DNA of 57,500 nt from a virus (IMGVR_UViG_3300044252_000013:1-57500); one strand, 5' to 3'. Positions 1-57,500 are shown, numbered from the stretch's first letter. The notes: generated by a model from the letters alone, not told the origin. Made by a program: numbers and translations.

Positions 1-127
1 GGTCCAAGCGGGGCAAACGCCCCGGCGGGCACGGGTGGTCAGCAGGCGTCACGACCGGGCGCGGACGGGCAGTCAGGTACCACGGACGGCGGTCCCGCCG
101 GGGCGCAGGCTCCGGTTTCGGGCACGG
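1..127. repeat. Terminal direct repeat copy 1 (assembly overlap of a circular contig)
   Basis: 1-127 identical to 57374-57500 (ggtccaagcggggcaaacg...ccggtttcgggcacgg). Confidence 0.95.
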
Positions 128-1293
128 GCGCGGGCGCGGGCGTCCCCGGCAGCGGCAGCGCCAGCCCCGGCGGCTCAGGCGGCATCACCGCCCCGGCAGG
201 CACGCCCATCGCCAAGAAGGGACTGGCAACGATCACGACTTCGACCGGGAAGAAGTTTCAAGTCGATGAGCGGTTCAAGGCGAACTTCCAAGGCTTCATC
301 AACGACTACGAGAAGGCGGGCGGCAATCTCGGACCCGACACCGGGACGCTGGGCGTTCGTCCTCACAACGCATCGGGTCATCCGATTGGCGCGGCCATCG
401 ATATCAATCAGATTGGCTACGGCGTTCGCAGCAAGGAGGGTCGCGGCAAGACCATCGACCGGCAGACCGAAAACGAACTCGCCAAGAAGTGGGGACTGGT
501 CAGCGGCGACAACTGGCGCAGGAAAGACACCGGGCACTTCGGCGTCGAAAGCCCCGCGAAGGCACGGCAGGCGTTGATCGACAACGGCGTGCCGCCGGAT
601 GAGGCGACGGCAATCGCCAACTCGAAGTCACCGAATGGTCAAGCACCGGCTGGCGCTCCATCTGGCGCGCAGGCTCCGGGGGCACCGCCCAACGGTCAGG
701 GCGCGCAGACGCCATACGCCAAGGCGCGTCAGGCCGCTGTCGATGCTGGCATCAAGGACCCCGACACCGCAGCGGCGATTGCGATGTACGAAAGCGGCAA
801 CATGCGCCGTGGTAAGGGCGGCATCTTCGACCGCTCAGGCGGCACCAATCCGTTCGGGCAGACTGGCGTCGGCTCGCAGGGGTCCATCATCGGCGCTGAC
901 GGACAGAAGCACAAAGTCTACGGCTCGCTGGCTGAGGGCTTCCAAGATCACGCGAAGCGCTGGGGCGGTCGCTACGGAGCCACGCCTGAGGAGACGACGA
1001 AGAACCTTGTCGCGGGCGGCTACAACACCGTCAACCCGGCGTGGTCAGCGAACGTCTTGAAGATCAGGCAGCGCGAGATGGCGAAGTTGGCGCAGGCAAC
1101 ACCGACCAGCCGCATCGACAGCCAAGTCGCGACTGCCGCGCCGAGCGGTCAGGTCAACGTCACGGTCAACTCCAATGGCACCAAGGCAGATGCCGATGCA
1201 AAGACCGATGGTGATCTCTTCCAGAAGCCTCAGGTGAAGCAGCACCGGCAGATGCAGAAGACTGAAGACGGCGGGGGGAGCCTCAGCATATGA
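1..1293 (+). CDS. Tape measure protein, C-terminal part (continues from 55973 across the join), with M15-like peptidase and lysozyme/glucosaminidase-like domains
   Basis: Frame 1 open from base 1 to 1293 and in frame with the 55973 ATG; motifs SGHPIGAAIDIN...WGLVSGDNW..KDTGHF (M15 SxHxxGxAxD) and AIAMYESG...NPFG...GYNT. Confidence 0.85.
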   Translation, partial: GPSGANAPAGTGGQQASRPGADGQSGTTDGGPAGAQAPVSGTGAGAGVPGSGSASPGGSGGITAPAGTPIAKKGLATITTSTGKKFQVDERFKANFQGFINDYEKAGGNLGPDTGTLGVRPHNASGHPIGAAIDINQIGYGVRSKEGRGKTIDRQTENELAKKWGLVSGDNWRRKDTGHFGVESPAKARQALIDNGVPPDEATAIANSKSPNGQAPAGAPSGAQAPGAPPNGQGAQTPYAKARQAAVDAGIKDPDTAAAIAMYESGNMRRGKGGIFDRSGGTNPFGQTGVGSQGSIIGADGQKHKVYGSLAEGFQDHAKRWGGRYGATPEETTKNLVAGGYNTVNPAWSANVLKIRQREMAKLAQATPTSRIDSQVATAAPSGQVNVTVNSNGTKADADAKTDGDLFQKPQVKQHRQMQKTEDGGGSLSI

Positions 1294-1940
1294 GCATCAA
1301 GACCAAGCATCCAAACCCGTGGCGCGACAAGTATCAGGAAGCTGCATTTCGCGGCGTGATGTTTTTCGTGGAGACCGACGCGCGGCAGGGCGGTCGGCGC
1401 GTGGCGATGCACGAATATCCGAAGCGCAACACTCCCTACGCCGAGGACATGGGTCGCAAGGCAAAACGGTTTCTGGTGCAGGGCTATCTGATCGGAAAGA
1501 ACTATCTGGAGCAGAAGTATCGGCTGATCGACGCGCTGGAGAAGGACGGTCCCGGCATGCTCAGGCTGCCGCTGCCGTACCAGATGAGCGACGAGAAGGT
1601 GATGGTGATGGCGTACACCGTCACCGAGGCGCGTGAGCGCGGCGGCTACTGCCAAGTCGAGATGGACTTCATCGAATATGGAGACCCGCAGTACCGTCAG
1701 GCGGTTTCAACGACCAGCCAAATTGAGGACAAAGCCTTCGCGCTTGAGGATCAGATGATCGGGCCACCGGCTGGTCAACTGACCGACAAGGGCATCGAAC
1801 GCATGCTGGGCTACGCGCTGGTTCACAGGAGCGCGGATGCCGGTGATCGCGCGGCCAATCTCAGTACAACGATCAAGCAGAACATGGCGCACGGCAACTT
1901 CGCCTTCCAGTCGAACCTTGGTGTGGGGATTATAAATTGA
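1290..1940 (+). CDS. Mu-like DNA circularization protein, N-terminal domain
   Basis: WRDKYQEAAFRGVMFFVE...GGRRVAMHEYPKRNTPYAEDMGRK; follows the tape measure. Confidence 0.9.
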   Translation: MSIKTKHPNPWRDKYQEAAFRGVMFFVETDARQGGRRVAMHEYPKRNTPYAEDMGRKAKRFLVQGYLIGKNYLEQKYRLIDALEKDGPGMLRLPLPYQMSDEKVMVMAYTVTEARERGGYCQVEMDFIEYGDPQYRQAVSTTSQIEDKAFALEDQMIGPPAGQLTDKGIERMLGYALVHRSADAGDRAANLSTTIKQNMAHGNFAFQSNLGVGIIN

Positions 1941-2605
1941 CCGGCGATGAAGCAAACGAGGTTCTCGGTATCGTCCAGCGCATCGGGCCGGTGGTGCTGT
2001 CGGCTGCGGTCAGCCCGACCGGCAAGGTCGGCACCGCGCTGCGTCGGGCGGTCGGCATGATGATCGCTGACCGCAACATGGTTGATCTGCAAACCTTCTG
2101 CTTCGCCTTCAACGTCTGCGTTGATCTTGCGAGGCATTGCTCAGCCACGCTGGTGACGATGGACCGGGTCAGGAAAGCCGCGCTGGCAGAGAAGCCGGTC
2201 AGCCTTCCGGCGGTGGAAACGGTGTTGGCAATCGTCAGGATGACGCTGGCGACGGAAGCGCGCATCGTTGCCTACATGGGCTTCCGCTCGCGCGAACAGG
2301 TCGATGAGATTGCCGAGCAGATGAATGCCGCCTTCAGCCAGACGGCTGAGGTCGCTGCCGATGATCTCGACGCCGCAATCTACCGGGCGATCATTTCATT
2401 GCACGGTGATGTCGTCAAACACCTCGCGGTGCAGGGGCGTCAGCTTCCTCGCGTGATCAACTACAACTACGCAGTCACGATGCCGTCGCTGCGGATGGCT
2501 CAGCGCGCCTACGCTGACCCGAGGCGGCACGTTGATCTGATCAACGAGAACCACGTTGTACATCCCGCTTTCATGCCCCGCGAGGGCAAGATGCTGGCGG
2601 TGTAG
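1937..2605 (+). CDS. Mu-like DNA circularization protein, C-terminal part (separate gene)
   Basis: LPRVINY...PSLRMAQRAYAD..R..DLINENHVVHPAFMP resembles the C-terminus of this family. Confidence 0.75.
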   Translation: MTGDEANEVLGIVQRIGPVVLSAAVSPTGKVGTALRRAVGMMIADRNMVDLQTFCFAFNVCVDLARHCSATLVTMDRVRKAALAEKPVSLPAVETVLAIVRMTLATEARIVAYMGFRSREQVDEIAEQMNAAFSQTAEVAADDLDAAIYRAIISLHGDVVKHLAVQGRQLPRVINYNYAVTMPSLRMAQRAYADPRRHVDLINENHVVHPAFMPREGKMLAV

Positions 2606-2606
2606 C

Positions 2607-3890
2607 ATGGCTGACGATTTCACCGTTGAACTGCCTGAACAGGTCACCGAGCTTGCAGCGGAGTTGCGCGACCGCCCGATCAACCGTCCCGCGACCGAGA
2701 GGGGCGAGGATGGCTCGCCGCTTTATCCGAGGATGCAGGACGCCAACAAAGAGCAGGCGATGCTCGAAGTGCGCGGGCAGTTCTTCACCAACTGGACGAG
2801 TGTCAGGGTCGAGCAGAAGTGGACCGAGGCTTTCCCGACCTTCTCGTTCGAATGCACCGAGCAGGTCGATGTGCCGCTGAGCGTTCAGGGCTTGCAGTTC
2901 GTGCCGGGTGATGTCGTCAGGGTGCTGCTTGGCGGCTCGCCTGCGGTGTTCGGCTACATCACCGAGCGGCATGTCGGCTACGACGCCCAGCAGCACGGCG
3001 TCAGGCTGATCGGATGCGGTGACACTTCTGATCTGGTGAACTCGTCGGTGCCGCTCGACAAACTGGATGGTCACGATGGAAAGTCGGTCGCGCAACTTGC
3101 CAAGGACCTGTCGGCGCATCTCAACATTCAAGTTCACGAGCGTGGCAGCGTTGACAGCACGCCATTCGAAAACATTCAGGTTCTCCCCGGCGAGACGCCG
3201 ATGCAGGCTATCGAACGCTACGCCAAGATGCGGGGCGTCCTGATCGGCTCAGAAGCGAATGGCGGGCTGCTGCTGGTCGGGGAGAACGGCGTCACCACCA
3301 AGGGCTGGCTTGTCGAGGGCATCAACATCCTTCGCGCCAACGCGGTCGTGCGTGATCCGAATATCTACAAGCAGATTTTCGCGACCGGCCAGAACAAGGG
3401 AAGCAACGCCGAGAACGGTGACTTCGCGAACAAGCAGATTGCGCGGCGTCTTGGGTCCTCGACCAGAGACAGGCACATGGTCGTCGTCGCTGACGTTGCC
3501 GACAAGCAGCACGGCATTGAGCGGCGCGCCGACATGGAGTTCGTTTTCACCGAGGGCAGCGAGCATGAAGCGCACATCACAGTGCAGGGCTGGTTCAAGG
3601 ACGCGAACGTCAGCGACGATATCTGGCGCGCGGGCGAGTACTACGCGGTCACATCGCCGTCGCTGATCCTGCAAGACGAAGTGATGGGCTGCGCCGGGTG
3701 CGTCTACGAGCAGAACTCAAGTGGCACCACGACTACACTTCAGATGGTCAAGCCCATCCACATGAACGGGCGCTTCAACTACCGCAAGGAAGCGATGATC
3801 TTCGAGGCTCAGAAGAGACAGGAAACGAAGGACAAGGCGGCGGCGGCAACGATTGATGCGATAGCCAAGGCGGGCAGGGACCAGCAATGA
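2607..3890 (+). CDS. Mu gpP/gp44-like baseplate hub protein
   Basis: FTNWTSVRV, GYITERHVGYD, GCGDTSDLVNSS, PGETPMQAIERYA, EGINILRA; synteny. Confidence 0.85.
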   Translation: MADDFTVELPEQVTELAAELRDRPINRPATERGEDGSPLYPRMQDANKEQAMLEVRGQFFTNWTSVRVEQKWTEAFPTFSFECTEQVDVPLSVQGLQFVPGDVVRVLLGGSPAVFGYITERHVGYDAQQHGVRLIGCGDTSDLVNSSVPLDKLDGHDGKSVAQLAKDLSAHLNIQVHERGSVDSTPFENIQVLPGETPMQAIERYAKMRGVLIGSEANGGLLLVGENGVTTKGWLVEGINILRANAVVRDPNIYKQIFATGQNKGSNAENGDFANKQIARRLGSSTRDRHMVVVADVADKQHGIERRADMEFVFTEGSEHEAHITVQGWFKDANVSDDIWRAGEYYAVTSPSLILQDEVMGCAGCVYEQNSSGTTTTLQMVKPIHMNGRFNYRKEAMIFEAQKRQETKDKAAAATIDAIAKAGRDQQ

Positions 3891-4885
3891 ACAGGAACAG
3901 CCTACTGGAAACGGCGGGACGCACGATGCACCAGATTGTTCGGCTGACGCTGAACAAGGGCAACGACAATCCGATGATGCAGGAAATGTCGTTCGACGGC
4001 ATGGTCAAGGAAGGCCGCAAGATTGTCGAGCGCATGCAGAACTTCGGCATGTCGATGGTGCCGATGCCGCGCGATGAGGATCAGAAGGGCGATGCTGGCG
4101 GTGGCGGCATGGCGAACATCAAGGGCAAGGCTGCCGAGGGCATCGCGGTGTTTCTCGGCGGTCAGCGCAATCACCCGGTGGTGATCGGCGTCGATGACCG
4201 CAGGCATCGTCCGATGGGCATGAAGCCGGGTGAGAGCTTCCAGTACGACCATCAGGGGCAGGGCACGCTGATCCGCAACGCAGCGACCTACATCATGTCG
4301 CTGGATGACAATGGCGACGGTCAGGCTCCCGGCGGCAAGATGCTGCGTGACGCTGAGGGGCGCGAGACGGGCAAGAGCGAGAAGAAGGAGCGCTTCGTCT
4401 CCATCCGGCACGTCGAGAAGAAGAAGCAGGACCGAGAGAAGGGCGGCACGCCCGAGAAGAATTTGCAGACGTGGATTGACGCGGGCTGGGACTACGACCG
4501 CGCCTCAGCCGATGAGCGCGCCGAGAAGGCGAGCGCGCCCAACCATGAGGACTACAAGCACGAAGGCGACAGCGTAAACAACGAGATGAAGGTCTCGAAG
4601 AAGCGCATCGAGTTCAGCAGCGGCGGGAAGGTCGTCGGCTATTACGAGAGCGGCAAGTGGGTGTTCATCGGTGAGGTCAGGCTGGGCAGCGAGGATGCGG
4701 ATCATCCGGTCTACGGCGTCAACGGTGGCAAGGGCATGACCACCGAGACGAGCGGCGCGGGCGCGGTGCTGGTGAAGGCACCGAAGCCGGGTCCGCCGAC
4801 CTCACTGGACACGCGACCGTTCGAAGACCGCATCGCCGCGCTCGAAGCGCGCATCGTAGAACTGGAGATGCGCCATGCGGGGTGA
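3887..4885 (+). CDS. Mu gp45-like baseplate spike/assembly protein
   Basis: VERMQNFGMSMVP...VFLGGQRNHPVVIGVDDRRHRP.GMKPGESFQYD. Confidence 0.85.
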   Translation: MNRNSLLETAGRTMHQIVRLTLNKGNDNPMMQEMSFDGMVKEGRKIVERMQNFGMSMVPMPRDEDQKGDAGGGGMANIKGKAAEGIAVFLGGQRNHPVVIGVDDRRHRPMGMKPGESFQYDHQGQGTLIRNAATYIMSLDDNGDGQAPGGKMLRDAEGRETGKSEKKERFVSIRHVEKKKQDREKGGTPEKNLQTWIDAGWDYDRASADERAEKASAPNHEDYKHEGDSVNNEMKVSKKRIEFSSGGKVVGYYESGKWVFIGEVRLGSEDADHPVYGVNGGKGMTTETSGAGAVLVKAPKPGPPTSLDTRPFEDRIAALEARIVELEMRHAG

Positions 4886-5381
4886 CGTCCGTTTTCTCCA
4901 GCAACTCGACTTCCCGGCTTATGCCGTCCAACTCGACTGGCTCATGAACGACATGAACCTGATCGAAGATGGATTTGATTTGCAGTCGGCGGTGATCGTC
5001 GCGCTGGGCACCAACTCGCTCGCGCCGCCCGATGAGCCGCTGCCCGACCCTGACGCGACCGACCGCGCCGGGTGGTGGGGCGACACCGACGCTCAGGAGC
5101 TATGGGATGGCTGGCCGGTCGGATGCCTGCTCTGGCTGCTGCGCCGCGCCAAGATCACCGGGTTGGGAGCCAGCGGCGGCTCGACGCTGTCACGCGCTGA
5201 CGGATGGACGCGAGATGCGATGCGCCCGTTCATCGAGAACCGCATCGCCACCCGCATTGACGTGGTTGCTGATCGGGTGGACATCGACCGCATCGACGTT
5301 GCGGTCACGATTTATCGCGGACCAGACCCAGCGATTGAACTGCGCTATGCAGACCTCTGGGACGAATTGGGGAGAGGCTGA
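4875..5381 (+). CDS. Mu gp46-like baseplate protein
   Basis: DLQSAVIVAL...DRAGWWGD...GCLLWLLRRAK. Confidence 0.9.
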   Translation: MRGDVRFLQQLDFPAYAVQLDWLMNDMNLIEDGFDLQSAVIVALGTNSLAPPDEPLPDPDATDRAGWWGDTDAQELWDGWPVGCLLWLLRRAKITGLGASGGSTLSRADGWTRDAMRPFIENRIATRIDVVADRVDIDRIDVAVTIYRGPDPAIELRYADLWDELGRG

Positions 5382-6454
5382 TGCCTTGGATCACGCCGAC
5401 GCTGAAGGAGACGCGCAAGCTGACGCGGGACTACGTCCTGAGCCAACTCGGCGCGAAGGCCATGATCCCCAACTCGGTGCTGCGCATCATGAGCGACAGC
5501 ATGTCAGGGCTGGCGCATCTGACGATGCTCTATCTCGATTGGCTGGCGAAGCAGTTGCTGCCCGACACCGCCGAGCGCGAATGGCTCGACCGCCACGGCA
5601 ATATCTGGCTGGTCAACGCTGACGGCTCGAAGGGGCGCAAGGCAGCGACCTACGCCAACGGCACCGTGCAGTTCGAAGGCACCGACGATGTGATCATTCC
5701 GATTGGCACGCTGCTGACCGGCTCGCAGGGCGTGCAGTATCAGACCGTCACCGAGGCGGTGATCGCCTCAGGTGGTCTGGGGACTTCGCAGGCGGTCGCG
5801 CTGACCGCAGGCGTGGTCGGAAATCTGCCTGACGGCACCAGCGTCTCTCCGGTGCAGCCGATTGTCGGAGTGACAGGCGCGTTCCTGCTGGGCGACATGA
5901 GCGGCGGCGTTGATCAGGAAAGCGACGACCAGCTTCGCGAGCGCATTCTTTTCCGCATTCAAAACCCGCCGATGGGTGGAAGTCAGGCCGACTACATTCG
6001 CTGGGCGATGGCGGTGCCGGGTGTCACCCGCGCGTGGGCCGAGCAGGAGATTGGACCCGGCACGATGACCGTGCGCTTCCTGATGGACGATATGTATCCC
6101 GACAATTACGGGCTACCAACGCCTGCCGACATCACCGAGGTGTCGAACTACATCGACAGCAAGCGACCCGTCACGGTCAAGGACTGCTTCGTGATGGCTC
6201 CCATCCTGTTCTTCTATGACATCACCATCCGCAACCTCACCGTCGATGATCCGACCGTGCGCGGGCGCATCGAAGATCAGATTGAAGCACTGGAGTTGCG
6301 GCGTTCGAAGCCGGGGCAGACTTGGTATCGCTCATGGGTCGATGAAGCGATCAGCCAAGCGGTCGGTGAGGAGACGCACGAACTCGACTACGAGACGACC
6401 GAGATGCCGTCAGCGGCGTACATGCCAACACTTGGGACTGTACTTTATGCCTGA
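5381..6454 (+). CDS. Baseplate J / Mu gp47-like wedge protein
   Basis: QLLPDTAEREWLDRHG, GGVDQESDDQLRERIL...PPMGGSQADYIRWAMAVPGVTRAW. Confidence 0.93.
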   Translation: MPWITPTLKETRKLTRDYVLSQLGAKAMIPNSVLRIMSDSMSGLAHLTMLYLDWLAKQLLPDTAEREWLDRHGNIWLVNADGSKGRKAATYANGTVQFEGTDDVIIPIGTLLTGSQGVQYQTVTEAVIASGGLGTSQAVALTAGVVGNLPDGTSVSPVQPIVGVTGAFLLGDMSGGVDQESDDQLRERILFRIQNPPMGGSQADYIRWAMAVPGVTRAWAEQEIGPGTMTVRFLMDDMYPDNYGLPTPADITEVSNYIDSKRPVTVKDCFVMAPILFFYDITIRNLTVDDPTVRGRIEDQIEALELRRSKPGQTWYRSWVDEAISQAVGEETHELDYETTEMPSAAYMPTLGTVLYA

Positions 6455-7247
6455 GCCAGACAAGCACGTCACCAGAACGGGTGAGGACTACGCGGTCGCA
6501 CTGGAAGGATTGCTGCCGCAAGGGCAGGCGTGGCCGCGTCACGAAGAGAGCGCGCTGATGCGCGTGGTCAAAGGGCTGACCCGCATCTGGGGCGACTTCG
6601 AAGTGATGGCTTCGCTGCTGCTGGAGCGCGAGAGCGACCCGCGCCTGACGCTGCCGCCGCAGGGACCTCAGTCGGGGCTGCTGCCAGACTGGGAGCGCAA
6701 CTGGGGTCTGCCTGATCCTTGCTATGAGGAGCCGCAGACGGTGCCCGAGCGGCAGGCGGCGCTGGTTCAGCGCATGACGATCATCGGCGCGCAGTCGCGG
6801 GAGTTCTTCATCGGCATCGCTGCGGAGCTTGGCTATACGATCACGATCACGGAGTACCGCCCGTTCTTCATCGCGATGGATGGCTGCGGTGATTGCCGCG
6901 TCTACGGCGCGGGCGTCACGCCCGATGCGCCGATGCGCAATCAGTGGGGCCAACTGATCATGGACGCGAACGGCGATGCGCCGATCAAGAGCGGCGAGAT
7001 TTCAGAGTGGCCCAACTACGGCATCGGGCCTCTCGCCAATCGCTACTACTGGACGGTCCATGTCCACGACGCGAAGCTCACATGGTTTCGCGTCACGGCA
7101 GGACAGGTCGGTGTTGATCCGCACCTTCGCATCGGCACCGCTGACGACCTTGAATGCCTGCTCAACAGGTGGAAGCCCGCGCACACCGAAATCATCTTCG
7201 ACTACTCCGGTCAGGAGACCGGCGGCGATATGGCCGGGACACCTTAG
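6447..7247 (+). CDS. Mu gp48/YmfQ-like baseplate protein
   Basis: LLPQGQAWP, LLPDWERNWGLPDPC, LECLLNRWKPAHT; start taken at ATG 6447. Confidence 0.9.
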   Translation: MPEPDKHVTRTGEDYAVALEGLLPQGQAWPRHEESALMRVVKGLTRIWGDFEVMASLLLERESDPRLTLPPQGPQSGLLPDWERNWGLPDPCYEEPQTVPERQAALVQRMTIIGAQSREFFIGIAAELGYTITITEYRPFFIAMDGCGDCRVYGAGVTPDAPMRNQWGQLIMDANGDAPIKSGEISEWPNYGIGPLANRYYWTVHVHDAKLTWFRVTAGQVGVDPHLRIGTADDLECLLNRWKPAHTEIIFDYSGQETGGDMAGTP

Positions 7248-7261
7248 AAAGGAAGCAAGTC

Positions 7262-8293
7262 ATGAAGTACAACGCGCCCTACGGCGTCAGCGACCCGAAC
7301 GCTCCGTATCAAAACGGAAACCCATCGACCGGCACGATGGGAAGCATCCCGCCCGCGTGGAGCATCGAACACGACCAGCGCGAAATCGTGAACGTGATCC
7401 AGTACGCAGCGGATCACGGGCTGATCGATTTCAACAACGCGATTTGTCAAAACCCGAGCGAGCTTGATCTCCAGCAGTTGCTCAAGGCCATCTTCGGTCT
7501 GAGCAATCGCCAGCGCGTGATCATCCCGTTCACGTTCTACGTCAACAGCGCGACCGGCGTGGATACCAACGATGGTCTGACGCCGACCGCCCCGCTCAAG
7601 ACCATCACCAAGGCTGTCCAGTTGGCGAGCCTGTACGCGCCGGGACCGAATGCGATCACGATCAAGGTCGCGGCGGGCAGCTATGTCGGCTTCACCCTCC
7701 CGTTCTATTCCATCCCGCAAGTCATTCTTGAGGGCGACACCAACACGCCGACATCGGTCGTGATCGACGGCGGCACGACATGGGCGGCGGGCTGCGGCTC
7801 GTACAACACGCTGACGGTTCGCTATGTGAAGTTGCAGGCGACGGGCGGTCAGCACATCGGGCCGGGATCAAGCGGCGTTGTCGCCTTCCAGTACGCGACG
7901 ATCAACATCGGCCCCGGAGTGTACTTCGGAAAGTGCGACCTCTCGCTGATCAACTCCGGTGGTCAGATCAACGTGCAGTCGCCATTCCATTCCAGCGGAA
8001 GCGCGTGCGACTTCTTCCTGTACTCGGCAGGCGGCTCCATCCTGTGCGGCTATCTCAATCAGGGTCTTGAGCTTTACATCGACGCTCCAATCGCCTGTCA
8101 GGTGTTCGCTCTCGCGATGGGCACCGACGCCGTGATCGGCACGTCGGGCGTGATCTTCAACGGCGCGTCTGGCGTCACCGGCCAGCGATACAATTGCAAC
8201 TACGGCGGCTGGATAGACACCAACGTCGGCGGGCCAAACTACTTTCCCGGCAACGCCGCTGGCACAGTGCTCAATGGAGGTATCTACCGATGA
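7262..8293 (+). CDS. Tail fibre/spike protein
   Basis: N-terminal attachment motif NGNPSTGTMGSIPPA..IE..QREIVNVI; YVNSATGVDTNDGL; Gly-rich C-terminus. Confidence 0.8.
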   Translation: MKYNAPYGVSDPNAPYQNGNPSTGTMGSIPPAWSIEHDQREIVNVIQYAADHGLIDFNNAICQNPSELDLQQLLKAIFGLSNRQRVIIPFTFYVNSATGVDTNDGLTPTAPLKTITKAVQLASLYAPGPNAITIKVAAGSYVGFTLPFYSIPQVILEGDTNTPTSVVIDGGTTWAAGCGSYNTLTVRYVKLQATGGQHIGPGSSGVVAFQYATINIGPGVYFGKCDLSLINSGGQINVQSPFHSSGSACDFFLYSAGGSILCGYLNQGLELYIDAPIACQVFALAMGTDAVIGTSGVIFNGASGVTGQRYNCNYGGWIDTNVGGPNYFPGNAAGTVLNGGIYR

Positions 8294-8874
8294 CCGAAGA
8301 AATCATGACGCTGCCCGCAGGGGCAATGGGGCGGATCAATCCGCCGCTGCACTACTGGCTCGCGGACGACGACCGGGTCTACTCAGGTCCGACCCAGAGC
8401 ATCATCACCGCTGCGGACCCGACCTACGCGGCGTGGGCGGCGGCGGGCAACGTTGCCGTGCGCTGGCCGGTGGACGAAGCCGGGGCGCAGACCGATGCCA
8501 TCCTCGCGGAGACCATTGCGCCGCACGGGCTTTCGATCACGCCCGCACTGGCGCTGATGCGCTACTCGGCAGAGCGCCGCTTCGCAAAGGAAGTCGAGGG
8601 CATCGACTTCAACGGCAAGAAGGTCAGCACCGACCGCGAGACGCAGTCGCGGGTGACCGTCGCGCTCGCCTACGCTCAGCAGGAGCCGGATGGCGTCATC
8701 CAGTGGAAGACGAAGGATGGCGAGTTTGTTGAGTTGGACTTGCAGGACATCGCATCGCTGGCGAAATCCATCGGCGCGCATGTCGAGGACCTGTGGGCGA
8801 AGGAGGCCGCAGTCGCCAAGAAGATCAGCAGCGGCGCAATCACAACGAAGAAGCAGATTGACGCGGAGTTCTAG
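8290..8874 (+). CDS. DUF4376-like tail fibre-associated protein
   Basis: RRFAKEVEGI...STDRETQSRV...QWKTKDGEFVELD. Confidence 0.75.
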   Translation: MTEEIMTLPAGAMGRINPPLHYWLADDDRVYSGPTQSIITAADPTYAAWAAAGNVAVRWPVDEAGAQTDAILAETIAPHGLSITPALALMRYSAERRFAKEVEGIDFNGKKVSTDRETQSRVTVALAYAQQEPDGVIQWKTKDGEFVELDLQDIASLAKSIGAHVEDLWAKEAAVAKKISSGAITTKKQIDAEF

Positions 8875-8877
8875 TCG

Positions 8878-9222
8878 ATGACCACCGTGAACATCACCGT
8901 GACCAACGACGCCGATTTTTATCGGACGTTTCAGTACATCACCATTGCCGGTGAGCCGATCAACATTTCTGGCGGCGAGATGGAGATGATGTTTCGCCGT
9001 CACGCGAGGGACAAGGCGGCGGTGCTTCGCATCGGCACCGACACCGGGGAAATTGTACTTGTTGATCCGGTCAACGGTCTGTTCACGATCAAGATCAAGC
9101 AGGACACGCTGGAGCAACTTGGGCTGGGCGACTTCGATCAGTCGAACATCCTCACGCGCAACGGCAACAAGGTCCGCATCTGGTCTGGCGTGCTGACCAA
9201 CAACGCGGGGCCGACGCGATGA
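8878..9222 (+). CDS. BppU-like fibre adaptor protein
   Basis: NDADFYRTF...PINISG...[15 protein letters not shown]; lies before the fibre genes. Confidence 0.55.
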
Positions 9223-10724
9223 ATGAAGTCACAGTCGTCATCGAAGACAACGTCCAGATTGAAGGCACCGATCAGGACAACGATACGGTTGTGATCGCTT
9301 CGCTCGTCGGTCCTCCGGGTCCTCCGGGTCCGATGGGTCCTCAGGGTCCGCAAGGTCCGCAGGGTCCGACCGGCCTCAAAGGTGACACGGGTCCGATGGG
9401 TCCGCAGGGTCTGGTCGGTCCTCAGGGTCCGCAAGGCGTTCAGGGCGTCAAGGGCGACACCGGGGCGCAGGGTCCTCAGGGCGTGAAGGGCGACACCGGC
9501 CTGACGGGTCCGCAAGGCATCCAAGGTCCGCAAGGTATCAAAGGCGACACCGGCTTGCAGGGACCACCGGGTCCGGTGCCCGAAGCGCCTGTTGATACAC
9601 AAATCTATGGACGCAGCGATGCAACGTGGAAGCTGCTCGTCCCGGCTACACCGTTCGACGTGATGGCCTACTCAGGCTTGCAACTCAACGGCTCGTTCGA
9701 CATCAGTCAGGAGAAGTTGAACCAAGGCGCAGCGAACGGCGGCAACGTCTGCGACGGATGGGTGATGCAGAAGGTCGGCACGTCGGTTGTCGGCTGCGCG
9801 CAGATCAACGGCATCTTCAATCCGCTTGGAATGCCGAACGGATGCTGGACTAACACGGTCACGCCGCAACCGACGATACTCGCTGGCGACTTCGTTGCGC
9901 TGTGCCAGCACGTCGAAGGCTCCAAGATTGTGCGGCTCGCGTGGGGCACTCTCAATGCTCAGCCGTTGACGATAGCGTTCTGGTCCTCGCACACCCGACC
10001 GGGCACGTACTCCGTCGTCGTTCGCAACACCGGCACCAATGGTTATCGGTCCTATGCGACGACCTACACGCAGAACGCTGGCGGCGCGAACGAATACAAG
10101 GTCGTCACCATTCCCGGCTGCACCGATGGAACGTGGCCAGCGAGCGACATCATCGGCCTCTCCGTGTTCTTCACGGTAGCTTGCGGCGCGACCTACACCG
10201 CGCCAGTGGCAAACGCTTGGCAGAGCGGCAACTACCTTGGCGCACCGGGGCAAGTGAACTGCGTAGCTACGACCAACGACAAGCTACAAATCGGCGGCGT
10301 CTTGTTTTTGCCGGGCACCGCCGCGCCTTCGGCTGCGGTCGCTCCGCGCGTGCTGCGGACGCCACATCAGGAATTGCCGCTCTGCCAGCGCTACTTCTGG
10401 AAATCATTTCCAATTGACATGGCACCAGCGTGGGCGTCGGCAGGCGCTGGAGTTCTCTACGCATCAAGCATCGGCCACTCAGGTTTCGGCACGCCTCTTC
10501 ATGCGTTCTTCCCGGTGGTGATGCGGACAATCCCGACCATCACCACCTTCAATCCGGCCAACGGAAACAATCTGGTGCGCAACGCCGCGCTTGGTGCCGA
10601 CTGTCAGTACGTCGGAGCTTCGGCTGTTTCGCAGCGCGGCTTCAGCGTCGTCGCGTCAGGAACGAACACGGAGTACATCTCGCACGGACTACAAGTTCAC
10701 GCCACCGCAGACGCGAGGCTCTGA
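9219..10724 (+). CDS. Collagen-repeat tail fibre / receptor-binding protein 1
   Basis: Long Gly-X-Y tract (GPQ/GDT), carbohydrate-binding-like domain, ELPLCQRYF motif. Confidence 0.8.
9309..9575 (+). repeat. Collagen-encoding 9-nt degenerate tandem repeat (ggtccgcag/ggtcctcag)
   Basis: Repeated GGT CCG/CCT CAG units and three to four KGDTG units. Confidence 0.85.
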
Positions 10725-11998
10725 TGCCAGTCGAAGTGATCACCGCAGAGAACGAAGTCGTCACCATCCAGACCTTTGAGCAAGGTCCACCGGGGCCGAT
10801 GGGTCCAATGGGTCCGCAGGGCAATCCCGGCTCGCCATCAGTGGTGCCGGGACCACCGGGACCGATGGGTCCAGTTGGTCCTGTGCCTGAAGCACCGACA
10901 GACGGAAAGATTTACGGCAGGCGCAGTTCGGCGTGGAGCGAAATCGCTGGTGCTATCTCTGCGCCTCTCGACGCCATGAGCTTCAACGGCTTGCAGATCA
11001 ACGGCGCGTTTGAAGTCGTTCAGTCTCCGCTCGCTACTCGCCCGGTCGATTGCTGGATATGGGGATTGAACGGCACGATGGTGATGACGGCAGGGCCAGC
11101 GGTAGAAAACCTGTTCCCCGGCATGCCGTCAAACTGGCGGTCGTATCCATCGACAGCGCAGCCAGCGCTTGGTCCGACGAACTACGCTGCGCTGATGCAG
11201 GGCATCGAAGGCTATCGCACGCGCAGGCTGGCATGGGGCACGATCAACGCGAAGCCGATCACGATTGGCTTCTGGTCGCATCACAGCCCTGCCGGGATTT
11301 ATTCGGTCGCCATCAGAAACAGCGCATACAATCGCAGCTACGCGACGACCTACCAGCAGCAAGTGGCGAACGCGCCTGAGTTTCACACGGTCACGATACC
11401 GGGCTGTCAGGACGGAGTGTGGAACGACACCAACAGCGTCGGCCTCTTTCTACACTTCACGCAGGCTTGCGGCATCAACTACGTCGCGCCGACCAACGAT
11501 GTCTGGCATCCCGGCGATTACTTCGCCGCTCAGGGTCAGGTCAACGCCGTGGCAACGACAAGCGACCGCTTCAGGATTGGCGGCGTCGTCTTGCTGCCGG
11601 GAGCAGTTGCGCTGTCGCCATCGGCTTCACCGCTGATCATGCGCCCATATGCGACGGAGCTTCTGCTGTGCCAGCGCTACGTCGAACAGTCGTATGCGCA
11701 GGGCGCGGTGACGACCGACAGCATTGGCGCTGCGATGTGCGTTGCCGTTGGTGCTAATCGGTTTGTCGGCGGCGGGCTGTTCTCCGCACCGAAGCGCGCC
11801 GTGCCGACGATGACCCACTGGTCGCCCATCAACGGAGCCGGTGGATGGGTCTGGTCGCCGGGGGCTGCATCGTATGCTACGAACCCGTGGCCAGCGAACG
11901 CTATGGCATGGGGCGGCTTCACCGACCTTTCGCTCGCTGACACCATCCCGGCTGGGCGACCGGCAATCTTTCACTGGCTGGCGGATGCGAGGTTCTGA
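10724..11998 (+). CDS. Collagen-repeat tail fibre / receptor-binding protein 2 (paralogue of 9219-10724)
   Basis: Shares [47 protein letters not shown] and terminal ADAR. Confidence 0.8.
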   Translation: MPVEVITAENEVVTIQTFEQGPPGPMGPMGPQGNPGSPSVVPGPPGPMGPVGPVPEAPTDGKIYGRRSSAWSEIAGAISAPLDAMSFNGLQINGAFEVVQSPLATRPVDCWIWGLNGTMVMTAGPAVENLFPGMPSNWRSYPSTAQPALGPTNYAALMQGIEGYRTRRLAWGTINAKPITIGFWSHHSPAGIYSVAIRNSAYNRSYATTYQQQVANAPEFHTVTIPGCQDGVWNDTNSVGLFLHFTQACGINYVAPTNDVWHPGDYFAAQGQVNAVATTSDRFRIGGVVLLPGAVALSPSASPLIMRPYATELLLCQRYVEQSYAQGAVTTDSIGAAMCVAVGANRFVGGGLFSAPKRAVPTMTHWSPINGAGGWVWSPGAASYATNPWPANAMAWGGFTDLSLADTIPAGRPAIFHWLADARF

Positions 11999-12285
11999 TG
12001 GCAGACTACAAACTCACCAACACCGACATGGTCATTCGCACCGCAGACAACGCGGGCATCCCGAATGATCCCAACAACCGCGACCGCATCGAGTACGATG
12101 CGTGGCTCTACGCGGGCGGCGTGCCTGATCCCTACGTGGCTCCCGAGATGCCGCCGCCTGCACCGTCGCTGGAGCAGTCGATGGTGGTCGAACTCTACGA
12201 GCATGAGAACCGGCTGCGCGTGATAGAAGGTCAGCCGCCGATCACGTTGCAGGACTACTTCAAGAAGATGACGGCGGCAAAATGA
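11998..12285 (+). CDS. Small tail fibre-associated (chaperone-like) protein
   Basis: VIRTADNAGIPNDPNNRD..EY.AWL..GG.P.P, typical after fibre genes. Confidence 0.6.
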   Translation: MADYKLTNTDMVIRTADNAGIPNDPNNRDRIEYDAWLYAGGVPDPYVAPEMPPPAPSLEQSMVVELYEHENRLRVIEGQPPITLQDYFKKMTAAK

Positions 12286-12381
12286 ACTGCGGCGGATGCG
12301 CGGAGCGGCGGCGCAGGATGGCTGAGGCGGCGAGGGCTTTGGCGAGGATGATACGAGGCGGGTCAACCGTGAAGGTGGACC

Positions 12382-12687
12382 GTGAACGACAAAGTCAAAG
12401 GCTGGCTGAGCGAACACCAGACCACGCTGATCGTATTTCTGCTGGGGCAACTGATCGTCATTGGCGCGGCGGGCGCGAGCTTCCTCGCGTACATGACGAA
12501 GCTGGAGGTGCGCGTCCATACGATGGAGACGCGCGGCGCTGAGTACACCGTGCTGAGGATGGAGGAAATGAAACTCTCTATCGCCAAGTTGCAGCAGGAC
12601 ATCGACAAGAACGAGGAAAGCATCAAGCGCATCGTTGATGTCATGACGCGCGAGCTTCACATCTCACCGCAAAAGACAAACCCATGA
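12382..12687 (+). CDS. Membrane protein with one TM helix and a coiled coil (holin-like lysis gene)
   Basis: TLIVFLLGQLIVIGAAGASFLAY then heptads; overlaps the endolysin start. Confidence 0.5.
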   Translation: MNDKVKGWLSEHQTTLIVFLLGQLIVIGAAGASFLAYMTKLEVRVHTMETRGAEYTVLRMEEMKLSIAKLQQDIDKNEESIKRIVDVMTRELHISPQKTNP

Positions 12688-13730
12688 CCGTGATCAGCGG
12701 GCGATGCTCATGGTTCGGTGGACCCGATGACACCGGGGTCGGTCCTGACGAGGGGCTGGCCTTCATCCATGAGGTCGAGGACGCCCCGCATCTTTTCCTG
12801 TCACATCAGCCGCCGGGGACCACCGGGCTGGCGCGGCGGCTCGCGCCTGAGCAGTTCTACATCGCGATGCGGTGGGACTACTCCGTCACCCCGAAAGAAG
12901 CCCTGCTCGACATGCTGGTGACGGTTCACGCGCCCTCGACCGGCATCACCTACGAGCGAGTTCATCCTGCGGACTGGGGACCGCACATCGACACCGGGAG
13001 GGTGGCGGATATCTCTCCCGGCCTCATGAGTGCCCTTGGCATCGAGACCGATGACGAGGTGATGGTTTACATCCCAGAAAGGGAGGTTCGCATGCCTTAC
13101 GAGAGCATCGTTATCAGTTCAGGTCATGGGAAGTACGTTCGCGGCGCGCACGGCATCATTGATGAAGTGGACGAGGCGCGGAAGGTGGTCGATGCGGTGG
13201 CGCTGGAGTTGAGCAAGCGCGGCGTTGACGTGGTAATTTTCCATGACGACACCAGCAAGGATCAATCGACCAACCTCGAAACCATCGTTGACGCGCACAA
13301 CTGCGAGACGCGCGATTTGGATGTCAGCATCCACTTCAACGCCTTCGAGCAGCGCGAGCAGCCGGTCGGCACCGAGGTCCTCTATTACAGTCAGGCCGAC
13401 CTCGCCTCGAAGGTCAGCGCAGCGATTGCCTCATGCGGCTTCATCGACCGGGGCGGCAAGAAGCACACCGGGCTTTATTTTCTAAACAACTGCGAGATGC
13501 CTGCCATCCTGATCGAAGTCTGCTTCGTGGACAGCGAAGGCGACTGCGAGGTCTACGCGGATCAGTTCGACGCCATCGTCACCGCCATCGCTGACGCACT
13601 CGGCGGCAAGCTGGAAGATGAGGTCGAGCCGCCCGAGGTGATCAAGCCGCCGGTCGCGCGCATCGATATCGAGGTCAGCGGTGAGGTCGTGATCTTCATC
13701 AACGGCGAGCAAGTCGTCACCAAGGCATAG
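12684..13730 (+). CDS. Endolysin: RlpA/DPBB-like N-domain plus N-acetylmuramoyl-L-alanine amidase (Amidase_3)
   Basis: CSWFGG..ADWGP..TGRVADISP; ISSGHG, DVSIHFNA, GTEV, PAILIEVCFVD. Confidence 0.88.
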   Translation: MTVISGRCSWFGGPDDTGVGPDEGLAFIHEVEDAPHLFLSHQPPGTTGLARRLAPEQFYIAMRWDYSVTPKEALLDMLVTVHAPSTGITYERVHPADWGPHIDTGRVADISPGLMSALGIETDDEVMVYIPEREVRMPYESIVISSGHGKYVRGAHGIIDEVDEARKVVDAVALELSKRGVDVVIFHDDTSKDQSTNLETIVDAHNCETRDLDVSIHFNAFEQREQPVGTEVLYYSQADLASKVSAAIASCGFIDRGGKKHTGLYFLNNCEMPAILIEVCFVDSEGDCEVYADQFDAIVTAIADALGGKLEDEVEPPEVIKPPVARIDIEVSGEVVIFINGEQVVTKA

Positions 13731-13739
13731 GAGGTCGCC

Positions 13740-13919
13740 ATGTATTTTCTCGTAGCCGCAGCGGTCCTGATCCTGATCGCGCTCCTGATAAAGTTCTGGA
13801 TGGGCGTCAATCCCGAGGAAGGTTTTCTCGGCAAGGGGTTGATGATCATCATCGCGGTGCTGGTGATCGTCGGCATCCTCGCGGTGTTCGGAGTGCTGCC
13901 TCACGGCTCCTTTCGCTGA
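13740..13919 (+). CDS. Putative holin (59 aa, two TM helices; absent from the ORF track)
   Basis: GGAGG RBS; MYFLVAAAVLILIALLIKFWMG...GLMIIIAVLVIVGILAVFGVL; directly after the endolysin. Confidence 0.65.
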   Translation: MYFLVAAAVLILIALLIKFWMGVNPEEGFLGKGLMIIIAVLVIVGILAVFGVLPHGSFR

Positions 13920-14337
13920 CGACCCGCCCGCGTCACGGGTCGAGCCGCTGCCCCCTTTCCCGCCCGCCCCGCCTTCGATATGCAGGGGCTGCTGAGCGGG
14001 GAGCGCGCGCCCCCTCAGGAAGCCGGTGGATGCCCTCCACCCGGCTGAGCGGCTGACCCGGTGAAGTAGCCCCCTACCCCGCCGGGTCAGAAGCCGCCGT
14101 CCCTTCGCAGTCCGCCTCAGGGGCGCGTTTTCCGGGGTTGGGTGGTGGGGTTGTGCCCCCGGCGGGTCAAAGCCGCTCAGCGGGGCGCTGTGGGGCCGGT
14201 CAGGGGAGCCGCAGCGCGCCCCGTACAGGCGTTTTCCCCGGCGGGTGGGACGGTCATGCCCCCGGCGGCTCAAAACCGCCCGTGGCGCGCCCTGAGCGGG
14301 GCTGGCGCGGCATCCCCGGCTGAGGCAAGCTGGATCA

Positions 14338-14532
14338 ATGACATCCGAGACTTCCCGAGAAACCGCCACCCGGCGGCTCAAGTGCGCGCGGTGCCCTGAG
14401 GGTCACCGGCAGCCCCCTCACACCCTCTGCCGGGGCTGCATGCTTCAGCTTCGCTCAGCGGCGAGCCGGAAGGGCTGGCGGTCACGCAAGCGGATGGCTG
14501 CGGCGCGCTCAGCGGCGGCGGCAGCGCCATGA
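14338..14532 (+). CDS. Small basic Zn-finger-like protein
   Basis: CARC...CRGC pairs and an Arg-rich tail. Confidence 0.35.
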   Translation: MTSETSRETATRRLKCARCPEGHRQPPHTLCRGCMLQLRSAASRKGWRSRKRMAAARSAAAAAP

Positions 14533-14937
14533 CTTGCCGCCCCTGATGGTGACCTTCCGCATGCCGTGACGCGAGCAGACATCGCCTGACGATGCGCGCC
14601 GGGTGGCCTTCGCCTTCCGGTGACGCGGCGGCGGGTCGTCCTCAGCCTCAGGCGGCGGCGTCAGCACGACGCTGCGGAGCCGTTCAGTTGCCGCTGCGCC
14701 GATCACCGCTGCGGGCGGTTCGGGCTGGGTGATCGGGATGGTCCTGATCGCGCGGACCTCAGGCAGCCGGTCCTCCTTCTTCGCGGCGGGGAGGTCAGCA
14801 TCGACTTCGTTCAGCCGGTCAGAGAGCGTCGGTGGGGCAACGTACTTCGCGGGCGGCGGCTGCCGGAAGGCGAGCGCGATCACGGGTGGCGTGAGGGCGA
14901 CTGCGACGAGCGCGAGGATGAGGCGGCGGCTGATCAT
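14509..14937 (-). CDS. Hypothetical membrane-anchored/secreted protein
   Basis: N-terminal hydrophobic segment; C-terminal DVCSRHGMRKV..GGKSWRC. Confidence 0.6.
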   Translation of the reverse strand: MISRRLILALVAVALTPPVIALAFRQPPPAKYVAPPTLSDRLNEVDADLPAAKKEDRLPEVRAIRTIPITQPEPPAAVIGAAATERLRSVVLTPPPEAEDDPPPRHRKAKATRRASSGDVCSRHGMRKVTIRGGKSWRCRRR

Positions 14938-15152
14938 TGGATGCGTTTCATTTCGAAGATGGTTTCGTCCCAGTAGTCCTTGATCGCGGCTGACACGCGT
15001 AGCCAGCAGCCGCGTTCGAACGGCGGCATGGCGGCGATGGCTTGAGCGGCTGACAGACCGGCGGGGCGATCAGTCTCAGCGAACGCCTCGACCATCCGGC
15101 AGATCAGTTCGGCTTCATCGAACTCCACAACGTGAGTTGGTCGGTCAGCCAT
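14934..15152 (-). CDS. Hypothetical protein
   Basis: MADRPTHVVEF start, coupled to neighbouring genes. Confidence 0.55.
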   Translation of the reverse strand: MADRPTHVVEFDEAELICRMVEAFAETDRPAGLSAAQAIAAMPPFERGCWLRVSAAIKDYWDETIFEMKRIQ

Positions 15153-15328
15153 CAGATGAAGCCTTTCTCCAGCGCGAGCCATTCGGGCATGGTGAAGGTG
15201 CCGTCGTCGTTGCGTTCGACTTGCGACTTCGGCACCCACTCTGCTCGCGAGCCGTCGAAGATGCGATAGGCGGCATCAGTCTCGACTTCCAGTTTTGCCG
15301 CGATATCGACCAGTTCTCGCTTGCCCAT
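15152..15328 (-). CDS. Hypothetical phage protein (58 aa)
   Basis: MGKRELVDI...ETDAA...EWVPKSQVE...TMPEWLALEKG, read manually. Confidence 0.6.
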   Translation of the reverse strand: MGKRELVDIAAKLEVETDAAYRIFDGSRAEWVPKSQVERNDDGTFTMPEWLALEKGFI

Positions 15329-15330
15329 CC

Positions 15331-15534
15331 TCAGTCCTCCGTGATCTTCGTCGGCGTGCCCATCAGGGTGATGTTGAGCGACCCCGTCTTGAGTTGAGCG
15401 AGGATGTTTTCCGCGAGCGCCTGAGCCTTGGCATCGCTGGTGGCGACGAACACCAGCGCGACCTCGTCGCCCATGACCTCGACGCGGACCTCTTTGCCGT
15501 AGTCGGGGTTGGTGAACATGCGATCAGTTGCCAT
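15331..15534 (-). CDS. Hypothetical protein
   Basis: MATDRMFTNP, coupled ORF. Confidence 0.55.
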   Translation of the reverse strand: MATDRMFTNPDYGKEVRVEVMGDEVALVFVATSDAKAQALAENILAQLKTGSLNITLMGTPTKITED

Positions 15535-15869
15535 CAGAGAACCTCGTAGGCTGCGCGGAAGTCCGCGTTGGGCATCCACTCTGGATCACCGTCCAGATTT
15601 CGAACGAGCCATTCGCCGGGGAGAATAAGCTGCGCGCCTGAGCGGCGAACGAGGCGAAGCTCGTCGCCCTGACGCTTCGTGCAGTTGGCGACCCACGGCT
15701 GCATGATCGGCTCGTCAGGCCAGTACTGCCAGACCTCCACGGTCGTTACTTTCAGTCGGGCGATGGTCGGGGGCGGCTCAGCGCCACCCCCTGCCGTTGG
15801 AAGTTTCGTGACCCGGCCACCGGCAAGCTGCTGCATGCCCATCATAATCGGAGTGCGGTCGTCGGTCAC
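15534..15869 (-). CDS. Hypothetical phage protein
   Basis: PGEWLVRNLDG..EWMP..DFRAAYE. Confidence 0.6.
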   Translation of the reverse strand: MTDDRTPIMMGMQQLAGGRVTKLPTAGGGAEPPPTIARLKVTTVEVWQYWPDEPIMQPWVANCTKRQGDELRLVRRSGAQLILPGEWLVRNLDGDPEWMPNADFRAAYEVL

Positions 15870-16255
15870 TTGCCCGCGACCTTCTTCATCACGTCAGCGC
15901 ACATGCCGTTGATGTGCTTGGTGACGCTCGACATTTCGGCAATCTGCATGTGTGCGAGTTTGCCCTGCTCGCGGATGGCGGCGGCGGCTTCGCTCAGCAG
16001 CTTCATGCTGGCGGCGGCTTCATCCAGTGAGGCTTCCAGTTTGTTGATGCGGTCCTTGACCTCCTCACCCATCACTTCGAACGCCTTGGCGGCGGCTTCG
16101 TACTGAGCGCGCACGGCGTCGGCTGACATCTTGCCGAGGTTGTCGAGGTTGGCGGGTTCGTTCTGGATGGGCACCAGCTTCGGCTGATGCATGTCATCCA
16201 CCAGCCGGTCGATATCGACAACGGCGCGGCGGGCGATGGCGGTGGGTTCAGTCAT
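15866..16255 (-). CDS. Hypothetical coiled-coil protein
   Basis: Helical Ala/Glu-rich ORF coupled to neighbours. Confidence 0.6.
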   Translation of the reverse strand: MTEPTAIARRAVVDIDRLVDDMHQPKLVPIQNEPANLDNLGKMSADAVRAQYEAAAKAFEVMGEEVKDRINKLEASLDEAAASMKLLSEAAAAIREQGKLAHMQIAEMSSVTKHINGMCADVMKKVAGK

Positions 16256-16568
16256 GGTCTCGCTCCTTCAGGTAGCGTTGGTGATAGGTGATGCAGAGGG
16301 CGAACGGGTCTTTCACGCCCCGGTCAGTCCACCATTGAAGTTCGTTGTGTTGATGCTGATCCATGTGACACCAATGGTTCAGCGGCATGGCCCAGCGGTC
16401 ATCCGGTTTCCCGTAGCCGCTCTCCTTGTCGTACTCCAGTGAGCGCGAGCGCAGATGCGCCGCGTCACATGGAGGTCCCCGAAAGCAGCCGCACGCACAT
16501 CGCTGTTCGCGCAGCCACTTCAAGTAGTTGGGATCACGCAGTCGTGGTCGGCGTTGCCTCAGCGGCAT
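16248..16568 (-). CDS. DUF968-like HNH-type nuclease
   Basis: YLKWLREQRCAC...DAAHLR...KPDDRWAMPL..WCH..QH. Confidence 0.75.
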   Translation of the reverse strand: MPLRQRRPRLRDPNYLKWLREQRCACGCFRGPPCDAAHLRSRSLEYDKESGYGKPDDRWAMPLNHWCHMDQHQHNELQWWTDRGVKDPFALCITYHQRYLKERDHD

Positions 16569-17575
16569 TACTTGCGCTTGCCTTTCGGCTTGGCAGCACG
16601 CGCTTCGCTGTGGTGGACTTCGCCTTCGCCACCGGCTTCAGCTTCGCCCTCGCCGCGCGCGGCAGCTTCTCGGGGAGCAGCTTCGCCCACTCCTTGAGTG
16701 TCGATGCCAGCTTCTCCAACTCCCCGCGCGTGCTGATCGTCGTCGCTTCGATCAGCACCGAGGTCCTGCCCTCCTTCGAGGTCAGGCTTACGCTCGCTTC
16801 CGTCATGTTCCGCCTCCTTAGTGACGACGCCGGGGTTGGCCTCGCCTTCTATAATCGAATTGACCTTGGTCGCATCGAAACTCTGATTGCCCGCCCGCGC
16901 CTTCTTGGCTTCTTCAAGCCGCGCTTGGAAGTTCGTGACCGGAGTGACGTCCTGCATCGGCGGGGCGCTTTCCAACTCCTCAGGCGTGTAGGCACCGAGA
17001 AGAACGTCTGACGCGAACAGCCGCGCCCATTGCCGTGACGCCGAGTAGAACATTTGCACTTCGGGATTGCTGTCCCAGAGCGGTGATCCCTTGACGTACT
17101 TCACGTTGTCCTTGGTGACGTGACCGGGGTGCATCCTGCTCAGCGGCTCGCTGATGTATTCGTGCGGCTTCTCCTCACCGTTGAAGGTGCCCCAGACCTT
17201 GCAGCGCCGCTCAGTGCCTTCACCGAGGATTTCGTAGCGCAGGCGTCCCTTCAGCGGCGCGTTCTTCTCGATCACCGCATGAAGCAACTGGCTCTCGAAG
17301 CCGATGCGATCACCGCCGCGCGGGACGTAGGATTTGTTGATCACCGACATAATCGGCATGCCCCACTCCAGCGCCTGCATGCAGAGCGCGTAGACCACGC
17401 CGGGGTTGTCGCGGCAATGCGCGGGCACCGCCACCATGCCGCGCGCGAGCCTGAGGCTGATCTGCTCAAGGTCGTTCACCGACTGGATCACGATGCCGCC
17501 GAGGGTCGTGCCAATCTCAATGCTGCGCGCCTTCACCAGTTCAGTGCGCTTCTCGACTTCTGCTGCGTCAACCAT
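16568..17575 (-). CDS. recT: RecT-like single-strand annealing protein
   Basis: VPAHCRDNPG..YALCMQALEWGM...ESQL...SPLW..PEVQMFY...WARL...LLGAYTPEEL. Confidence 0.75.
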   Translation of the reverse strand: MVDAAEVEKRTELVKARSIEIGTTLGGIVIQSVNDLEQISLRLARGMVAVPAHCRDNPGVVYALCMQALEWGMPIMSVINKSYVPRGGDRIGFESQLLHAVIEKNAPLKGRLRYEILGEGTERRCKVWGTFNGEEKPHEYISEPLSRMHPGHVTKDNVKYVKGSPLWDSNPEVQMFYSASRQWARLFASDVLLGAYTPEELESAPPMQDVTPVTNFQARLEEAKKARAGNQSFDATKVNSIIEGEANPGVVTKEAEHDGSERKPDLEGGQDLGADRSDDDQHARGVGEAGIDTQGVGEAAPREAAARGEGEAEAGGEGEVHHSEARAAKPKGKRK

Positions 17576-17966
17576 TCACGTTCTCCTTCGCCAGACGGGA
17601 TATCAGGTCGCGAGCCAAGCGCCGGTCTGCGGGCGATGCGAGGCGCGAATAGTTGCGGGCCAATTCCTGACCGTCCTTCGATGTGAGCATCGCCGCCATC
17701 AGGGGGTCGGCGGCGTAGCGAACGTCAGTCGCGTTCGGGAAGAAGTAATTGAGCGGGCGGTTCAGGGCTGTCACCAGCGCGCCGATGCGACCGCCGTTCA
17801 CCCGGTTGTGGCCGTCCTCGTACTTCTGGATTTGCTGATACGACACGCCCAGCATCTCACCGAGGTCCTTCTGCGACATGCCCGCCGCGATGCGCGCCTC
17901 GCGGATGCGCTCACCGAGATAGGTGTCCTGCTTTGTCGGTGCCTTGGACGCATTCCGCTTTTTCAT
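17568..17966 (-). CDS. XRE-family HTH transcriptional regulator
   Basis: LGERIREARIAAGMSQKDLGEMLGVSYQQIQKYEDGHNRV. Confidence 0.9.
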   Translation of the reverse strand: MKKRNASKAPTKQDTYLGERIREARIAAGMSQKDLGEMLGVSYQQIQKYEDGHNRVNGGRIGALVTALNRPLNYFFPNATDVRYAADPLMAAMLTSKDGQELARNYSRLASPADRRLARDLISRLAKENVNG

Positions 17967-19039
17967 TTCTCGACCTCATGCGTGACGACGAAATCGTGCG
18001 TGACGAAGCCGCGCGAGGTATCGCCCCTGACGTGTTCGTTGACCCAGATTTTCCTGCCCTTGCAGACCTCGCAAAACATATGCTTCTCGTCAGCGCCCCA
18101 TTCGTGATCGCAGAGCGGGCTGAGCGGGTGACGCCAGTCCTTGCGCCAATGCTCACGCACGGGACCGCCGCGCCGATGCACCAGCGACAGCGCATCGCGG
18201 ATGGTCTTGCGATAGAGCTTCTGCGGCACCGTCAGCGTCAGCGTCTTGTGATCGAGAAACTTTCGGTACTGACCCTTGCCGAGGAAGCCCTTCGATGCGC
18301 GGACCTCCGTGACCTCGACCGGAAGGTCGTTGATGGTCGCGAGCAGCGCCCACATGCGCCGCTGCACTCCACTCCACTCCGCGAGCAGATCAGACATCGC
18401 CTTCGGCTGGTTTGGCGTCACCAGCATGTCGGAGAAGGTGAAGCCGCATCGGTCGGTGACGTAGCCGATCAGCCCGGTGGAAATTTCACTGGGGCGGTTG
18501 CCCTCCTCACCGAAAGGAATGCGATGCCACGGCAGAATGGTTTCCATGTCAGCGGTCCACGCCAGCGCCACCGGGAAGGTCCAAGTGTCGAAGCCGTCGC
18601 CATGATCGATATCAGGATCATGCGAGACGATGTGAGCGCGGAAGGCGGTCGGGATGGTCGGGTGACGCATCAGCAACCAGCCCTCGCGCGCGGGCATCTC
18701 CTTGATGTCACAAGGGCGACCGAATAGCTCGTTGCTGCGCGCCTGACAGTTGCGGAGGTTGTATTCTATCCATGTGACCTCACCCGGCAGCCGCGCGCCC
18801 ATTCGCAGATGCTCGATCATGCGATTGCGCGTGGCGGGCGCGATGGCGTCCTTCTTGACGAACGCCTGCGTGCCAAGCTCACCGAGGAACGTTGACATCT
18901 CGTCGTCCAGAACAAACTTCTTCGCGCGCCTCAGGGCGTCACGCCACTTCGCGTTGTCGGTCCAGCCGGAATTGCGCTCGTTGCTGAACGAGGCGCGGTA
19001 GAGCGTATCGATCAGTGTGGGCGCTGCCTTCTTGCTCAT
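17963..19039 (-). CDS. Hypothetical phage protein with basic C-terminal motif
   Basis: VREHWR...IWVNEHVRGD..RGFV; 358-aa coupled ORF. Confidence 0.65.
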   Translation of the reverse strand: MSKKAAPTLIDTLYRASFSNERNSGWTDNAKWRDALRRAKKFVLDDEMSTFLGELGTQAFVKKDAIAPATRNRMIEHLRMGARLPGEVTWIEYNLRNCQARSNELFGRPCDIKEMPAREGWLLMRHPTIPTAFRAHIVSHDPDIDHGDGFDTWTFPVALAWTADMETILPWHRIPFGEEGNRPSEISTGLIGYVTDRCGFTFSDMLVTPNQPKAMSDLLAEWSGVQRRMWALLATINDLPVEVTEVRASKGFLGKGQYRKFLDHKTLTLTVPQKLYRKTIRDALSLVHRRGGPVREHWRKDWRHPLSPLCDHEWGADEKHMFCEVCKGRKIWVNEHVRGDTSRGFVTHDFVVTHEVEK

Positions 19040-19530
19040 AGCGGTCGCTGCCGAAGCCCCGGCACTCCCTTGTAAAGTTGATCCTGAACGTCGCGGTGCT
19101 GCCAGCCGAATGGAAAGCGCGTGCCGTCAGCCAACACCCAGATGTGCCACTTGTTGGAGGTATCGACCTTGCGGTCCTCAGCCGGGAAAAGCTGAACGCC
19201 CTCCGTCTCGGTGCCGGTCAACTCGTTCTTGATCTGCTGGAGGTGACGCCAGTCCCAGATCATCGCGCCGTCGCGGCGGCGGATGCAAAGCTGGATCATC
19301 TTCTTCGGCTGACCAAACCAGTCTACCTCCAAGCCGCTGACCTCGACCTGATAAAGGTTGTTGATGAAGTACGCGCACTTCGCGCTCTCGCGGTCGAGCA
19401 TGTCCTCAGCTTCTTTGATGCTGATGCCGTAGTGGTCGGCAGTCTCCTTCACGACCTCAGGGCGGCGAAACATTTGATGCCGCTCAAGCGCCACCAGCGG
19501 CTTCCAATGCGAGGGGAGTTTGTCGGTCAT
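19036..19530 (-). CDS. Hypothetical phage protein (DUF7694-like)
   Basis: LCIRRRDG..IWDWRHLQQIKNEL.G.E.EGVQLFPA....VD..N.WHIW. Confidence 0.65.
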   Translation of the reverse strand: MTDKLPSHWKPLVALERHQMFRRPEVVKETADHYGISIKEAEDMLDRESAKCAYFINNLYQVEVSGLEVDWFGQPKKMIQLCIRRRDGAMIWDWRHLQQIKNELTGTETEGVQLFPAEDRKVDTSNKWHIWVLADGTRFPFGWQHRDVQDQLYKGVPGLRQRPL

Positions 19531-19835
19531 TGCTGCTGGCTCCTGAGTGCGCGCCTGATCTGGGCGACCATGTTCTGATGGGCGCGGCTCGCGATGCGCG
19601 CCGTTGCCTTGGCGTGAGGGAGGATGGCGACGAGCTTCCCGCCGACGACGACTTTGAAATGACGCGAGCCTGAGCGGACCTCCCACTCCACTCCGCTCGC
19701 GTCGAGTAGTTGTCGCACGTCATCGGGGACATGCTTGCGGAGTGGCATCGGCTCACCCAATGGCTTCCGGCTCCGACGCGCCTTGGCGCGCTGGATTTTT
19801 TCCGGGGTTTTCACGATTGCGGTTTGAAGGGTCAT
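19527..19835 (-). CDS. Small basic protein, possible HicA-like fold
   Basis: GVEWEVRSGSRHFKVVVGGKLVAILPH. Confidence 0.45.
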   Translation of the reverse strand: MTLQTAIVKTPEKIQRAKARRSRKPLGEPMPLRKHVPDDVRQLLDASGVEWEVRSGSRHFKVVVGGKLVAILPHAKATARIASRAHQNMVAQIRRALRSQQQ

Positions 19836-19990
19836 CGCTCGCGGACCTTCTTGATGAAGGCGAGGAAGGCATGCACCACCGCGTCCTCCAGAAAGACTTC
19901 GTGCCTGACGCAGCCCCGGTCGGTGTAAAGCCTGAACTGGTAGCCATCGAACTCGGCGTACAGCCCGTCACCCAGATAGGTTTCCATCAT
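19832..19990 (-). CDS. Hypothetical protein (52 aa)
   Basis: METYLGDGLYAEFDGYQFRLYTDRG, read manually; coupled start and stop. Confidence 0.6.
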   Translation of the reverse strand: MMETYLGDGLYAEFDGYQFRLYTDRGCVRHEVFLEDAVVHAFLAFIKKVRER

Positions 19991-20931
19991 GTCGCAAGTC
20001 CTTCACGCTCAAGCCGCGCCTTCACCCGCGCGCGCTCGTCATTCGAGATGCCCATCGTTTCCGGCTCGTCCTCACCCGGACCCGGCCAGCGACCCTCAGC
20101 CAAGCAGAGCGCAATCTTCCGCAGCGCCCATCGGTTCTGACCGTTGCCGTTCTTGAGGTCCTCGTCGGTCAGCCTCACCGCGCGGGCGCAGTAGGGATTT
20201 GCCGTTTCGATGAACATCAGCCAGAACGATGCGAACGGGATTTCGGTCAGGATTTGCTGCGCGACCTCACCGACCAGCGCGCCCTGCTGATTGTAGCCGT
20301 AGGCGCGGATGGAGTATTGCAGCGCGGGCGTTGTCACGTCAGCGGCGGTCTTGAGGTCAACGTAGTCGCCCGAGGCGGTCGGGATCACGTCAGGGCGAAC
20401 CTTGATCCACAGCCCCGTCTCCTGATCCTTGATGAAGCCCGAGACCTCGACCGCGCCTTCCAAGATGCCGTTCTGAACGAACGAGTTGGCTTGCATCGAC
20501 CACGCCATCGCCTTGATCGCGTCGAGTTCTTTCGCGGTGACGATGGTGCGCCCCAGCTTCGCCTGCTCAGCATTCCACTTCTTGCAGACCTCAGAGCCGT
20601 TGTGCCACGGCTTCTCCTCAGCGGTTTTCTTATCGCGGTAGATCAGCGGCTGCTGGATGAATTTCTGATTGTAGTTGTCCTCACCGAGAAACAGGTGATG
20701 GGCTGCGGAGCCGAGGATCATGTTGCGCGAGCTTTCGCGCGGCTCAGCCTTCGGGTTTTCGCACCACTCCGAAAACATATGCGCAGCCGACTTCGACCAG
20801 CACGTCCTCAGGTTGGTGCTGCTGACGGCGGGGCCTTCGCACATGCCTGCCGAGTGATACGTTTCGATGGGCACGCCCGAATACCAACCCGGCTTCGTGA
20901 TGGGCTTGCCATTCCACTTGGTGATTTTCAC
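19987..20931 (-). CDS. RecE/exonuclease VIII-like PD-(D/E)XK nuclease (DUF3799)
   Basis: YH...VSSTNL, GSAAHHLFL, EVS...KVRPD...VDLKT, YGYNQQGA. Confidence 0.88.
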   Translation of the reverse strand: MKITKWNGKPITKPGWYSGVPIETYHSAGMCEGPAVSSTNLRTCWSKSAAHMFSEWCENPKAEPRESSRNMILGSAAHHLFLGEDNYNQKFIQQPLIYRDKKTAEEKPWHNGSEVCKKWNAEQAKLGRTIVTAKELDAIKAMAWSMQANSFVQNGILEGAVEVSGFIKDQETGLWIKVRPDVIPTASGDYVDLKTAADVTTPALQYSIRAYGYNQQGALVGEVAQQILTEIPFASFWLMFIETANPYCARAVRLTDEDLKNGNGQNRWALRKIALCLAEGRWPGPGEDEPETMGISNDERARVKARLEREGLAT

Positions 20932-20949
20932 TGATCAATTCTCCGTTTG

Positions 20950-21120
20950 AAAAAGTGGGGAGGACGGTGACCAACCACCCTCCCCCGCGCTTTCACGCGC
21001 TCACGACTGGGCACCCGTTAACCCAGCCGAAGTTCAGGAGACGCGAGGTACAGCCTCGCGCCTCCGCAGGGTCCGCCCCCGCCATTACTAGCAACGCGCT
21101 GCCAGCGGCGGACCCTGACC
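20950..21120 (-). ncRNA. Candidate structured RNA: five tandem hairpins ending in a terminator-like stem
   Basis: Inverted repeats cagggtccgcc/ggcggaccctg, ggaggcgcgagg/cctcgcgtctcc, gctggg/cccagt, cgcgt-GAAA-gcgcg, ggggagggtgg/ccgtcctcccc plus T-run on the minus strand. Confidence 0.5.
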
Positions 21121-21121
21121 C

Positions 21122-22201
21122 TCAAGCTGCCTCAGCCAGAACTTTCCATTCCGCCTTCGGCAGTTCGATGATCTTCGCGCCGTGCCGCTCCATCGCGGTG
21201 GCGTCATCGTAGTCCTCGACATCCTGAGCGGCGCGGGTGACCGCGTTGAACAGTCCGAAGCGGCTCAGGTCACCGCCTTCGATCAGGTGGCGCAGGATGG
21301 AAGTCCCGGTGCCATCGCTCAGCCCGAATTTGCTGGTGGTCAGCTTCACGACCTGAATGGGGTCGCCCGCGATCACGTCAGCCTGCGTGGCGCTGATCTT
21401 GTCGCAGAGGGCGTCGAAGCGCGCGCGGTCGAATGCCCCGCGAACCACATCGCCAATCTGCGCCCATGTTGCGGCGTCGGTCTTGCGGCGCGTCTCGTCA
21501 CTGAGCAGCGCGTACATTTCCTCCCCGACAATCTCATGCTTGCCGCCGACATGATATTTCCGCACCGACCGCTCACCGAAGGTGGCGAGGTTGGAGCAGA
21601 AGCCGTCATAGACCCCGCCGAGGATGCTCACCGTGCCCTGACCGACTTCCGAGTTCGATGCGGTCAGCGCGGGCGCGAGCTTGCGCAGGATGTTATGTTT
21701 GCCGTCGCCAAACTTGCCGCCGATGGCTTCGAGTTCGCGGACCACGCTCTGATCGACCAGCTTGATATACATCCGGCTGTCGGTCAGTTGGCTCGACATC
21801 ATCTCAAGCCCGAGTTCGCGCGCGGCGGTCAGCACCGGGACCGCGAGGTCCTCGTTCTCAAGCGGGCGATAGCGGTCGGAGAGGAAGGCGCGGGCGTTGC
21901 CGTCCAAGCCGCGCACCATGCGCTCAGCCGGGTACTTCCGAAACCAAGTGTTGACGTTGTTCGCGAGCAGGCGCGGGTCCTCAGCCTTCATCTTGTCGTA
22001 GTACTTTTTCGGGATTTCGAGGTGGGTCGCAATCTGATCATGCGCGATTTTGTTGATGCCCATCTTCTCCCGGTCAGCGAGGATTAGTTCGTTGCCTTCG
22101 GTCATTTCGATGTTCTTGGTCGAGATGACAATGTCGCGTTTGGCGGCGGCGCGGCGTTCAATCTCAGCCGCGAGTTCGCTCAGGCTTAGTCCGGTCTTCA
22201 T
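21122..22201 (-). CDS. DUF932-family protein
   Basis: ARAFLSDRYRPLEN, SNSEVGQG, FCSNL, GLFNAVTRAAQD; GGAG-like RBS before ATG 22201. Confidence 0.8.
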   Translation of the reverse strand: MKTGLSLSELAAEIERRAAAKRDIVISTKNIEMTEGNELILADREKMGINKIAHDQIATHLEIPKKYYDKMKAEDPRLLANNVNTWFRKYPAERMVRGLDGNARAFLSDRYRPLENEDLAVPVLTAARELGLEMMSSQLTDSRMYIKLVDQSVVRELEAIGGKFGDGKHNILRKLAPALTASNSEVGQGTVSILGGVYDGFCSNLATFGERSVRKYHVGGKHEIVGEEMYALLSDETRRKTDAATWAQIGDVVRGAFDRARFDALCDKISATQADVIAGDPIQVVKLTTSKFGLSDGTGTSILRHLIEGGDLSRFGLFNAVTRAAQDVEDYDDATAMERHGAKIIELPKAEWKVLAEAA

Positions 22202-22333
22202 GAGTTCTGCTCCTTGTGACGCCACAGCGGCGCAGTCAGAGCTTGTACCCCGACGCACTCGATTTGCCAAGCCCGCCTTTGATTTATTTTCGGGATAGGT
22301 GTAGGGGGATTGCTGAGGCGATCACACAAGGGA

Positions 22334-22546
22334 ATGACGATGGCTCGGAAGAAGGTCGATCAGGCGATCAAGATGATCAAGGAGACGCGCGGGCTTGCCG
22401 TGCGAGTGGCTGAGGCATGCGGCATCGCGCGCAACGCGGTCTACCAATGGGAGCGCGTCCCGGTCGAGCGCGTGCATACGGTTGCGCCCTTGCTGGAGAT
22501 GACACCGGAGCAAATCCGCCCCGACATCTTCAGGGTGCCTGCGTGA
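22334..22546 (+). CDS. Cro/YdaS-like HTH regulator
   Basis: VAEACGIARNAVYQWERVPVER...EQIRPDIF; first rightward gene after the divergence point. Confidence 0.85.
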   Translation: MTMARKKVDQAIKMIKETRGLAVRVAEACGIARNAVYQWERVPVERVHTVAPLLEMTPEQIRPDIFRVPA

Positions 22547-22965
22547 ACTGGAATGATGCGGCTGACCGGCTGCTGACCGACCTCTGGGAGAGCGGGCTGA
22601 CGATGGAAGGCGTGGCTGATGCAATGGCAGCAGCCGGTCACCCGGTCGAAAGCCGCAGCGCCATCTCGGGCCGGATGAACCGGCTCAGGAAGCAGGGCGT
22701 GGTGTTCAGCGCGCGCGAGCCGCATCGCCCCGCCACCAAGGAGCCGAAGCCGAGGCAGCCGAAGAAGCCGAGGTTCACGGTCACCCATGACGAGGGCGTC
22801 GAGTACCTCTCCGACCATGACGGATGCAAAGCCATCCTCGACAGACGGGGCGGTCGGTATAACCTTCACTTGTGCTGCGGGAAACCCCGCGAGGCGGGGA
22901 CGCCATATTGCCCGAGGCATCTCAGCATCTACCAAAACGCGGGCGTCAGGAAAACCAATGGCTAA
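22543..22965 (+). CDS. gcrA: GcrA-like cell-cycle regulator homologue
   Basis: NWND....LTDLWESGLT...SRSAISGRMNRL; C-terminal CK...CCGKP...PYCPRH. Confidence 0.75.
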   Translation: MNWNDAADRLLTDLWESGLTMEGVADAMAAAGHPVESRSAISGRMNRLRKQGVVFSAREPHRPATKEPKPRQPKKPRFTVTHDEGVEYLSDHDGCKAILDRRGGRYNLHLCCGKPREAGTPYCPRHLSIYQNAGVRKTNG

Positions 22966-23398
22966 AGCAGCAAAGACCGTCGAGGTCGAAATCACCAAGC
23001 GGGACGCCGAGGCGTTCGTCGGCGGCATCCTCTCGCACTTCGAGAACATCGATAGCGCGCGCGGCACCTACATGCAGGCGGCGCGTTCTGAGCGCGAGAG
23101 CATGCAGGCGATTTACGAGGGCATGGCCGCGAAGGGCATCCCGCAGAAGGTCGCCAAGATTGAAATCCAAATCGTCAGGGCCATCGAACGGCTGAAGGGC
23201 TTGTACTCTGAACTCGAAGCCGAGGATCAGAAGCTGCTCGACAAGCTGGCGCGCGCTCAGGGTGACGCGGAGCAGATGAGCCTGTTCGGCATCGACGCGC
23301 TGCCGAAGAAGAAGCGCGAGGCAAAGCCGAAGGCGGCGAAGCTGTCCATCGTGCCCAACGGCTCGGACCACGAACTCGCAGCCGAAGGTGCAGCGTAG
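22958..23398 (+). CDS. GapR/DUF2312-like nucleoid-associated protein
   Basis: AFVGGI...ESMQAIYEGMAAKGIPQKVAK resembles the GapR D+K.VY.EAK..G+D.K pattern. Confidence 0.45.
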   Translation: MAKAAKTVEVEITKRDAEAFVGGILSHFENIDSARGTYMQAARSERESMQAIYEGMAAKGIPQKVAKIEIQIVRAIERLKGLYSELEAEDQKLLDKLARAQGDAEQMSLFGIDALPKKKREAKPKAAKLSIVPNGSDHELAAEGAA

Positions 23399-23404
23399 CT
23401 GAGA

Positions 23405-23432
23405 GCGGCGGCTGTCTCAGGCGGCAGCCGCC
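23405..23432 (+). terminator. GC hairpin after the GapR-like gene
   Basis: ggcggctg...cagccgcc stem. Confidence 0.4.
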
Positions 23433-23460
23433 AACCTCATTTCAACCGGGAGAAGTTAAC

Positions 23461-23631
23461 ATGGCCGAGAAAAAGATGGGACCGCGCGAAGCTGAGCTTC
23501 GGGCGCTGCGTGAGAAGCGCGAGGACGAGCGGGTCAAAGCCAACAAGGCGAAGATTGATCGGACGACGAAGTTCAAGGCGAAGGGCATCGGCAAGGTGGT
23601 GAACCTGAAGGGCAAGCGAGGGCAGACATGA
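23461..23631 (+). CDS. Small basic protein (56 aa)
   Basis: GGAG RBS; MAEKKMGPREAELRALRE; stop overlaps the next ATG. Confidence 0.55.
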   Translation: MAEKKMGPREAELRALREKREDERVKANKAKIDRTTKFKAKGIGKVVNLKGKRGQT

Positions 23632-24194
23632 GGTGGCTACCGAAACACCGTCACGATGCCGTTGCGGTCATAGTCGATGATGATCTGCGCGCTGACGTAA
23701 AGAAGCACGCGCTCAGGCGCGCGGAGCAGCACCGGGATAATCCAAGCCAGCGCATCCTGACGAAGAACATGGATGAGGCGGGCTTCTATGGCGAGTTCAC
23801 GTTCGGTCGCCTGATCGGCTACCCGGTGGACATCAGCAAGCGCACGAACGGTGACAACGGCATCGACTTCAATCTCAACATCGAAGGCTACGCGGCGAAG
23901 AAAACCTGTGACGTGAAGACCCGCAAGGAGCGTGAGGACGACATGCTGATGCTGGTCGAGAAGGACAAGGTGAAGGCTGACATCTACGTTTGCGGCATCC
24001 TCGCCAGCGATGAGAGCAACGTCGAGTTCGTCGGCTGGCTGCTGGGCAAGGAGGTGCTGAAATATCCGCTCGGTGATCTGGGGACCGGGGTGATCAACCA
24101 TCAGGTCCCCATCGGTGAGCTTCGCCCGATGAGGTCACTCCGCAGGGTGATCATGAAGTGGGAGCATGAAGATGACGAGGAGGACGCGGCGTGA
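23628..24194 (+). CDS. Putative restriction-endonuclease-fold (PD-(D/E)XK) protein
   Basis: GE..F...GDNGIDF...CDVKT pattern. Confidence 0.5.
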   Translation: MRWLPKHRHDAVAVIVDDDLRADVKKHALRRAEQHRDNPSQRILTKNMDEAGFYGEFTFGRLIGYPVDISKRTNGDNGIDFNLNIEGYAAKKTCDVKTRKEREDDMLMLVEKDKVKADIYVCGILASDESNVEFVGWLLGKEVLKYPLGDLGTGVINHQVPIGELRPMRSLRRVIMKWEHEDDEEDAA

Positions 24195-24733
24195 CCTTCA
24201 CCGGCAGGGTCCTCGCGCTCGACATCGCAACGGTGACCGGATGGGCATGTGGCTCACCCGGCTCCATCCCGACCTTCGGCACCGTCAGGTTCGGCAAGCC
24301 GGGTGGCTCGCGCGCTGGTGCTTATCGCTCCTTCAGCAAGTGGCTGGAGACGGAGTGGAATGTCCGCGATCACCAGCCCGACCTGATCGTTTACGAAAGC
24401 CCTGCGGTGCCATCGATCATGGCGGGCAAGACGAACATCGATACCATCCGATTGCTGGTTGGGCTGAGCGAATACCTCGAAGGCTGGTGCTACGAGAAGT
24501 TCGAACTGCGCGAGGCGTCGGTGAGCCAAGTGCGCGCGCACTTTCTCGGTCGCAACATGAAGTCGGCAATCGCAAAGCCGATGACGGTCGAGCGATGCCG
24601 CGAACTGGGATGGGCTGTGACGAACGCCGACGAGGCTGATGCCTGCGCGCTATGGGACTACCAGTGCCGCTTCCTGCGTCCTGACCTCGCGAGCAAGACG
24701 GCACCGATATTCTCCAAGGCGCTGATCAGGTAG
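24191..24733 (+). CDS. RuvC-like Holliday junction resolvase
   Basis: VLALDIATVTGWA, PDLIVYE, DEADA. Confidence 0.85.
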   Translation: MTFTGRVLALDIATVTGWACGSPGSIPTFGTVRFGKPGGSRAGAYRSFSKWLETEWNVRDHQPDLIVYESPAVPSIMAGKTNIDTIRLLVGLSEYLEGWCYEKFELREASVSQVRAHFLGRNMKSAIAKPMTVERCRELGWAVTNADEADACALWDYQCRFLRPDLASKTAPIFSKALIR

Positions 24734-25829
24734 CGGTAGCACGCGCCAGCGCAGCCTGAGCCTCTTCGATCAGCGGCATGATCTGTTCAAGCGCCTCACG
24801 CAGCCTTGCGGTGTCGCGCGGTGACGGCGAGCGCAGCCAGTTCATCCAGTAGGGAAGGAGGAAATTGATGCGAATGCTGGAGCCGTTGTTCTGCCGCGCA
24901 TATTCCTGATCCGACCGCGACAACGCACGCACCCTCGCCGCAAGATCACCGAAGGCGGATGTCGCCTGCTGCTCTGCCGTATGCACGCGCGTGTGACTGT
25001 GAAGCTCCCTGAACTCCGCATCGGTGCCGGTGAACTCAGGATCAATCTGCTCGCGGGTCAGGATCACGTCACTAGCGCCTCCCGTCACCACTTCGCTGCG
25101 TGAGACAAGGCGCGGCTCAGAGCGCGGAGGACGCGGCGCTGGCGCTGCGGTTCTCGCAGCCGTTCGACCGACCGCCTGAACCTGATTGCCAACACGCCTG
25201 ACGGCAGCGGGGGTCGCACCGACCTGATCAGCGCGCGCTGTCGCTCTTGCGTAGGAAGCGGCAGCCTGCAATCCGACTTCGTTGGCGCGGACCATCGCAA
25301 CGATGTTCGGTTCGCCATGCTCGACTACGTTGCGAATATCACTGAGGCGCTGACCGCTGGTCACGCCGCGCTCTGCGGCAATTTCCTCGATCAAGCGATT
25401 GGTCGCCACCCGTCCACGACGCGGCGCAGGCTCGATGACGGGTTCAGCAGCGGGGGCAATCACGTCATGCCCCATCGCACGCAGCACTTGGCGGAAGCGA
25501 TCATCTTCATCGCGCCCGGTGGTGTTGTCCCACAGCTTGCGAAATCCCCGTTCGGTGAGTTCGCCTGACATTACGCCCGAGGGCGTAAAGTTAGGGAGAA
25601 GTGCAACGAACCGTCCAAGGCACAGCAGGCGGCTGACGTACTGCTGCCCAAGGCCAAGCGCATCGCCAATCTCCTGCTGCGACAGCCTGCTGCGCTTGAA
25701 CAGCGCGGCGACCTTCTGATCGAAGCCAGCCCTATCATGCTCGCGTTCGATGACCTCATAAGCCTGCTTCAATTCGGTGATGGTCAGTGGTGCGGTGTCT
25801 TCAACAATGGTAAGGTTCGGTGTCGGCAT
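24726..25829 (-). CDS. HTH-containing DNA-binding protein (ParB/KorB C-terminal-like)
   Basis: LSQQEIGDALGLGQQYVSRLL and a second HTH-like EEIAAERGVTS; start ATG 25829. Confidence 0.6.
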   Translation of the reverse strand: MPTPNLTIVEDTAPLTITELKQAYEVIEREHDRAGFDQKVAALFKRSRLSQQEIGDALGLGQQYVSRLLCLGRFVALLPNFTPSGVMSGELTERGFRKLWDNTTGRDEDDRFRQVLRAMGHDVIAPAAEPVIEPAPRRGRVATNRLIEEIAAERGVTSGQRLSDIRNVVEHGEPNIVAMVRANEVGLQAAASYARATARADQVGATPAAVRRVGNQVQAVGRTAARTAAPAPRPPRSEPRLVSRSEVVTGGASDVILTREQIDPEFTGTDAEFRELHSHTRVHTAEQQATSAFGDLAARVRALSRSDQEYARQNNGSSIRINFLLPYWMNWLRSPSPRDTARLREALEQIMPLIEEAQAALARATAT

Positions 25830-25892
25830 GGCGGTCACTCCCGTTGGAAAGAAGGGGCGAGCATCGCTGCCCGCCCCAGTTGGTCTGTCCTA

Positions 25893-26891
25893 TTAAGCGG
25901 CTTGAGCCTGAGGCGTCCCGGTATCCAACACCGGGAAGTCCTCATTGATCTGCGGCATCCAGCGACGTCCAAGGCTGGTCTGAGCCTTCCACGCATTGAA
26001 CACCTTGATCAGCATCGCTGCGGTGTGATGCTTCTGCATCGACCTCTCAGCGCGGCTGTCACGCTCAACCTCACGATGGAGTGCGACGGAATATTCCGAA
26101 GCGCCATCGCCCGTGTACATGACGTTCTCAAAGAAATCGTCAGCCACGTCCTCGTCATGCTCGTCAATGATCCTCATGCCAACGTAGGCAACGATGTCCT
26201 TGCGACCACCCAGCAGGGCAGTTGCATCGGACCAGTCAGACGTTGCTGACCTCGCCGCCTTCTTGGCGTTCACGTAGGATGGCGCGAGCCTCAACACATC
26301 GGCGGGGCTGAACGGCGGGAGCCGCGTCTGTCCGCTGTGGTTATAGACACCGTGCTTCACCTTCTCTGCGAACTTGATGATGTTGACGATCACCGCAGAT
26401 ACGCCATTGAAGCCTGCGGTCTGCAAGGCATCCTTGGCGGTGCGCGCGCCACCATTGTCGATGTATGCGAACAGCCCCGGCTCGATGCCGGTGATGACAT
26501 ACGTCTTGATGGTGGCACCAGAAATCAGAACCGCGTAGAGGCGGTGCTGAGCGTCAGCCAACTTCTGGTCCGTGTCGATCAGCATGGGCTGTCCGGTCGG
26601 CTTCCAGTCGTTCGCTGCCATCTGGTTCGCGTAGTAGAACACCTTGGTCGGATCAAGCCGCCGGTTCTGACCGGGAGGATTGCGCTTCAGGAGTTCGACT
26701 GCAACGGCTGGCGTGATGTCATTCCAGCCATCGTGAACGGGAAGCGGACCAAGGTCTGCGCCGCTGTTCATCGCCGCATCGAACACCTCCTGAAGTGCAA
26801 ACACTTCCTTAGGCTTCGGATTGGCGAGGTCGAGGACGCAGGTCGCGGGGTCGGCCAAGTCATAGACTGGCCGCAGTTCGGTAACGGGCAT
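25893..26891 (-). CDS. ParB/Srx-like (DGQHR-type) domain protein
   Basis: ITPAVAVELL.RN..QNRRL...YANQM..NDW...LADAQHRLYAV...IDNG..RT..D; GGAGG RBS. Confidence 0.75.
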   Translation of the reverse strand: MPVTELRPVYDLADPATCVLDLANPKPKEVFALQEVFDAAMNSGADLGPLPVHDGWNDITPAVAVELLKRNPPGQNRRLDPTKVFYYANQMAANDWKPTGQPMLIDTDQKLADAQHRLYAVLISGATIKTYVITGIEPGLFAYIDNGGARTAKDALQTAGFNGVSAVIVNIIKFAEKVKHGVYNHSGQTRLPPFSPADVLRLAPSYVNAKKAARSATSDWSDATALLGGRKDIVAYVGMRIIDEHDEDVADDFFENVMYTGDGASEYSVALHREVERDSRAERSMQKHHTAAMLIKVFNAWKAQTSLGRRWMPQINEDFPVLDTGTPQAQAA

Positions 26892-26949
26892 GATGCCCTC
26901 CTATGTAAGTCGCGGTGCCGGTATGGCGTGTGCGACAGGAGGCAAGGTA

Positions 26950-27560
26950 AGCGATGCTTTTCAAAAAGCAAAGTCCACCTTCGCATCTTTCTGGAAGTGA
27001 TTTGAGCCGCCCCATTGCCCATCAGGGCAGCTTGACCATCCCATTGCTACTTGGTGCTGAGCGGCACGCTAGATGTAGTAGCTGGAAAAAATTGATCGCT
27101 GAGGTGTGGAAAGGGGCTTGCCAAGTCGGGGCGACCGGGGCCACCCTGAAAGCGCTGAGGGCGACTCGCTGCAACACGGGTCGCCCTCGAAACCGAAGCC
27201 GCACTGACCTGCGGGATGGTTGCTTGCTTAGAAAAACATATCCGTTTTCAAGCAAACATCAATCCCACCCGCACTGTCAATCGACTTCAGGTTCGCGCAG
27301 GAACAGGCTTCAGCCTGACCGGGGCGCGGCAATCATCCGGTCACCGCGCGCGCGGCGTCTCCACTTCCTTCGACCGATGCTGCACAACGCCCGCGCGGGC
27401 GAACGCGGACCCATGTCCAAATTCCATCGGGTCACAGCGTCGTAATAAGAAAGAAAGTACTGGTTGATGAGGTACTTAAACTTAACCTTCCTTCACCAAG
27501 TTCTTTCTTAAACTAGACTGAGAGACTGGTGGTTGCGCGCGCGAGGGCGGGGCAGCCGGA
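26950..27560. other. Hairpin-rich noncoding region, putative replication origin and divergent promoter region
   Basis: Stems at about 27157-27188, 27211-27272, 27316-27343 and 27446-27510; AT-rich patch upstream of the primase. Confidence 0.5.
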
Positions 27561-27572
27561 ACGGGTGAGGCG

Positions 27573-28520
27573 ATGGCGAATACAATCAGCACTTACGAGG
27601 CGGCGCATGGTCGCTGGCGTGAAATACTTTCGGTCCTTGGTCTGCCGTCAGCGAGCCTCAGCGGCAAGCCGCAGCCCTGCCCGATGTGCAAGGGCACCGA
27701 CCGCTTCCAGTTCACCGACCGGGGCGGGGAGGGCGAGTTCATCTGCCGGGGCTGCGGTGCCGGGAAGGGGATGCTGCTGCTCATGAAGTTTCGCGGCTGG
27801 GATTTCAAGCACGCCGCCGGGGAAGTCGATGCCGTGATCGGCAACCTACCAAGTACAAAACCAGCACGAACAGGGGGTGCCGTTCCGCCAACCACGAATG
27901 ACCTTCGGCGTCTATGGGGTCAGGGTGAATTAATCACAGCGAATACTGCGGCGGGTCGCTACCTGACCGCGCGCGGACTGAAAGCCGAGGGGCATCAATC
28001 GCTTCGGGCGATCACCCGTCTGCCTCACGCACCGAGCAAGCGCATCTTCCCCGGCATGCTCGCGCGGTTCGTTGACGCTGAGGGGGCGGGCAAACAAATC
28101 CAGCGCGTCTACCTCACCGAGACCGGCAGCAGGGCTGACGTGACGCCCAACCGGATGTTCGTGCAGGGTCACACCATGCCGAAGGGCGGGGCGATCAGGC
28201 TGGGCGAGGCGGCTGAGGTGATGGGCGTTGCCGAGGGCTTCGAGACCGCGCTCGCGGCGGCTCAGATATTCAACATGCCGGTGTGGGCGACGACCTCAGC
28301 AGAACTGCTGAAGGCTTGGATGCCGCCGACCGTTGCCAAGCGCATCTTGGTTTTTGGCGATACCGATGATAGTCATACAGGTCAGGCTGCGGCGCATGAG
28401 TTGGCGCGGCGGCTGTACCTCGAAGCGCAGCGCGACGACCTCAAGCGCGAGGTCGATGTGAGGCTTCCACCCGACAAGGGCACCGACTGGAATGACGTTC
28501 TCAGGGAGAGGTCAACATGA
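27573..28520 (+). CDS. DNA primase (Zn-ribbon plus Toprim)
   Basis: PCPMCKGTDRF...CRGCG; GGAIRL...VAEGFETALA...FGDTD...DWND. Confidence 0.9.
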   Translation: MANTISTYEAAHGRWREILSVLGLPSASLSGKPQPCPMCKGTDRFQFTDRGGEGEFICRGCGAGKGMLLLMKFRGWDFKHAAGEVDAVIGNLPSTKPARTGGAVPPTTNDLRRLWGQGELITANTAAGRYLTARGLKAEGHQSLRAITRLPHAPSKRIFPGMLARFVDAEGAGKQIQRVYLTETGSRADVTPNRMFVQGHTMPKGGAIRLGEAAEVMGVAEGFETALAAAQIFNMPVWATTSAELLKAWMPPTVAKRILVFGDTDDSHTGQAAAHELARRLYLEAQRDDLKREVDVRLPPDKGTDWNDVLRERST

Positions 28521-28759
28521 AGCCGATCAATGACGGAGAGCATCGCGCCTTCGTCACGCGACCCGACAACGGCTACCGCGAGTTCAGCCGCACCAGCAGC
28601 GGCGGGATCATCTACTTCAATCCATCCGCGCCGCCCGACAAGCGCTGGCGCATTGAGCATGTGCATTTCGGAAACAAGTACTTCGCTCAGCGCGAGGACA
28701 TCCTGAAATGGACGGTCGAGCAGATGCAGTCGCGGTTCACGGCAGGGAGGGTCAAGTGA
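28517..28759 (+). CDS. Hypothetical protein
   Basis: GAGG RBS, coupled to the primase. Confidence 0.55.
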   Translation: MKPINDGEHRAFVTRPDNGYREFSRTSSGGIIYFNPSAPPDKRWRIEHVHFGNKYFAQREDILKWTVEQMQSRFTAGRVK

Positions 28760-28908
28760 AGAAGCAAAACGTCGAGAAGCAACTGCGTCAGGCGACCGAG
28801 CGGCTCGAAGACCTGAAGCGTGAGCGCATCTCGCTGCAAGCCGAGGTCGATGCGTACCGAGGCATCGTCAGGCAAATCAAAAGGGCGCTGGGCTATGACG
28901 GCGATTAA
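28756..28908 (+). CDS. Small coiled-coil protein
   Basis: GGGAGG RBS, GTG start, heptad pattern. Confidence 0.5.
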   Translation: MKKQNVEKQLRQATERLEDLKRERISLQAEVDAYRGIVRQIKRALGYDGD

Positions 28909-28931
28909 CGGCAACAACGGAGGCGGAAGGC

Positions 28932-30494
28932 ATGCGTGAACTACGATCAGATCAGCAAGGCGCGATTGACGGGTTGCTGGAGAAGTTTGCGGGCGGTCAC
29001 AAGCGCGCGTGCGTGCAGGCACCGACCGGGTTCGGCAAGACGGTGTTCGCGGGCGAGATTGCGCGGCGAGCGCGCTCCAAGGGCAAGAAGGTGCTGTTCA
29101 CGGTCCCGGCGATCAGCCTGATCGACCAGACCGTCAGGATGTTCTACGAGCAGGGCGTCAGCGAAGTCGGAGTGATCCAAGCCCACCATCACATGACCGA
29201 CTGGTCGCAGCCGGTTCAGATTGCCTCAGTGCAGACGCTCATGAAGCGCGAGAGGCTGCCTGAGGCTGACATCGTGATGATTGACGAAACGCACCGCTGG
29301 TTCACCGCCTACGCCACTTGGCTGTCACAGGATGGCTTCAAGTGTCCGGTGATCGGGCTGAGCGCCACGCCTTGGACGAAGGGGCTGGGCGATGTCTATC
29401 GCGGGCCTTGGCATCTGCCGAAAGAGGAGCGCGAGCAATGCCACATCATCGCGGCAACAACGGCAGGGCTGATCGCAGACGGGCATCTCAGCGACTTCCG
29501 GGTCTATGCCCCGACCCATCCTGACCTCAGCGAAATCAAAACGGTCGCTGGCGACTATCATGAGGGGCAACTCTCAAAGAAGATGCAGGAGGGCGCGCTG
29601 GTCGCTGACGCGGTCGATACATGGAAGCGGCTATGGGGAAAGGACAAGACCCTCTGCTTCGCGGTTGATCGCGCTCACGCCAAGACCTTGCAGATGAAGT
29701 TCGAAGCCTCAGGCGTGCCATGCGGCTACCAAGACGCCTTCACCAAGGATCAGGAGCGCGACCAGATCAGGCGGGACTTCCATTCGGGCAAGATCAAGGT
29801 GGTGTGCAACGTTGGCACGCTGACCACCGGCATCGACTGGGACGTTCGCTGCATCAGCCTCTGCCGCCCGACCAAGAGCGACATGCTGTTCGTTCAGATT
29901 GTCGGGCGCGGATTGCGAACGGCACCGGGAAAGGACGACTGCCTGATCCTCGACCACTCCGACAACCATCAGCGGCTGGGCTTCGTCACCGACATCGACG
30001 CCAGCTACATCAAGCTGAAGGAGGGCAGCACGCCCGTTGGCGCTGACCGCACCGATGGGATCAGGCTGCCAAAGGAGTGCCCGAAGTGCGCCTACCTCCG
30101 ATCACCGCGCATCTCGACGTGCCCTCAGTGCGGTTTCAAGGCTGAGGTGGTCAGCAACATCAAGCCGGATGAGGGTGAGCTTCGCGAGTTGAAGCGCAAG
30201 CCGAAGGTGGTCGAGGAGTTGGACCGCGCGGTGTTCTATGCGGAGTTGAAGGCTCACGCGCTCATGCGCGGCTTCAACACCGGGTGGGTCAGCCACAAGT
30301 ACCGCGAGAAGCACGGCAACTGGCCGCCCCCGCAGTTCAAGAGCCTGCCTGCCGCCGGGACCATCTCGGAGTACACTCGGGGCTTCATCAAGAGCCGCAA
30401 CATCGCATGGGCGAAGGGCACGGCGAAGTCCGACACCCGGATGGCGCTTGCTGAGGATGACGCGGGGCGGCGGTACGAGGAACGCATGCGATGA
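28932..30494 (+). CDS. Superfamily II (DEAD/DEAH-like) helicase with Zn finger
   Basis: APTGFGKT, DETH, GLSATP, QIVGRGLR, CPKC..CPQCG. Confidence 0.93.
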   Translation: MRELRSDQQGAIDGLLEKFAGGHKRACVQAPTGFGKTVFAGEIARRARSKGKKVLFTVPAISLIDQTVRMFYEQGVSEVGVIQAHHHMTDWSQPVQIASVQTLMKRERLPEADIVMIDETHRWFTAYATWLSQDGFKCPVIGLSATPWTKGLGDVYRGPWHLPKEEREQCHIIAATTAGLIADGHLSDFRVYAPTHPDLSEIKTVAGDYHEGQLSKKMQEGALVADAVDTWKRLWGKDKTLCFAVDRAHAKTLQMKFEASGVPCGYQDAFTKDQERDQIRRDFHSGKIKVVCNVGTLTTGIDWDVRCISLCRPTKSDMLFVQIVGRGLRTAPGKDDCLILDHSDNHQRLGFVTDIDASYIKLKEGSTPVGADRTDGIRLPKECPKCAYLRSPRISTCPQCGFKAEVVSNIKPDEGELRELKRKPKVVEELDRAVFYAELKAHALMRGFNTGWVSHKYREKHGNWPPPQFKSLPAAGTISEYTRGFIKSRNIAWAKGTAKSDTRMALAEDDAGRRYEERMR

Positions 30495-30638
30495 TCCGCA
30501 TCCCATCGCCGCTCAGCACGCTAAAAATGATCGGGCTGATCTTCTTCGCCCTCAGCGCAATCCTGTTCGTCTGGATGATCGTGGCAATGCGGATGACCGC
30601 AGTCGCGGTGCGCCGCGTCGAACGATGGTGGAGGAGGG

Positions 30639-30798
30639 CATGAGGCTCAGCGATGAAATGGCGAAGCACTGGTTCAGCCTGCCGCTCTCGCTCCGCAAGC
30701 GGTGGTGGGACGAGACGGAGTACGGCAAACGCGAGCCAAGCGAGGAATTGAAGCGAGCAGTCGAGGACGCCATCGTCAAGAAGGAGAAGGCCGGATGA
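30639..30798 (+). CDS. Hypothetical protein
   Basis: GGAGG RBS; MRLSDEMAKHWFSLPLSLRKRWW; start approximate. Confidence 0.5.
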
Positions 30799-31046
30799 AC
30801 ATCGCGCGCACGCTGGATGACACCCCGGACTGGCTGGAGTGTCACATCAAGCTGATCGACGCCCTTCGCGACTTCCTGAGGGCTGACGAAGCAATCGGGA
30901 TGGACCTGTTGCGGGAGGGCAGCATCACGCGAGAGAGCTTCGAGGCGGCGATGCTCACCAACATCCCGTTGCAGGCATTGCTGATGGAGTTGGAAGCGCA
31001 CGGCACCGACCCGTCGCTGAACGGACTGCTGAGGGGGAAGCGATGA
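30795..31046 (+). CDS. Hypothetical protein
   Basis: MNIARTLDDTPDW, coupled ATGA junctions. Confidence 0.5.
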   Translation: MNIARTLDDTPDWLECHIKLIDALRDFLRADEAIGMDLLREGSITRESFEAAMLTNIPLQALLMELEAHGTDPSLNGLLRGKR

Positions 31047-31345
31047 GCATCAAGGACGGCAAAACCAGCGCGGCGGTCGGTCAGGAGTGGGCGACCAGCA
31101 TTCGGGTGCCCATCATCCCTGACGTGGACACCTACAAGCCGAGGCGGGGCGAGAAGATGTTTCAACTCCAGATGCCCGATAGCGAGTTCGGCAAGGCTTG
31201 CATCCTCCCCTTCACCGAGGAGAACGGAAGGCTGATCGAGAAATGGATGGGCAAGTACTGCGTTGCCGAAAGGGGCGACCAACTGATCATCCGGCTTGAA
31301 GATCAGGGCTGCGTCAGGCTGGGGGTGCGTCGTGGCGGGCATTGA
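31043..31345 (+). CDS. Hypothetical protein
   Basis: Coupled ORF. Confidence 0.5.
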   Translation: MSIKDGKTSAAVGQEWATSIRVPIIPDVDTYKPRRGEKMFQLQMPDSEFGKACILPFTEENGRLIEKWMGKYCVAERGDQLIIRLEDQGCVRLGVRRGGH

Positions 31346-31652
31346 CTTCGACCTGATCGACTACCTCAGGCGTCAGCGCGCGTTCTCGGAGCGGACGTTC
31401 GGTCCCGGCTCTCGCGCCAAGGGCATCGTGGATCACATCTGCAAGGAGCTTGTCGAGGTCGAGGAGGACCCGACAGACCTCAAGGAGTGGATTGACGTGG
31501 TGACGCTCGCGCTGGATGGCGCATGGCGTGCCGGTCATTCCCCGGAGCAGATTGTCGCGCAGCTTGAAGCAACGCTCACCCGCAACGAGGGCAGGGCGTG
31601 GCCGGATTGGAGAGCGGCACCAGTGGACAAGGCGATTGAGCATGAGCGATAG
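31332..31652 (+). CDS. DUF550 dATP/dGTP pyrophosphohydrolase-domain protein
   Basis: QRAFSERTFGPG.R..GIVDHI.KEL.EV..DPTDL.EWIDVV.LALDGAWRAG...N..R.WPDWR. Confidence 0.88.
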   Translation: MAGIDFDLIDYLRRQRAFSERTFGPGSRAKGIVDHICKELVEVEEDPTDLKEWIDVVTLALDGAWRAGHSPEQIVAQLEATLTRNEGRAWPDWRAAPVDKAIEHER

Positions 31653-31995
31653 CGCCTACCGGCTCGCTGAGGTCAACGGACGGCTTGCCGACCTCAAGGG
31701 GCGGATGCGCGAGTACTGGTCAGCGCGCGAGATGCGGCGCGAGCGGATCATGCGGACGTTTCCCTGCGGTCACATCGACATCAACGGCTACACCAAGCTG
31801 ATCGTGAAGCAATGGACGCCTGACGGAGCCGAGGCGCGGCACGCGCTCTACCCGGAGTTCGATGCGTTCAATCGGAAGTGGGCACCAGTCGCTGACGAGA
31901 TGCGGCTGTTAAAGGCTGAGGCGAAAACACTGGAGCAGGCAATCAGCGCAGCCGAGAAGAAGGCTCAGCGCGAAGCACAGGGGAGGTTGCTATGA
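31642..31995 (+). CDS. Hypothetical protein
   Basis: MSDSAYRLAEV, coupled ORF. Confidence 0.5.
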   Translation: MSDSAYRLAEVNGRLADLKGRMREYWSAREMRRERIMRTFPCGHIDINGYTKLIVKQWTPDGAEARHALYPEFDAFNRKWAPVADEMRLLKAEAKTLEQAISAAEKKAQREAQGRLL

Positions 31996-32261
31996 GGTTT
32001 GATCCGCTGCCGTGCGCGATGCCCAACATGCGACTGTGGCTGGCCGCGACCAACGGCTACTCGTTCTGCATCAGCGAGGAGCTTGAGGAGGGCGACCCGG
32101 AGTGGTCGGGCTTCAAGGCAAGCTGGAAGAACAACTCTGCCGACATGAGGCCGTTCGGCAAGCGGCGCGCCAACATGATCGAAGGCGGTCCTTGGAAGAC
32201 CCGCATCGAAGCTGAGCGGGCGTGCGAGCAGACGCTCAGGCAGTTGATGGCAAAGCAATGA
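31992..32261 (+). CDS. Hypothetical protein
   Basis: GGGAGG RBS, coupled ORF. Confidence 0.55.
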   Translation: MRFDPLPCAMPNMRLWLAATNGYSFCISEELEEGDPEWSGFKASWKNNSADMRPFGKRRANMIEGGPWKTRIEAERACEQTLRQLMAKQ

Positions 32262-32428
32262 CCTACCCGAAGTTCAGCAAGCGAGAAGGTCCTGACCTTC
32301 AGAAGCTGGTGGAGGCGTATGGCGGCTATGACAAGATCACTCCTGAGGCATGGACGCGGTTCGATAAGCAGCGGCTGTGGTGGTTCGACCACCTACGGTC
32401 AGGCGACAGGTCATTGGAGGAGCGCGAA

Positions 32429-32618
32429 CGTGACAACACTCGATCAGCAGATCAGCGAAGTGAAACGCGAACTGGGCAAGCGCAGAGTGGTGTACGACCG
32501 ATTGATCGCCAAGGGAAAGCTCGACAAGAACACCGCTGATCACCAGACGCAGGCGATGACCGCCGTGCTGGAGACGCTGCTCAGGGTTCAGAAGGAGATG
32601 CCGCCGTGGAGCAGTTGA
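32429..32618 (+). CDS. Hypothetical phage protein
   Basis: TLDQQISEVKRELGKRRVVY.RLIAKGK...M.AVLETL; start approximate. Confidence 0.55.
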
Positions 32619-32944
32619 AGCATGCAGCGAACTCGAAGGCGTGGGCGATTAGCAATCAGCAGTCAAACGGCTTTCAGGTTCGCCGGGTGGTGTGGGGTTT
32701 GCTGATGGCGCGGATGGAGCGTCGAAAGGGTGAGGAGATCAGGCGGGCGGTCATCATGGTGGGACCGAAGCGCGGACAAACCAAAAAGGGAGAGCAGAGT
32801 GATCGAGTGTTCAGGATCACGCGCCTGCCGAGGTATCGCCACCGCACGTTCGCGGAGGGCAAGGCTGAGCGCATGGCAACCAAGGGCTTGCCTGAGCGTT
32901 GGAGCCGTGTCGGCACCAACGCCGACCTTCCAAGGAGGACTAAA

Positions 32945-33106
32945 ATGCAGACGTATCAGGGTAGACCAATCCGCAGTTCGCGCCCCGCCAAAGAAGGCGA
33001 CGAGGGCTTCAACGAAGAAGGCGGTGAGGATCAGGTGGTCGTGACCCTTCAGGACGGCACCGAGAAGTGCGTGCCCAAAAAGGAAGTGGCGACCGCGAAC
33101 GAGTAG
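32945..33106 (+). CDS. Small acidic protein
   Basis: AAGGAGG RBS; MQTYQGRPIRSSRPAKEGDEGF; followed by a hairpin. Confidence 0.6.
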   Translation: MQTYQGRPIRSSRPAKEGDEGFNEEGGEDQVVVTLQDGTEKCVPKKEVATANE

Positions 33107-33166
33107 GGATATCCAATAGGGGCGCACTCCTCACGGGGTGCGCTTCACTTCCATCAGGGGCTGCCA

Positions 33167-33757
33167 ATGATCAAGGTGGAGTTCGACTTCAAGGAGTTGG
33201 GAGCCTACGCCGCATCGCTGGGCGCACGCGCTGACCAGATACCCTTCGCCCTCGCCCTCGCCATGAACCGCTCAGCCGATGTGACCCGGCAGTTCCTGAT
33301 CAAGCAGACGTGGCCCACTCACGTCACCGCGCGCAACAGTTCGTTCATCGGTGCATCCCTCACCACCAAGCAGGCACGCGCGTCCAAGCAATCCCTCGCA
33401 GTCGAAATCTATGATCGCCTGAACAGAGGTAACCTTCAGATGCAGGCGAAGGGCGGCGTTCGCACCCCGAAGGGCAAGGGGCGTCTCGCTGTTCCGGTGA
33501 CCGGCGTGCGCCGTACCAGTAAGGGCGTGGTGTCCAACCTGAAGCCTCGCAACCTCAAGACCGCTGTCGAGATCAGGGGCAACCTCTTCACCCGCGATGG
33601 ACGAGGCCGATTGAAGATGGTCTATGCATTGAAGGCAGCAACCAAGATACCAAGGCGCGTCCCCTTCTATGAGGACTTCGCTACGTCAATGGAGCGCGAG
33701 CTTCGTCGCACCATCCCTCTCGCTGTGATGAAGGCGATGAGTACGGCGCGGCGATGA
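33167..33757 (+). CDS. Minor tail Z-like / tail completion protein
   Basis: QIPFALALAMNRSA...; basic; remote from the tail operon. Confidence 0.5.
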   Translation: MIKVEFDFKELGAYAASLGARADQIPFALALAMNRSADVTRQFLIKQTWPTHVTARNSSFIGASLTTKQARASKQSLAVEIYDRLNRGNLQMQAKGGVRTPKGKGRLAVPVTGVRRTSKGVVSNLKPRNLKTAVEIRGNLFTRDGRGRLKMVYALKAATKIPRRVPFYEDFATSMERELRRTIPLAVMKAMSTARR

Positions 33758-33799
33758 GGGGCGTTGACTGCTGAGCTAAGTGCTTGGCACTGTTCGTCT

Positions 33800-34192
33800 A
33801 TGAGCAAGAGCAAGCACGCTATCCATCGCGCCAAGGTCAGGCGGCAGGCCATCGCCCTCATGGGTGGGCGCTGCCAGCGTTGCGGCTTCGATGATGAGCG
33901 TGCGCTCCAGTTCGATCACGTCAAGCCAGCACGCCGAGGGCTGAACGGGAAGCGCAAGAGTGGTGAGACAGGCATCGCTACGCACAGGGCTATCGTCAAT
34001 GGCATGCGTGAGGGCTATCAGCTACTCTGCGCCAACTGTCATGCGATCAAGACGAGAGAGGATGACCCTGATGGATCATCATCTATGAACTGGTCGAGGT
34101 CAGAGGCTCTCGCCTCTCGTCTGCGTGAGGCGCATGGCAATGGCGAGGCGACGATGCGATCAGATCAGATTGATATGGCGCTTGATCTATGA
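33800..34192 (+). CDS. HNH endonuclease (terminase-associated)
   Basis: GGRCQRCG....LQFDHV...YQLLCANCHAIKT. Confidence 0.9.
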   Translation: MSKSKHAIHRAKVRRQAIALMGGRCQRCGFDDERALQFDHVKPARRGLNGKRKSGETGIATHRAIVNGMREGYQLLCANCHAIKTREDDPDGSSSMNWSRSEALASRLREAHGNGEATMRSDQIDMALDL

Positions 34193-34226
34193 ACGAAATC
34201 AATCGGATGCACCCCCACCCCCCTTT

Positions 34227-34305
34227 GGGTCCTACCGGGCGTGAGGGGAAGTGGGGGGACCGCGCGACCGCAGGCCTTTCGCATATTTCGGTTTTGATTT
34301 TTAAG
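34227..34305 (+). other. Candidate lambda-like cos site (cosQ GGGTCCT plus cosN)
   Basis: GGGTCCT at 34227-34233, 23 nt, then GGACCGCGCGACCGCAGGCCTTTCGCATATTT resembling lambda GGGCGGCGACCTCGCGGGTTTTCGCTATTT; next to HNH. Confidence 0.6.
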
Positions 34306-34342
34306 GCTTTGATTGCAAACGGCAAATCTGAGAGGCGGGGAT

Positions 34343-35695
34343 ATGACAAGCATCGGCGCGGCGATTGAATATCGTGAGGCGGGGACGCTGACGCCCTACG
34401 CCCGCAACTCCCGCACGCATTCGGCTGATCAGGTCGAGGCGATTGCGGGGGCGATGCGTGAGTGGGGCTGGACGATGCCGGTGCTGATCGCGCGGGGATG
34501 TGAGGGCGTCGAGGACGGCTCGATCATTGCGGGGCACGGGCGCGTGCTGGCGGCGGCTGAGATTTATGCGGGCGGCGGGACCATCGTGATGTCATCGGGT
34601 GAGCCAATCCCGGCGGGGCACATCCCGGTGGTGATCGCTCAGGGCTGGTCCGAGAAGCAGCGGCGCGCCTATGTGATCGCTGACAACCAACTGACGCTGG
34701 CGGGCGGCTGGGACGAGAACATCCTGAAGCTGGAATTGCTGGACCTTCGGGAGGGCGGCTTCGACCTGACGCGGCTGGGCTTCGAGGATGAGGAGTTGGC
34801 GGGGCTGCTTGATGTGATGCTCGACACCGAGAGCGACCCTGAGGCGGCTCCCGAGGTCCCGGTGGTGCCGGTCAGCAGGCGGGGCGATATCTGGGTGCTG
34901 GGTCGTCACCGGCTGATCTGCGGTGACGCGACCAAGGCTGAGGATGTGAGCGCGGTGCTTGCGGGTGGCGAGCCGCATCTGATGGTGACCGACCCGCCTT
35001 ACGGAGTGGAGTACGACCCCGGCTGGCGGCTGGCTCAGGGCTTGAACACCGTGACCCAGAAGATTGCGAAGGGCGAGGTCGATAACGATGACCGCATCGA
35101 CTGGAAGGCGGCATGGGATTTGTTCAAGGGCGACGTCGCCTACGTTTGGCACGGCGGGGTGAGCGCGGGTCCGGTTCAGTCCACGCTGGCGGCATCGGGC
35201 TTCGTGACCCGCTCGCAGATCATCTGGGTCAAGAACGCGTTGGTGATCGGGCGGGGCGACTATCATTGGAAGCATGAGCCGTGCTGGTACATGGTTCGCA
35301 AGGGAGCGACGGGTCACTGGGCTGGTGACCGCTCGCAATCGACGTGCTGGGATATTCAGAAGATGCATCGCACGCAGGGCAGCGTCGATGACGGCAAGAC
35401 CGATCACTCGACGCAGAAGCCCATCGAGTGCATGCGGAAGCCGATGGAGAACAACTCGGTCCCCGGCGATGCGGTTTATGACCCGTTCGTCGGTTCGGGG
35501 ACCACGCTGATCGCGGCAGAGATATCAGGGCGCAGGTGCTTCGCCGTCGAAATCAATCCAGCCTATGTCGATGTCGTTGTGACCCGATGGCAGAACGTCA
35601 CCGGAAACGCGGCGGTACATGAGGCCAGCGGGCAGAGCTTTGCCATGCTGAAAGAGGAGCGTGATGTCGAGCGTGCTTCGACCGCCGCTGCGTGA
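34343..35695 (+). CDS. ParB-N domain fused to an N6/N4 DNA methyltransferase
   Basis: PYARNSRTHS..Q, IIAGHGR, IADN; TDPPY, HSTQKP, DPFVGSGTT. Confidence 0.92.
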   Translation: MTSIGAAIEYREAGTLTPYARNSRTHSADQVEAIAGAMREWGWTMPVLIARGCEGVEDGSIIAGHGRVLAAAEIYAGGGTIVMSSGEPIPAGHIPVVIAQGWSEKQRRAYVIADNQLTLAGGWDENILKLELLDLREGGFDLTRLGFEDEELAGLLDVMLDTESDPEAAPEVPVVPVSRRGDIWVLGRHRLICGDATKAEDVSAVLAGGEPHLMVTDPPYGVEYDPGWRLAQGLNTVTQKIAKGEVDNDDRIDWKAAWDLFKGDVAYVWHGGVSAGPVQSTLAASGFVTRSQIIWVKNALVIGRGDYHWKHEPCWYMVRKGATGHWAGDRSQSTCWDIQKMHRTQGSVDDGKTDHSTQKPIECMRKPMENNSVPGDAVYDPFVGSGTTLIAAEISGRRCFAVEINPAYVDVVVTRWQNVTGNAAVHEASGQSFAMLKEERDVERASTAAA

Positions 35696-36058
35696 CTTGG
35701 GGAGGGGCGGGACATGCACTTCGTGATCGACCGCTTTGTAGAGCGAGCGGTACTCGACCGGCACGCCTTCGCGCTGAGCGGCGTCGATGCCCGCGCGCAT
35801 CCCGGCTGAGATGCCCCGGTCAAAGTAGACCACCGAGGCGTCGGCTATCTCCAGCCACGCGAAGCCTGAGGCGATGCCCCACTCGCGCTCAGCCGGTTCT
35901 TGATCGTTCAGCACTTGGGTGTAGAGCAGATGCGATGCGAACGGTGCCTCGCCGCGCCTGAGGCAATCGAGCAGGCAGCGGCGCGCGTAGCGGCGGTTCA
36001 AGAACCGTTGCCACGGTGAGGGTGAGCCGTAGGGGCTTTCGAGGATCACGCGCTTCAT
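35525..36058 (-). CDS. DUF7768/nucleoside 2-deoxyribosyltransferase-like protein
   Basis: MKRVILESPYG...CL.RGEAPFASHLLYTQVL.D...ER..GI..G.AWL...VVY.DRGIS.GM; GGAG RBS. Confidence 0.7.
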   Translation of the reverse strand: MKRVILESPYGSPSPWQRFLNRRYARRCLLDCLRRGEAPFASHLLYTQVLNDQEPAEREWGIASGFAWLEIADASVVYFDRGISAGMRAGIDAAQREGVPVEYRSLYKAVDHEVHVPPLPKSRSGGRSTLDITLLFQHGKALPAGLMYRRVSGDVLPSGHNDIDIGWIDFDGEAPAP

Positions 36059-36213
36059 TTCTCTCCTCCTGCTTTCGCACCGTTGCGTCTGCCCCGGCTG
36101 ATGTTCAATCGGGCTTCGTGCGTCCTGACGCCCGCCCCGTTCTTGTTGCCCTTGAGTGCCGCGCTGATCTTGGCGCGGCGCTCGTCGGTGTATGGCTTGC
36201 GCGGCGGCTTCAC
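36055..36213 (-). CDS. Small NUMOD3-motif DNA-binding peptide (52 aa)
   Basis: YTDERRAKISAALKGNKN...THEARLNIS, read manually. Confidence 0.55.
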   Translation of the reverse strand: MKPPRKPYTDERRAKISAALKGNKNGAGVRTHEARLNISRGRRNGAKAGGEK

Positions 36214-36407
36214 TTGGCTTGCTCCGCGAGAGCGGCGCGGATGATGCCCGGCGTCTGATGTGCGCTGTCAGGAACATCCGGCATCCTGATGTATCCCAAC
36301 TCAATGCCATTGGTGATGAACTGGTCAGCGCGGCGCAGCGCCGCCTCCAGCACTTCGTTGCGTGCTCTCAGTTCCGCGATGTATTCGTGGTCGTCGTGGC
36401 TGCTCAT
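36210..36407 (-). CDS. Hypothetical protein
   Basis: MSSHDDHEYIAELRARNE, coupled. Confidence 0.5.
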   Translation of the reverse strand: MSSHDDHEYIAELRARNEVLEAALRRADQFITNGIELGYIRMPDVPDSAHQTPGIIRAALAEQAK

Positions 36408-36598
36408 TTGTCTTGCTCCGGTGCGAGGGCGGCGCGGGCGAGGTCGAATGCGTCGGGTGCCCCGCCTAAAATCTCCCGCAGCGCCGCCTCCAGCGCCTCG
36501 ATGCGGGCGTCGGCTTTGTCCAGCTTCACTTCCAGCGCCTCGTTGCTGGCTTCCAGCCTGCGCACGTTCGCCTGTTCGTGCCATCGCTCTTCGCTCAT
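36404..36598 (-). CDS. Hypothetical coiled-coil protein
   Basis: MSEERWHEQANV...ARIEALEAALREI. Confidence 0.5.
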   Translation of the reverse strand: MSEERWHEQANVRRLEASNEALEVKLDKADARIEALEAALREILGGAPDAFDLARAALAPEQDK

Positions 36599-36852
36599 TG
36601 CTTGCCCTCCGGTTCTGCGTAGCGACCTTCCCAGCGCGCGACCAACTCCTTCAGCGCGACCAGCACGTTCTCGCGCTGACCGTTGCCGATGTAGTTGATG
36701 CGCCCGGTGCCGGTGATGTCCTCGTTGAAGCGATAGGTCAGCAGCGCGAAGCCGATATGCTTCGGGCCGGTGCCGTTCAGCGCGGTGTCGATGGTCTTGG
36801 CGATGGCGTTCATCATCGCCTTCTGCTCCGGTGAGATTTCGTCGTGCTTCAT
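36595..36852 (-). CDS. Hypothetical phage protein
   Basis: GFALLTY.F...GRINYIGNG.RE...ALKE...RWEGR. Confidence 0.65.
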   Translation of the reverse strand: MKHDEISPEQKAMMNAIAKTIDTALNGTGPKHIGFALLTYRFNEDITGTGRINYIGNGQRENVLVALKELVARWEGRYAEPEGKQ

Positions 36853-37601
36853 GGCTTCCTCCCTGAGCCGGGTGCGATATGCTCCCTGACCCGACCGTCG
36901 CTACCGTAAACCGTGATGGTCCCGTCTGACCCGGTGGTTGCGCGCCCGGTGACCCGCCCCGTCTTGGCATCGTATTCGGTCGCGGTGCCGCGCGCGTAGT
37001 CGCTGTGAATTTGCGCAACGGGTCTGCCGTCAGGACCATAGACCACCCGCGATTGCGCCTGAGCCTCAGGCGCGCCCAGCAGCGCGGCGGCGCAGAGGAG
37101 GGCGGCAACCCCCGCCCCCAGCTTGCGCGCGCCGCTGAGCAGCCACGCCTGCCCGTCAGCGAGGCCAAGTTCGACCAGCTTCGGCAGGGTCTTTCGGGCA
37201 TGCCAGCCGTCCAGCAATCCGTAGAAGCCGTTGGCGATGATGGCGCGCTCGACGTACTCCCGGCGGAAGGGGACGCCGAAGTAGCCGGTGATCCGCTCCA
37301 TGCCCCCGCCGCTGATCGCGGCGTCGAGCGTCGGGTCGATCACCAAGCCGTCAGGGTCAACGCACCATGCGTGATCGATGGGGATGCCGTAGACCCCGAC
37401 GACGCCTTCGGCGTAGGTGAGGTGCCGCTCGCGCAGCATCAGCAGGGTGGCGTTCTTGAAACAAGCGCCCTGCTCAGCGCGGGGTCCGGTGAAGGAGCCG
37501 GGGCCGAAGCGGTACTCCACTCCGTGCTTCAGCATGAACGCTGACATCCAGTCGCGCCCATCGGATATCTTCTGGCGTATCATGAGGTGATCACGGATCA
37601 T
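36849..37601 (-). CDS. Hypothetical protein: Cys-His protease/transglutaminase-like domain plus signal-peptide-like beta-repeat tail
   Basis: GACFKNA...Y.EG...IDHAW..D...VIDPT, then ALLCAAALLGAPEAQAQ and YGPDGR/YGSDGR repeats. Confidence 0.55.
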   Translation of the reverse strand: MIRDHLMIRQKISDGRDWMSAFMLKHGVEYRFGPGSFTGPRAEQGACFKNATLLMLRERHLTYAEGVVGVYGIPIDHAWCVDPDGLVIDPTLDAAISGGGMERITGYFGVPFRREYVERAIIANGFYGLLDGWHARKTLPKLVELGLADGQAWLLSGARKLGAGVAALLCAAALLGAPEAQAQSRVVYGPDGRPVAQIHSDYARGTATEYDAKTGRVTGRATTGSDGTITVYGSDGRVREHIAPGSGRKP

Positions 37602-38011
37602 CGGATCACTCCCTTCGGTGCGGGCTGCGGCCATCGCCAGAACTCCCTGCCGTTGAAAGATGAAATCGGGCGGGCGACCTCACCGCGCGCGATGGCGGCT
37701 TCGACATCGTTGACGCCGAGGTAGAAGGTCGCGTCAGGCACTTGCGACTTCATGAGCGGGACGTTCTCCCCGGCATCATCGATACCGTAGAGGACGCTCA
37801 CCCCGGCGATCAGGCGACCCTTGATGCCGAAGTAGCTCTGCGTCATCGGGCTGGAGTAGAGGCCAAATTCATCGACCACATATCCGATGCGGGCGGCGAG
37901 CATGCCGTGATCGACGTTGCCGAGACCGGCGGCGGTCTGCGCGTCGATCAGGCTTTCGCAATCGACCGTTTCGATGGTGCGCTTCTTGGGATTGATAACA
38001 ACGAACTTCAC
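37598..38011 (-). CDS. DUF3846-like protein
   Basis: VINP..RTI...YVVDEFGL...IAG.SVLYG.D..GE. Confidence 0.55.
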   Translation of the reverse strand: MKFVVINPKKRTIETVDCESLIDAQTAAGLGNVDHGMLAARIGYVVDEFGLYSSPMTQSYFGIKGRLIAGVSVLYGIDDAGENVPLMKSQVPDATFYLGVNDVEAAIARGEVARPISSFNGREFWRWPQPAPKGVIR

Positions 38012-38196
38012 TTGCGTTCTCCATTCATGAGCAGGACGAGTTGACCGACCGTGCCGTGCCAGTAGCGACCGACTTCGCGAAGGTATCGCTCAGCCTTGTA
38101 CCGGGTGTCATTGTCGGGGATGACTTCGATCAGCGCGGCGGTGCCGAGAGGTATCTCGTATCCGTCAGGGTCGATTTCGTAGACGTGAACCTTCAT
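38008..38196 (-). CDS. Hypothetical protein
   Basis: MKVHVYEIDPDGYEIP, coupled. Confidence 0.55.
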   Translation of the reverse strand: MKVHVYEIDPDGYEIPLGTAALIEVIPDNDTRYKAERYLREVGRYWHGTVGQLVLLMNGERK

Positions 38197-38579
38197 GCGC
38201 GCGCCCTCCATTCGAGCAAGCCGTCCTTGTTGGGCTTCACGACCGGCGCGTGATATTCGCCGTGGCTGATGTAGTAGGCTGCGCGCCTGCGCCTGCCGTC
38301 GCACATGACGAAGCCGTTGACCCGCTCATAGAAGCCGCGATCAACTCCTTCGAGCCGGTCGAGCGCGGCGAGCATCTTGGTGTCCTTGCCGATGTCGAAA
38401 AGCTCGCCCTTCACGCGCCGCGCCTTCCTGCCGTCAGAGGGGCGCATGATCGGGAAGCCGCCGACATCGATCATCTCGAAGGTGTTGTCGGTGACCGCCT
38501 CACCGAGGTAGGTCGCCTTGGCGATGAAGCCGTGGTTGCTGCGGTTGCGTTGCAGGGTGCCGTAAACAAAAACTTTCAT
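38193..38579 (-). CDS. Gamma-glutamylcyclotransferase (GGCT/AIG2-like, YtfP type)
   Basis: KVFVYGTLQR...NH, GGFP, VKGELF...LDRLEG...YER. Confidence 0.9.
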   Translation of the reverse strand: MKVFVYGTLQRNRSNHGFIAKATYLGEAVTDNTFEMIDVGGFPIMRPSDGRKARRVKGELFDIGKDTKMLAALDRLEGVDRGFYERVNGFVMCDGRRRRAAYYISHGEYHAPVVKPNKDGLLEWRARA

Positions 38580-38629
38580 GGTCGTTCTCCGTGAGGGTGG
38601 TGCCCCGCCTTCCGGCGGGGCGGTGAGGG

Positions 38630-39418
38630 TCAGGCGACTTCGCAGACCCGGCAATCCGGGTCGGTGCAATCCCGCTCAGGCTGCGGGTAGAGGCGCGCCG
38701 CATCTTCGCGGGCGCGGCGGCGGGCGCGGCTCTGAGCGGTGCCCCGCGCGGTGCCGAGGTCGCGCTCAGCGACCGGAGCCGCCTCAGCCGGTGCCTCGCC
38801 CCAAGGCAGCCCGTAGTGATCAGCGCAGATGGGTCCGTAGCCGACCGCCGTCGAGCGGTCATCGCTGAGCGCGCGCATGCAGAAGCAGCAGGCTCCGTGA
38901 AGGTGACCGAAGGCGGCAGCCACTCCCGCCGGGTCAGCGGCGAAGGCGCGTAGTTTGTCCGCGAGGTCTGCGGGCGCTGAGCGGCTGGGAGCGAAGGAGC
39001 CGTCGAGGGTGACCCGGCCAAACCAAGTGCGCTCGTCCCGCCCGCGCTGAGCGTTGAAGTGCTTCTCGATGCCGGTCACGTTCAGCGAGCCGGGGTGAGC
39101 GGCGCGCGCTCCAGCGATGCTGACCCGGAAGCCGTCGAGGACAATCGCGGGGTACTTGAGGTGAGCGCGGGCGCGGTTGAAGAGCGCCATGATCGGGGTG
39201 AGGTCACCGACCGCTTCAGCGGCTGCTGCCGGGGCGCGAGCCGCCGGGGCAATCGCGAAGAGGCGCGTGCCGTAGGTGCCGCTGCCGAGCGGCATGCCGA
39301 GGGTGAGGGTCTGCGTCTCGCCGTTGCGCTTGGTGACGGTCAGCACCGACCCGGTGGCTGCGTTCGCTTCGGTGGTCGCGATGACCCATCGTCCGTTTAA
39401 TTGCTTGAAGGCGTTCAT
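38630..39418 (-). CDS. DUF6011-domain protein
   Basis: C-terminal GACCFCMRALSDDRSTAVGYGPICA. Confidence 0.75.
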   Translation of the reverse strand: MNAFKQLNGRWVIATTEANAATGSVLTVTKRNGETQTLTLGMPLGSGTYGTRLFAIAPAARAPAAAAEAVGDLTPIMALFNRARAHLKYPAIVLDGFRVSIAGARAAHPGSLNVTGIEKHFNAQRGRDERTWFGRVTLDGSFAPSRSAPADLADKLRAFAADPAGVAAAFGHLHGACCFCMRALSDDRSTAVGYGPICADHYGLPWGEAPAEAAPVAERDLGTARGTAQSRARRRAREDAARLYPQPERDCTDPDCRVCEVA

Positions 39419-39467
39419 GGTCTGCTCCTTGCCCCTGCTGGGCTTGTGCGGGGCGGCGGCTGCCGCT

Positions 39468-39499
39468 CCTACTGGCTCAGCCCCGCGCGGGGGCGGGGC
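39468..39499 (-). repeat. Intergenic hairpin element, copy A
   Basis: cctactggctcagccccgcgcgggggcggggc. Confidence 0.75.
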
Positions 39500-39522
39500 C
39501 GGTGCCGGGTGGCGCGTGAGGG

Positions 39523-39738
39523 TCACGCGCTCATGTAGGTCTCGCTCGTCGGGTCGAGGTAAATCGGGAGGACGTACTTGGCGGGAGCCGGGTCGACCAC
39601 TTCGCCAGCCTGATCAGCGGCGCGGCGCGCCCCGGCTTCGGTCTTGTATTCTTTGCGGCTGCGCGTGCCGCGACCGAGGTAGCTGATGTAAAAGCGGCAG
39701 CCGTCGTTCCTGATCGCTGCGGTGGTGGGGCGGGTCAT
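39523..39738 (-). CDS. Hypothetical protein
   Basis: GGAGACGACCATG start; EYKTEAGARRA. Confidence 0.65.
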   Translation of the reverse strand: MTRPTTAAIRNDGCRFYISYLGRGTRSRKEYKTEAGARRAADQAGEVVDPAPAKYVLPIYLDPTSETYMSA

Positions 39739-39777
39739 GGTCGTCTCCGTCTGTGAGCGGGTGAGCCGGGTGGCTCC

Positions 39778-39808
39778 CCTACTGCCTCAGCCCCGCGTCG
39801 GGCGGGGC
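39778..39808 (-). repeat. Intergenic hairpin element, copy B
   Basis: cctactgcctcagccccgcgtcgggcggggc, near-identical to copy A. Confidence 0.75.
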
Positions 39809-39832
39809 GTGAGGGGCGCGCTGGGCTGAGGG

Positions 39833-40201
39833 TCAGTCCATGTAGTGACCGATCACATCGGCGCTGACCGTGATCGCCGCGTCGGGGAAGCGGCTGCGCG
39901 CGAAGGCTTCCGCCTCAGCGAGGGTCGCGAATTGCGAGGCGACCGCCTGATAGTTTTTGACGACCTCATATTTGACGACCTTCATCTCGGGGATCAGGCA
40001 CTCGGCAGCCAGCCCGGTGAAGCGCCAGCCGCGAACGCTGACCTCGTCCTGCTTGCGGGTGATTTCGCCCGCGAGGGCTTTCTTGATCAGGCTGCTGGCC
40101 TTCGACTTCGAGGTGTCGAAGGGCATCGCCTCGCCGGTCAGGCTGGCGAAGTAGGCGCGCTGCTTCGGGGAGGCGCGGAATTGGCTGGGCGTGCGGGTCA
40201 T
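39833..40201 (-). CDS. Hypothetical protein
   Basis: ASPKQRAY..SL...KSKASSLI motif; GGAGCCGACCATG start. Confidence 0.7.
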   Translation of the reverse strand: MTRTPSQFRASPKQRAYFASLTGEAMPFDTSKSKASSLIKKALAGEITRKQDEVSVRGWRFTGLAAECLIPEMKVVKYEVVKNYQAVASQFATLAEAEAFARSRFPDAAITVSADVIGHYMD

Positions 40202-40253
40202 GGTCGGCTCCGGTGGTTCAGGCTGCCCCGGCGGGGCGGCTCAGCAAGGCAAT

Positions 40254-40294
40254 AACGAAGCCCACATATGGGCCTGCCTGCTCAGGATGTGAAG
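40254..40294 (-). promoter_or_regulatory. Early promoter, CTTCAC-N17-CCATAT-GTGGGCTTCGTTA
   Basis: Matches the alphaproteobacterial sigma70-like CTTGAC-N17-CTATAT with one mismatch per box; repeated at 43319-43359. Confidence 0.7.
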
Positions 40295-40513
40295 CCCCCC
40301 TTGGCATAATTCTCAAAATAAAACCGCCCCGGTTCCAGCCCCCTCAGGGGCGGCTCAGGGGCGGCTCAGGCTGCCGGGTGGGACGACCGTCCCAGTTGAC
40401 CCGCGCGGGCGCGCCCTGAGCCGCCTGTGCGGCGGGGCGGGGGCGGCTCAGCCGGGTGGCTGCCCCCGGCTGCCGGGTGGCTCAGCCGCCACCCGGCGCT
40501 GGAGGGCTTCGGC

Positions 40514-40771
40514 TCAGGCGGCAGCCGGGGCTGACCGGCGGCTCCGGTACCGGCGGCTGACCTCAGCCATCGCCAGCCCGATGAAGGGCGGGACCTCGTT
40601 GACCCGCGCCTCCCAGTTTTGAAGTGCGGTGCGTGAGCAGCCCAACGCGAGAGCGGCTTCGCGCTGCGTGAACTTCAGAGCGGCTCGCCATTCGATCAGC
40701 GCGTCGGCTGAGGTCGGCGGCGGCGGAAGTACTTCTCGCGTTGTCATGGTCAACTCCACTTCGAAAGGCAT
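40514..40771 (-). CDS. XRE-type HTH protein
   Basis: LIEWRAALKFTQREAALALGCSRTALQNWEA...IGLAMA. Confidence 0.8.
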   Translation of the reverse strand: MPFEVELTMTTREVLPPPPTSADALIEWRAALKFTQREAALALGCSRTALQNWEARVNEVPPFIGLAMAEVSRRYRSRRSAPAAA

Positions 40772-40802
40772 CCCCGGCATTCCACCGGGGCTGCGGTCTG
40801 AT

Positions 40803-41036
40803 CTACTTCGGCTGGTGACCGAAGGGCGAGAGGTCCATCGCGAGCGCCGCCATCGCGAGTGCGATGTGCTTCGGGATGGGGCGGTGACCCTGCTCCCAGT
40901 CGAGCAGTTCGCTCGCGCTGACGCCGAGGGCGTCGATGGCATCCTGAGGCTCGTAGCCCATCCGCTCACGCCATAGTTTGATCACGTCAGGCGAGATGGT
41001 CTGCGCGGGCTTCTGGCTCTTGGGTTCGTTCTTCAT
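40803..41036 (-). CDS. XRE-type HTH protein (paralogue of its neighbour)
   Basis: IKLWRERMGY...DAIDALGVS...LLDWEQG..PIPKHIALAMA. Confidence 0.8.
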   Translation of the reverse strand: MKNEPKSQKPAQTISPDVIKLWRERMGYEPQDAIDALGVSASELLDWEQGHRPIPKHIALAMAALAMDLSPFGHQPK

Positions 41037-41094
41037 GGTCGGCTCCTTATGAGGCGAGGTGCCCCCGGCGGGATTGCCGGGGGCGTTGCTCAGG

Positions 41095-41376
41095 TCAGTT
41101 CAGCGAGGCGTCGGTGACGAGCGCAATCGGCTCGCGCTGCACGGGGGCTTCGCCCGTTTCGAGGTAGCGCTTCACGTCAGCGTAGCTCTCGGTGACGACG
41201 TAGCCGCCGCCGTCCGTGAAGGTCAGCCGCGTCCCCGGCTTGCCATCGTTGCGGGGATAGAAGTTGCGGATGGCTGCGGGGTTGATGCTGACCGGAGCGG
41301 TCGGCATCGCATCGCCCTCGTCCTCACGGTAGGCGCGGGTGAGGAGCTTGGTCAGGTGGATCAGGTTCATAGTCAT
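41095..41376 (-). CDS. Hypothetical protein (FlbD-like beta motif)
   Basis: LIHLTK...PVSINP..I...TRLTF.DG..YVVTES..DV. Confidence 0.6.
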   Translation of the reverse strand: MTMNLIHLTKLLTRAYREDEGDAMPTAPVSINPAAIRNFYPRNDGKPGTRLTFTDGGGYVVTESYADVKRYLETGEAPVQREPIALVTDASLN

Positions 41377-41443
41377 AGCGTTGTCCTTTCTCGGACGTTG
41401 TGGGCTGATCAATTTCCGGGGCCAGCCCATCCCGGTCGTTCTG

Positions 41444-41472
41444 ATATGGGCAAGAACTTCTCGAAGGGGAAG
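41444..41472 (-). promoter_or_regulatory. Early promoter, CTTCCC-N17-CCATAT
   Basis: Same -10 box and 17-nt spacing as the other two copies. Confidence 0.55.
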
Positions 41473-41484
41473 TCTTACTTCACA

Positions 41485-42153
41485 TCAATCTCCGTAGGTG
41501 ATCATCGCGCGGCGGTAGAGGTCGAGGTCGAACTGCGGCTTCGTCTCCTGAGCTTTGCGCTTCAGCTTTCGCGATGCCTCGTCGGCTGCCTGAGCCGCGC
41601 GGCGTTGTTCGCTGAGCTTCTGCTTCGTCGGCTGCTTGCGAACTTCGCTGGGGCGCGGCGCGAAGGTCGGGCGACCGTTGCGGCGTAGTCGCTGGCGCTC
41701 GACATGCGAGGGCGCGTTGTCACGGTGGCTCGCTTCGAGCGCGGCGGTCAGCGTTGCCTGCGGCAGTTGGAAGTCGCGGAAGCCTTGCTTGATCACGCCG
41801 TAGTAAGTCTCGCTGGGCGGCATGATGCCTTCCGAGTTCATGACGTAAATCAGAAGGTCCTCATGGGTCACGCCGTCGAAGTCGAAGGGCGCAATCGCGA
41901 TGTACTCCTTGCGATACACTTGGCCGTCGATGCCTTCGTAATGGTCGAGCGCGGCTTCGCACTCCGGGGTGAGCTTCCAGACCGCGCCCTGCACTCCGTC
42001 ACCGGGCGAAGGGATGATGTCAGCCACTCCCCGGAAGACCAGCTTCCAGTCATCCAGCTTCATCGCGCCGACCGATTTCGCGGCGGGGCAGCGGCGAGCC
42101 ATCTGGCTCAGGTTTAAGTTTGATCCGTATGCGAAGTAGAGGGTCATGGTCAT
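41485..42153 (-). CDS. Gamma-glutamylcyclotransferase with basic C-terminal extension
   Basis: LYFAYGSNLN..QM..RCP, LVFRGVADI, V.GAVW, LDHYEG, PPS..YY..I..G. Confidence 0.92.
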   Translation of the reverse strand: MTMTLYFAYGSNLNLSQMARRCPAAKSVGAMKLDDWKLVFRGVADIIPSPGDGVQGAVWKLTPECEAALDHYEGIDGQVYRKEYIAIAPFDFDGVTHEDLLIYVMNSEGIMPPSETYYGVIKQGFRDFQLPQATLTAALEASHRDNAPSHVERQRLRRNGRPTFAPRPSEVRKQPTKQKLSEQRRAAQAADEASRKLKRKAQETKPQFDLDLYRRAMITYGD

Positions 42154-42188
42154 GGTCCTTGTCGGGTGAGGTCAGGCGGGGGCTGCCG

Positions 42189-43268
42189 TTAGGCAGCCCA
42201 TGCGATGGCGTTGTTGCTGAGGTTCGCGGTGCGCTCCGTGATGTAAGCGCGCTCCGCGTCGGTGAGGCTCAGGAGGTCAGCGAAGCCGTTGATGCTGATC
42301 ACCAGTGCGCTGGGGGTCTGCGCCTCAGCGCGGGCGGCGAAGTAGCGAACCTCACGACCCGTGCGCTGGCTCACCACCGTCAGCCCAGCCGAGCGCGCCT
42401 GAGCGGGGACGCTGACCGAAGGCCAGTTCATCTCGGCGCAAATCTCGCGGCCAGTCACGCCCTCAGCGCGCAGGAGCATCTCACCGATGCGGTGAGCCTT
42501 GGTGCCCCGGCGGGCGCGGTTCAGCGGCTGGCTGCTGACCGCCTGACCGAAGTTCAGGTCGGTGCGCTGAGCGGCCAAAACCATCTTGCGGCAAATCGAA
42601 ACCCACATCGCGGTCTTGGTCGCGTCGGTCGTACCCGAGTGCTGCCTGAACTCCACCGTGCGGTGACGGTTGAAGGCGGCGAGGTTCAGCTTGTGATAAC
42701 GCTGCTCACCCGCGCGGCTCGCGCTCCTGATCGCCTCAGCCAGCGCGCTGACGCTGTGAGCGTTGTTGATGGCGGCTGCGCTCACCGAGGCGAGGCTGCG
42801 GCAGAAAACGTTCGTTGACCGGCGGCGGCTCACCGGCATCATGCCGTCGATGATGCCCTCGTAGGCTTGGTAAATCCTGACGAGGTTCTTGAAGAAGTCG
42901 AGCGGCTGACCGGCGGCTCCGACATGGACGTGCAAGCCGCAATCCTTGCTGACCGTTGCGCCGAGGTCGGTGAGGGCGTCACAGACCGTCTTGATTTGGC
43001 GGTCACCGTTCTCGCCCGAAATGATCGGGCTGACGAACTCCGCGCCGCGCTGATAGTCACCCAGCGAGCCGTCCGTGGTGACCTTCCAAGTCGTGATGGT
43101 CTGGTGAGCGGCGTTGTAAGGAATGACCGGGCAGGGCGCGCCGAGGCGGCTGCTGACGGCAGCGGCTCCCTGTGACATGCTGGTGCCGTGCGGCAGGTAG
43201 CATTCGAACTCCAGCCCGAGGGTCAGGGCGTTCAGGCGGTCAGCGGTCGGGGCGGTCAGGGCGGTCAT
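42189..43268 (-). CDS. Putative amidoligase (COOH-NH2 ligase type 2) with DUF3489-like HTH insert
   Basis: GLEFE, WKVTTDGSL, AEFVSPI, CGLHVHVG, RYHKLNL, TVEFRQHSGT; then GTKAHRIGEMLLRAEGVT..EI...NW. Confidence 0.88.
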   Translation of the reverse strand: MTALTAPTADRLNALTLGLEFECYLPHGTSMSQGAAAVSSRLGAPCPVIPYNAAHQTITTWKVTTDGSLGDYQRGAEFVSPIISGENGDRQIKTVCDALTDLGATVSKDCGLHVHVGAAGQPLDFFKNLVRIYQAYEGIIDGMMPVSRRRSTNVFCRSLASVSAAAINNAHSVSALAEAIRSASRAGEQRYHKLNLAAFNRHRTVEFRQHSGTTDATKTAMWVSICRKMVLAAQRTDLNFGQAVSSQPLNRARRGTKAHRIGEMLLRAEGVTGREICAEMNWPSVSVPAQARSAGLTVVSQRTGREVRYFAARAEAQTPSALVISINGFADLLSLTDAERAYITERTANLSNNAIAWAA

Positions 43269-43318
43269 GGTAGGCTCCGGGTCGGTGCCCCCGGCGGGGG
43301 CGGTGAAGGCAACTCATT

Positions 43319-43359
43319 AACGAAGCCCACATATGGGCCTTTCAAAGCGGAATGTGAAG
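43319..43359 (-). promoter_or_regulatory. Early promoter, CTTCAC-N17-CCATAT-GTGGGCTTCGTTA
   Basis: Shares taacgaagcccacatatgggcct and atgtgaag with 40253-40294. Confidence 0.7.
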
Positions 43360-43401
43360 TCCTGCTTGGCAAAATAAAGCAGAAAGTTTGGAGGCTAAAT
43401 T

Positions 43402-44013
43402 ATGCCCGAAGATCAAACACTTAACCCGGAAGCCGGGATTGCCGCCGATGCCCACCCGCGCGGACCCCTGCTCACCACCGAGCAAGCCGCCCGCCTGATC
43501 ATGAAGGGCGGGGAGCGGGTCAGGCAATTGACGAAGCAGGGCTGGATCACAGCCTCAGGTCCCGCGAACGATAAGCGCTACCGATTGCTCGATGTCGTCC
43601 AAGGCTATATTCGTTTTCGAGATGACGAAGACCGGCGCGCAAATAAAACCGCCGCGCACACTCGCATCACCGACGCGCGCTCACGCGAAGTGGAGTTGAA
43701 GAACGCCCAGCGCGAAGGTCGGCTGATCGAGTTGGAAGAAGCGCTCGCGGTGATCGAAGCGGTGGTCGCTTTATTCCGACTGCAAATTTCAGGGTTACCA
43801 GCGCGGGTCACCCGTGATCTACAGTTCAGGCGAACGATAGAAACGGCTTTGCATGACATCCTTGACGCCATCGCTGATCTTGCCGCCGAGAGAGCAAAAG
43901 CTCTGGGCGCGCGTCGAGCTTCTAACGCGCCCGTCCAAACCAATGGAGCCGGATCAATGGGCGGTGACGAACAGGACGCATCCGCAGACCTCAGGCGTGC
44001 CGGGTCCGCGTGA
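43402..44013 (+). CDS. Terminase small subunit (Nu1-like)
   Basis: Winged-HTH ERVRQL...YRLLDVVQGYI, ELKNAQREG.LI, LPARV; precedes GpA. Confidence 0.85.
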   Translation: MPEDQTLNPEAGIAADAHPRGPLLTTEQAARLIMKGGERVRQLTKQGWITASGPANDKRYRLLDVVQGYIRFRDDEDRRANKTAAHTRITDARSREVELKNAQREGRLIELEEALAVIEAVVALFRLQISGLPARVTRDLQFRRTIETALHDILDAIADLAAERAKALGARRASNAPVQTNGAGSMGGDEQDASADLRRAGSA

Positions 44014-45901
44014 CCCGTATCTGACGCCGTACATTGTTGAGCCGGGGCGGATGATCGCCTCAGGAGATTACAAGCGGGTCGTTCTGGTGTTCGGCGCGCA
44101 GACCGGCAAGACCGAGTTGATGCTCGACGTTGCCGGTCAGCGCCTCGACCAACGACCGGGTCCGATTTTGTATGTCGGTCCCAACAAGCAATTCCTCAGC
44201 GAGCAGTTCGAGCCTCGCGTGATGTCGCTGCTTGATGAAGCGCCGACGCTGATGGAGAAAGTTATTCGCGGCAAGCGGATGACCAAGACCCGCAAGATGG
44301 TCGGCGGCGTCCCGTTCAGGCTCGCGCATGCCGGATCATCCAGCGCGCTGAAATCTGATCCCGCAGTACTCGCGCTGGTCGATGAGTACGACGAGATGCG
44401 CGACAACGTGAATGATCAGGGCGGGCCTCTCGGTCTGGTCGAGCGGCGCGGCGATACCTACGCCGACTTCGTTTGCGTCGTGACGTCGACCCCGAAGAAG
44501 GGGCGGGTCGGTGCCGTGCAGGACGTGACCTCAGGACTGCACTTCTGGGACGCGGCTCCGACCGAGGACATCGAAAGCCCCATCTGGCAACTCTGGCAGC
44601 AGGGCACCCGGCATCACTGGTGCTGGCCGTGCCCTCAGTGCGGCGAGTACTTCGTGCCGCGCTTCAACCTCGTTCGCTTTCCGCTGAAGGCATCGCCGCT
44701 CGAAGCGGGGCGCGAGGCGTTCATCGAATGCCCCGCCTGTCATGGCGTGATCGAGGAGCGTCACAAGGAGACGATGAATGCGAACGGGCGCTTCGTCGCT
44801 CCGGGTCAGTCGGTTGACGCCAAGGGAAACATTCATGGTGCGCCGCGAGAGAGCCTGACCGCATCCTATTGGGTGAGCGGGCTGGCCTCGCCGTTCGTCT
44901 CCACCCGTGACCGCATCTCGACGCTGGTCGAAGCCCAGCAGTCGGGCGACGACGCGATGGTGCAGCAGGCGATGAACGCGGGCTTCGGTGAACTCTACTC
45001 GCCCGGTGGCGGTGAGGTCCCCGAGTGGGTCGAGATCAAGGAGAAGTCCCGAGCCGCGACCTACAAGCGCGGCGAGGTGCCCGAGGACGTTTTGTATCTG
45101 ACGCTGGCTTGTGACGTTCAGAAGCACTCCATCCCGTGGGTGATCCGGGGCTGGGGCGCGCGCGCTTCGTCATGGCTGATCAACTACGGCTACCTCCGGG
45201 GCGAGACTGCTGAGGAGGAAATCTGGGAAGCGCTTGGTGATCTGGTCTCGACGCCCATCGACGGCATGCCGATCAAGCTCGCTTTCGTGGACAGCGGCTT
45301 CCGACCCGGCAAGACCGACACCCTTCCGATCAATCGCATCTACGAGTTCTGCCGCCGGTTCATGCGGCGGGTCCGACCGACCAAGGGCGCGTCGTCAGCG
45401 ATGCGGACCCCGCTGATCTTCTCGAAGATTGAAGTCAGCCGGAAGGATGGCAAGGCGGCGAAGTACGGGCTGGACCTCGTTCGCCTCGACACCGATCACT
45501 GGAAGTCATGGGTGCATGAGCGGCTGCGATGGCCACCCGATCACATCGGCGGCTGGCATGTGTTCAACGGCGTCGATGACGACTACTGCCATCAGCTTGT
45601 TTCGGAAGCGCGGCTGAAGCAGGCGTCGGGCAAGGTCGAGTGGGTTCAGCGAAGCCGCGACAACCACTTCTTCGACTGCGAGGCGATGCAGGCGGCGGCG
45701 GGGTACCTCCTGAACGTCCAACGCATCCCATTGCAAAAAACCCAAATCCGTCCTACGGATGGCGTCGGCAGGCAGCCGGAAACCCCACCCGAGGTAGTCG
45801 CACCACCAATCGAAGCACCGCCAATCCCATCCGCCGTTGTCGCAAGGTCAGGACGGAGAGGGGGCAGGCGCATCATTCGGTCGAACTATCTGGGGGCATG
45901 A
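43853..45901 (+). CDS. Terminase large subunit, GpA family
   Basis: AQTGKTE, VDEYD, STP, WPCPQCG..F, CDVQ, DSG, NHFFDCE. Confidence 0.95.
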   Translation: MTSLTPSLILPPREQKLWARVELLTRPSKPMEPDQWAVTNRTHPQTSGVPGPRDPYLTPYIVEPGRMIASGDYKRVVLVFGAQTGKTELMLDVAGQRLDQRPGPILYVGPNKQFLSEQFEPRVMSLLDEAPTLMEKVIRGKRMTKTRKMVGGVPFRLAHAGSSSALKSDPAVLALVDEYDEMRDNVNDQGGPLGLVERRGDTYADFVCVVTSTPKKGRVGAVQDVTSGLHFWDAAPTEDIESPIWQLWQQGTRHHWCWPCPQCGEYFVPRFNLVRFPLKASPLEAGREAFIECPACHGVIEERHKETMNANGRFVAPGQSVDAKGNIHGAPRESLTASYWVSGLASPFVSTRDRISTLVEAQQSGDDAMVQQAMNAGFGELYSPGGGEVPEWVEIKEKSRAATYKRGEVPEDVLYLTLACDVQKHSIPWVIRGWGARASSWLINYGYLRGETAEEEIWEALGDLVSTPIDGMPIKLAFVDSGFRPGKTDTLPINRIYEFCRRFMRRVRPTKGASSAMRTPLIFSKIEVSRKDGKAAKYGLDLVRLDTDHWKSWVHERLRWPPDHIGGWHVFNGVDDDYCHQLVSEARLKQASGKVEWVQRSRDNHFFDCEAMQAAAGYLLNVQRIPLQKTQIRPTDGVGRQPETPPEVVAPPIEAPPIPSAVVARSGRRGGRRIIRSNYLGA

Positions 45902-45914
45902 ATGGGACCGCCCC

Positions 45915-46487
45915 GTGCCCGAGCCAACCCGAGAACAACTTCTCGAAGAAATCAAAACGCTGAAGCAGCAGTTGGCGTCACCCGCCGCGCCAGCGATCAA
46001 TCCAACTCCGCGCCCCGCGATCAATCCCACTCCGCTCAGCCGCCCCGCGCACGGCATCAGCCCCGCTCAGCCGTTCAGCACCGCTCCGGTTCAGCAGCCG
46101 GTTCGCCCGCACGCTGAGCCGCACGACACGCCCGGTCACCATACGACCATCACCGAAACGCCCGCGCAGACCACCATCGAGACCGTCAACGTTCCGCCGA
46201 CCGCCGCTCAGTTTCCGCAGCGGGTCGCGGTGCCGCAGGGGCTTGTCAGGCGCATGGGTCGGGCGGCAACGCCGGAAGAAATCGCTGAGCAGATCAAGGG
46301 GCTGAAGACGATCATCGTCTCCGGTGTCGATAGCGCGGGCTACGGTGACAAGCGCACCGAGTTCAGGTCGCTCGCTGAGCTTCGGCAAATCCTTGGCGAC
46401 CTCGAAGAAGAGCTTGAGGACCTGCTGGGCACCGGCAGGCGCATCCGCCAGATCAGAATGACGACCGCGTGGGACAAGGGTTTGTAA
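45915..46487 (+). CDS. gpW-like head-tail joining protein with Pro-rich N-terminal extension
   Basis: C-terminal SGVDSAGYGDKRTEFRSLAELRQI; lies between TerL and portal; start uncertain. Confidence 0.7.
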   Translation: MPEPTREQLLEEIKTLKQQLASPAAPAINPTPRPAINPTPLSRPAHGISPAQPFSTAPVQQPVRPHAEPHDTPGHHTTITETPAQTTIETVNVPPTAAQFPQRVAVPQGLVRRMGRAATPEEIAEQIKGLKTIIVSGVDSAGYGDKRTEFRSLAELRQILGDLEEELEDLLGTGRRIRQIRMTTAWDKGL

Positions 46488-48064
46488 TGGCGCGCAAGAT
46501 CATCAAAGGGAAAATCAGCAAGCCTCAGGCTCCCGAGGTCACGGTCGAGACTGACAAGAAGTTCAAAGCCGACTTCGACGGCGGGCGGCAGCGCAGGCGG
46601 CTCAAGTCTTGGCAGCCGACGAAGTTCACGACCAACACCATCCTCGCGTCCTCCGGTGATCTGCTGCGCGCGCGGTGCCGCGACGTCATGCGCAACAACC
46701 CGCACGCCGTTGCAGCCGGTGAGAGCTTCGCCGCGAACCTGATCGGCACCGGCATCAAGCCGTCCTCGCTGCTATCCGAGCAGCCCGACCTCCGTGAGCA
46801 GATCATGGAGCAATGGTTCGACTGGACCGACGAGTGCGATGCCGATGGCATAGCCGACTTCTATGGCATGCAGTCCATCGTGAGCCGTGCGCTGTTCGAA
46901 GCGGGCGAGTGCTTCATCCGCTTCCGCAATCGCAGGCCGGAAGATGGCTTCAAGGTGCCGCTGCAAATCCAGTTGCTCGAAAGCGACATGTGCCCCTACT
47001 GGCTGAACCAGCGCGCGCCCAACGGCAACTTCGTCATGAACGGAATTGAGTTGGATCATCGCGGCGGTCGCGCGGCGTACTACTTCCATCCCATCCATCC
47101 CGGTGACTTCCCCGTCGAGAGTGGTCCGCTCGCCTTGCAGCCGATCAGGGTGCCCGCGACCGAGGTCCTGCATATTTTCAAATGCACGCGCCCCGGCCAG
47201 ATGCGCGGCGTCCCGTTGGTGACGCCCGCGCTCACCCGGCTGTTCTTCCTCGACCAGTACGACGACGCCGAGCTTGAGCGGAAGCGCATCGCCGCGATGT
47301 TCGCTGGCTTCATCACAACGCCGACGCCCGAGGACGTTCTGCCGATTGATGGCATCGACGCCTCAGCCGAGCAGGAGGGCATCGGTCTATCCGGTCTTGA
47401 GCCGGGGACGATGCAGACGCTGCTGCCGGGTGAGACCATCACCTTCAGCGAGCCTGCCGATGTCGGCGGCTCCTACGAGGCGTATCAGTACCGTCAGCAG
47501 CTTGCGATATTTTCTGCGCTGGGCATTCCCTACTCGCTGGGGACCTCCGACCTGAGGCGCGCGAACTACTCGTCGCTGCGCGGTTCGATTGTGGAGTACC
47601 GACGCAAGCTGGAGCAGTTCCAGCATAACGTCATGGTCTTTCAAATGTGCGCTCCCATCTGGAAGCGCTGGCTCGACACCGCCGTGCTGGCTCAGGCATT
47701 CCCGATCAACGCGAGTGCCTACCTCGCTGATCAGGCGGTGTATCAGCGGTGCAAATGGATACCGCAGCGGAACGATTGGGTTGATCCGCTGAAGGACCGT
47801 CAGGCCGAGAAGCTGGCTGTCGAGGCGGGCTTCAAGAGTCGCAGCGACGTGGTCGAAGCCGAAGGGTTCGACCCGGAGGAGAACGACAAGCGCATCGCTG
47901 CCGATCACGAACGCGAGGAGCGGATGGGCTTGGACTTCAGTCCTCCGAAGCCATCGCCATTCGGGGGCGGTGATCCGTCTGCACCGGCTGACGGAGAGGA
48001 CCCGGAAGAAGCCGACCAGCAGAAACAGGACGCCGAGGACGCAGAAGATGCGGATGCGGCATAA
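46487..48064 (+). CDS. Portal protein, lambda family
   Basis: LRARCRD..RNNP, RPGQMRGVP, ANYSSLR, WVDPLKD. Confidence 0.95.
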   Translation: MARKIIKGKISKPQAPEVTVETDKKFKADFDGGRQRRRLKSWQPTKFTTNTILASSGDLLRARCRDVMRNNPHAVAAGESFAANLIGTGIKPSSLLSEQPDLREQIMEQWFDWTDECDADGIADFYGMQSIVSRALFEAGECFIRFRNRRPEDGFKVPLQIQLLESDMCPYWLNQRAPNGNFVMNGIELDHRGGRAAYYFHPIHPGDFPVESGPLALQPIRVPATEVLHIFKCTRPGQMRGVPLVTPALTRLFFLDQYDDAELERKRIAAMFAGFITTPTPEDVLPIDGIDASAEQEGIGLSGLEPGTMQTLLPGETITFSEPADVGGSYEAYQYRQQLAIFSALGIPYSLGTSDLRRANYSSLRGSIVEYRRKLEQFQHNVMVFQMCAPIWKRWLDTAVLAQAFPINASAYLADQAVYQRCKWIPQRNDWVDPLKDRQAEKLAVEAGFKSRSDVVEAEGFDPEENDKRIAADHEREERMGLDFSPPKPSPFGGGDPSAPADGEDPEEADQQKQDAEDAEDADAA

Positions 48065-48075
48065 AGGAGATTGCC

Positions 48076-49176
48076 ATGCGTAATTGGTTCACGATGAGCA
48101 AGGTCGAGGACGATGAAGAGGATGCGGACAAGAAGAAAAACCCGTTCGCTGAAATCCTGATCTACGACGCCATCGGCAAGTCGTTCTGGGATGACAACGC
48201 GGTGAGCGCGCAGTCGTTCGTCACGGCTCTCGCTGAGCTTGGCGACGTCACTGAAATCAAGCTCCGCATCAATTCCCCCGGCGGTGACGTGTTCGATGGC
48301 GTTGCCATCTACAACGCGGTCAAGAACCACAAGGCGACGGTCACCGCGCATATCGATGGCATCGCCGCTTCGGCAGCTTCGCTGATCGCGATGGCTGCGG
48401 ACAAAATCGTGATGCCGCAGAACTCGTTCATGCTGGTGCATGGCGCGTCGGGTTTTGCTATGGGCAACGCCGAGGACATGATCGCGCTCGCCGCTGACCT
48501 CCAGCGCATCGACAAGTCGATGGCATCGACCTACGCCGCGCGCTCAGGGCAGACGCCCGCGAAGGTTCGCGCCCTCATGAAAGAGGACCGGCTGATGGAC
48601 GCCACCGAGGCGAAGTCGCTGGGCTACGCAGATGAAGTTGCTTCCCCCGTGAAGATGGCGGCAAGCATGCGGCTGAACGTTCTGCCGCCAAAGGTTGCGG
48701 AGAAATTCCGCGCAGAGACAGGAACGGAGCAGGGCGACCCGCCTCAATCTGCCCCCGCGCCTGAGGAGCCGGGGCAGCCGGTACCAGCCACCCCGGCTCC
48801 GACTAATCCTGAACACCCGGCTCATGAGCCGACCGAGCAGCCGCCGGTCACGCGCCCCAGCGACCCTGACCCGGCACCGACCCCCGGCACTCCGCGCTCT
48901 GCAACGGTGATCGAAATCAACGCCGCCAAGCAGCAGGGCATGGAGGAGCATAAGGCATACGTGCAGTCGATCACCGACCTCTGCACGCTCGCTCGCGCGC
49001 CCGAGAAGGTCGGCGGCTACATTCGTGCGGGCACTTCGGTCGAAGCCGCCCGCAAGGAGCTTCTGGCGGCGGCGGGAGAGCAGCCGGTTCTCTCGCATCA
49101 CCCGATGGTGCCGACTGCCCCCGCCGCGAAGGCGTGGGACAAGGTCACCGACAAGATCAACGCGCGCCTGAAGTAA
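48076..49176 (+). CDS. ClpP-type head maturation protease with scaffold-like C-terminus
   Basis: RINSPGGDVFDG.AIYN, DGIAASAASLIAMA, MLVH. Confidence 0.92.
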   Translation: MRNWFTMSKVEDDEEDADKKKNPFAEILIYDAIGKSFWDDNAVSAQSFVTALAELGDVTEIKLRINSPGGDVFDGVAIYNAVKNHKATVTAHIDGIAASAASLIAMAADKIVMPQNSFMLVHGASGFAMGNAEDMIALAADLQRIDKSMASTYAARSGQTPAKVRALMKEDRLMDATEAKSLGYADEVASPVKMAASMRLNVLPPKVAEKFRAETGTEQGDPPQSAPAPEEPGQPVPATPAPTNPEHPAHEPTEQPPVTRPSDPDPAPTPGTPRSATVIEINAAKQQGMEEHKAYVQSITDLCTLARAPEKVGGYIRAGTSVEAARKELLAAAGEQPVLSHHPMVPTAPAAKAWDKVTDKINARLK

Positions 49177-49203
49177 ATCGCAAACAGAGAAGGAGTTTTC
49201 GTG

Positions 49204-49926
49204 ATGGCTGAGCATAAGGACAACGACCGCACTCACACCGAGCGAGTGGTGCCCACCGCCGCTCCCGCAGCGGCTGGCTACGACAACAGCAAGCAGGCGG
49301 CTGAGGCGACCAAGAAGCAGCAGGAGGAAGAGAAGAAGCGCGTCGAGGCTGAGACGCAGAAGCTCGAAGAGGGTCGCAAGCTGGTCCATGAGCGCGAAAC
49401 GCAGGCGCTTGAAGAGCGGCAGAAGGAAGAGGACAACCGCATCGACGCGGAGCGCAAGGCGCGCGAGGACAAGCTGAAGGAGGAGGAGCGGCGTTCGAAG
49501 CTCAGCCCGACCGAGCTTGCTGCTGAGGTCAGCCCGTTCGCCGCAACCGTCCCGCACTTCCCGGTGATGAGCGAGCCGCACCACGCTGCGGAGTTCATTC
49601 TGTCGGAAGCCAACGGCCAGCGCTCGCGCGAGAATGCGTACATCGCTGACCCGGCCACGGTCTATGTCGGCACGCCGCTGAAGAAGACCGCCGAGGCAAC
49701 GTCCACGCAGCCCGCGACCTACGTCAAGGCAACGACCGGCGCGGATTGCGAAGCGCTCTGCATCTACGCTGGCGGCACCATCCCCGGCGAAGGTCTGCGG
49801 ATTTCGATCATCGCTCGCGATGCCGAGGTCAATGGAAGTTGCTTGACGTGGGGTGCGCTTGCCCCGGCTGAGCAAGCCATCGCTGCCGCAACGCTCGCGT
49901 CGAAGGGCATCATCATCCGTCTGTAA
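49204..49926 (+). CDS. Head decoration protein with charged N-terminal extension
   Basis: EFILSEANGQRSRE...IARDAEVNG..L.W...L..KGIIIR. Confidence 0.8.
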   Translation: MAEHKDNDRTHTERVVPTAAPAAAGYDNSKQAAEATKKQQEEEKKRVEAETQKLEEGRKLVHERETQALEERQKEEDNRIDAERKAREDKLKEEERRSKLSPTELAAEVSPFAATVPHFPVMSEPHHAAEFILSEANGQRSRENAYIADPATVYVGTPLKKTAEATSTQPATYVKATTGADCEALCIYAGGTIPGEGLRISIIARDAEVNGSCLTWGALAPAEQAIAAATLASKGIIIRL

Positions 49927-49984
49927 TAGACGGACCCCGCTTCAACCGCTCGCCGCATAGGCAGCAGAAATAAGGAACACGGAA

Positions 49985-50998
49985 ATGCTCGATATCTTTC
50001 GCGGCGATGCGTTTGGGGTGGTGCCGCTCTCCCTCGCTATCAACAACCTGAAGTTCGTCCCCGGCTTCGTCAGCAGCAAGGGCATCTTCTCCGAAAGCTC
50101 CACGTCCTCGACGGTGGTGGCAATCGAAGAGCGGGGCGGCATCCTGCAACTGATCGCGCCGACCCCGCGCGGTGGTCCCGGCCATACGCTGCCGAAGGCA
50201 CGGCGCTCCATGCGTATGCTTGGCGTGCCGCACTTCGAAATCAACGATGCCGTCATGGCGGAAGAAGTGCAGGGCGTTCGCCCGTTCGGTGAGGAGACCG
50301 GCACCGAGAGCGTCATGACGAAAGTCGGTGAGCGCATGCAGCTTGCCGGTCAGTCGCTGGAGTACACGCAGGAACACACCCGCGTCGGCGCGATCAAAGG
50401 CGTGATCACCTACGCCGATGGCACGGTGCTGAACCTGTTCACCGAGTACGGCTTGGTGCAGCCTGCGGCGATCAGCTTCCCGTTCAGCCTCACGCCACCG
50501 ACCGGCGCTGTTCGTCAGGCTTGCCAGCAAGTCATTCGCACGATGGGTGCCAACCTCGACGGTCTGATGTTCTCGGGCGTCGAAGCCATCTGCGGCGATG
50601 CGTTCTTCGATGCGCTGATCATGTCACCGGAAGTTCGGGCGACCTACCTCAACTGGCAGGGCGCGGCTGAGCTTCGCGGCAGCTACGTCTCGGCTGGTCA
50701 GACGTGGGGCAGCTTCGAGTTCGGCGGCATCCTCTGGACGAACTATCGCGGATACGTTTCCGGCGTGCCGATGGTCGAGACCAACAAGGCGTACTTCTAT
50801 CCGACCGGAGTGCCCAACTTGTTCGCGACGGTTTTTGCGCCTGCGGACTACGTCGAGACCGTCAATACGATGGGCAAGCCGCGCTACGTCAAGCAGTACA
50901 CGATGGCGAACGACAAGGGCATCCATCTCGATACCCAGATGAACGCCCTCAACTTCTGCACGCGACCGCTCGCGCTCCAGAGCGGCGTGTTCACCTAA
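49985..50998 (+). CDS. Major capsid protein (lambda E family)
   Basis: DIF..DAF....L..AIN, FEFGGI.W..YRG, FAPAD..ETVNT.G.P.Y, CTRP. Confidence 0.92.
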   Translation: MLDIFRGDAFGVVPLSLAINNLKFVPGFVSSKGIFSESSTSSTVVAIEERGGILQLIAPTPRGGPGHTLPKARRSMRMLGVPHFEINDAVMAEEVQGVRPFGEETGTESVMTKVGERMQLAGQSLEYTQEHTRVGAIKGVITYADGTVLNLFTEYGLVQPAAISFPFSLTPPTGAVRQACQQVIRTMGANLDGLMFSGVEAICGDAFFDALIMSPEVRATYLNWQGAAELRGSYVSAGQTWGSFEFGGILWTNYRGYVSGVPMVETNKAYFYPTGVPNLFATVFAPADYVETVNTMGKPRYVKQYTMANDKGIHLDTQMNALNFCTRPLALQSGVFT

Positions 50999-51013
50999 CG
51001 GCGGTGCGGGACC

Positions 51014-51364
51014 ATGATCGACTTCGATGGACTGGTCCTCAACAAATGCGAGGATATCTTTTCAATCCTCGTTCGCTTCACCCCGTTGGTGAGCGACCCT
51101 GCCGCGCAGCCATATGATCTGCGCGGCATCTACTCGTCCTCACCCGTTGACGTTCAGATGCAGGACGACACCATTTTCTCCGATCAGCAGACCTCGCTGG
51201 GCATTCGGGTTCGTGACTTCAAGGGACCACCCCCTGATCGCGGTGACCTCGTAGAGATTATCGACAGCCGCCACCCGGCGTTCGGTCAGCGGTACTGGAT
51301 TGGCGACAGCGACCTTGATGGTCAGGGCGGCGCGATGTTGATGCTGAGAGTTCAGAAGCCATGA
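51014..51364 (+). CDS. Head-tail adaptor (gpFII-like)
   Basis: IDFD......F...V.F.P, P..GD.V, D..DG.G...L.L; synteny. Confidence 0.7.
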   Translation: MIDFDGLVLNKCEDIFSILVRFTPLVSDPAAQPYDLRGIYSSSPVDVQMQDDTIFSDQQTSLGIRVRDFKGPPPDRGDLVEIIDSRHPAFGQRYWIGDSDLDGQGGAMLMLRVQKP

Positions 51365-51999
51365 GCCATTACGCCAGCATGATACAGACCGAGGCGATGC
51401 GTCTGTTGCAGGCTGGCTTCGGCGCGCGCTTCAAGACCTACCGCAACACGCCCGCGCTTCAGGTCCAGCCGACCGACCTCCCGCTGCTGGGCGTCTATAT
51501 CCTGCGTGAGCGGCGCATGGGCATGGGACCAAACCACGCCGAGCCGAAGTTCAAGCACGAACTCACGCTGGGTTTTTCCGGCGGCGAGTGGGCCGACACC
51601 GACGATCAGAACAAGCTGCTGGGTCTGGAAGCGATGATGTCCGAGTTGGACGACATGCTGCTGACCAACCCGAAGTTCGTGAAGCTGGTCGAGGGCTTCA
51701 CCGGCATGGACCGGCAGTCGCAGTTCGCCAAGGTGGGCGAGACAACGCTGTTCGAAATCAGGGTCGAGATGGTGATGGAGTTCACCGGCTGGTTCGACCC
51801 GGTGGTCGAGGACGATTTCAATACGCTGCACATCGAGACGCGCTATCCATCGGTCGATACCGACCCGGCTGCGGTCTTGCAGATCATCCGCCAGTACGAC
51901 CTGACGCAGAACGAAGTCGCATCCGCTTTGAAGCGAGCAGCACAAACGAAGGCGGGACGATACAACGGCGGTCACCGACCGCCCCAACCCCTGACTTGA
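51361..51999 (+). CDS. Tail terminator / neck protein
   Basis: LP.LGVY...E motif; position before the sheath. Confidence 0.55.
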   Translation: MSHYASMIQTEAMRLLQAGFGARFKTYRNTPALQVQPTDLPLLGVYILRERRMGMGPNHAEPKFKHELTLGFSGGEWADTDDQNKLLGLEAMMSELDDMLLTNPKFVKLVEGFTGMDRQSQFAKVGETTLFEIRVEMVMEFTGWFDPVVEDDFNTLHIETRYPSVDTDPAAVLQIIRQYDLTQNEVASALKRAAQTKAGRYNGGHRPPQPLT

Positions 52000-52015
52000 G
52001 AAGGAGACCGCGCAC

Positions 52016-53569
52016 ATGCCCGTTTCATTCAACTCCATCCCCGGCAATTGGAAGATGCCGCTTTACTGGGTCGAGGTTGATCCCAGCATGGCTGGCTATC
52101 CTCGCTCGCGCCTGACTTCGCTGATCATCGGCACCAAGGGGTCTGACGGTTCGGCTGTCGCGAACGTCCCCATCCCGGTGCCTTCTCAGGCAGACGCTCG
52201 TCAGTTGTTCGGCTACGGCAGCATGCTCGACATGATGGTCGAGAGCTTCACCAAGAACAACTTCGCGCAGGAGCTTTGGGTCGTTCCTATCGATGAGGCA
52301 GCGGCAGGCACCCCGGCGATGGGCGCGCTGACCGTCACCCAGCCCGCCATCTCCGCAGGCACGCTGCCCATCTACATCGCGGGTCGGCGCGTTCAGGTTT
52401 TCGTTGCGGCTGGTGAAGCCGTCGCGGACGTCGCGAAGAAGATTGAAGCCGCGATCAACGCGGACCTCTCCATGCCGGTGACGGCGCTGGTCGGGGTCGG
52501 CGGCGTGGTTGATCTGACCGCGAAGTGGAAGGGCGTCGAGGGCAACGAGATTGATGTTCGCCTCGCCTACGGCGGCGCGCTCGCAGCGGAGCGCATCCCG
52601 GTCGGTCTGGTCGTGACCATCCCTCCGGGTCACCGGCTGACCGGCGGCACCGGCACGACTGACATCTCCACGGCGCTCGTCAACCTTGGCGATGAAATCT
52701 ACGAGTACGTTGCGACCGGCTACACCGACAGCACCTCGCTCTCGCTACTCGAGACCGAGTACGGCTTCGGTGACAGCGGGCGGTGGGGCTGGCTGCGTCA
52801 ACTCTACGGTCACGTTTTCGGTGCCTACAAGGGCGTCGAGCAGGGCGAGGACAAGGGCTACGCGGACATCGTGGAGTACGGTCCCGAGAACAACAGCGGC
52901 GTGCTTTCCATCTTGGGCATCGAAGCGAACGCTCCGTCGCCCACTTGGGTCTGGGCGGCTGCCTATGCCGCGAAGGCTGCTCGCGCGCTGCTGAACGACC
53001 CGGCTCGCCCGTTGCAGACGCTGGCGCTGGAGGGCTGCCTTCCGGCTCCGAAGCATCAGCGGTTCACCAAGAAGCAGTGCAACGACTTCTCCGGGGTCGG
53101 CATCGCAACGCAGGGCGTCAATGACGATGGCGTCCCGGCGCTGCTCCGTGAAAGCACGACCTACCAGAAGAACCTCTATGGTCAGGGTGACGACGCCTAC
53201 GAGTTGGTGCCGACGCTCGCGACCCTCGCGGCGCTGTTCCGTTCGCAGCGGCATGCCATCACCAGCAAGTACCCGCGTCACAAGCTGGCGGATGACGGCA
53301 CGCGCTTCGGTGCCGGTCAGGCCATCGTCACCCCGAAGATCATCAAGGCGGAATTGATCGCTCAGTACCGGCAGGATGAGTTCTTGGGGCGCGTCGAGAA
53401 CGCTCAGGCGTTCAAGAAGAACCTGATCGTGGAGCGCGACCCCAACGACCCGAATAGGGTGAACGTTCTCTACCCGCCCGACCTGATCAATCAACTCCGC
53501 ATCTTCGCGGTCTTGGCTCAGTTCAGGCTCCAGTACAATCGGGGCGTCGATACGGACATTGCCCTGTAG
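52016..53569 (+). CDS. Tail sheath protein (Mu gpL-like)
   Basis: SFNSIP....PL.WVE.D, LFGYGSML, DPARPLQTL, KYPRHKLADDG, PPDLINQLRIFA. Confidence 0.95.
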   Translation: MPVSFNSIPGNWKMPLYWVEVDPSMAGYPRSRLTSLIIGTKGSDGSAVANVPIPVPSQADARQLFGYGSMLDMMVESFTKNNFAQELWVVPIDEAAAGTPAMGALTVTQPAISAGTLPIYIAGRRVQVFVAAGEAVADVAKKIEAAINADLSMPVTALVGVGGVVDLTAKWKGVEGNEIDVRLAYGGALAAERIPVGLVVTIPPGHRLTGGTGTTDISTALVNLGDEIYEYVATGYTDSTSLSLLETEYGFGDSGRWGWLRQLYGHVFGAYKGVEQGEDKGYADIVEYGPENNSGVLSILGIEANAPSPTWVWAAAYAAKAARALLNDPARPLQTLALEGCLPAPKHQRFTKKQCNDFSGVGIATQGVNDDGVPALLRESTTYQKNLYGQGDDAYELVPTLATLAALFRSQRHAITSKYPRHKLADDGTRFGAGQAIVTPKIIKAELIAQYRQDEFLGRVENAQAFKKNLIVERDPNDPNRVNVLYPPDLINQLRIFAVLAQFRLQYNRGVDTDIAL

Positions 53570-53603
53570 GGCAAGTGCGCTCGCGCTCGTTTCAGGCTAC
53601 CAG

Positions 53604-53640
53604 AGCAAGCCGAAGCAAACCGCTTCGGCTTGCTTCTTTC
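53604..53640 (+). terminator. Rho-independent terminator-like hairpin after the sheath
   Basis: agcaagccgaagc-aaacc-gcttcggcttgct followed by tctttc. Confidence 0.6.
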
Positions 53641-53706
53641 GTATCAGAGCAAGACGGAGCAAGATGCTCCAGCGCTGGCGGGCGCGATCAAAGCAAGGGC
53701 GGATCA

Positions 53707-54330
53707 ATGGATGTCTACGGAAAGATCACGAAGCCGTTTTGGGATGACAAGCCGGTCGCGATAGTCGGCGGCGGTCCATCGCTGGTGGACTTCGACTTCG
53801 AGCGGCTGCGCGGAGCGCATGTTCTCGCGGTCAAGAACCTGATCGATACGATGCCGTGGGCTGACGCATGCTTCGGTCAGGGGGCGTGGCTCGACCGGCT
53901 GGAGAACTTGCAGTCCCGCATCTACTGGGCGCTGCCTGAGGATCAGATGGCGGGCGCGCCGCAAGCGAAGAACATCACCTTCCTGCGGCGGCTCGACGGG
54001 CAGGACGTTTCACCGGACCCCAGCGTCATCTACAGCGGCGGGACCTCAGGCTTCGGGGCTATGCAAATTTGCATGCACAAGCGGGCGAAGCGGGTCGTGC
54101 TATTCGGCTTCGACTATGACGGCTCCTACAAGAACGGTTCTGACATCAAGCAGCCCGAGAAGCGGCGCGCTCAGGCAGCAGAGAACTGGGACAAGTGGGC
54201 GCGGCACTTCGCGGTCTACGTCCCCCACCTGACCCGGCTGGGTATCAGCGTCGTCAATGCTTGTCCTACATCAAGCATCGCCTGCTTTCAGAAGGTGACG
54301 CTGGATGACGGAGTGGAGATGCTGAGGTAA
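53707..54330 (+). CDS. Putative glycosyltransferase (Maf/DUF115, sialyltransferase-like fold)
   Basis: AIVGGGPSL, AVKN, GTSGFGAMQI.....AKRVVLFGFD, VVNAC..S.I.CF. Confidence 0.7.
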   Translation: MDVYGKITKPFWDDKPVAIVGGGPSLVDFDFERLRGAHVLAVKNLIDTMPWADACFGQGAWLDRLENLQSRIYWALPEDQMAGAPQAKNITFLRRLDGQDVSPDPSVIYSGGTSGFGAMQICMHKRAKRVVLFGFDYDGSYKNGSDIKQPEKRRAQAAENWDKWARHFAVYVPHLTRLGISVVNACPTSSIACFQKVTLDDGVEMLR

Positions 54331-54345
54331 CAGGGAGTACTCCCC

Positions 54346-54435
54346 ATGTGCTGGTTCTGGATTGCGGCGGCGTTTGTTATCGGCGGAAATTTCGGGGCGA
54401 TGGCGATGGCGGTCGTGTCGCTGACGAGGCGATGA
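54346..54435 (+). CDS. 29-aa hydrophobic peptide
   Basis: GGGAG RBS; MCWFWIAAAFVIGGNFGAMAMAVVSLTRR; stop overlaps the next ATG. Confidence 0.45.
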   Translation: MCWFWIAAAFVIGGNFGAMAMAVVSLTRR

Positions 54436-54971
54436 GGATCACCTACGATGTGATCTACGCGACGGTCAGGACCGGCCATCCGTTCGATTGCGTCACCAAG
54501 CTCCGCGACGGCATCATGCGGCACGCGCGGCAGCCCTACGGTATCGTCTGCCTGACCGATCAGCCTGAGCGATGCGAGGGCGTCGAGTTCATCGACATCA
54601 CCGGGGCGGGGCTTCCGGGGGCATGGGCGAAGATGCTCCTGTTCGAAAAAACATGGCGAGGTCGATCACGAATTGTTTATCTCGACCTGAGCGTCGAGGT
54701 CGCTGGGGACCTGTCACCGCTTCAGGATGTACCGGGTGAGCTTGCCATCTGCGGCAGGAGAGACGGCAAGTACAATACATCGGTGATGGTGATCGGCGCT
54801 GGCATGGCGTCGTTCGTCTGGGAGCGTTTCGACAAGTCGCGCGAGGGATGGATGGGCAGCGCGCTGGCGCATCTCGGAGATCAGGCGGTGATCGAAGAAC
54901 TCTATCCCGACGCGCCGTTCTTGCAGCGGCTGGTGCCGAAGGGGTTCTTCCAGAGCGCGGTGATCCTATAA
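54432..54971 (+). CDS. Putative GT-A (GT8-like) glycosyltransferase
   Basis: VCLTD, WAKMLLF, IVYLDLS (DxD position), YNTSVM, GDQAVI. Confidence 0.72.
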   Translation: MRITYDVIYATVRTGHPFDCVTKLRDGIMRHARQPYGIVCLTDQPERCEGVEFIDITGAGLPGAWAKMLLFEKTWRGRSRIVYLDLSVEVAGDLSPLQDVPGELAICGRRDGKYNTSVMVIGAGMASFVWERFDKSREGWMGSALAHLGDQAVIEELYPDAPFLQRLVPKGFFQSAVIL

Positions 54972-55081
54972 GCCCGTTCCGGTAGCGGGGATGACCGCTG
55001 ATTGTATCGGCGGCGGTCTGCTGGTGTTCGCGCGAGCGGCAGCGCATAAAGCCTGAGGTCCCCAACTGAGGAGAGACTTCA

Positions 55082-55444
55082 ATGCCGCAAGGTCCTATCG
55101 CTGGCACCGCCTACCTGAAGGTGGACGGTCAGATGTATCCGCTGAAGGGCAGCCTCACCGTTTCGATCACTTCGGTCGAGCGCAACGGCATTGCCGGTCA
55201 GGACTACGTCCACGGCTACCAAGAGCTACCGCGTGTCCCCTACATCGAAGGTGACGTCTCGACGCTGCCTGAGGTCAGCACGGAGTTTCTGGAGAGCATC
55301 ACCGACGCAACGATCACCGCAGAGTTGGTGAACGGTCGAACCTACGTTCTCCGCAACGCGTGGATGAAGGGGCCGGTCGAAATCAACACCAGCGACGGTC
55401 AATTCCGCGTTCGGTTCGAAGGCGTGGACGGCGACGAAATTTAA
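55082..55444 (+). CDS. Tail tube protein (Mu gpM-like)
   Basis: IAGTAYLKVDG, AGQD.VHGY.E.P..PYIE, TITAEL.NG..YVL.NAW. Confidence 0.92.
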   Translation: MPQGPIAGTAYLKVDGQMYPLKGSLTVSITSVERNGIAGQDYVHGYQELPRVPYIEGDVSTLPEVSTEFLESITDATITAELVNGRTYVLRNAWMKGPVEINTSDGQFRVRFEGVDGDEI

Positions 55445-55459
55445 CGGAGGCGAACTTCA

Positions 55460-55825
55460 ATGGCGGGTGAAGCTGTGGCTAAAAAGCCGGTGGAGGTTGT
55501 GGAGGATGCGGCGGCACCTCCGACGACCGATGTGACAATCGAGTTGACCAAGCCGGTGATGGCGCACGGGGAGATGGTGAAGAAGCTCGTTTTCCGTGAG
55601 CCGACCGGCGGTGACATGCAGTCGATTGGCGAGAAGTGGCCGGTCAACATCGATTGGCAAACTGGTGTCGTGACGCCCAACCCGGAGGTCATGGGCAACG
55701 TGATGTCCACTCTGGCGTCGGTGCCACCGTCAACGGTCAAGGCGATGCGAGGTAAGGACTTCACGACCTGCGCGCATGCACTGATGGGTTTTTTCGTACC
55801 GGACGCGCAGGCGATGCGATACTGA
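55460..55825 (+). CDS. Tail assembly chaperone (Mu gp41-like)
   Basis: IELTKPVMAHGE.V..L.FREPTG.D; ends GFF at a slippery site. Confidence 0.88.
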   Translation: MAGEAVAKKPVEVVEDAAAPPTTDVTIELTKPVMAHGEMVKKLVFREPTGGDMQSIGEKWPVNIDWQTGVVTPNPEVMGNVMSTLASVPPSTVKAMRGKDFTTCAHALMGFFVPDAQAMRY

Positions 55826-55959
55826 ACTGCTATCGCATGGCGCGGTTTTATGGGCGACCACCGGGCGAATTTCTCAGCATGCCGATGAGTGAAGTCGAGC
55901 GGCATATGAGTTGGACAGACAGGTTGCTCGCTCAGGCTGAGGCGCAGCGACCACGCTGA
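55786..55959 (+). other. Programmed -1 frameshift site GGGTTTT and downstream chaperone extension
   Basis: G GGT TTT TTC; the -1 frame reads RTGRAGDAILNCYRMARFYGRPPGEFLSMPMSEV..W to TGA 55959. Confidence 0.8.
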
Positions 55960-55972
55960 GGGTCGAGGCGCT

Positions 55973-57500
55973 ATGGCAAACGAGGAAGTCCTCAGGCTCA
56001 GGGCTACGGTCGTCTCCGATCAGGCGCTTGCGGACATCCGCAAGTTCGGTCGTGAGCTTGGTATCGTCCAGCACAACAGCGGTCGCGGCGCGAAGCAGGC
56101 TGCCACCGGCTTTGACGCGCTCAGCAAAAGCATCCAGAGCGTAGGCGCGGGCTTCCAGCAGGCCATCCCCGGTCTTGGCTTGTTCGGGATGGGCGTGGCG
56201 GGCGTCGGCGTTGCCGCCGGGATGATGATCAAGTCGCTTGGCGACACGGCGAAGAAGATCACCGAGCTACGCTACGCCTCAAAAGAACTCGGCATGAGCG
56301 AGCAGGCGTTGCAGGGCTGGGCATCCGCAGCGGAGAAGGCAGGCATCGCGCCCGAAGCGATGATGTCGGGGCTGAAGAATTTCAAGCGCAACACTGAAGA
56401 CTTCTCGCTGCGCATCGGGGAGTTGCGCGGTCAGATGGTGGCGATGGGTGCGGGGCCAGTGATGGCGCGCATGAACGCCGCGACCAACCAACTCGACAAG
56501 ATGAAGGAGGCTTTCGACTTCAAGGACGTGCTGGATCAGAGTGATCCGTCAGGCGTGAAGTCGCGGCGCTTCTTCGAGATGATCGGTCTGGGCGCTGACG
56601 CAGCGCGGCTGTCATGGGCGGAGTTCAAGGCTGAGCAGGACCGCCATCCCATCCTCACCGAGGAGCAGAAGGCTGCCGCGAAGAAGTATGCGGATAGCCT
56701 CGTTGATCTGGGCACCAAGTGGGATGCGCTCAAGCAGAAGGTCGGCGTGAAGCTGTTTCCGTTCCTCGCTGACGAGTTGGACAAAGCCTCGAAGGACTTC
56801 GACAACTTCGTCAAGGAGATGCAGGGCTACTACGATACTTGGGAGAAGATGAAGAAGGGCGGTGAGGAGGGCAAGGCAGCCGCAGCCAATCAGTTCGGCA
56901 CGCAGCCGTTCGGTCCCAGCATGGACTGGATGAACCAGACGCCAGCAGAGTTGGCTCCGAAACTTCTTCAGCAGCCATTCGGGTCGAGCTTCGACTGGAT
57001 GAACATGACGCCCGGTGAGGCATGGGACAAGATCAGCAACAGCATGAGCACCGGGGCGACCCGTCTGGGTAAGGGGCCGGGGCGCGCGGCGGGCGGTCCC
57101 GTCTTTCAGAACATGGCCTACACCGTTGGCGAGAACGGACCCGAGCAGTTCATCCCGTCAACTCATGGGCGCATCGACAACGGCTCAGGCGGTGACGCCG
57201 CAGGCCAGTCGCGCATCATCCAAGTCGGCGTGTTCGACGCGCTGGTCGAGTTCAAATCCTACATCGAAGCGGGCGGCGCGGCTGGCGGCGGGCAGGGCGG
57301 CATCATCAAGGCTTCGCTGGGCGGCTCAGGCGGCGGCTACGGCGGCTCAGGCGGTGGCGGTGGGGGCGGTGGAGGTCCAAGCGGGGCAAACGCCCCGGCG
57401 GGCACGGGTGGTCAGCAGGCGTCACGACCGGGCGCGGACGGGCAGTCAGGTACCACGGACGGCGGTCCCGCCGGGGCGCAGGCTCCGGTTTCGGGCACGG
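55973..57500 (+). CDS. Tape measure protein, N-terminal part (wraps to 1293; about 897 aa in total)
   Basis: ATG 55973 after the chaperone; helical Ala/Gly-rich; RAAGGPV..Y.VGENGPE.F.P motif; open to the window end. Confidence 0.88.
   Translation, partial: MANEEVLRLRATVVSDQALADIRKFGRELGIVQHNSGRGAKQAATGFDALSKSIQSVGAGFQQAIPGLGLFGMGVAGVGVAAGMMIKSLGDTAKKITELRYASKELGMSEQALQGWASAAEKAGIAPEAMMSGLKNFKRNTEDFSLRIGELRGQMVAMGAGPVMARMNAATNQLDKMKEAFDFKDVLDQSDPSGVKSRRFFEMIGLGADAARLSWAEFKAEQDRHPILTEEQKAAAKKYADSLVDLGTKWDALKQKVGVKLFPFLADELDKASKDFDNFVKEMQGYYDTWEKMKKGGEEGKAAAANQFGTQPFGPSMDWMNQTPAELAPKLLQQPFGSSFDWMNMTPGEAWDKISNSMSTGATRLGKGPGRAAGGPVFQNMAYTVGENGPEQFIPSTHGRIDNGSGGDAAGQSRIIQVGVFDALVEFKSYIEAGGAAGGGQGGIIKASLGGSGGGYGGSGGGGGGGGGPSGANAPAGTGGQQASRPGADGQSGTTDGGPAGAQAPVSGT
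57374..57500. repeat. Terminal direct repeat copy 2
   Basis: Identical to 1-127; 127 nt matches a common assembler k-mer length. Confidence 0.95.

Follow-up and report, generated by a model that had tools for sequence, protein, structure and literature searches.

Hairpin and Shine-Dalgarno spacers recur between small accessory genes of an uncultured soil phage

The promoter-early stem-loops (PeSLs) of T4-type phages, as outlined in passages of two reports (Arbiol et al. 2010, PMC2839356; Comeau et al. 2014, PMC4122927), are composite modules that recur between genes and finish with a Shine-Dalgarno sequence and a start codon. They separate the members of uninterrupted series of ORFs in a hyperplastic ORFan region and adjoin sites where close relatives differ by insertion, deletion or replacement, and the spacers analyzed here share these features. 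The start-associated sequences (SAS) and extended SAS of Cluster K mycobacteriophages, as far as the relevant parts of their description go (Pope et al. 2011, PMC3203893), resemble these spacers as asymmetric sequences, conserved among relatives, with a Shine-Dalgarno sequence directly 5' of gene starts in one orientation; an inverted repeat with a variable spacer lies 5' of roughly half of the SAS, whose function is given there as unknown. The morons of lambdoid and other temperate phages (Juhala et al. 2000, via PMC10914365; Cumby et al. 2012, PMC3594210), in the portions of these texts that bear on the point, are extra, non-essential genes that are present or absent among relatives and are followed by a stem-loop, a description that would also fit the cassettes of this locus. 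In PHROGs, the GGCT genes found here belong to the class 'moron, auxiliary metabolic gene and host takeover'. Intercistronic mRNA-stabilizing hairpins, such as the REP elements in E. coli operons and those of the puf operon of Rhodobacter, are, like the hairpins reported below, GC-rich, devoid of U-tracts and located just 3' of stop codons in polycistronic units. By analogy, the spacer array is PeSL-like and moron-like.

The analogies have clear bounds. Unlike PeSLs, to which they have no sequence homology, the modules have GC-rich stems and contain a promoter in only 2 of ~10 cases, the rest consisting of a hairpin and a Shine-Dalgarno sequence, and the ~57-kb genome is unrelated to T4-type phages and has a RecT/Exo-type recombination system. 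SAS, according to the same partial source, combine the consensus GGGATAGGAGCCC with 17-bp imperfect repeats, compared with GGAG-N2-4-ACCATG and 5-10-bp perfect GC stems here; they are spread across the non-structural genome instead of being confined to 5 kb, and are tied to gene families, not to cassette exchange. Unlike morons as those texts portray them, most of the cassettes lack a promoter of their own, form a single array rather than isolated insertions, and have a G+C content of 62-70%, not below the 62.6% of the genome. Unlike the REP and puf hairpins, the elements repeat together with the Shine-Dalgarno context of the next gene and mark cassette boundaries; a stabilizing role may be proposed for them by analogy.

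The window, that is, the entire stretch of 57.5 kb that was analyzed, represents the whole genome (57.4 kb) of an uncultured soil phage, with relatives in soil metagenomes and, as a prophage-like locus, in Bradyrhizobium. An accessory block, which is the hyperplastic accessory-gene region of this phage, heads leftward from the terminase genes with nine minus-strand genes, A to I (43268-38193). These encode an amidoligase (A, 42189..43268, 359 aa, PF12224, with a DUF3489-like C-terminal part), two GGCT-like proteins (B, 41485..42153, 222 aa, gamma-glutamyl cyclotransferase/AIG2-like, and I, 38193..38579, 128 aa, the second GGCT/AIG2-like protein), two HTH proteins of 77 aa (D, 40803..41036, XRE-like, and its tandem paralogue E, 40514..40747, with 37% identity between them), a DUF6011-containing protein (H, 38630..39418, 262 aa), the ORFan cassette F (39833..40201, 122 aa), the ORFan G (39523..39738, 71 aa) and C (41095..41376, 93 aa), to which no function was assigned; a search for family matches to the variable block ORFs found none. 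All eight A-I junctions contain a spacer of 35-312 nt that bears a G+C-rich stem-loop, whereas 40 of the 57 same-strand junctions outside the block, delineated by rough gene calls, are shorter than 30 nt (median -1), and from gene I onward the genes abut or overlap without hairpin spacers. Elsewhere on the minus strand, the genome encodes a RecT-like single-strand annealing protein (16568..17575; phrog_561, E 1.9e-42) and an exonuclease VIII-like protein (19987..20931; phrog_412, E 6.2e-59).

The sequence-only reading of this stretch had pointed to three recurrent motif classes in the spacers, and all three are present on the minus strand at the positions given there and exceed by far the chance expectation from dinucleotide-preserving shuffles of the 57.5-kb window. 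GCCCC-N3-16-GGGGC has 12 matches (2.13 expected; none of the 100 shuffles reaches 12), 9 of them inside 38602-43301, and the six hairpins originally noted at 38602, 39480, 39790, 40225, 41061 and 43287 are all among these nine. For GGAG-N2-4-ACCATG, there are 8 matches (0.31 expected), of which seven are minus-strand gene starts within the block, namely the six already listed and that of gene E (40745-40757), and the eighth is located at 16253-16266. Of the TGACCYTCA motifs (8 matches, 0.72 expected), three are the stop contexts of H (38624-38632), G (39517-39525) and F (39827-39835), where a TGA-CCCTCA context had been proposed near 38623, 39517 and 39826. The two copies of CTGAG[C/G]CAGTAGG were recovered as well, at 39790-39778 and 39480-39468, each 3' of a hairpin (repeat family D5). 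Additional perfect hairpins were detected at 42199-42180, 40790-40772, 40497-40472 and 40472-40449, and there are 9 perfect G+C-rich hairpins with a stem of at least 7 bp within the 5,209 nt of the block versus 4 in the remaining 52,291 nt.

Leftward transcription of the block would start from two copies of a 67-nt promoter/5'UTR module (43309-43375 and 40244-40310, 78% identical; repeat D11). The first module, P1 (43269..43401, minus strand), occupies the divergent intergenic region between the plus-strand small terminase gene and gene A, and the second, P2 (40202..40310, minus strand), lies upstream of gene F. In P1, which also contains an AT-rich stretch, a candidate -35 element TTCACA (43358-43353) is separated by 17 nt from a candidate -10 element CATATG (43335-43330) inside the near-palindrome CCCATATGTGGG; this promoter was assigned by eye, and the consensus scan made no call there. 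Downstream are a 5'UTR hairpin, GCCCCC-GCC-GGGGGC (43301-43287), and the start motif GGAGCCTACCATG (43278-43266) of gene A. P2 has a candidate -35 TTCACA (40293-40288) separated by 17 nt from a candidate -10 CATATG (40270-40265, read from the sequence), and then the hairpin GCCCC-GCC-GGGGC (40237-40225) and the start motif GGAGCCGACCATG (40211-40199) of gene F; both hairpins were found by hairpin search and the GCCCC motif, and both starts by the GGAG-N2-4-ACCATG motif. The candidate -35 and -10 elements are kept among P1, P2 and the related genome L001, and the intervening 17 nt differ.

The other spacers, all read on the minus strand, are variations on a hairpin followed by a start context. 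The A/B hairpin GGGCTGCC-TAAC-GGCAGCCC (42180..42199; 8 bp, z -3.45) contains the stop codon of A in its loop, and in L002 the stem is retained and its loop contains TGA. The B/C spacer (41377..41484; 108 nt, z -2.19) has imperfect predicted hairpins and no GCCCC-type stem. In the C/D spacer (41037..41094; z -3.65), the 9-bp hairpin GCCCCCGGC-AATCCC-GCCGGGGGC (41084-41061), which seeded the covariance model R1, is followed by ACC... and then GGAGCCGACCATG. The D/E spacer (40748..40802) consists of the perfect hairpin CCCCGG-TGGAATG-CCGGGG (40790-40772) and then GGAGTTGACCATG; this hairpin is a 40-nt indel (joint 40757>40798) that is missing from L001 and from contigs of two runs (X2 and X6) and is replaced in L105 by a hairpin with an AATCCC loop. 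The distal part of the E/F spacer (40311..40513; z -2.80) includes two strong hairpins, at 40497-40472 (10 bp) and 40472-40449 (8 bp), and closes with a stem that resembles a terminator, CCGCCCC...GGGGCGG, and then TTTTATTTT (40353-40315); this terminator was read by eye and is not listed by the terminator scan because its 16-nt loop exceeds the limit of the tool; CTGAGCCGCCCC is repeated four times in the E/F spacer, with minus-strand starts at 40358, 40369 and 40451 in the distal part and at 40244 in the P2 5'UTR. Two spacers are of type 2: F/G (39739..39832), with TGACCCTCAG, the hairpin GCCCCGC-CCGAC-GCGGGGC (39808-39790), CTGAGGCAGTAGG (39790-39778), a second small hairpin and the terminal GGAGACGACCATG, and G/H (39419..39522; z -2.41), with TGACCCTCAC, GCCCCGC-CCCCGC-GCGGGGC (39499-39480), CTGAGCCAGTAGG (39480-39468), a second hairpin GCGGC-AGCC-GCCGC and the terminal GGAGCAGACCATG. 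The type-1 H/I spacer (38580..38629; z -2.10) comprises TGACCCTCACC, the perfect hairpin GCCCCGCC-GGAA-GGCGGGGC (38621-38602), ACCACCCTCAC and GGAGAACGACCATG. The likeness to T4 promoter-stem-loop modules drawn in the sequence-only reading applies to the E/F junction, which alone has the full order reported for PeSLs in the passages cited above (T-tract stem-loop, AT-rich segment, -35/-10, Shine-Dalgarno sequence, ATG), but does not extend to the other spacers, which lack a promoter.

Comparison with five close relatives (L001, L103, L104, L105 and L108) bears out the proposal of a cassette-like modular array: gene content is not fixed, and different genes are found between conserved spacers, much like the gene-shuffling modules of T4-like phages. 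The spacers are 84-97% identical, a conservation that equals or exceeds that of the genes beside them; for the G/H spacer, the identity is 90% in L104, 97% in L001 and 84% in L105, compared with 82-87% for G and 77-94% for H. The interval from P2 to H contains F and G in the window, F and a longer G in L104, a G with a different N-terminal part and no F in each of L001 and L105, an unrelated 110-aa ORF in place of G in L108, and an unrelated ORF, a P2-like promoter module and an unrelated 57-aa ORF in L103. The H-to-I interval is empty in the window and L104 and holds one ORF in L105 and four in L001. The N-terminal part of G differs by lineage (forms of 71, 90, 115 and 126-129 aa), the C-terminal part of H is variable, and gene C is located after H in most relatives, not after B as in the window. 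Spacers flanking unrelated genes are 75-97% identical (repeats D5 and D20), the L108 spacer is chimeric, with an F/G-like 5' end and a G/H-like 3' end, and one metagenome contig (depth 2.5) joins 39436 to 39757, so that G is removed between two type-2 spacers. The type-1 spacer is located 3' of H in two lineages and, with other loops, 3' of the different gene N1 in two others (L001 and L105). Homology breakpoints fall within 15 nt of a spacer in 9 of 15 cases against 23% expected (binomial 0.002, the comparisons being non-independent), and 4 of the 15 lie off the spacers (three within H, one at the I stop).

Distant relatives retain a hairpin behind the corresponding genes, with a stem of unrelated sequence. 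When orthologue sets were examined without preselection for hairpins, a GC hairpin of at least 6 bp within 93 nt 3' of the stop was present in 11 of 17 distinct sequences for A (0.8 expected), 9 of 11 for C (0.8 expected) and 5 of 37 for TerL (2.1 expected); gene C keeps its downstream hairpin wherever it is located. A covariance model of one hairpin family, a kind of check suggested earlier, shows that the stem covaries while the loop and 3' flank are kept: in an alignment fitted to the model, with seeds chosen as hairpin-forming, both sides change in 5 of 8 pairs, all 108 cells (100%) are paired, and none of 500 shuffles equals this. Neither of the outcomes that the sequence-only reading named as refuting its idea therefore counts against it. 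About one third of the hairpins in distant relatives carry T-tracts directly 5' of the Shine-Dalgarno sequence of the next gene and have the position and form of intrinsic terminators. In the window, none of the intercistronic hairpins except the E/F element has a canonical T-tract, so that true termination is doubtful in this clade, and the terminator scan listed no minus-strand terminators at 38580-43300.

The explanation that we favor, with moderate confidence, is that the spacers are modules of terminator-like transcript punctuation and Shine-Dalgarno sequences that double as recombination joints. Each gene is followed, just 3' of its stop, by a G+C-rich terminator-like stem-loop and then by a strongly stereotyped Shine-Dalgarno/start context. 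The RNA hairpins most likely punctuate polycistronic transcripts through partial termination or pausing, and would shield 3' ends, as well as 5' ends behind the promoters, from exonucleases, such that each cassette would be expressed at its own level. Homologous recombination may add, delete and swap ORFan cassettes at the spacers, which are plausible places for it since their copies along the block and in different phages share 75-97% identity. The RecT-like and exonuclease VIII-like proteins, presumed partners, probably assist exchange between short diverged spacers; phage Rad52-like recombinases are reported, in the pertinent part of one paper, to promote relaxed homologous recombination (PMC3945230). 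The earlier suggestion that shared spacers could drive gene shuffling gains support from the cassette exchange, the chimeric spacer and the spacer-to-spacer deletions; selection alone would also leave breakpoints at gene boundaries, so that the spacers may, but need not, be the cause. The early timing, the mRNA processing and the host-takeover or anti-defence gene capture suggested in the same reading are conjectural; a search for RNA runs that contain this phage found none, and the variable ORFs match no family.

The spacers could instead be expression signals only, composed of a terminator-like hairpin and a Shine-Dalgarno sequence, that do not promote exchange; their similarity would then stem from shared ancestry, from tandem duplication and from the constraints that the ribosome and RNA polymerase of a single host impose, with illegitimate recombination occurring anywhere and selection retaining only the events at gene boundaries. 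Mosaic joints in phages generally lie at gene boundaries, as emphasized by the Hendrix and Hatfull school, and this general rule fits such an account, as do the four breakpoints off the spacers, the old tandem paralogy of D and E (37% identity) and the unrelated hairpin sequences of distant relatives, which imply that sequence identity is not needed for function. Nevertheless, we consider it rather unlikely given the 75-97% identity of spacers beside unrelated genes, the chimeric spacer and the precise spacer-to-spacer deletions, the same type-1 spacer after H and after N1 in two lineages each, and the context from -4 to +9, GACCATGACCCGC, that is common to unrelated ORFs and exceeds the needs of translation. 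A generic terminator or stabilizer role, as in the explanation that we favor, leaves unexplained the AATCCC loop and ACCACC 3' flank of one family, which persist with at least four unrelated stems in phages with A proteins that share only 35-40% identity with that of the window. This persistence would suit hairpins that are specific recognition sites for endonucleolytic processing or for a phage antiterminator or regulator controlling read-through, with the P1 and P2 5'UTR hairpins acting as nut-like loading sites.

Such recognition is also suggested by the type-2 second hairpins, which keep an ATCC(C) loop on varying stems (GAAGC/GCTTC, GCAGC/GCTGC, GGGC/GCCC and GATGC/GCATC), by the identical 3-nt-loop hairpins behind both promoters, by the single weak match of the R1-type hairpin in an 8.4-Mb Bradyrhizobium genome, indicating that it is not a common host element, and by the canonical terminators of relatives directly 5' of the next Shine-Dalgarno sequence, which imply regulated or partial read-through. 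The type-1 stem followed by A-CCA-CC may be likened to a tRNA acceptor minihelix, a possible substrate of RNase P. However, an Rfam search gave no family match, no antiterminator or RNA-binding protein was identified among the block proteins, type-1 H/I loops differ among close relatives (GGAA, GGTCA, TGACC and CTGACC), and RNase III would require stems longer than these 5-10 bp, so we regard specific recognition as distinctly improbable. The small, promoterless ORFans 3' of a common promoter, each of which moves with its own downstream hairpin (C retaining one anywhere), are reminiscent of an integron-type site-specific system with attC-like hairpins and a dedicated recombinase. Yet no integrase or other site-specific recombinase is found among the nine block proteins, attC sites are 57-141 bp long with R/L boxes compared with 13-26 nt for these hairpins, and the exchange points lie at stop and start codons and in linear spacer parts without a fixed hairpin position, which makes this origin extremely improbable. 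At 63-66% G+C, short GC palindromes and GGAG...ATG strings might recur by chance, and the folding of individual spacers gives modest z-scores (-0.8 to -3.65, with one at +0.57; below -1.8 in 7 of 10, and two near zero), but a compositional artefact is refuted by the 12, 8 and 8 motif matches against 2.13, 0.31 and 0.72 in shuffles, by the clustering within 9% of the genome, and by the conservation and covariation of the hairpins in relatives. In a very small sample of embedded mismatches, G.U exceeds A.C by 5 to 1, and the hairpins of L027 and L007 contain sense-strand G.U pairs.

The nine minus-strand genes A to I (43268-38193) run leftward from the terminase genes, of which the small one starts at 43402 on the plus strand and is followed by the large one. 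Gene A (43268-42189) encodes an amidoligase (PF12224) with a DUF3489-like part and is followed by B (42153-41485; GGCT/AIG2-like), C (41376-41095; no assigned function), D (41036-40803) and E (40747-40514), two HTH proteins that are 37% identical to each other, F (40201-39833) and G (39738-39523; 71 aa), which match no family, H (39418-38630; DUF6011) and I (38579-38193; GGCT-like). The G+C content of these genes is 62.3-70.3% vs 62.6% for the genome. The eight junctions that separate A to I all measure 35-312 nt, and downstream of I the genes overlap or abut; beyond the block, 40 of the 57 same-strand junctions are shorter than 30 nt (median -1) according to rough calls by a crude gene caller that missed E and TerS.

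The window is a single contig of 57,500 bases with an exact direct repeat of 127 bp (bases 1-127 are identical to 57374-57500), and is therefore a circularly assembled, complete phage genome of ~57.4 kb (about 57,373 bp). Its other genes encode a primase, a helicase, a ParB-methyltransferase, a RecT-like annealing protein identified by family match (16568-17575, minus strand) and an exonuclease VIII-like protein (19987-20931, minus strand), the latter two constituting a RecET-type recombination pair. A scan for tRNA and tmRNA found none. A nucleotide search of 50,697 phage records detected no close cultured phage, the only match being 154 nt of the DUF6011 gene at 69% identity, and the best cultured TerL match, from Microcystis phage Mae-JY30, is 49.7% identical. 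Relatives were found among IMG/VR soil contigs, soil and rhizosphere metagenome contigs, and in one Bradyrhizobium isolate, where the locus lies in a 411-kb contig and encodes a TerL 83% identical to that of the window.

All the elements from which the sequence-only reading had assembled a shared spacer, namely a stop context, a hairpin, an RBS-start sequence and CTGAG[C/G]CAGTAGG, are present where it had placed them. Over the whole window, GCCCC-N3-16-GGGGC has 12 matches vs 2.13 expected, 9 of them inside 38602-43301; GGAG-N2-4-ACCATG has 8 matches vs 0.31 expected, all but one of which are block gene starts; and TGACCYTCA has 8 vs 0.72 expected, three being the stops of F, G and H. CTGAG[C/G]CAGTAGG stands after two hairpins (repeat family D5). 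Perfect hairpins are also found at junctions that this reading had not listed (42199-42180, with the stop codon of A in the loop; 40790-40772; 40497-40472; 40472-40449); eight of the nine block genes have a hairpin downstream. Perfect GC-rich stems of at least 7 bp number 9 in the 5.2-kb block vs 4 in the other 52.3 kb; folding z-scores of single spacers are modest (7 of 10 below -1.8, two near zero). The spacer stems are perfect, of 5-10 bp, with loops of 3-8 nt, and are located 10-60 nt upstream of the Shine-Dalgarno sequence. Three module types can be distinguished, two of them spacers and the third a promoter module. Type-1 spacers (H-I, that is, between genes H and I, and in looser form C-D) consist of the stop, ACC, an 8-9-bp stem-loop, ACCACC... 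and GGAG-N-ACCATG. Type-2 spacers (F-G and G-H) consist of TGACCCTCA, a 7-bp stem-loop, CTGAGSCAGTAGG, a small second hairpin and GGAG-N-GACCATG. The stop codon TGA is followed by C (TGACC...) in C, F, G and H of the window and in H and N1 of the close relative L001; TGA-C is the stop context with the highest read-through in E. coli.

The promoter modules, the repeats P1 (43401-43269, minus strand, before A) and P2 (40310-40202, minus strand, before F), are 78% identical over 67 nt (repeat family D11) and share a layout in which an AT-rich stretch precedes TTCACA, 17 variable nucleotides and CATATG within the near-palindrome CCCATATGTGGG, followed downstream by a hairpin with a 3-nt loop and GGAGCC[T/G]ACCATG. 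Because the hexamers are conserved while the 17-nt spacer varies in P1, P2 and L001, we read TTCACA-N17-CATATG by eye as candidate promoters; a sigma-70 consensus scan of 34000-45000 reported no minus-strand promoter in the block, P1 and P2 included. These candidates stand before A and F only, and the seven other spacers (35-108 nt) show no -35/-10 elements. Upstream of P2, a stem followed by TTTTATTTT (40353-40315) is, again as read by eye, the sole canonical-looking terminator in the block, and the hairpin of E is the only one followed by a T-tract. The scan of 34000-45000 for canonical intrinsic terminators passed no minus-strand site within 38580-43300; the block stems qualify as terminator-like, but their tails are ACCACC, TGAGG, CCGCC and similar sequences, not U-tracts. 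The near-palindrome GGCCCATATGTGGGC (43340-43326 and 40275-40261) overlaps the candidate -10 box in both promoter copies and might be a repressor operator. The 12-mer CTGAGCCGCCCC occurs in four copies around P2 (40233-40451, minus strand), three of them upstream and the fourth within the 5'UTR, where it overlaps the hairpin, with one more copy at 15770; these could serve as operators or iterons, possibly bound by the HTH proteins D and E.

One family of spacer hairpins retains the loop, AATCCC or ATTCC, and often the 3' flank ACCACC over diverging stems (GCCCCCGGC, GCCGCGCGGC, GGCGCGCGCC and AAAACCCGCC, the third containing a sense-strand G.U). For the AATCCC-loop hairpins we built a covariance model, R1, the seed of which went from nine sequences to eight, those of the relatives L005 and L006 being dropped; MAFFT misaligned flipped or different stems. 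Stem covariation, which had been named as a check on the shared-spacer proposal, was found, with 108 of 108 cells paired (100%), five of the eight pairs changing on both sides and none of 500 shuffles matching this, figures that overstate the covariation given that the seeds were picked as hairpins and the alignment was fitted to the model. A search of 1.36 Mb with R1 returned 19 matches at E <= 1, comprising the seeds, their duplicates, type-1 spacers of the H-I kind (E 0.1-0.76) and one 5'UTR hairpin in L006 (E 0.8); it yielded no new member at E < 0.01 and did not recover the type-1 spacers of L005 and L006. Similarly, the second hairpins of type-2 spacers keep an ATCC(C) loop over the stems GAAGC/GCTTC, GCAGC/GCTGC, GGGC/GCCC and GATGC/GCATC, and the type-2 outer stem is nearly invariant within the close clade. 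At stem ends, G.U vs A.C counts are 27 vs 51 for unembedded and 5 vs 1 for embedded mismatches, the numbers being small. No Rfam family matched anywhere in the window at the gathering threshold. The possibility that the hairpins are REP-like repeats of the host was rejected, given that R1 produced one weak hit in an 8.4-Mb Bradyrhizobium genome (150 of 6,788 first-look candidates scored).

Five distinct close lineages, with ~80-95% nucleotide identity and each covering parts of the block, were available for comparison: L001 (=L102), L104, L105 (=L002, L047, L106 and L107), L103 and L108. If the spacers mediate gene shuffling, as had been proposed, related phages should carry different genes between conserved spacers, and all five lineages do. 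The slot from P2 to H contains F and the 71-aa G in the window, F and a 90-aa G in L104, a G of ~129 aa without F in L001, a 115-aa G whose N-terminal part differs again, also without F, in L105, and an unrelated 110-aa ORF directly before H in L108; in L103, H is preceded by two unrelated ORFs, of 104 and 57 aa, with a P2-like promoter module between them. The slot from H to I is empty in the window and L104 and holds one small ORF (N1) in L105 and four (N1-N4) in L001. Altogether, F, N1-N4, X1, X2 and Y1 are present or absent among related phages. Searches of ten variable ORFs against Pfam and PHROG yielded no family match, except for one sub-threshold hit, in which a 61-aa zinc-ribbon-like ORF downstream of I in L105 (9721-9906) resembles Lar, a restriction-alleviation protein, at an E of 0.0034 that falls short of the Pfam cut-off; this is the sole anti-defence hint among the variable genes.

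The spacers bounding these slots are retained and are no less conserved than the adjoining genes. The G-H spacer is 90, 97 and 84% identical in L104, L001 and L105, respectively, and in each case G (84, 87 and 82%) and H (82, 94 and 77%) are below it; for the H-I spacer, the values are 96, 92 and 85%. The H-I spacer of the window corresponds to the spacer located after N1 in L001 and L105, and compared with these lineages the window lacks exactly one unit, a type-2 spacer plus N1. L108 has a chimeric spacer, F-G-like at its 5' end and G-H-like at its 3' end, and one metagenome contig (depth 2.5) contains a joint, 39436>39757, that deletes G between the two type-2 spacers. The 40-nt D-E hairpin is lost at 40757>40798 in the metagenome runs X2 (distinct from the ORF so named) and X6, and is lost in L001 too; metagenome contigs also show 57 nt inserted where G begins. 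Within G (39738-39680; L001 4158-4360; L104 652-720; L105 7545-7690), the C-terminal core ...YYISYLGRGTRSRK... is kept and the N-terminal part differs in each of four lineages; every form begins with ATGACC straight after the common RBS module, a pattern suggestive of in-frame exchange at the start codon.

Homology breakpoints fall within 15 nt of a spacer in 9 of 15 cases vs 23% expected (binomial 0.002, the comparisons being non-independent); H itself contains three of the 15, and another coincides with the stop of I. The part of H that encodes the C terminus of the DUF6011 protein (38717-38795), where these three breakpoints fall, is a second divergence and indel hot spot and has a 12-nt deletion at 38781. 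Selection against broken genes alone would move joints to gene boundaries, and the better case for spacers as sites of recombination is made by their paralogy, by the chimera and by the exact spacer-to-spacer deletions. The proposal of a cassette-like, recombination-prone array is borne out by repeated modules, module-bounded cassette differences and recombinant spacers. Its other parts, early timing, mRNA processing and a role as an anti-defence platform, gained no support; none of the public runs listed as containing the phage is an RNA run. The 50-100-nt repeats would serve the phage RecT/Exo pair as substrates for relaxed homologous recombination, which has been reported for Rad52-like phage recombinases (PMC3945230). 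An alternative origin of the H-I hairpin, as a small palindromic element whose target-site duplication would be the flanking CCCTCAC direct repeat, was rejected because L105 lacks the upstream copy.

Beyond the close clade, to which the exact motifs of the window are limited, the architecture reaches further. Forty-odd loci have A, B, H and C in common in shuffled order, with C coming after H in most of them and after B in the window clade. In 18 loci, some of them near-duplicates, the 6 kb downstream of the A start contain 86 strong hairpins per 100,972 nt vs 15 per 111,513 nt in structural genes. A hairpin-blind test, which asked for a GC stem of at least 6 bp within 93 nt after the stop codon, was positive for 11 of 17 distinct sequences of A orthologs (0.8 expected) and 9 of 11 of C (0.8 expected), compared to 5 of 37 for TerL (2.1 expected); H gave 2/3, B 2/7, I 0/6 and K 2/8, and several cases that failed this strict filter hold longer imperfect or G.U-containing stems. 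The stems after orthologous genes show no sequence relatedness. Of the hairpins downstream of A, 3 of 11 have at least four T in the next 8 nt, as do about 4 of the 9 downstream of C; in about a third of these distant A and C hairpins, the T-tract is followed by the Shine-Dalgarno sequence of the next gene within 5-15 nt, so the hairpins sit at the position of intrinsic terminators inside operons, often in that form. The window clade either lost the U-tract or never possessed one. In L007 (3000-9560, minus strand), whose A protein is 54% identical, a separate homogenized spacer set was observed, with GCCCCG... stems, the repeated tail TGGGGCGTC[A/G]GAAC and the start context GGAGCAAGC at no fewer than four genes. 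These observations suggest that spacers evolve in concert inside each genome, every lineage homogenizing its own.

Several known systems resemble this array in part. An integron, which comprises an IntI-type integrase next to attC sites of 57-141 bp, was rejected as a match, there being no recombinase among the block proteins and the hairpins measuring 13-26 nt. Morons, as described in PMC3594210 and PMC10914365, are likewise present or absent among relatives and have a downstream stem-loop, but possess their own promoter and terminator and deviant G+C; in the block, only A and F have a candidate promoter, only the hairpin of E has a T-tract, and the genes do not deviate in G+C. In Cluster K mycobacteriophages, the 13-bp SAS consensus GGGATAGGAGCCC lies 3-8 bp upstream of start codons, and ESAS, 17-bp imperfect inverted repeats with a 4-13-bp spacer, lie directly upstream of SAS (PMC3203893). 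The combination of an inverted repeat with a conserved Shine-Dalgarno context is common to both systems, but by that description they differ in sequence (GGAG-N2-4-ACCATG here), dimensions (5-10-bp perfect stems here) and distribution.

The closest parallel, already drawn by the sequence-only reading, is with the PeSLs of T4-type phages, in which a sigma-70-like early promoter has a stem-loop immediately before it and a Shine-Dalgarno sequence and start codon after it, and which recur in hyperplastic regions, adjoining indels (PMC4122927). Here too, the 3' end of the module is a Shine-Dalgarno sequence with a start codon, at seven block gene starts, and the repeated modules lie in a hyperplastic region and adjoin indels or replacements between close relatives. 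The full order is found only at E-F/P2, where the stem and T-tract (40353-40315) precede TTCACA-N17-CATATG (40293-40265); P1, in contrast, has the promoter without an upstream stem-loop, and the seven other spacers have no promoter. The joint between the two type-2 spacers, seen in one metagenome contig, is compatible with, and no test of, excision of the PeSL mini-circle type. Because of the promoterless spacers and the lack of homology or phage relatedness, the array is not a PeSL member, but by analogy it appears to work alike, the E-F spacer fitting fully.

The hairpins probably act in RNA as attenuators or as protectors of 3' (and 5') ends that set the level of each cistron. The fixed loop and flank do not follow from a generic terminator or stabilizer role. 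They would be accounted for if the spacers were a dedicated sequence-specific system within a promoter-driven, integron-like array for ORFan capture, with RecT-type recombination replacing the integrase, a reading that we consider improbable; a phage or host factor would then recognize the AAUCCC/AUCCC loops and the 3' A-CCA-CC flank and cut or license each cistron, the candidates being RNase P, acting on a tRNA-acceptor-like minihelix, and a phage antiterminator loaded at 5'UTR hairpins. Mobile regulatory cassettes have so far been documented for T4-type phages; the recombination-prone array with hairpin-bearing spacers brings an unrelated, abundant group of uncultured soil and rhizosphere phages and Bradyrhizobium-associated prophages under the same concept. 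With different ORFans in the same slots of five lineages, it offers a natural test bed for the gain and loss of small accessory genes and for the use of 50-100-nt diverged repeats by RecT-type recombinases. The hairpin family with fixed loop and flank and covarying stem is a candidate new cis-acting RNA element, and in annotation very small ORFs overlooked by gene finders can be delimited reliably, at both start and stop, with the help of the modules.

Elsewhere in the genome, two plus-strand structural genes contain 9-nt tandem repeats encoding collagen-like Gly-X-Y (9300-9600 and 10784-10887) and are probably tail fibre genes. A non-coding stretch of ~590 nt between convergent gene blocks (13920-14508), which could be an origin, packaging site or attachment region, is rich in the GC repeats TGAGCCGCCGGG, GCTCAGGGCGCGCC and GTCCCACCCGCC, has exact 13-14-mers in common with the E-F spacer and contains two GCCCC...GGGGC hairpins (13966 and 14412) and one TGACCCTCA (14397-14405).
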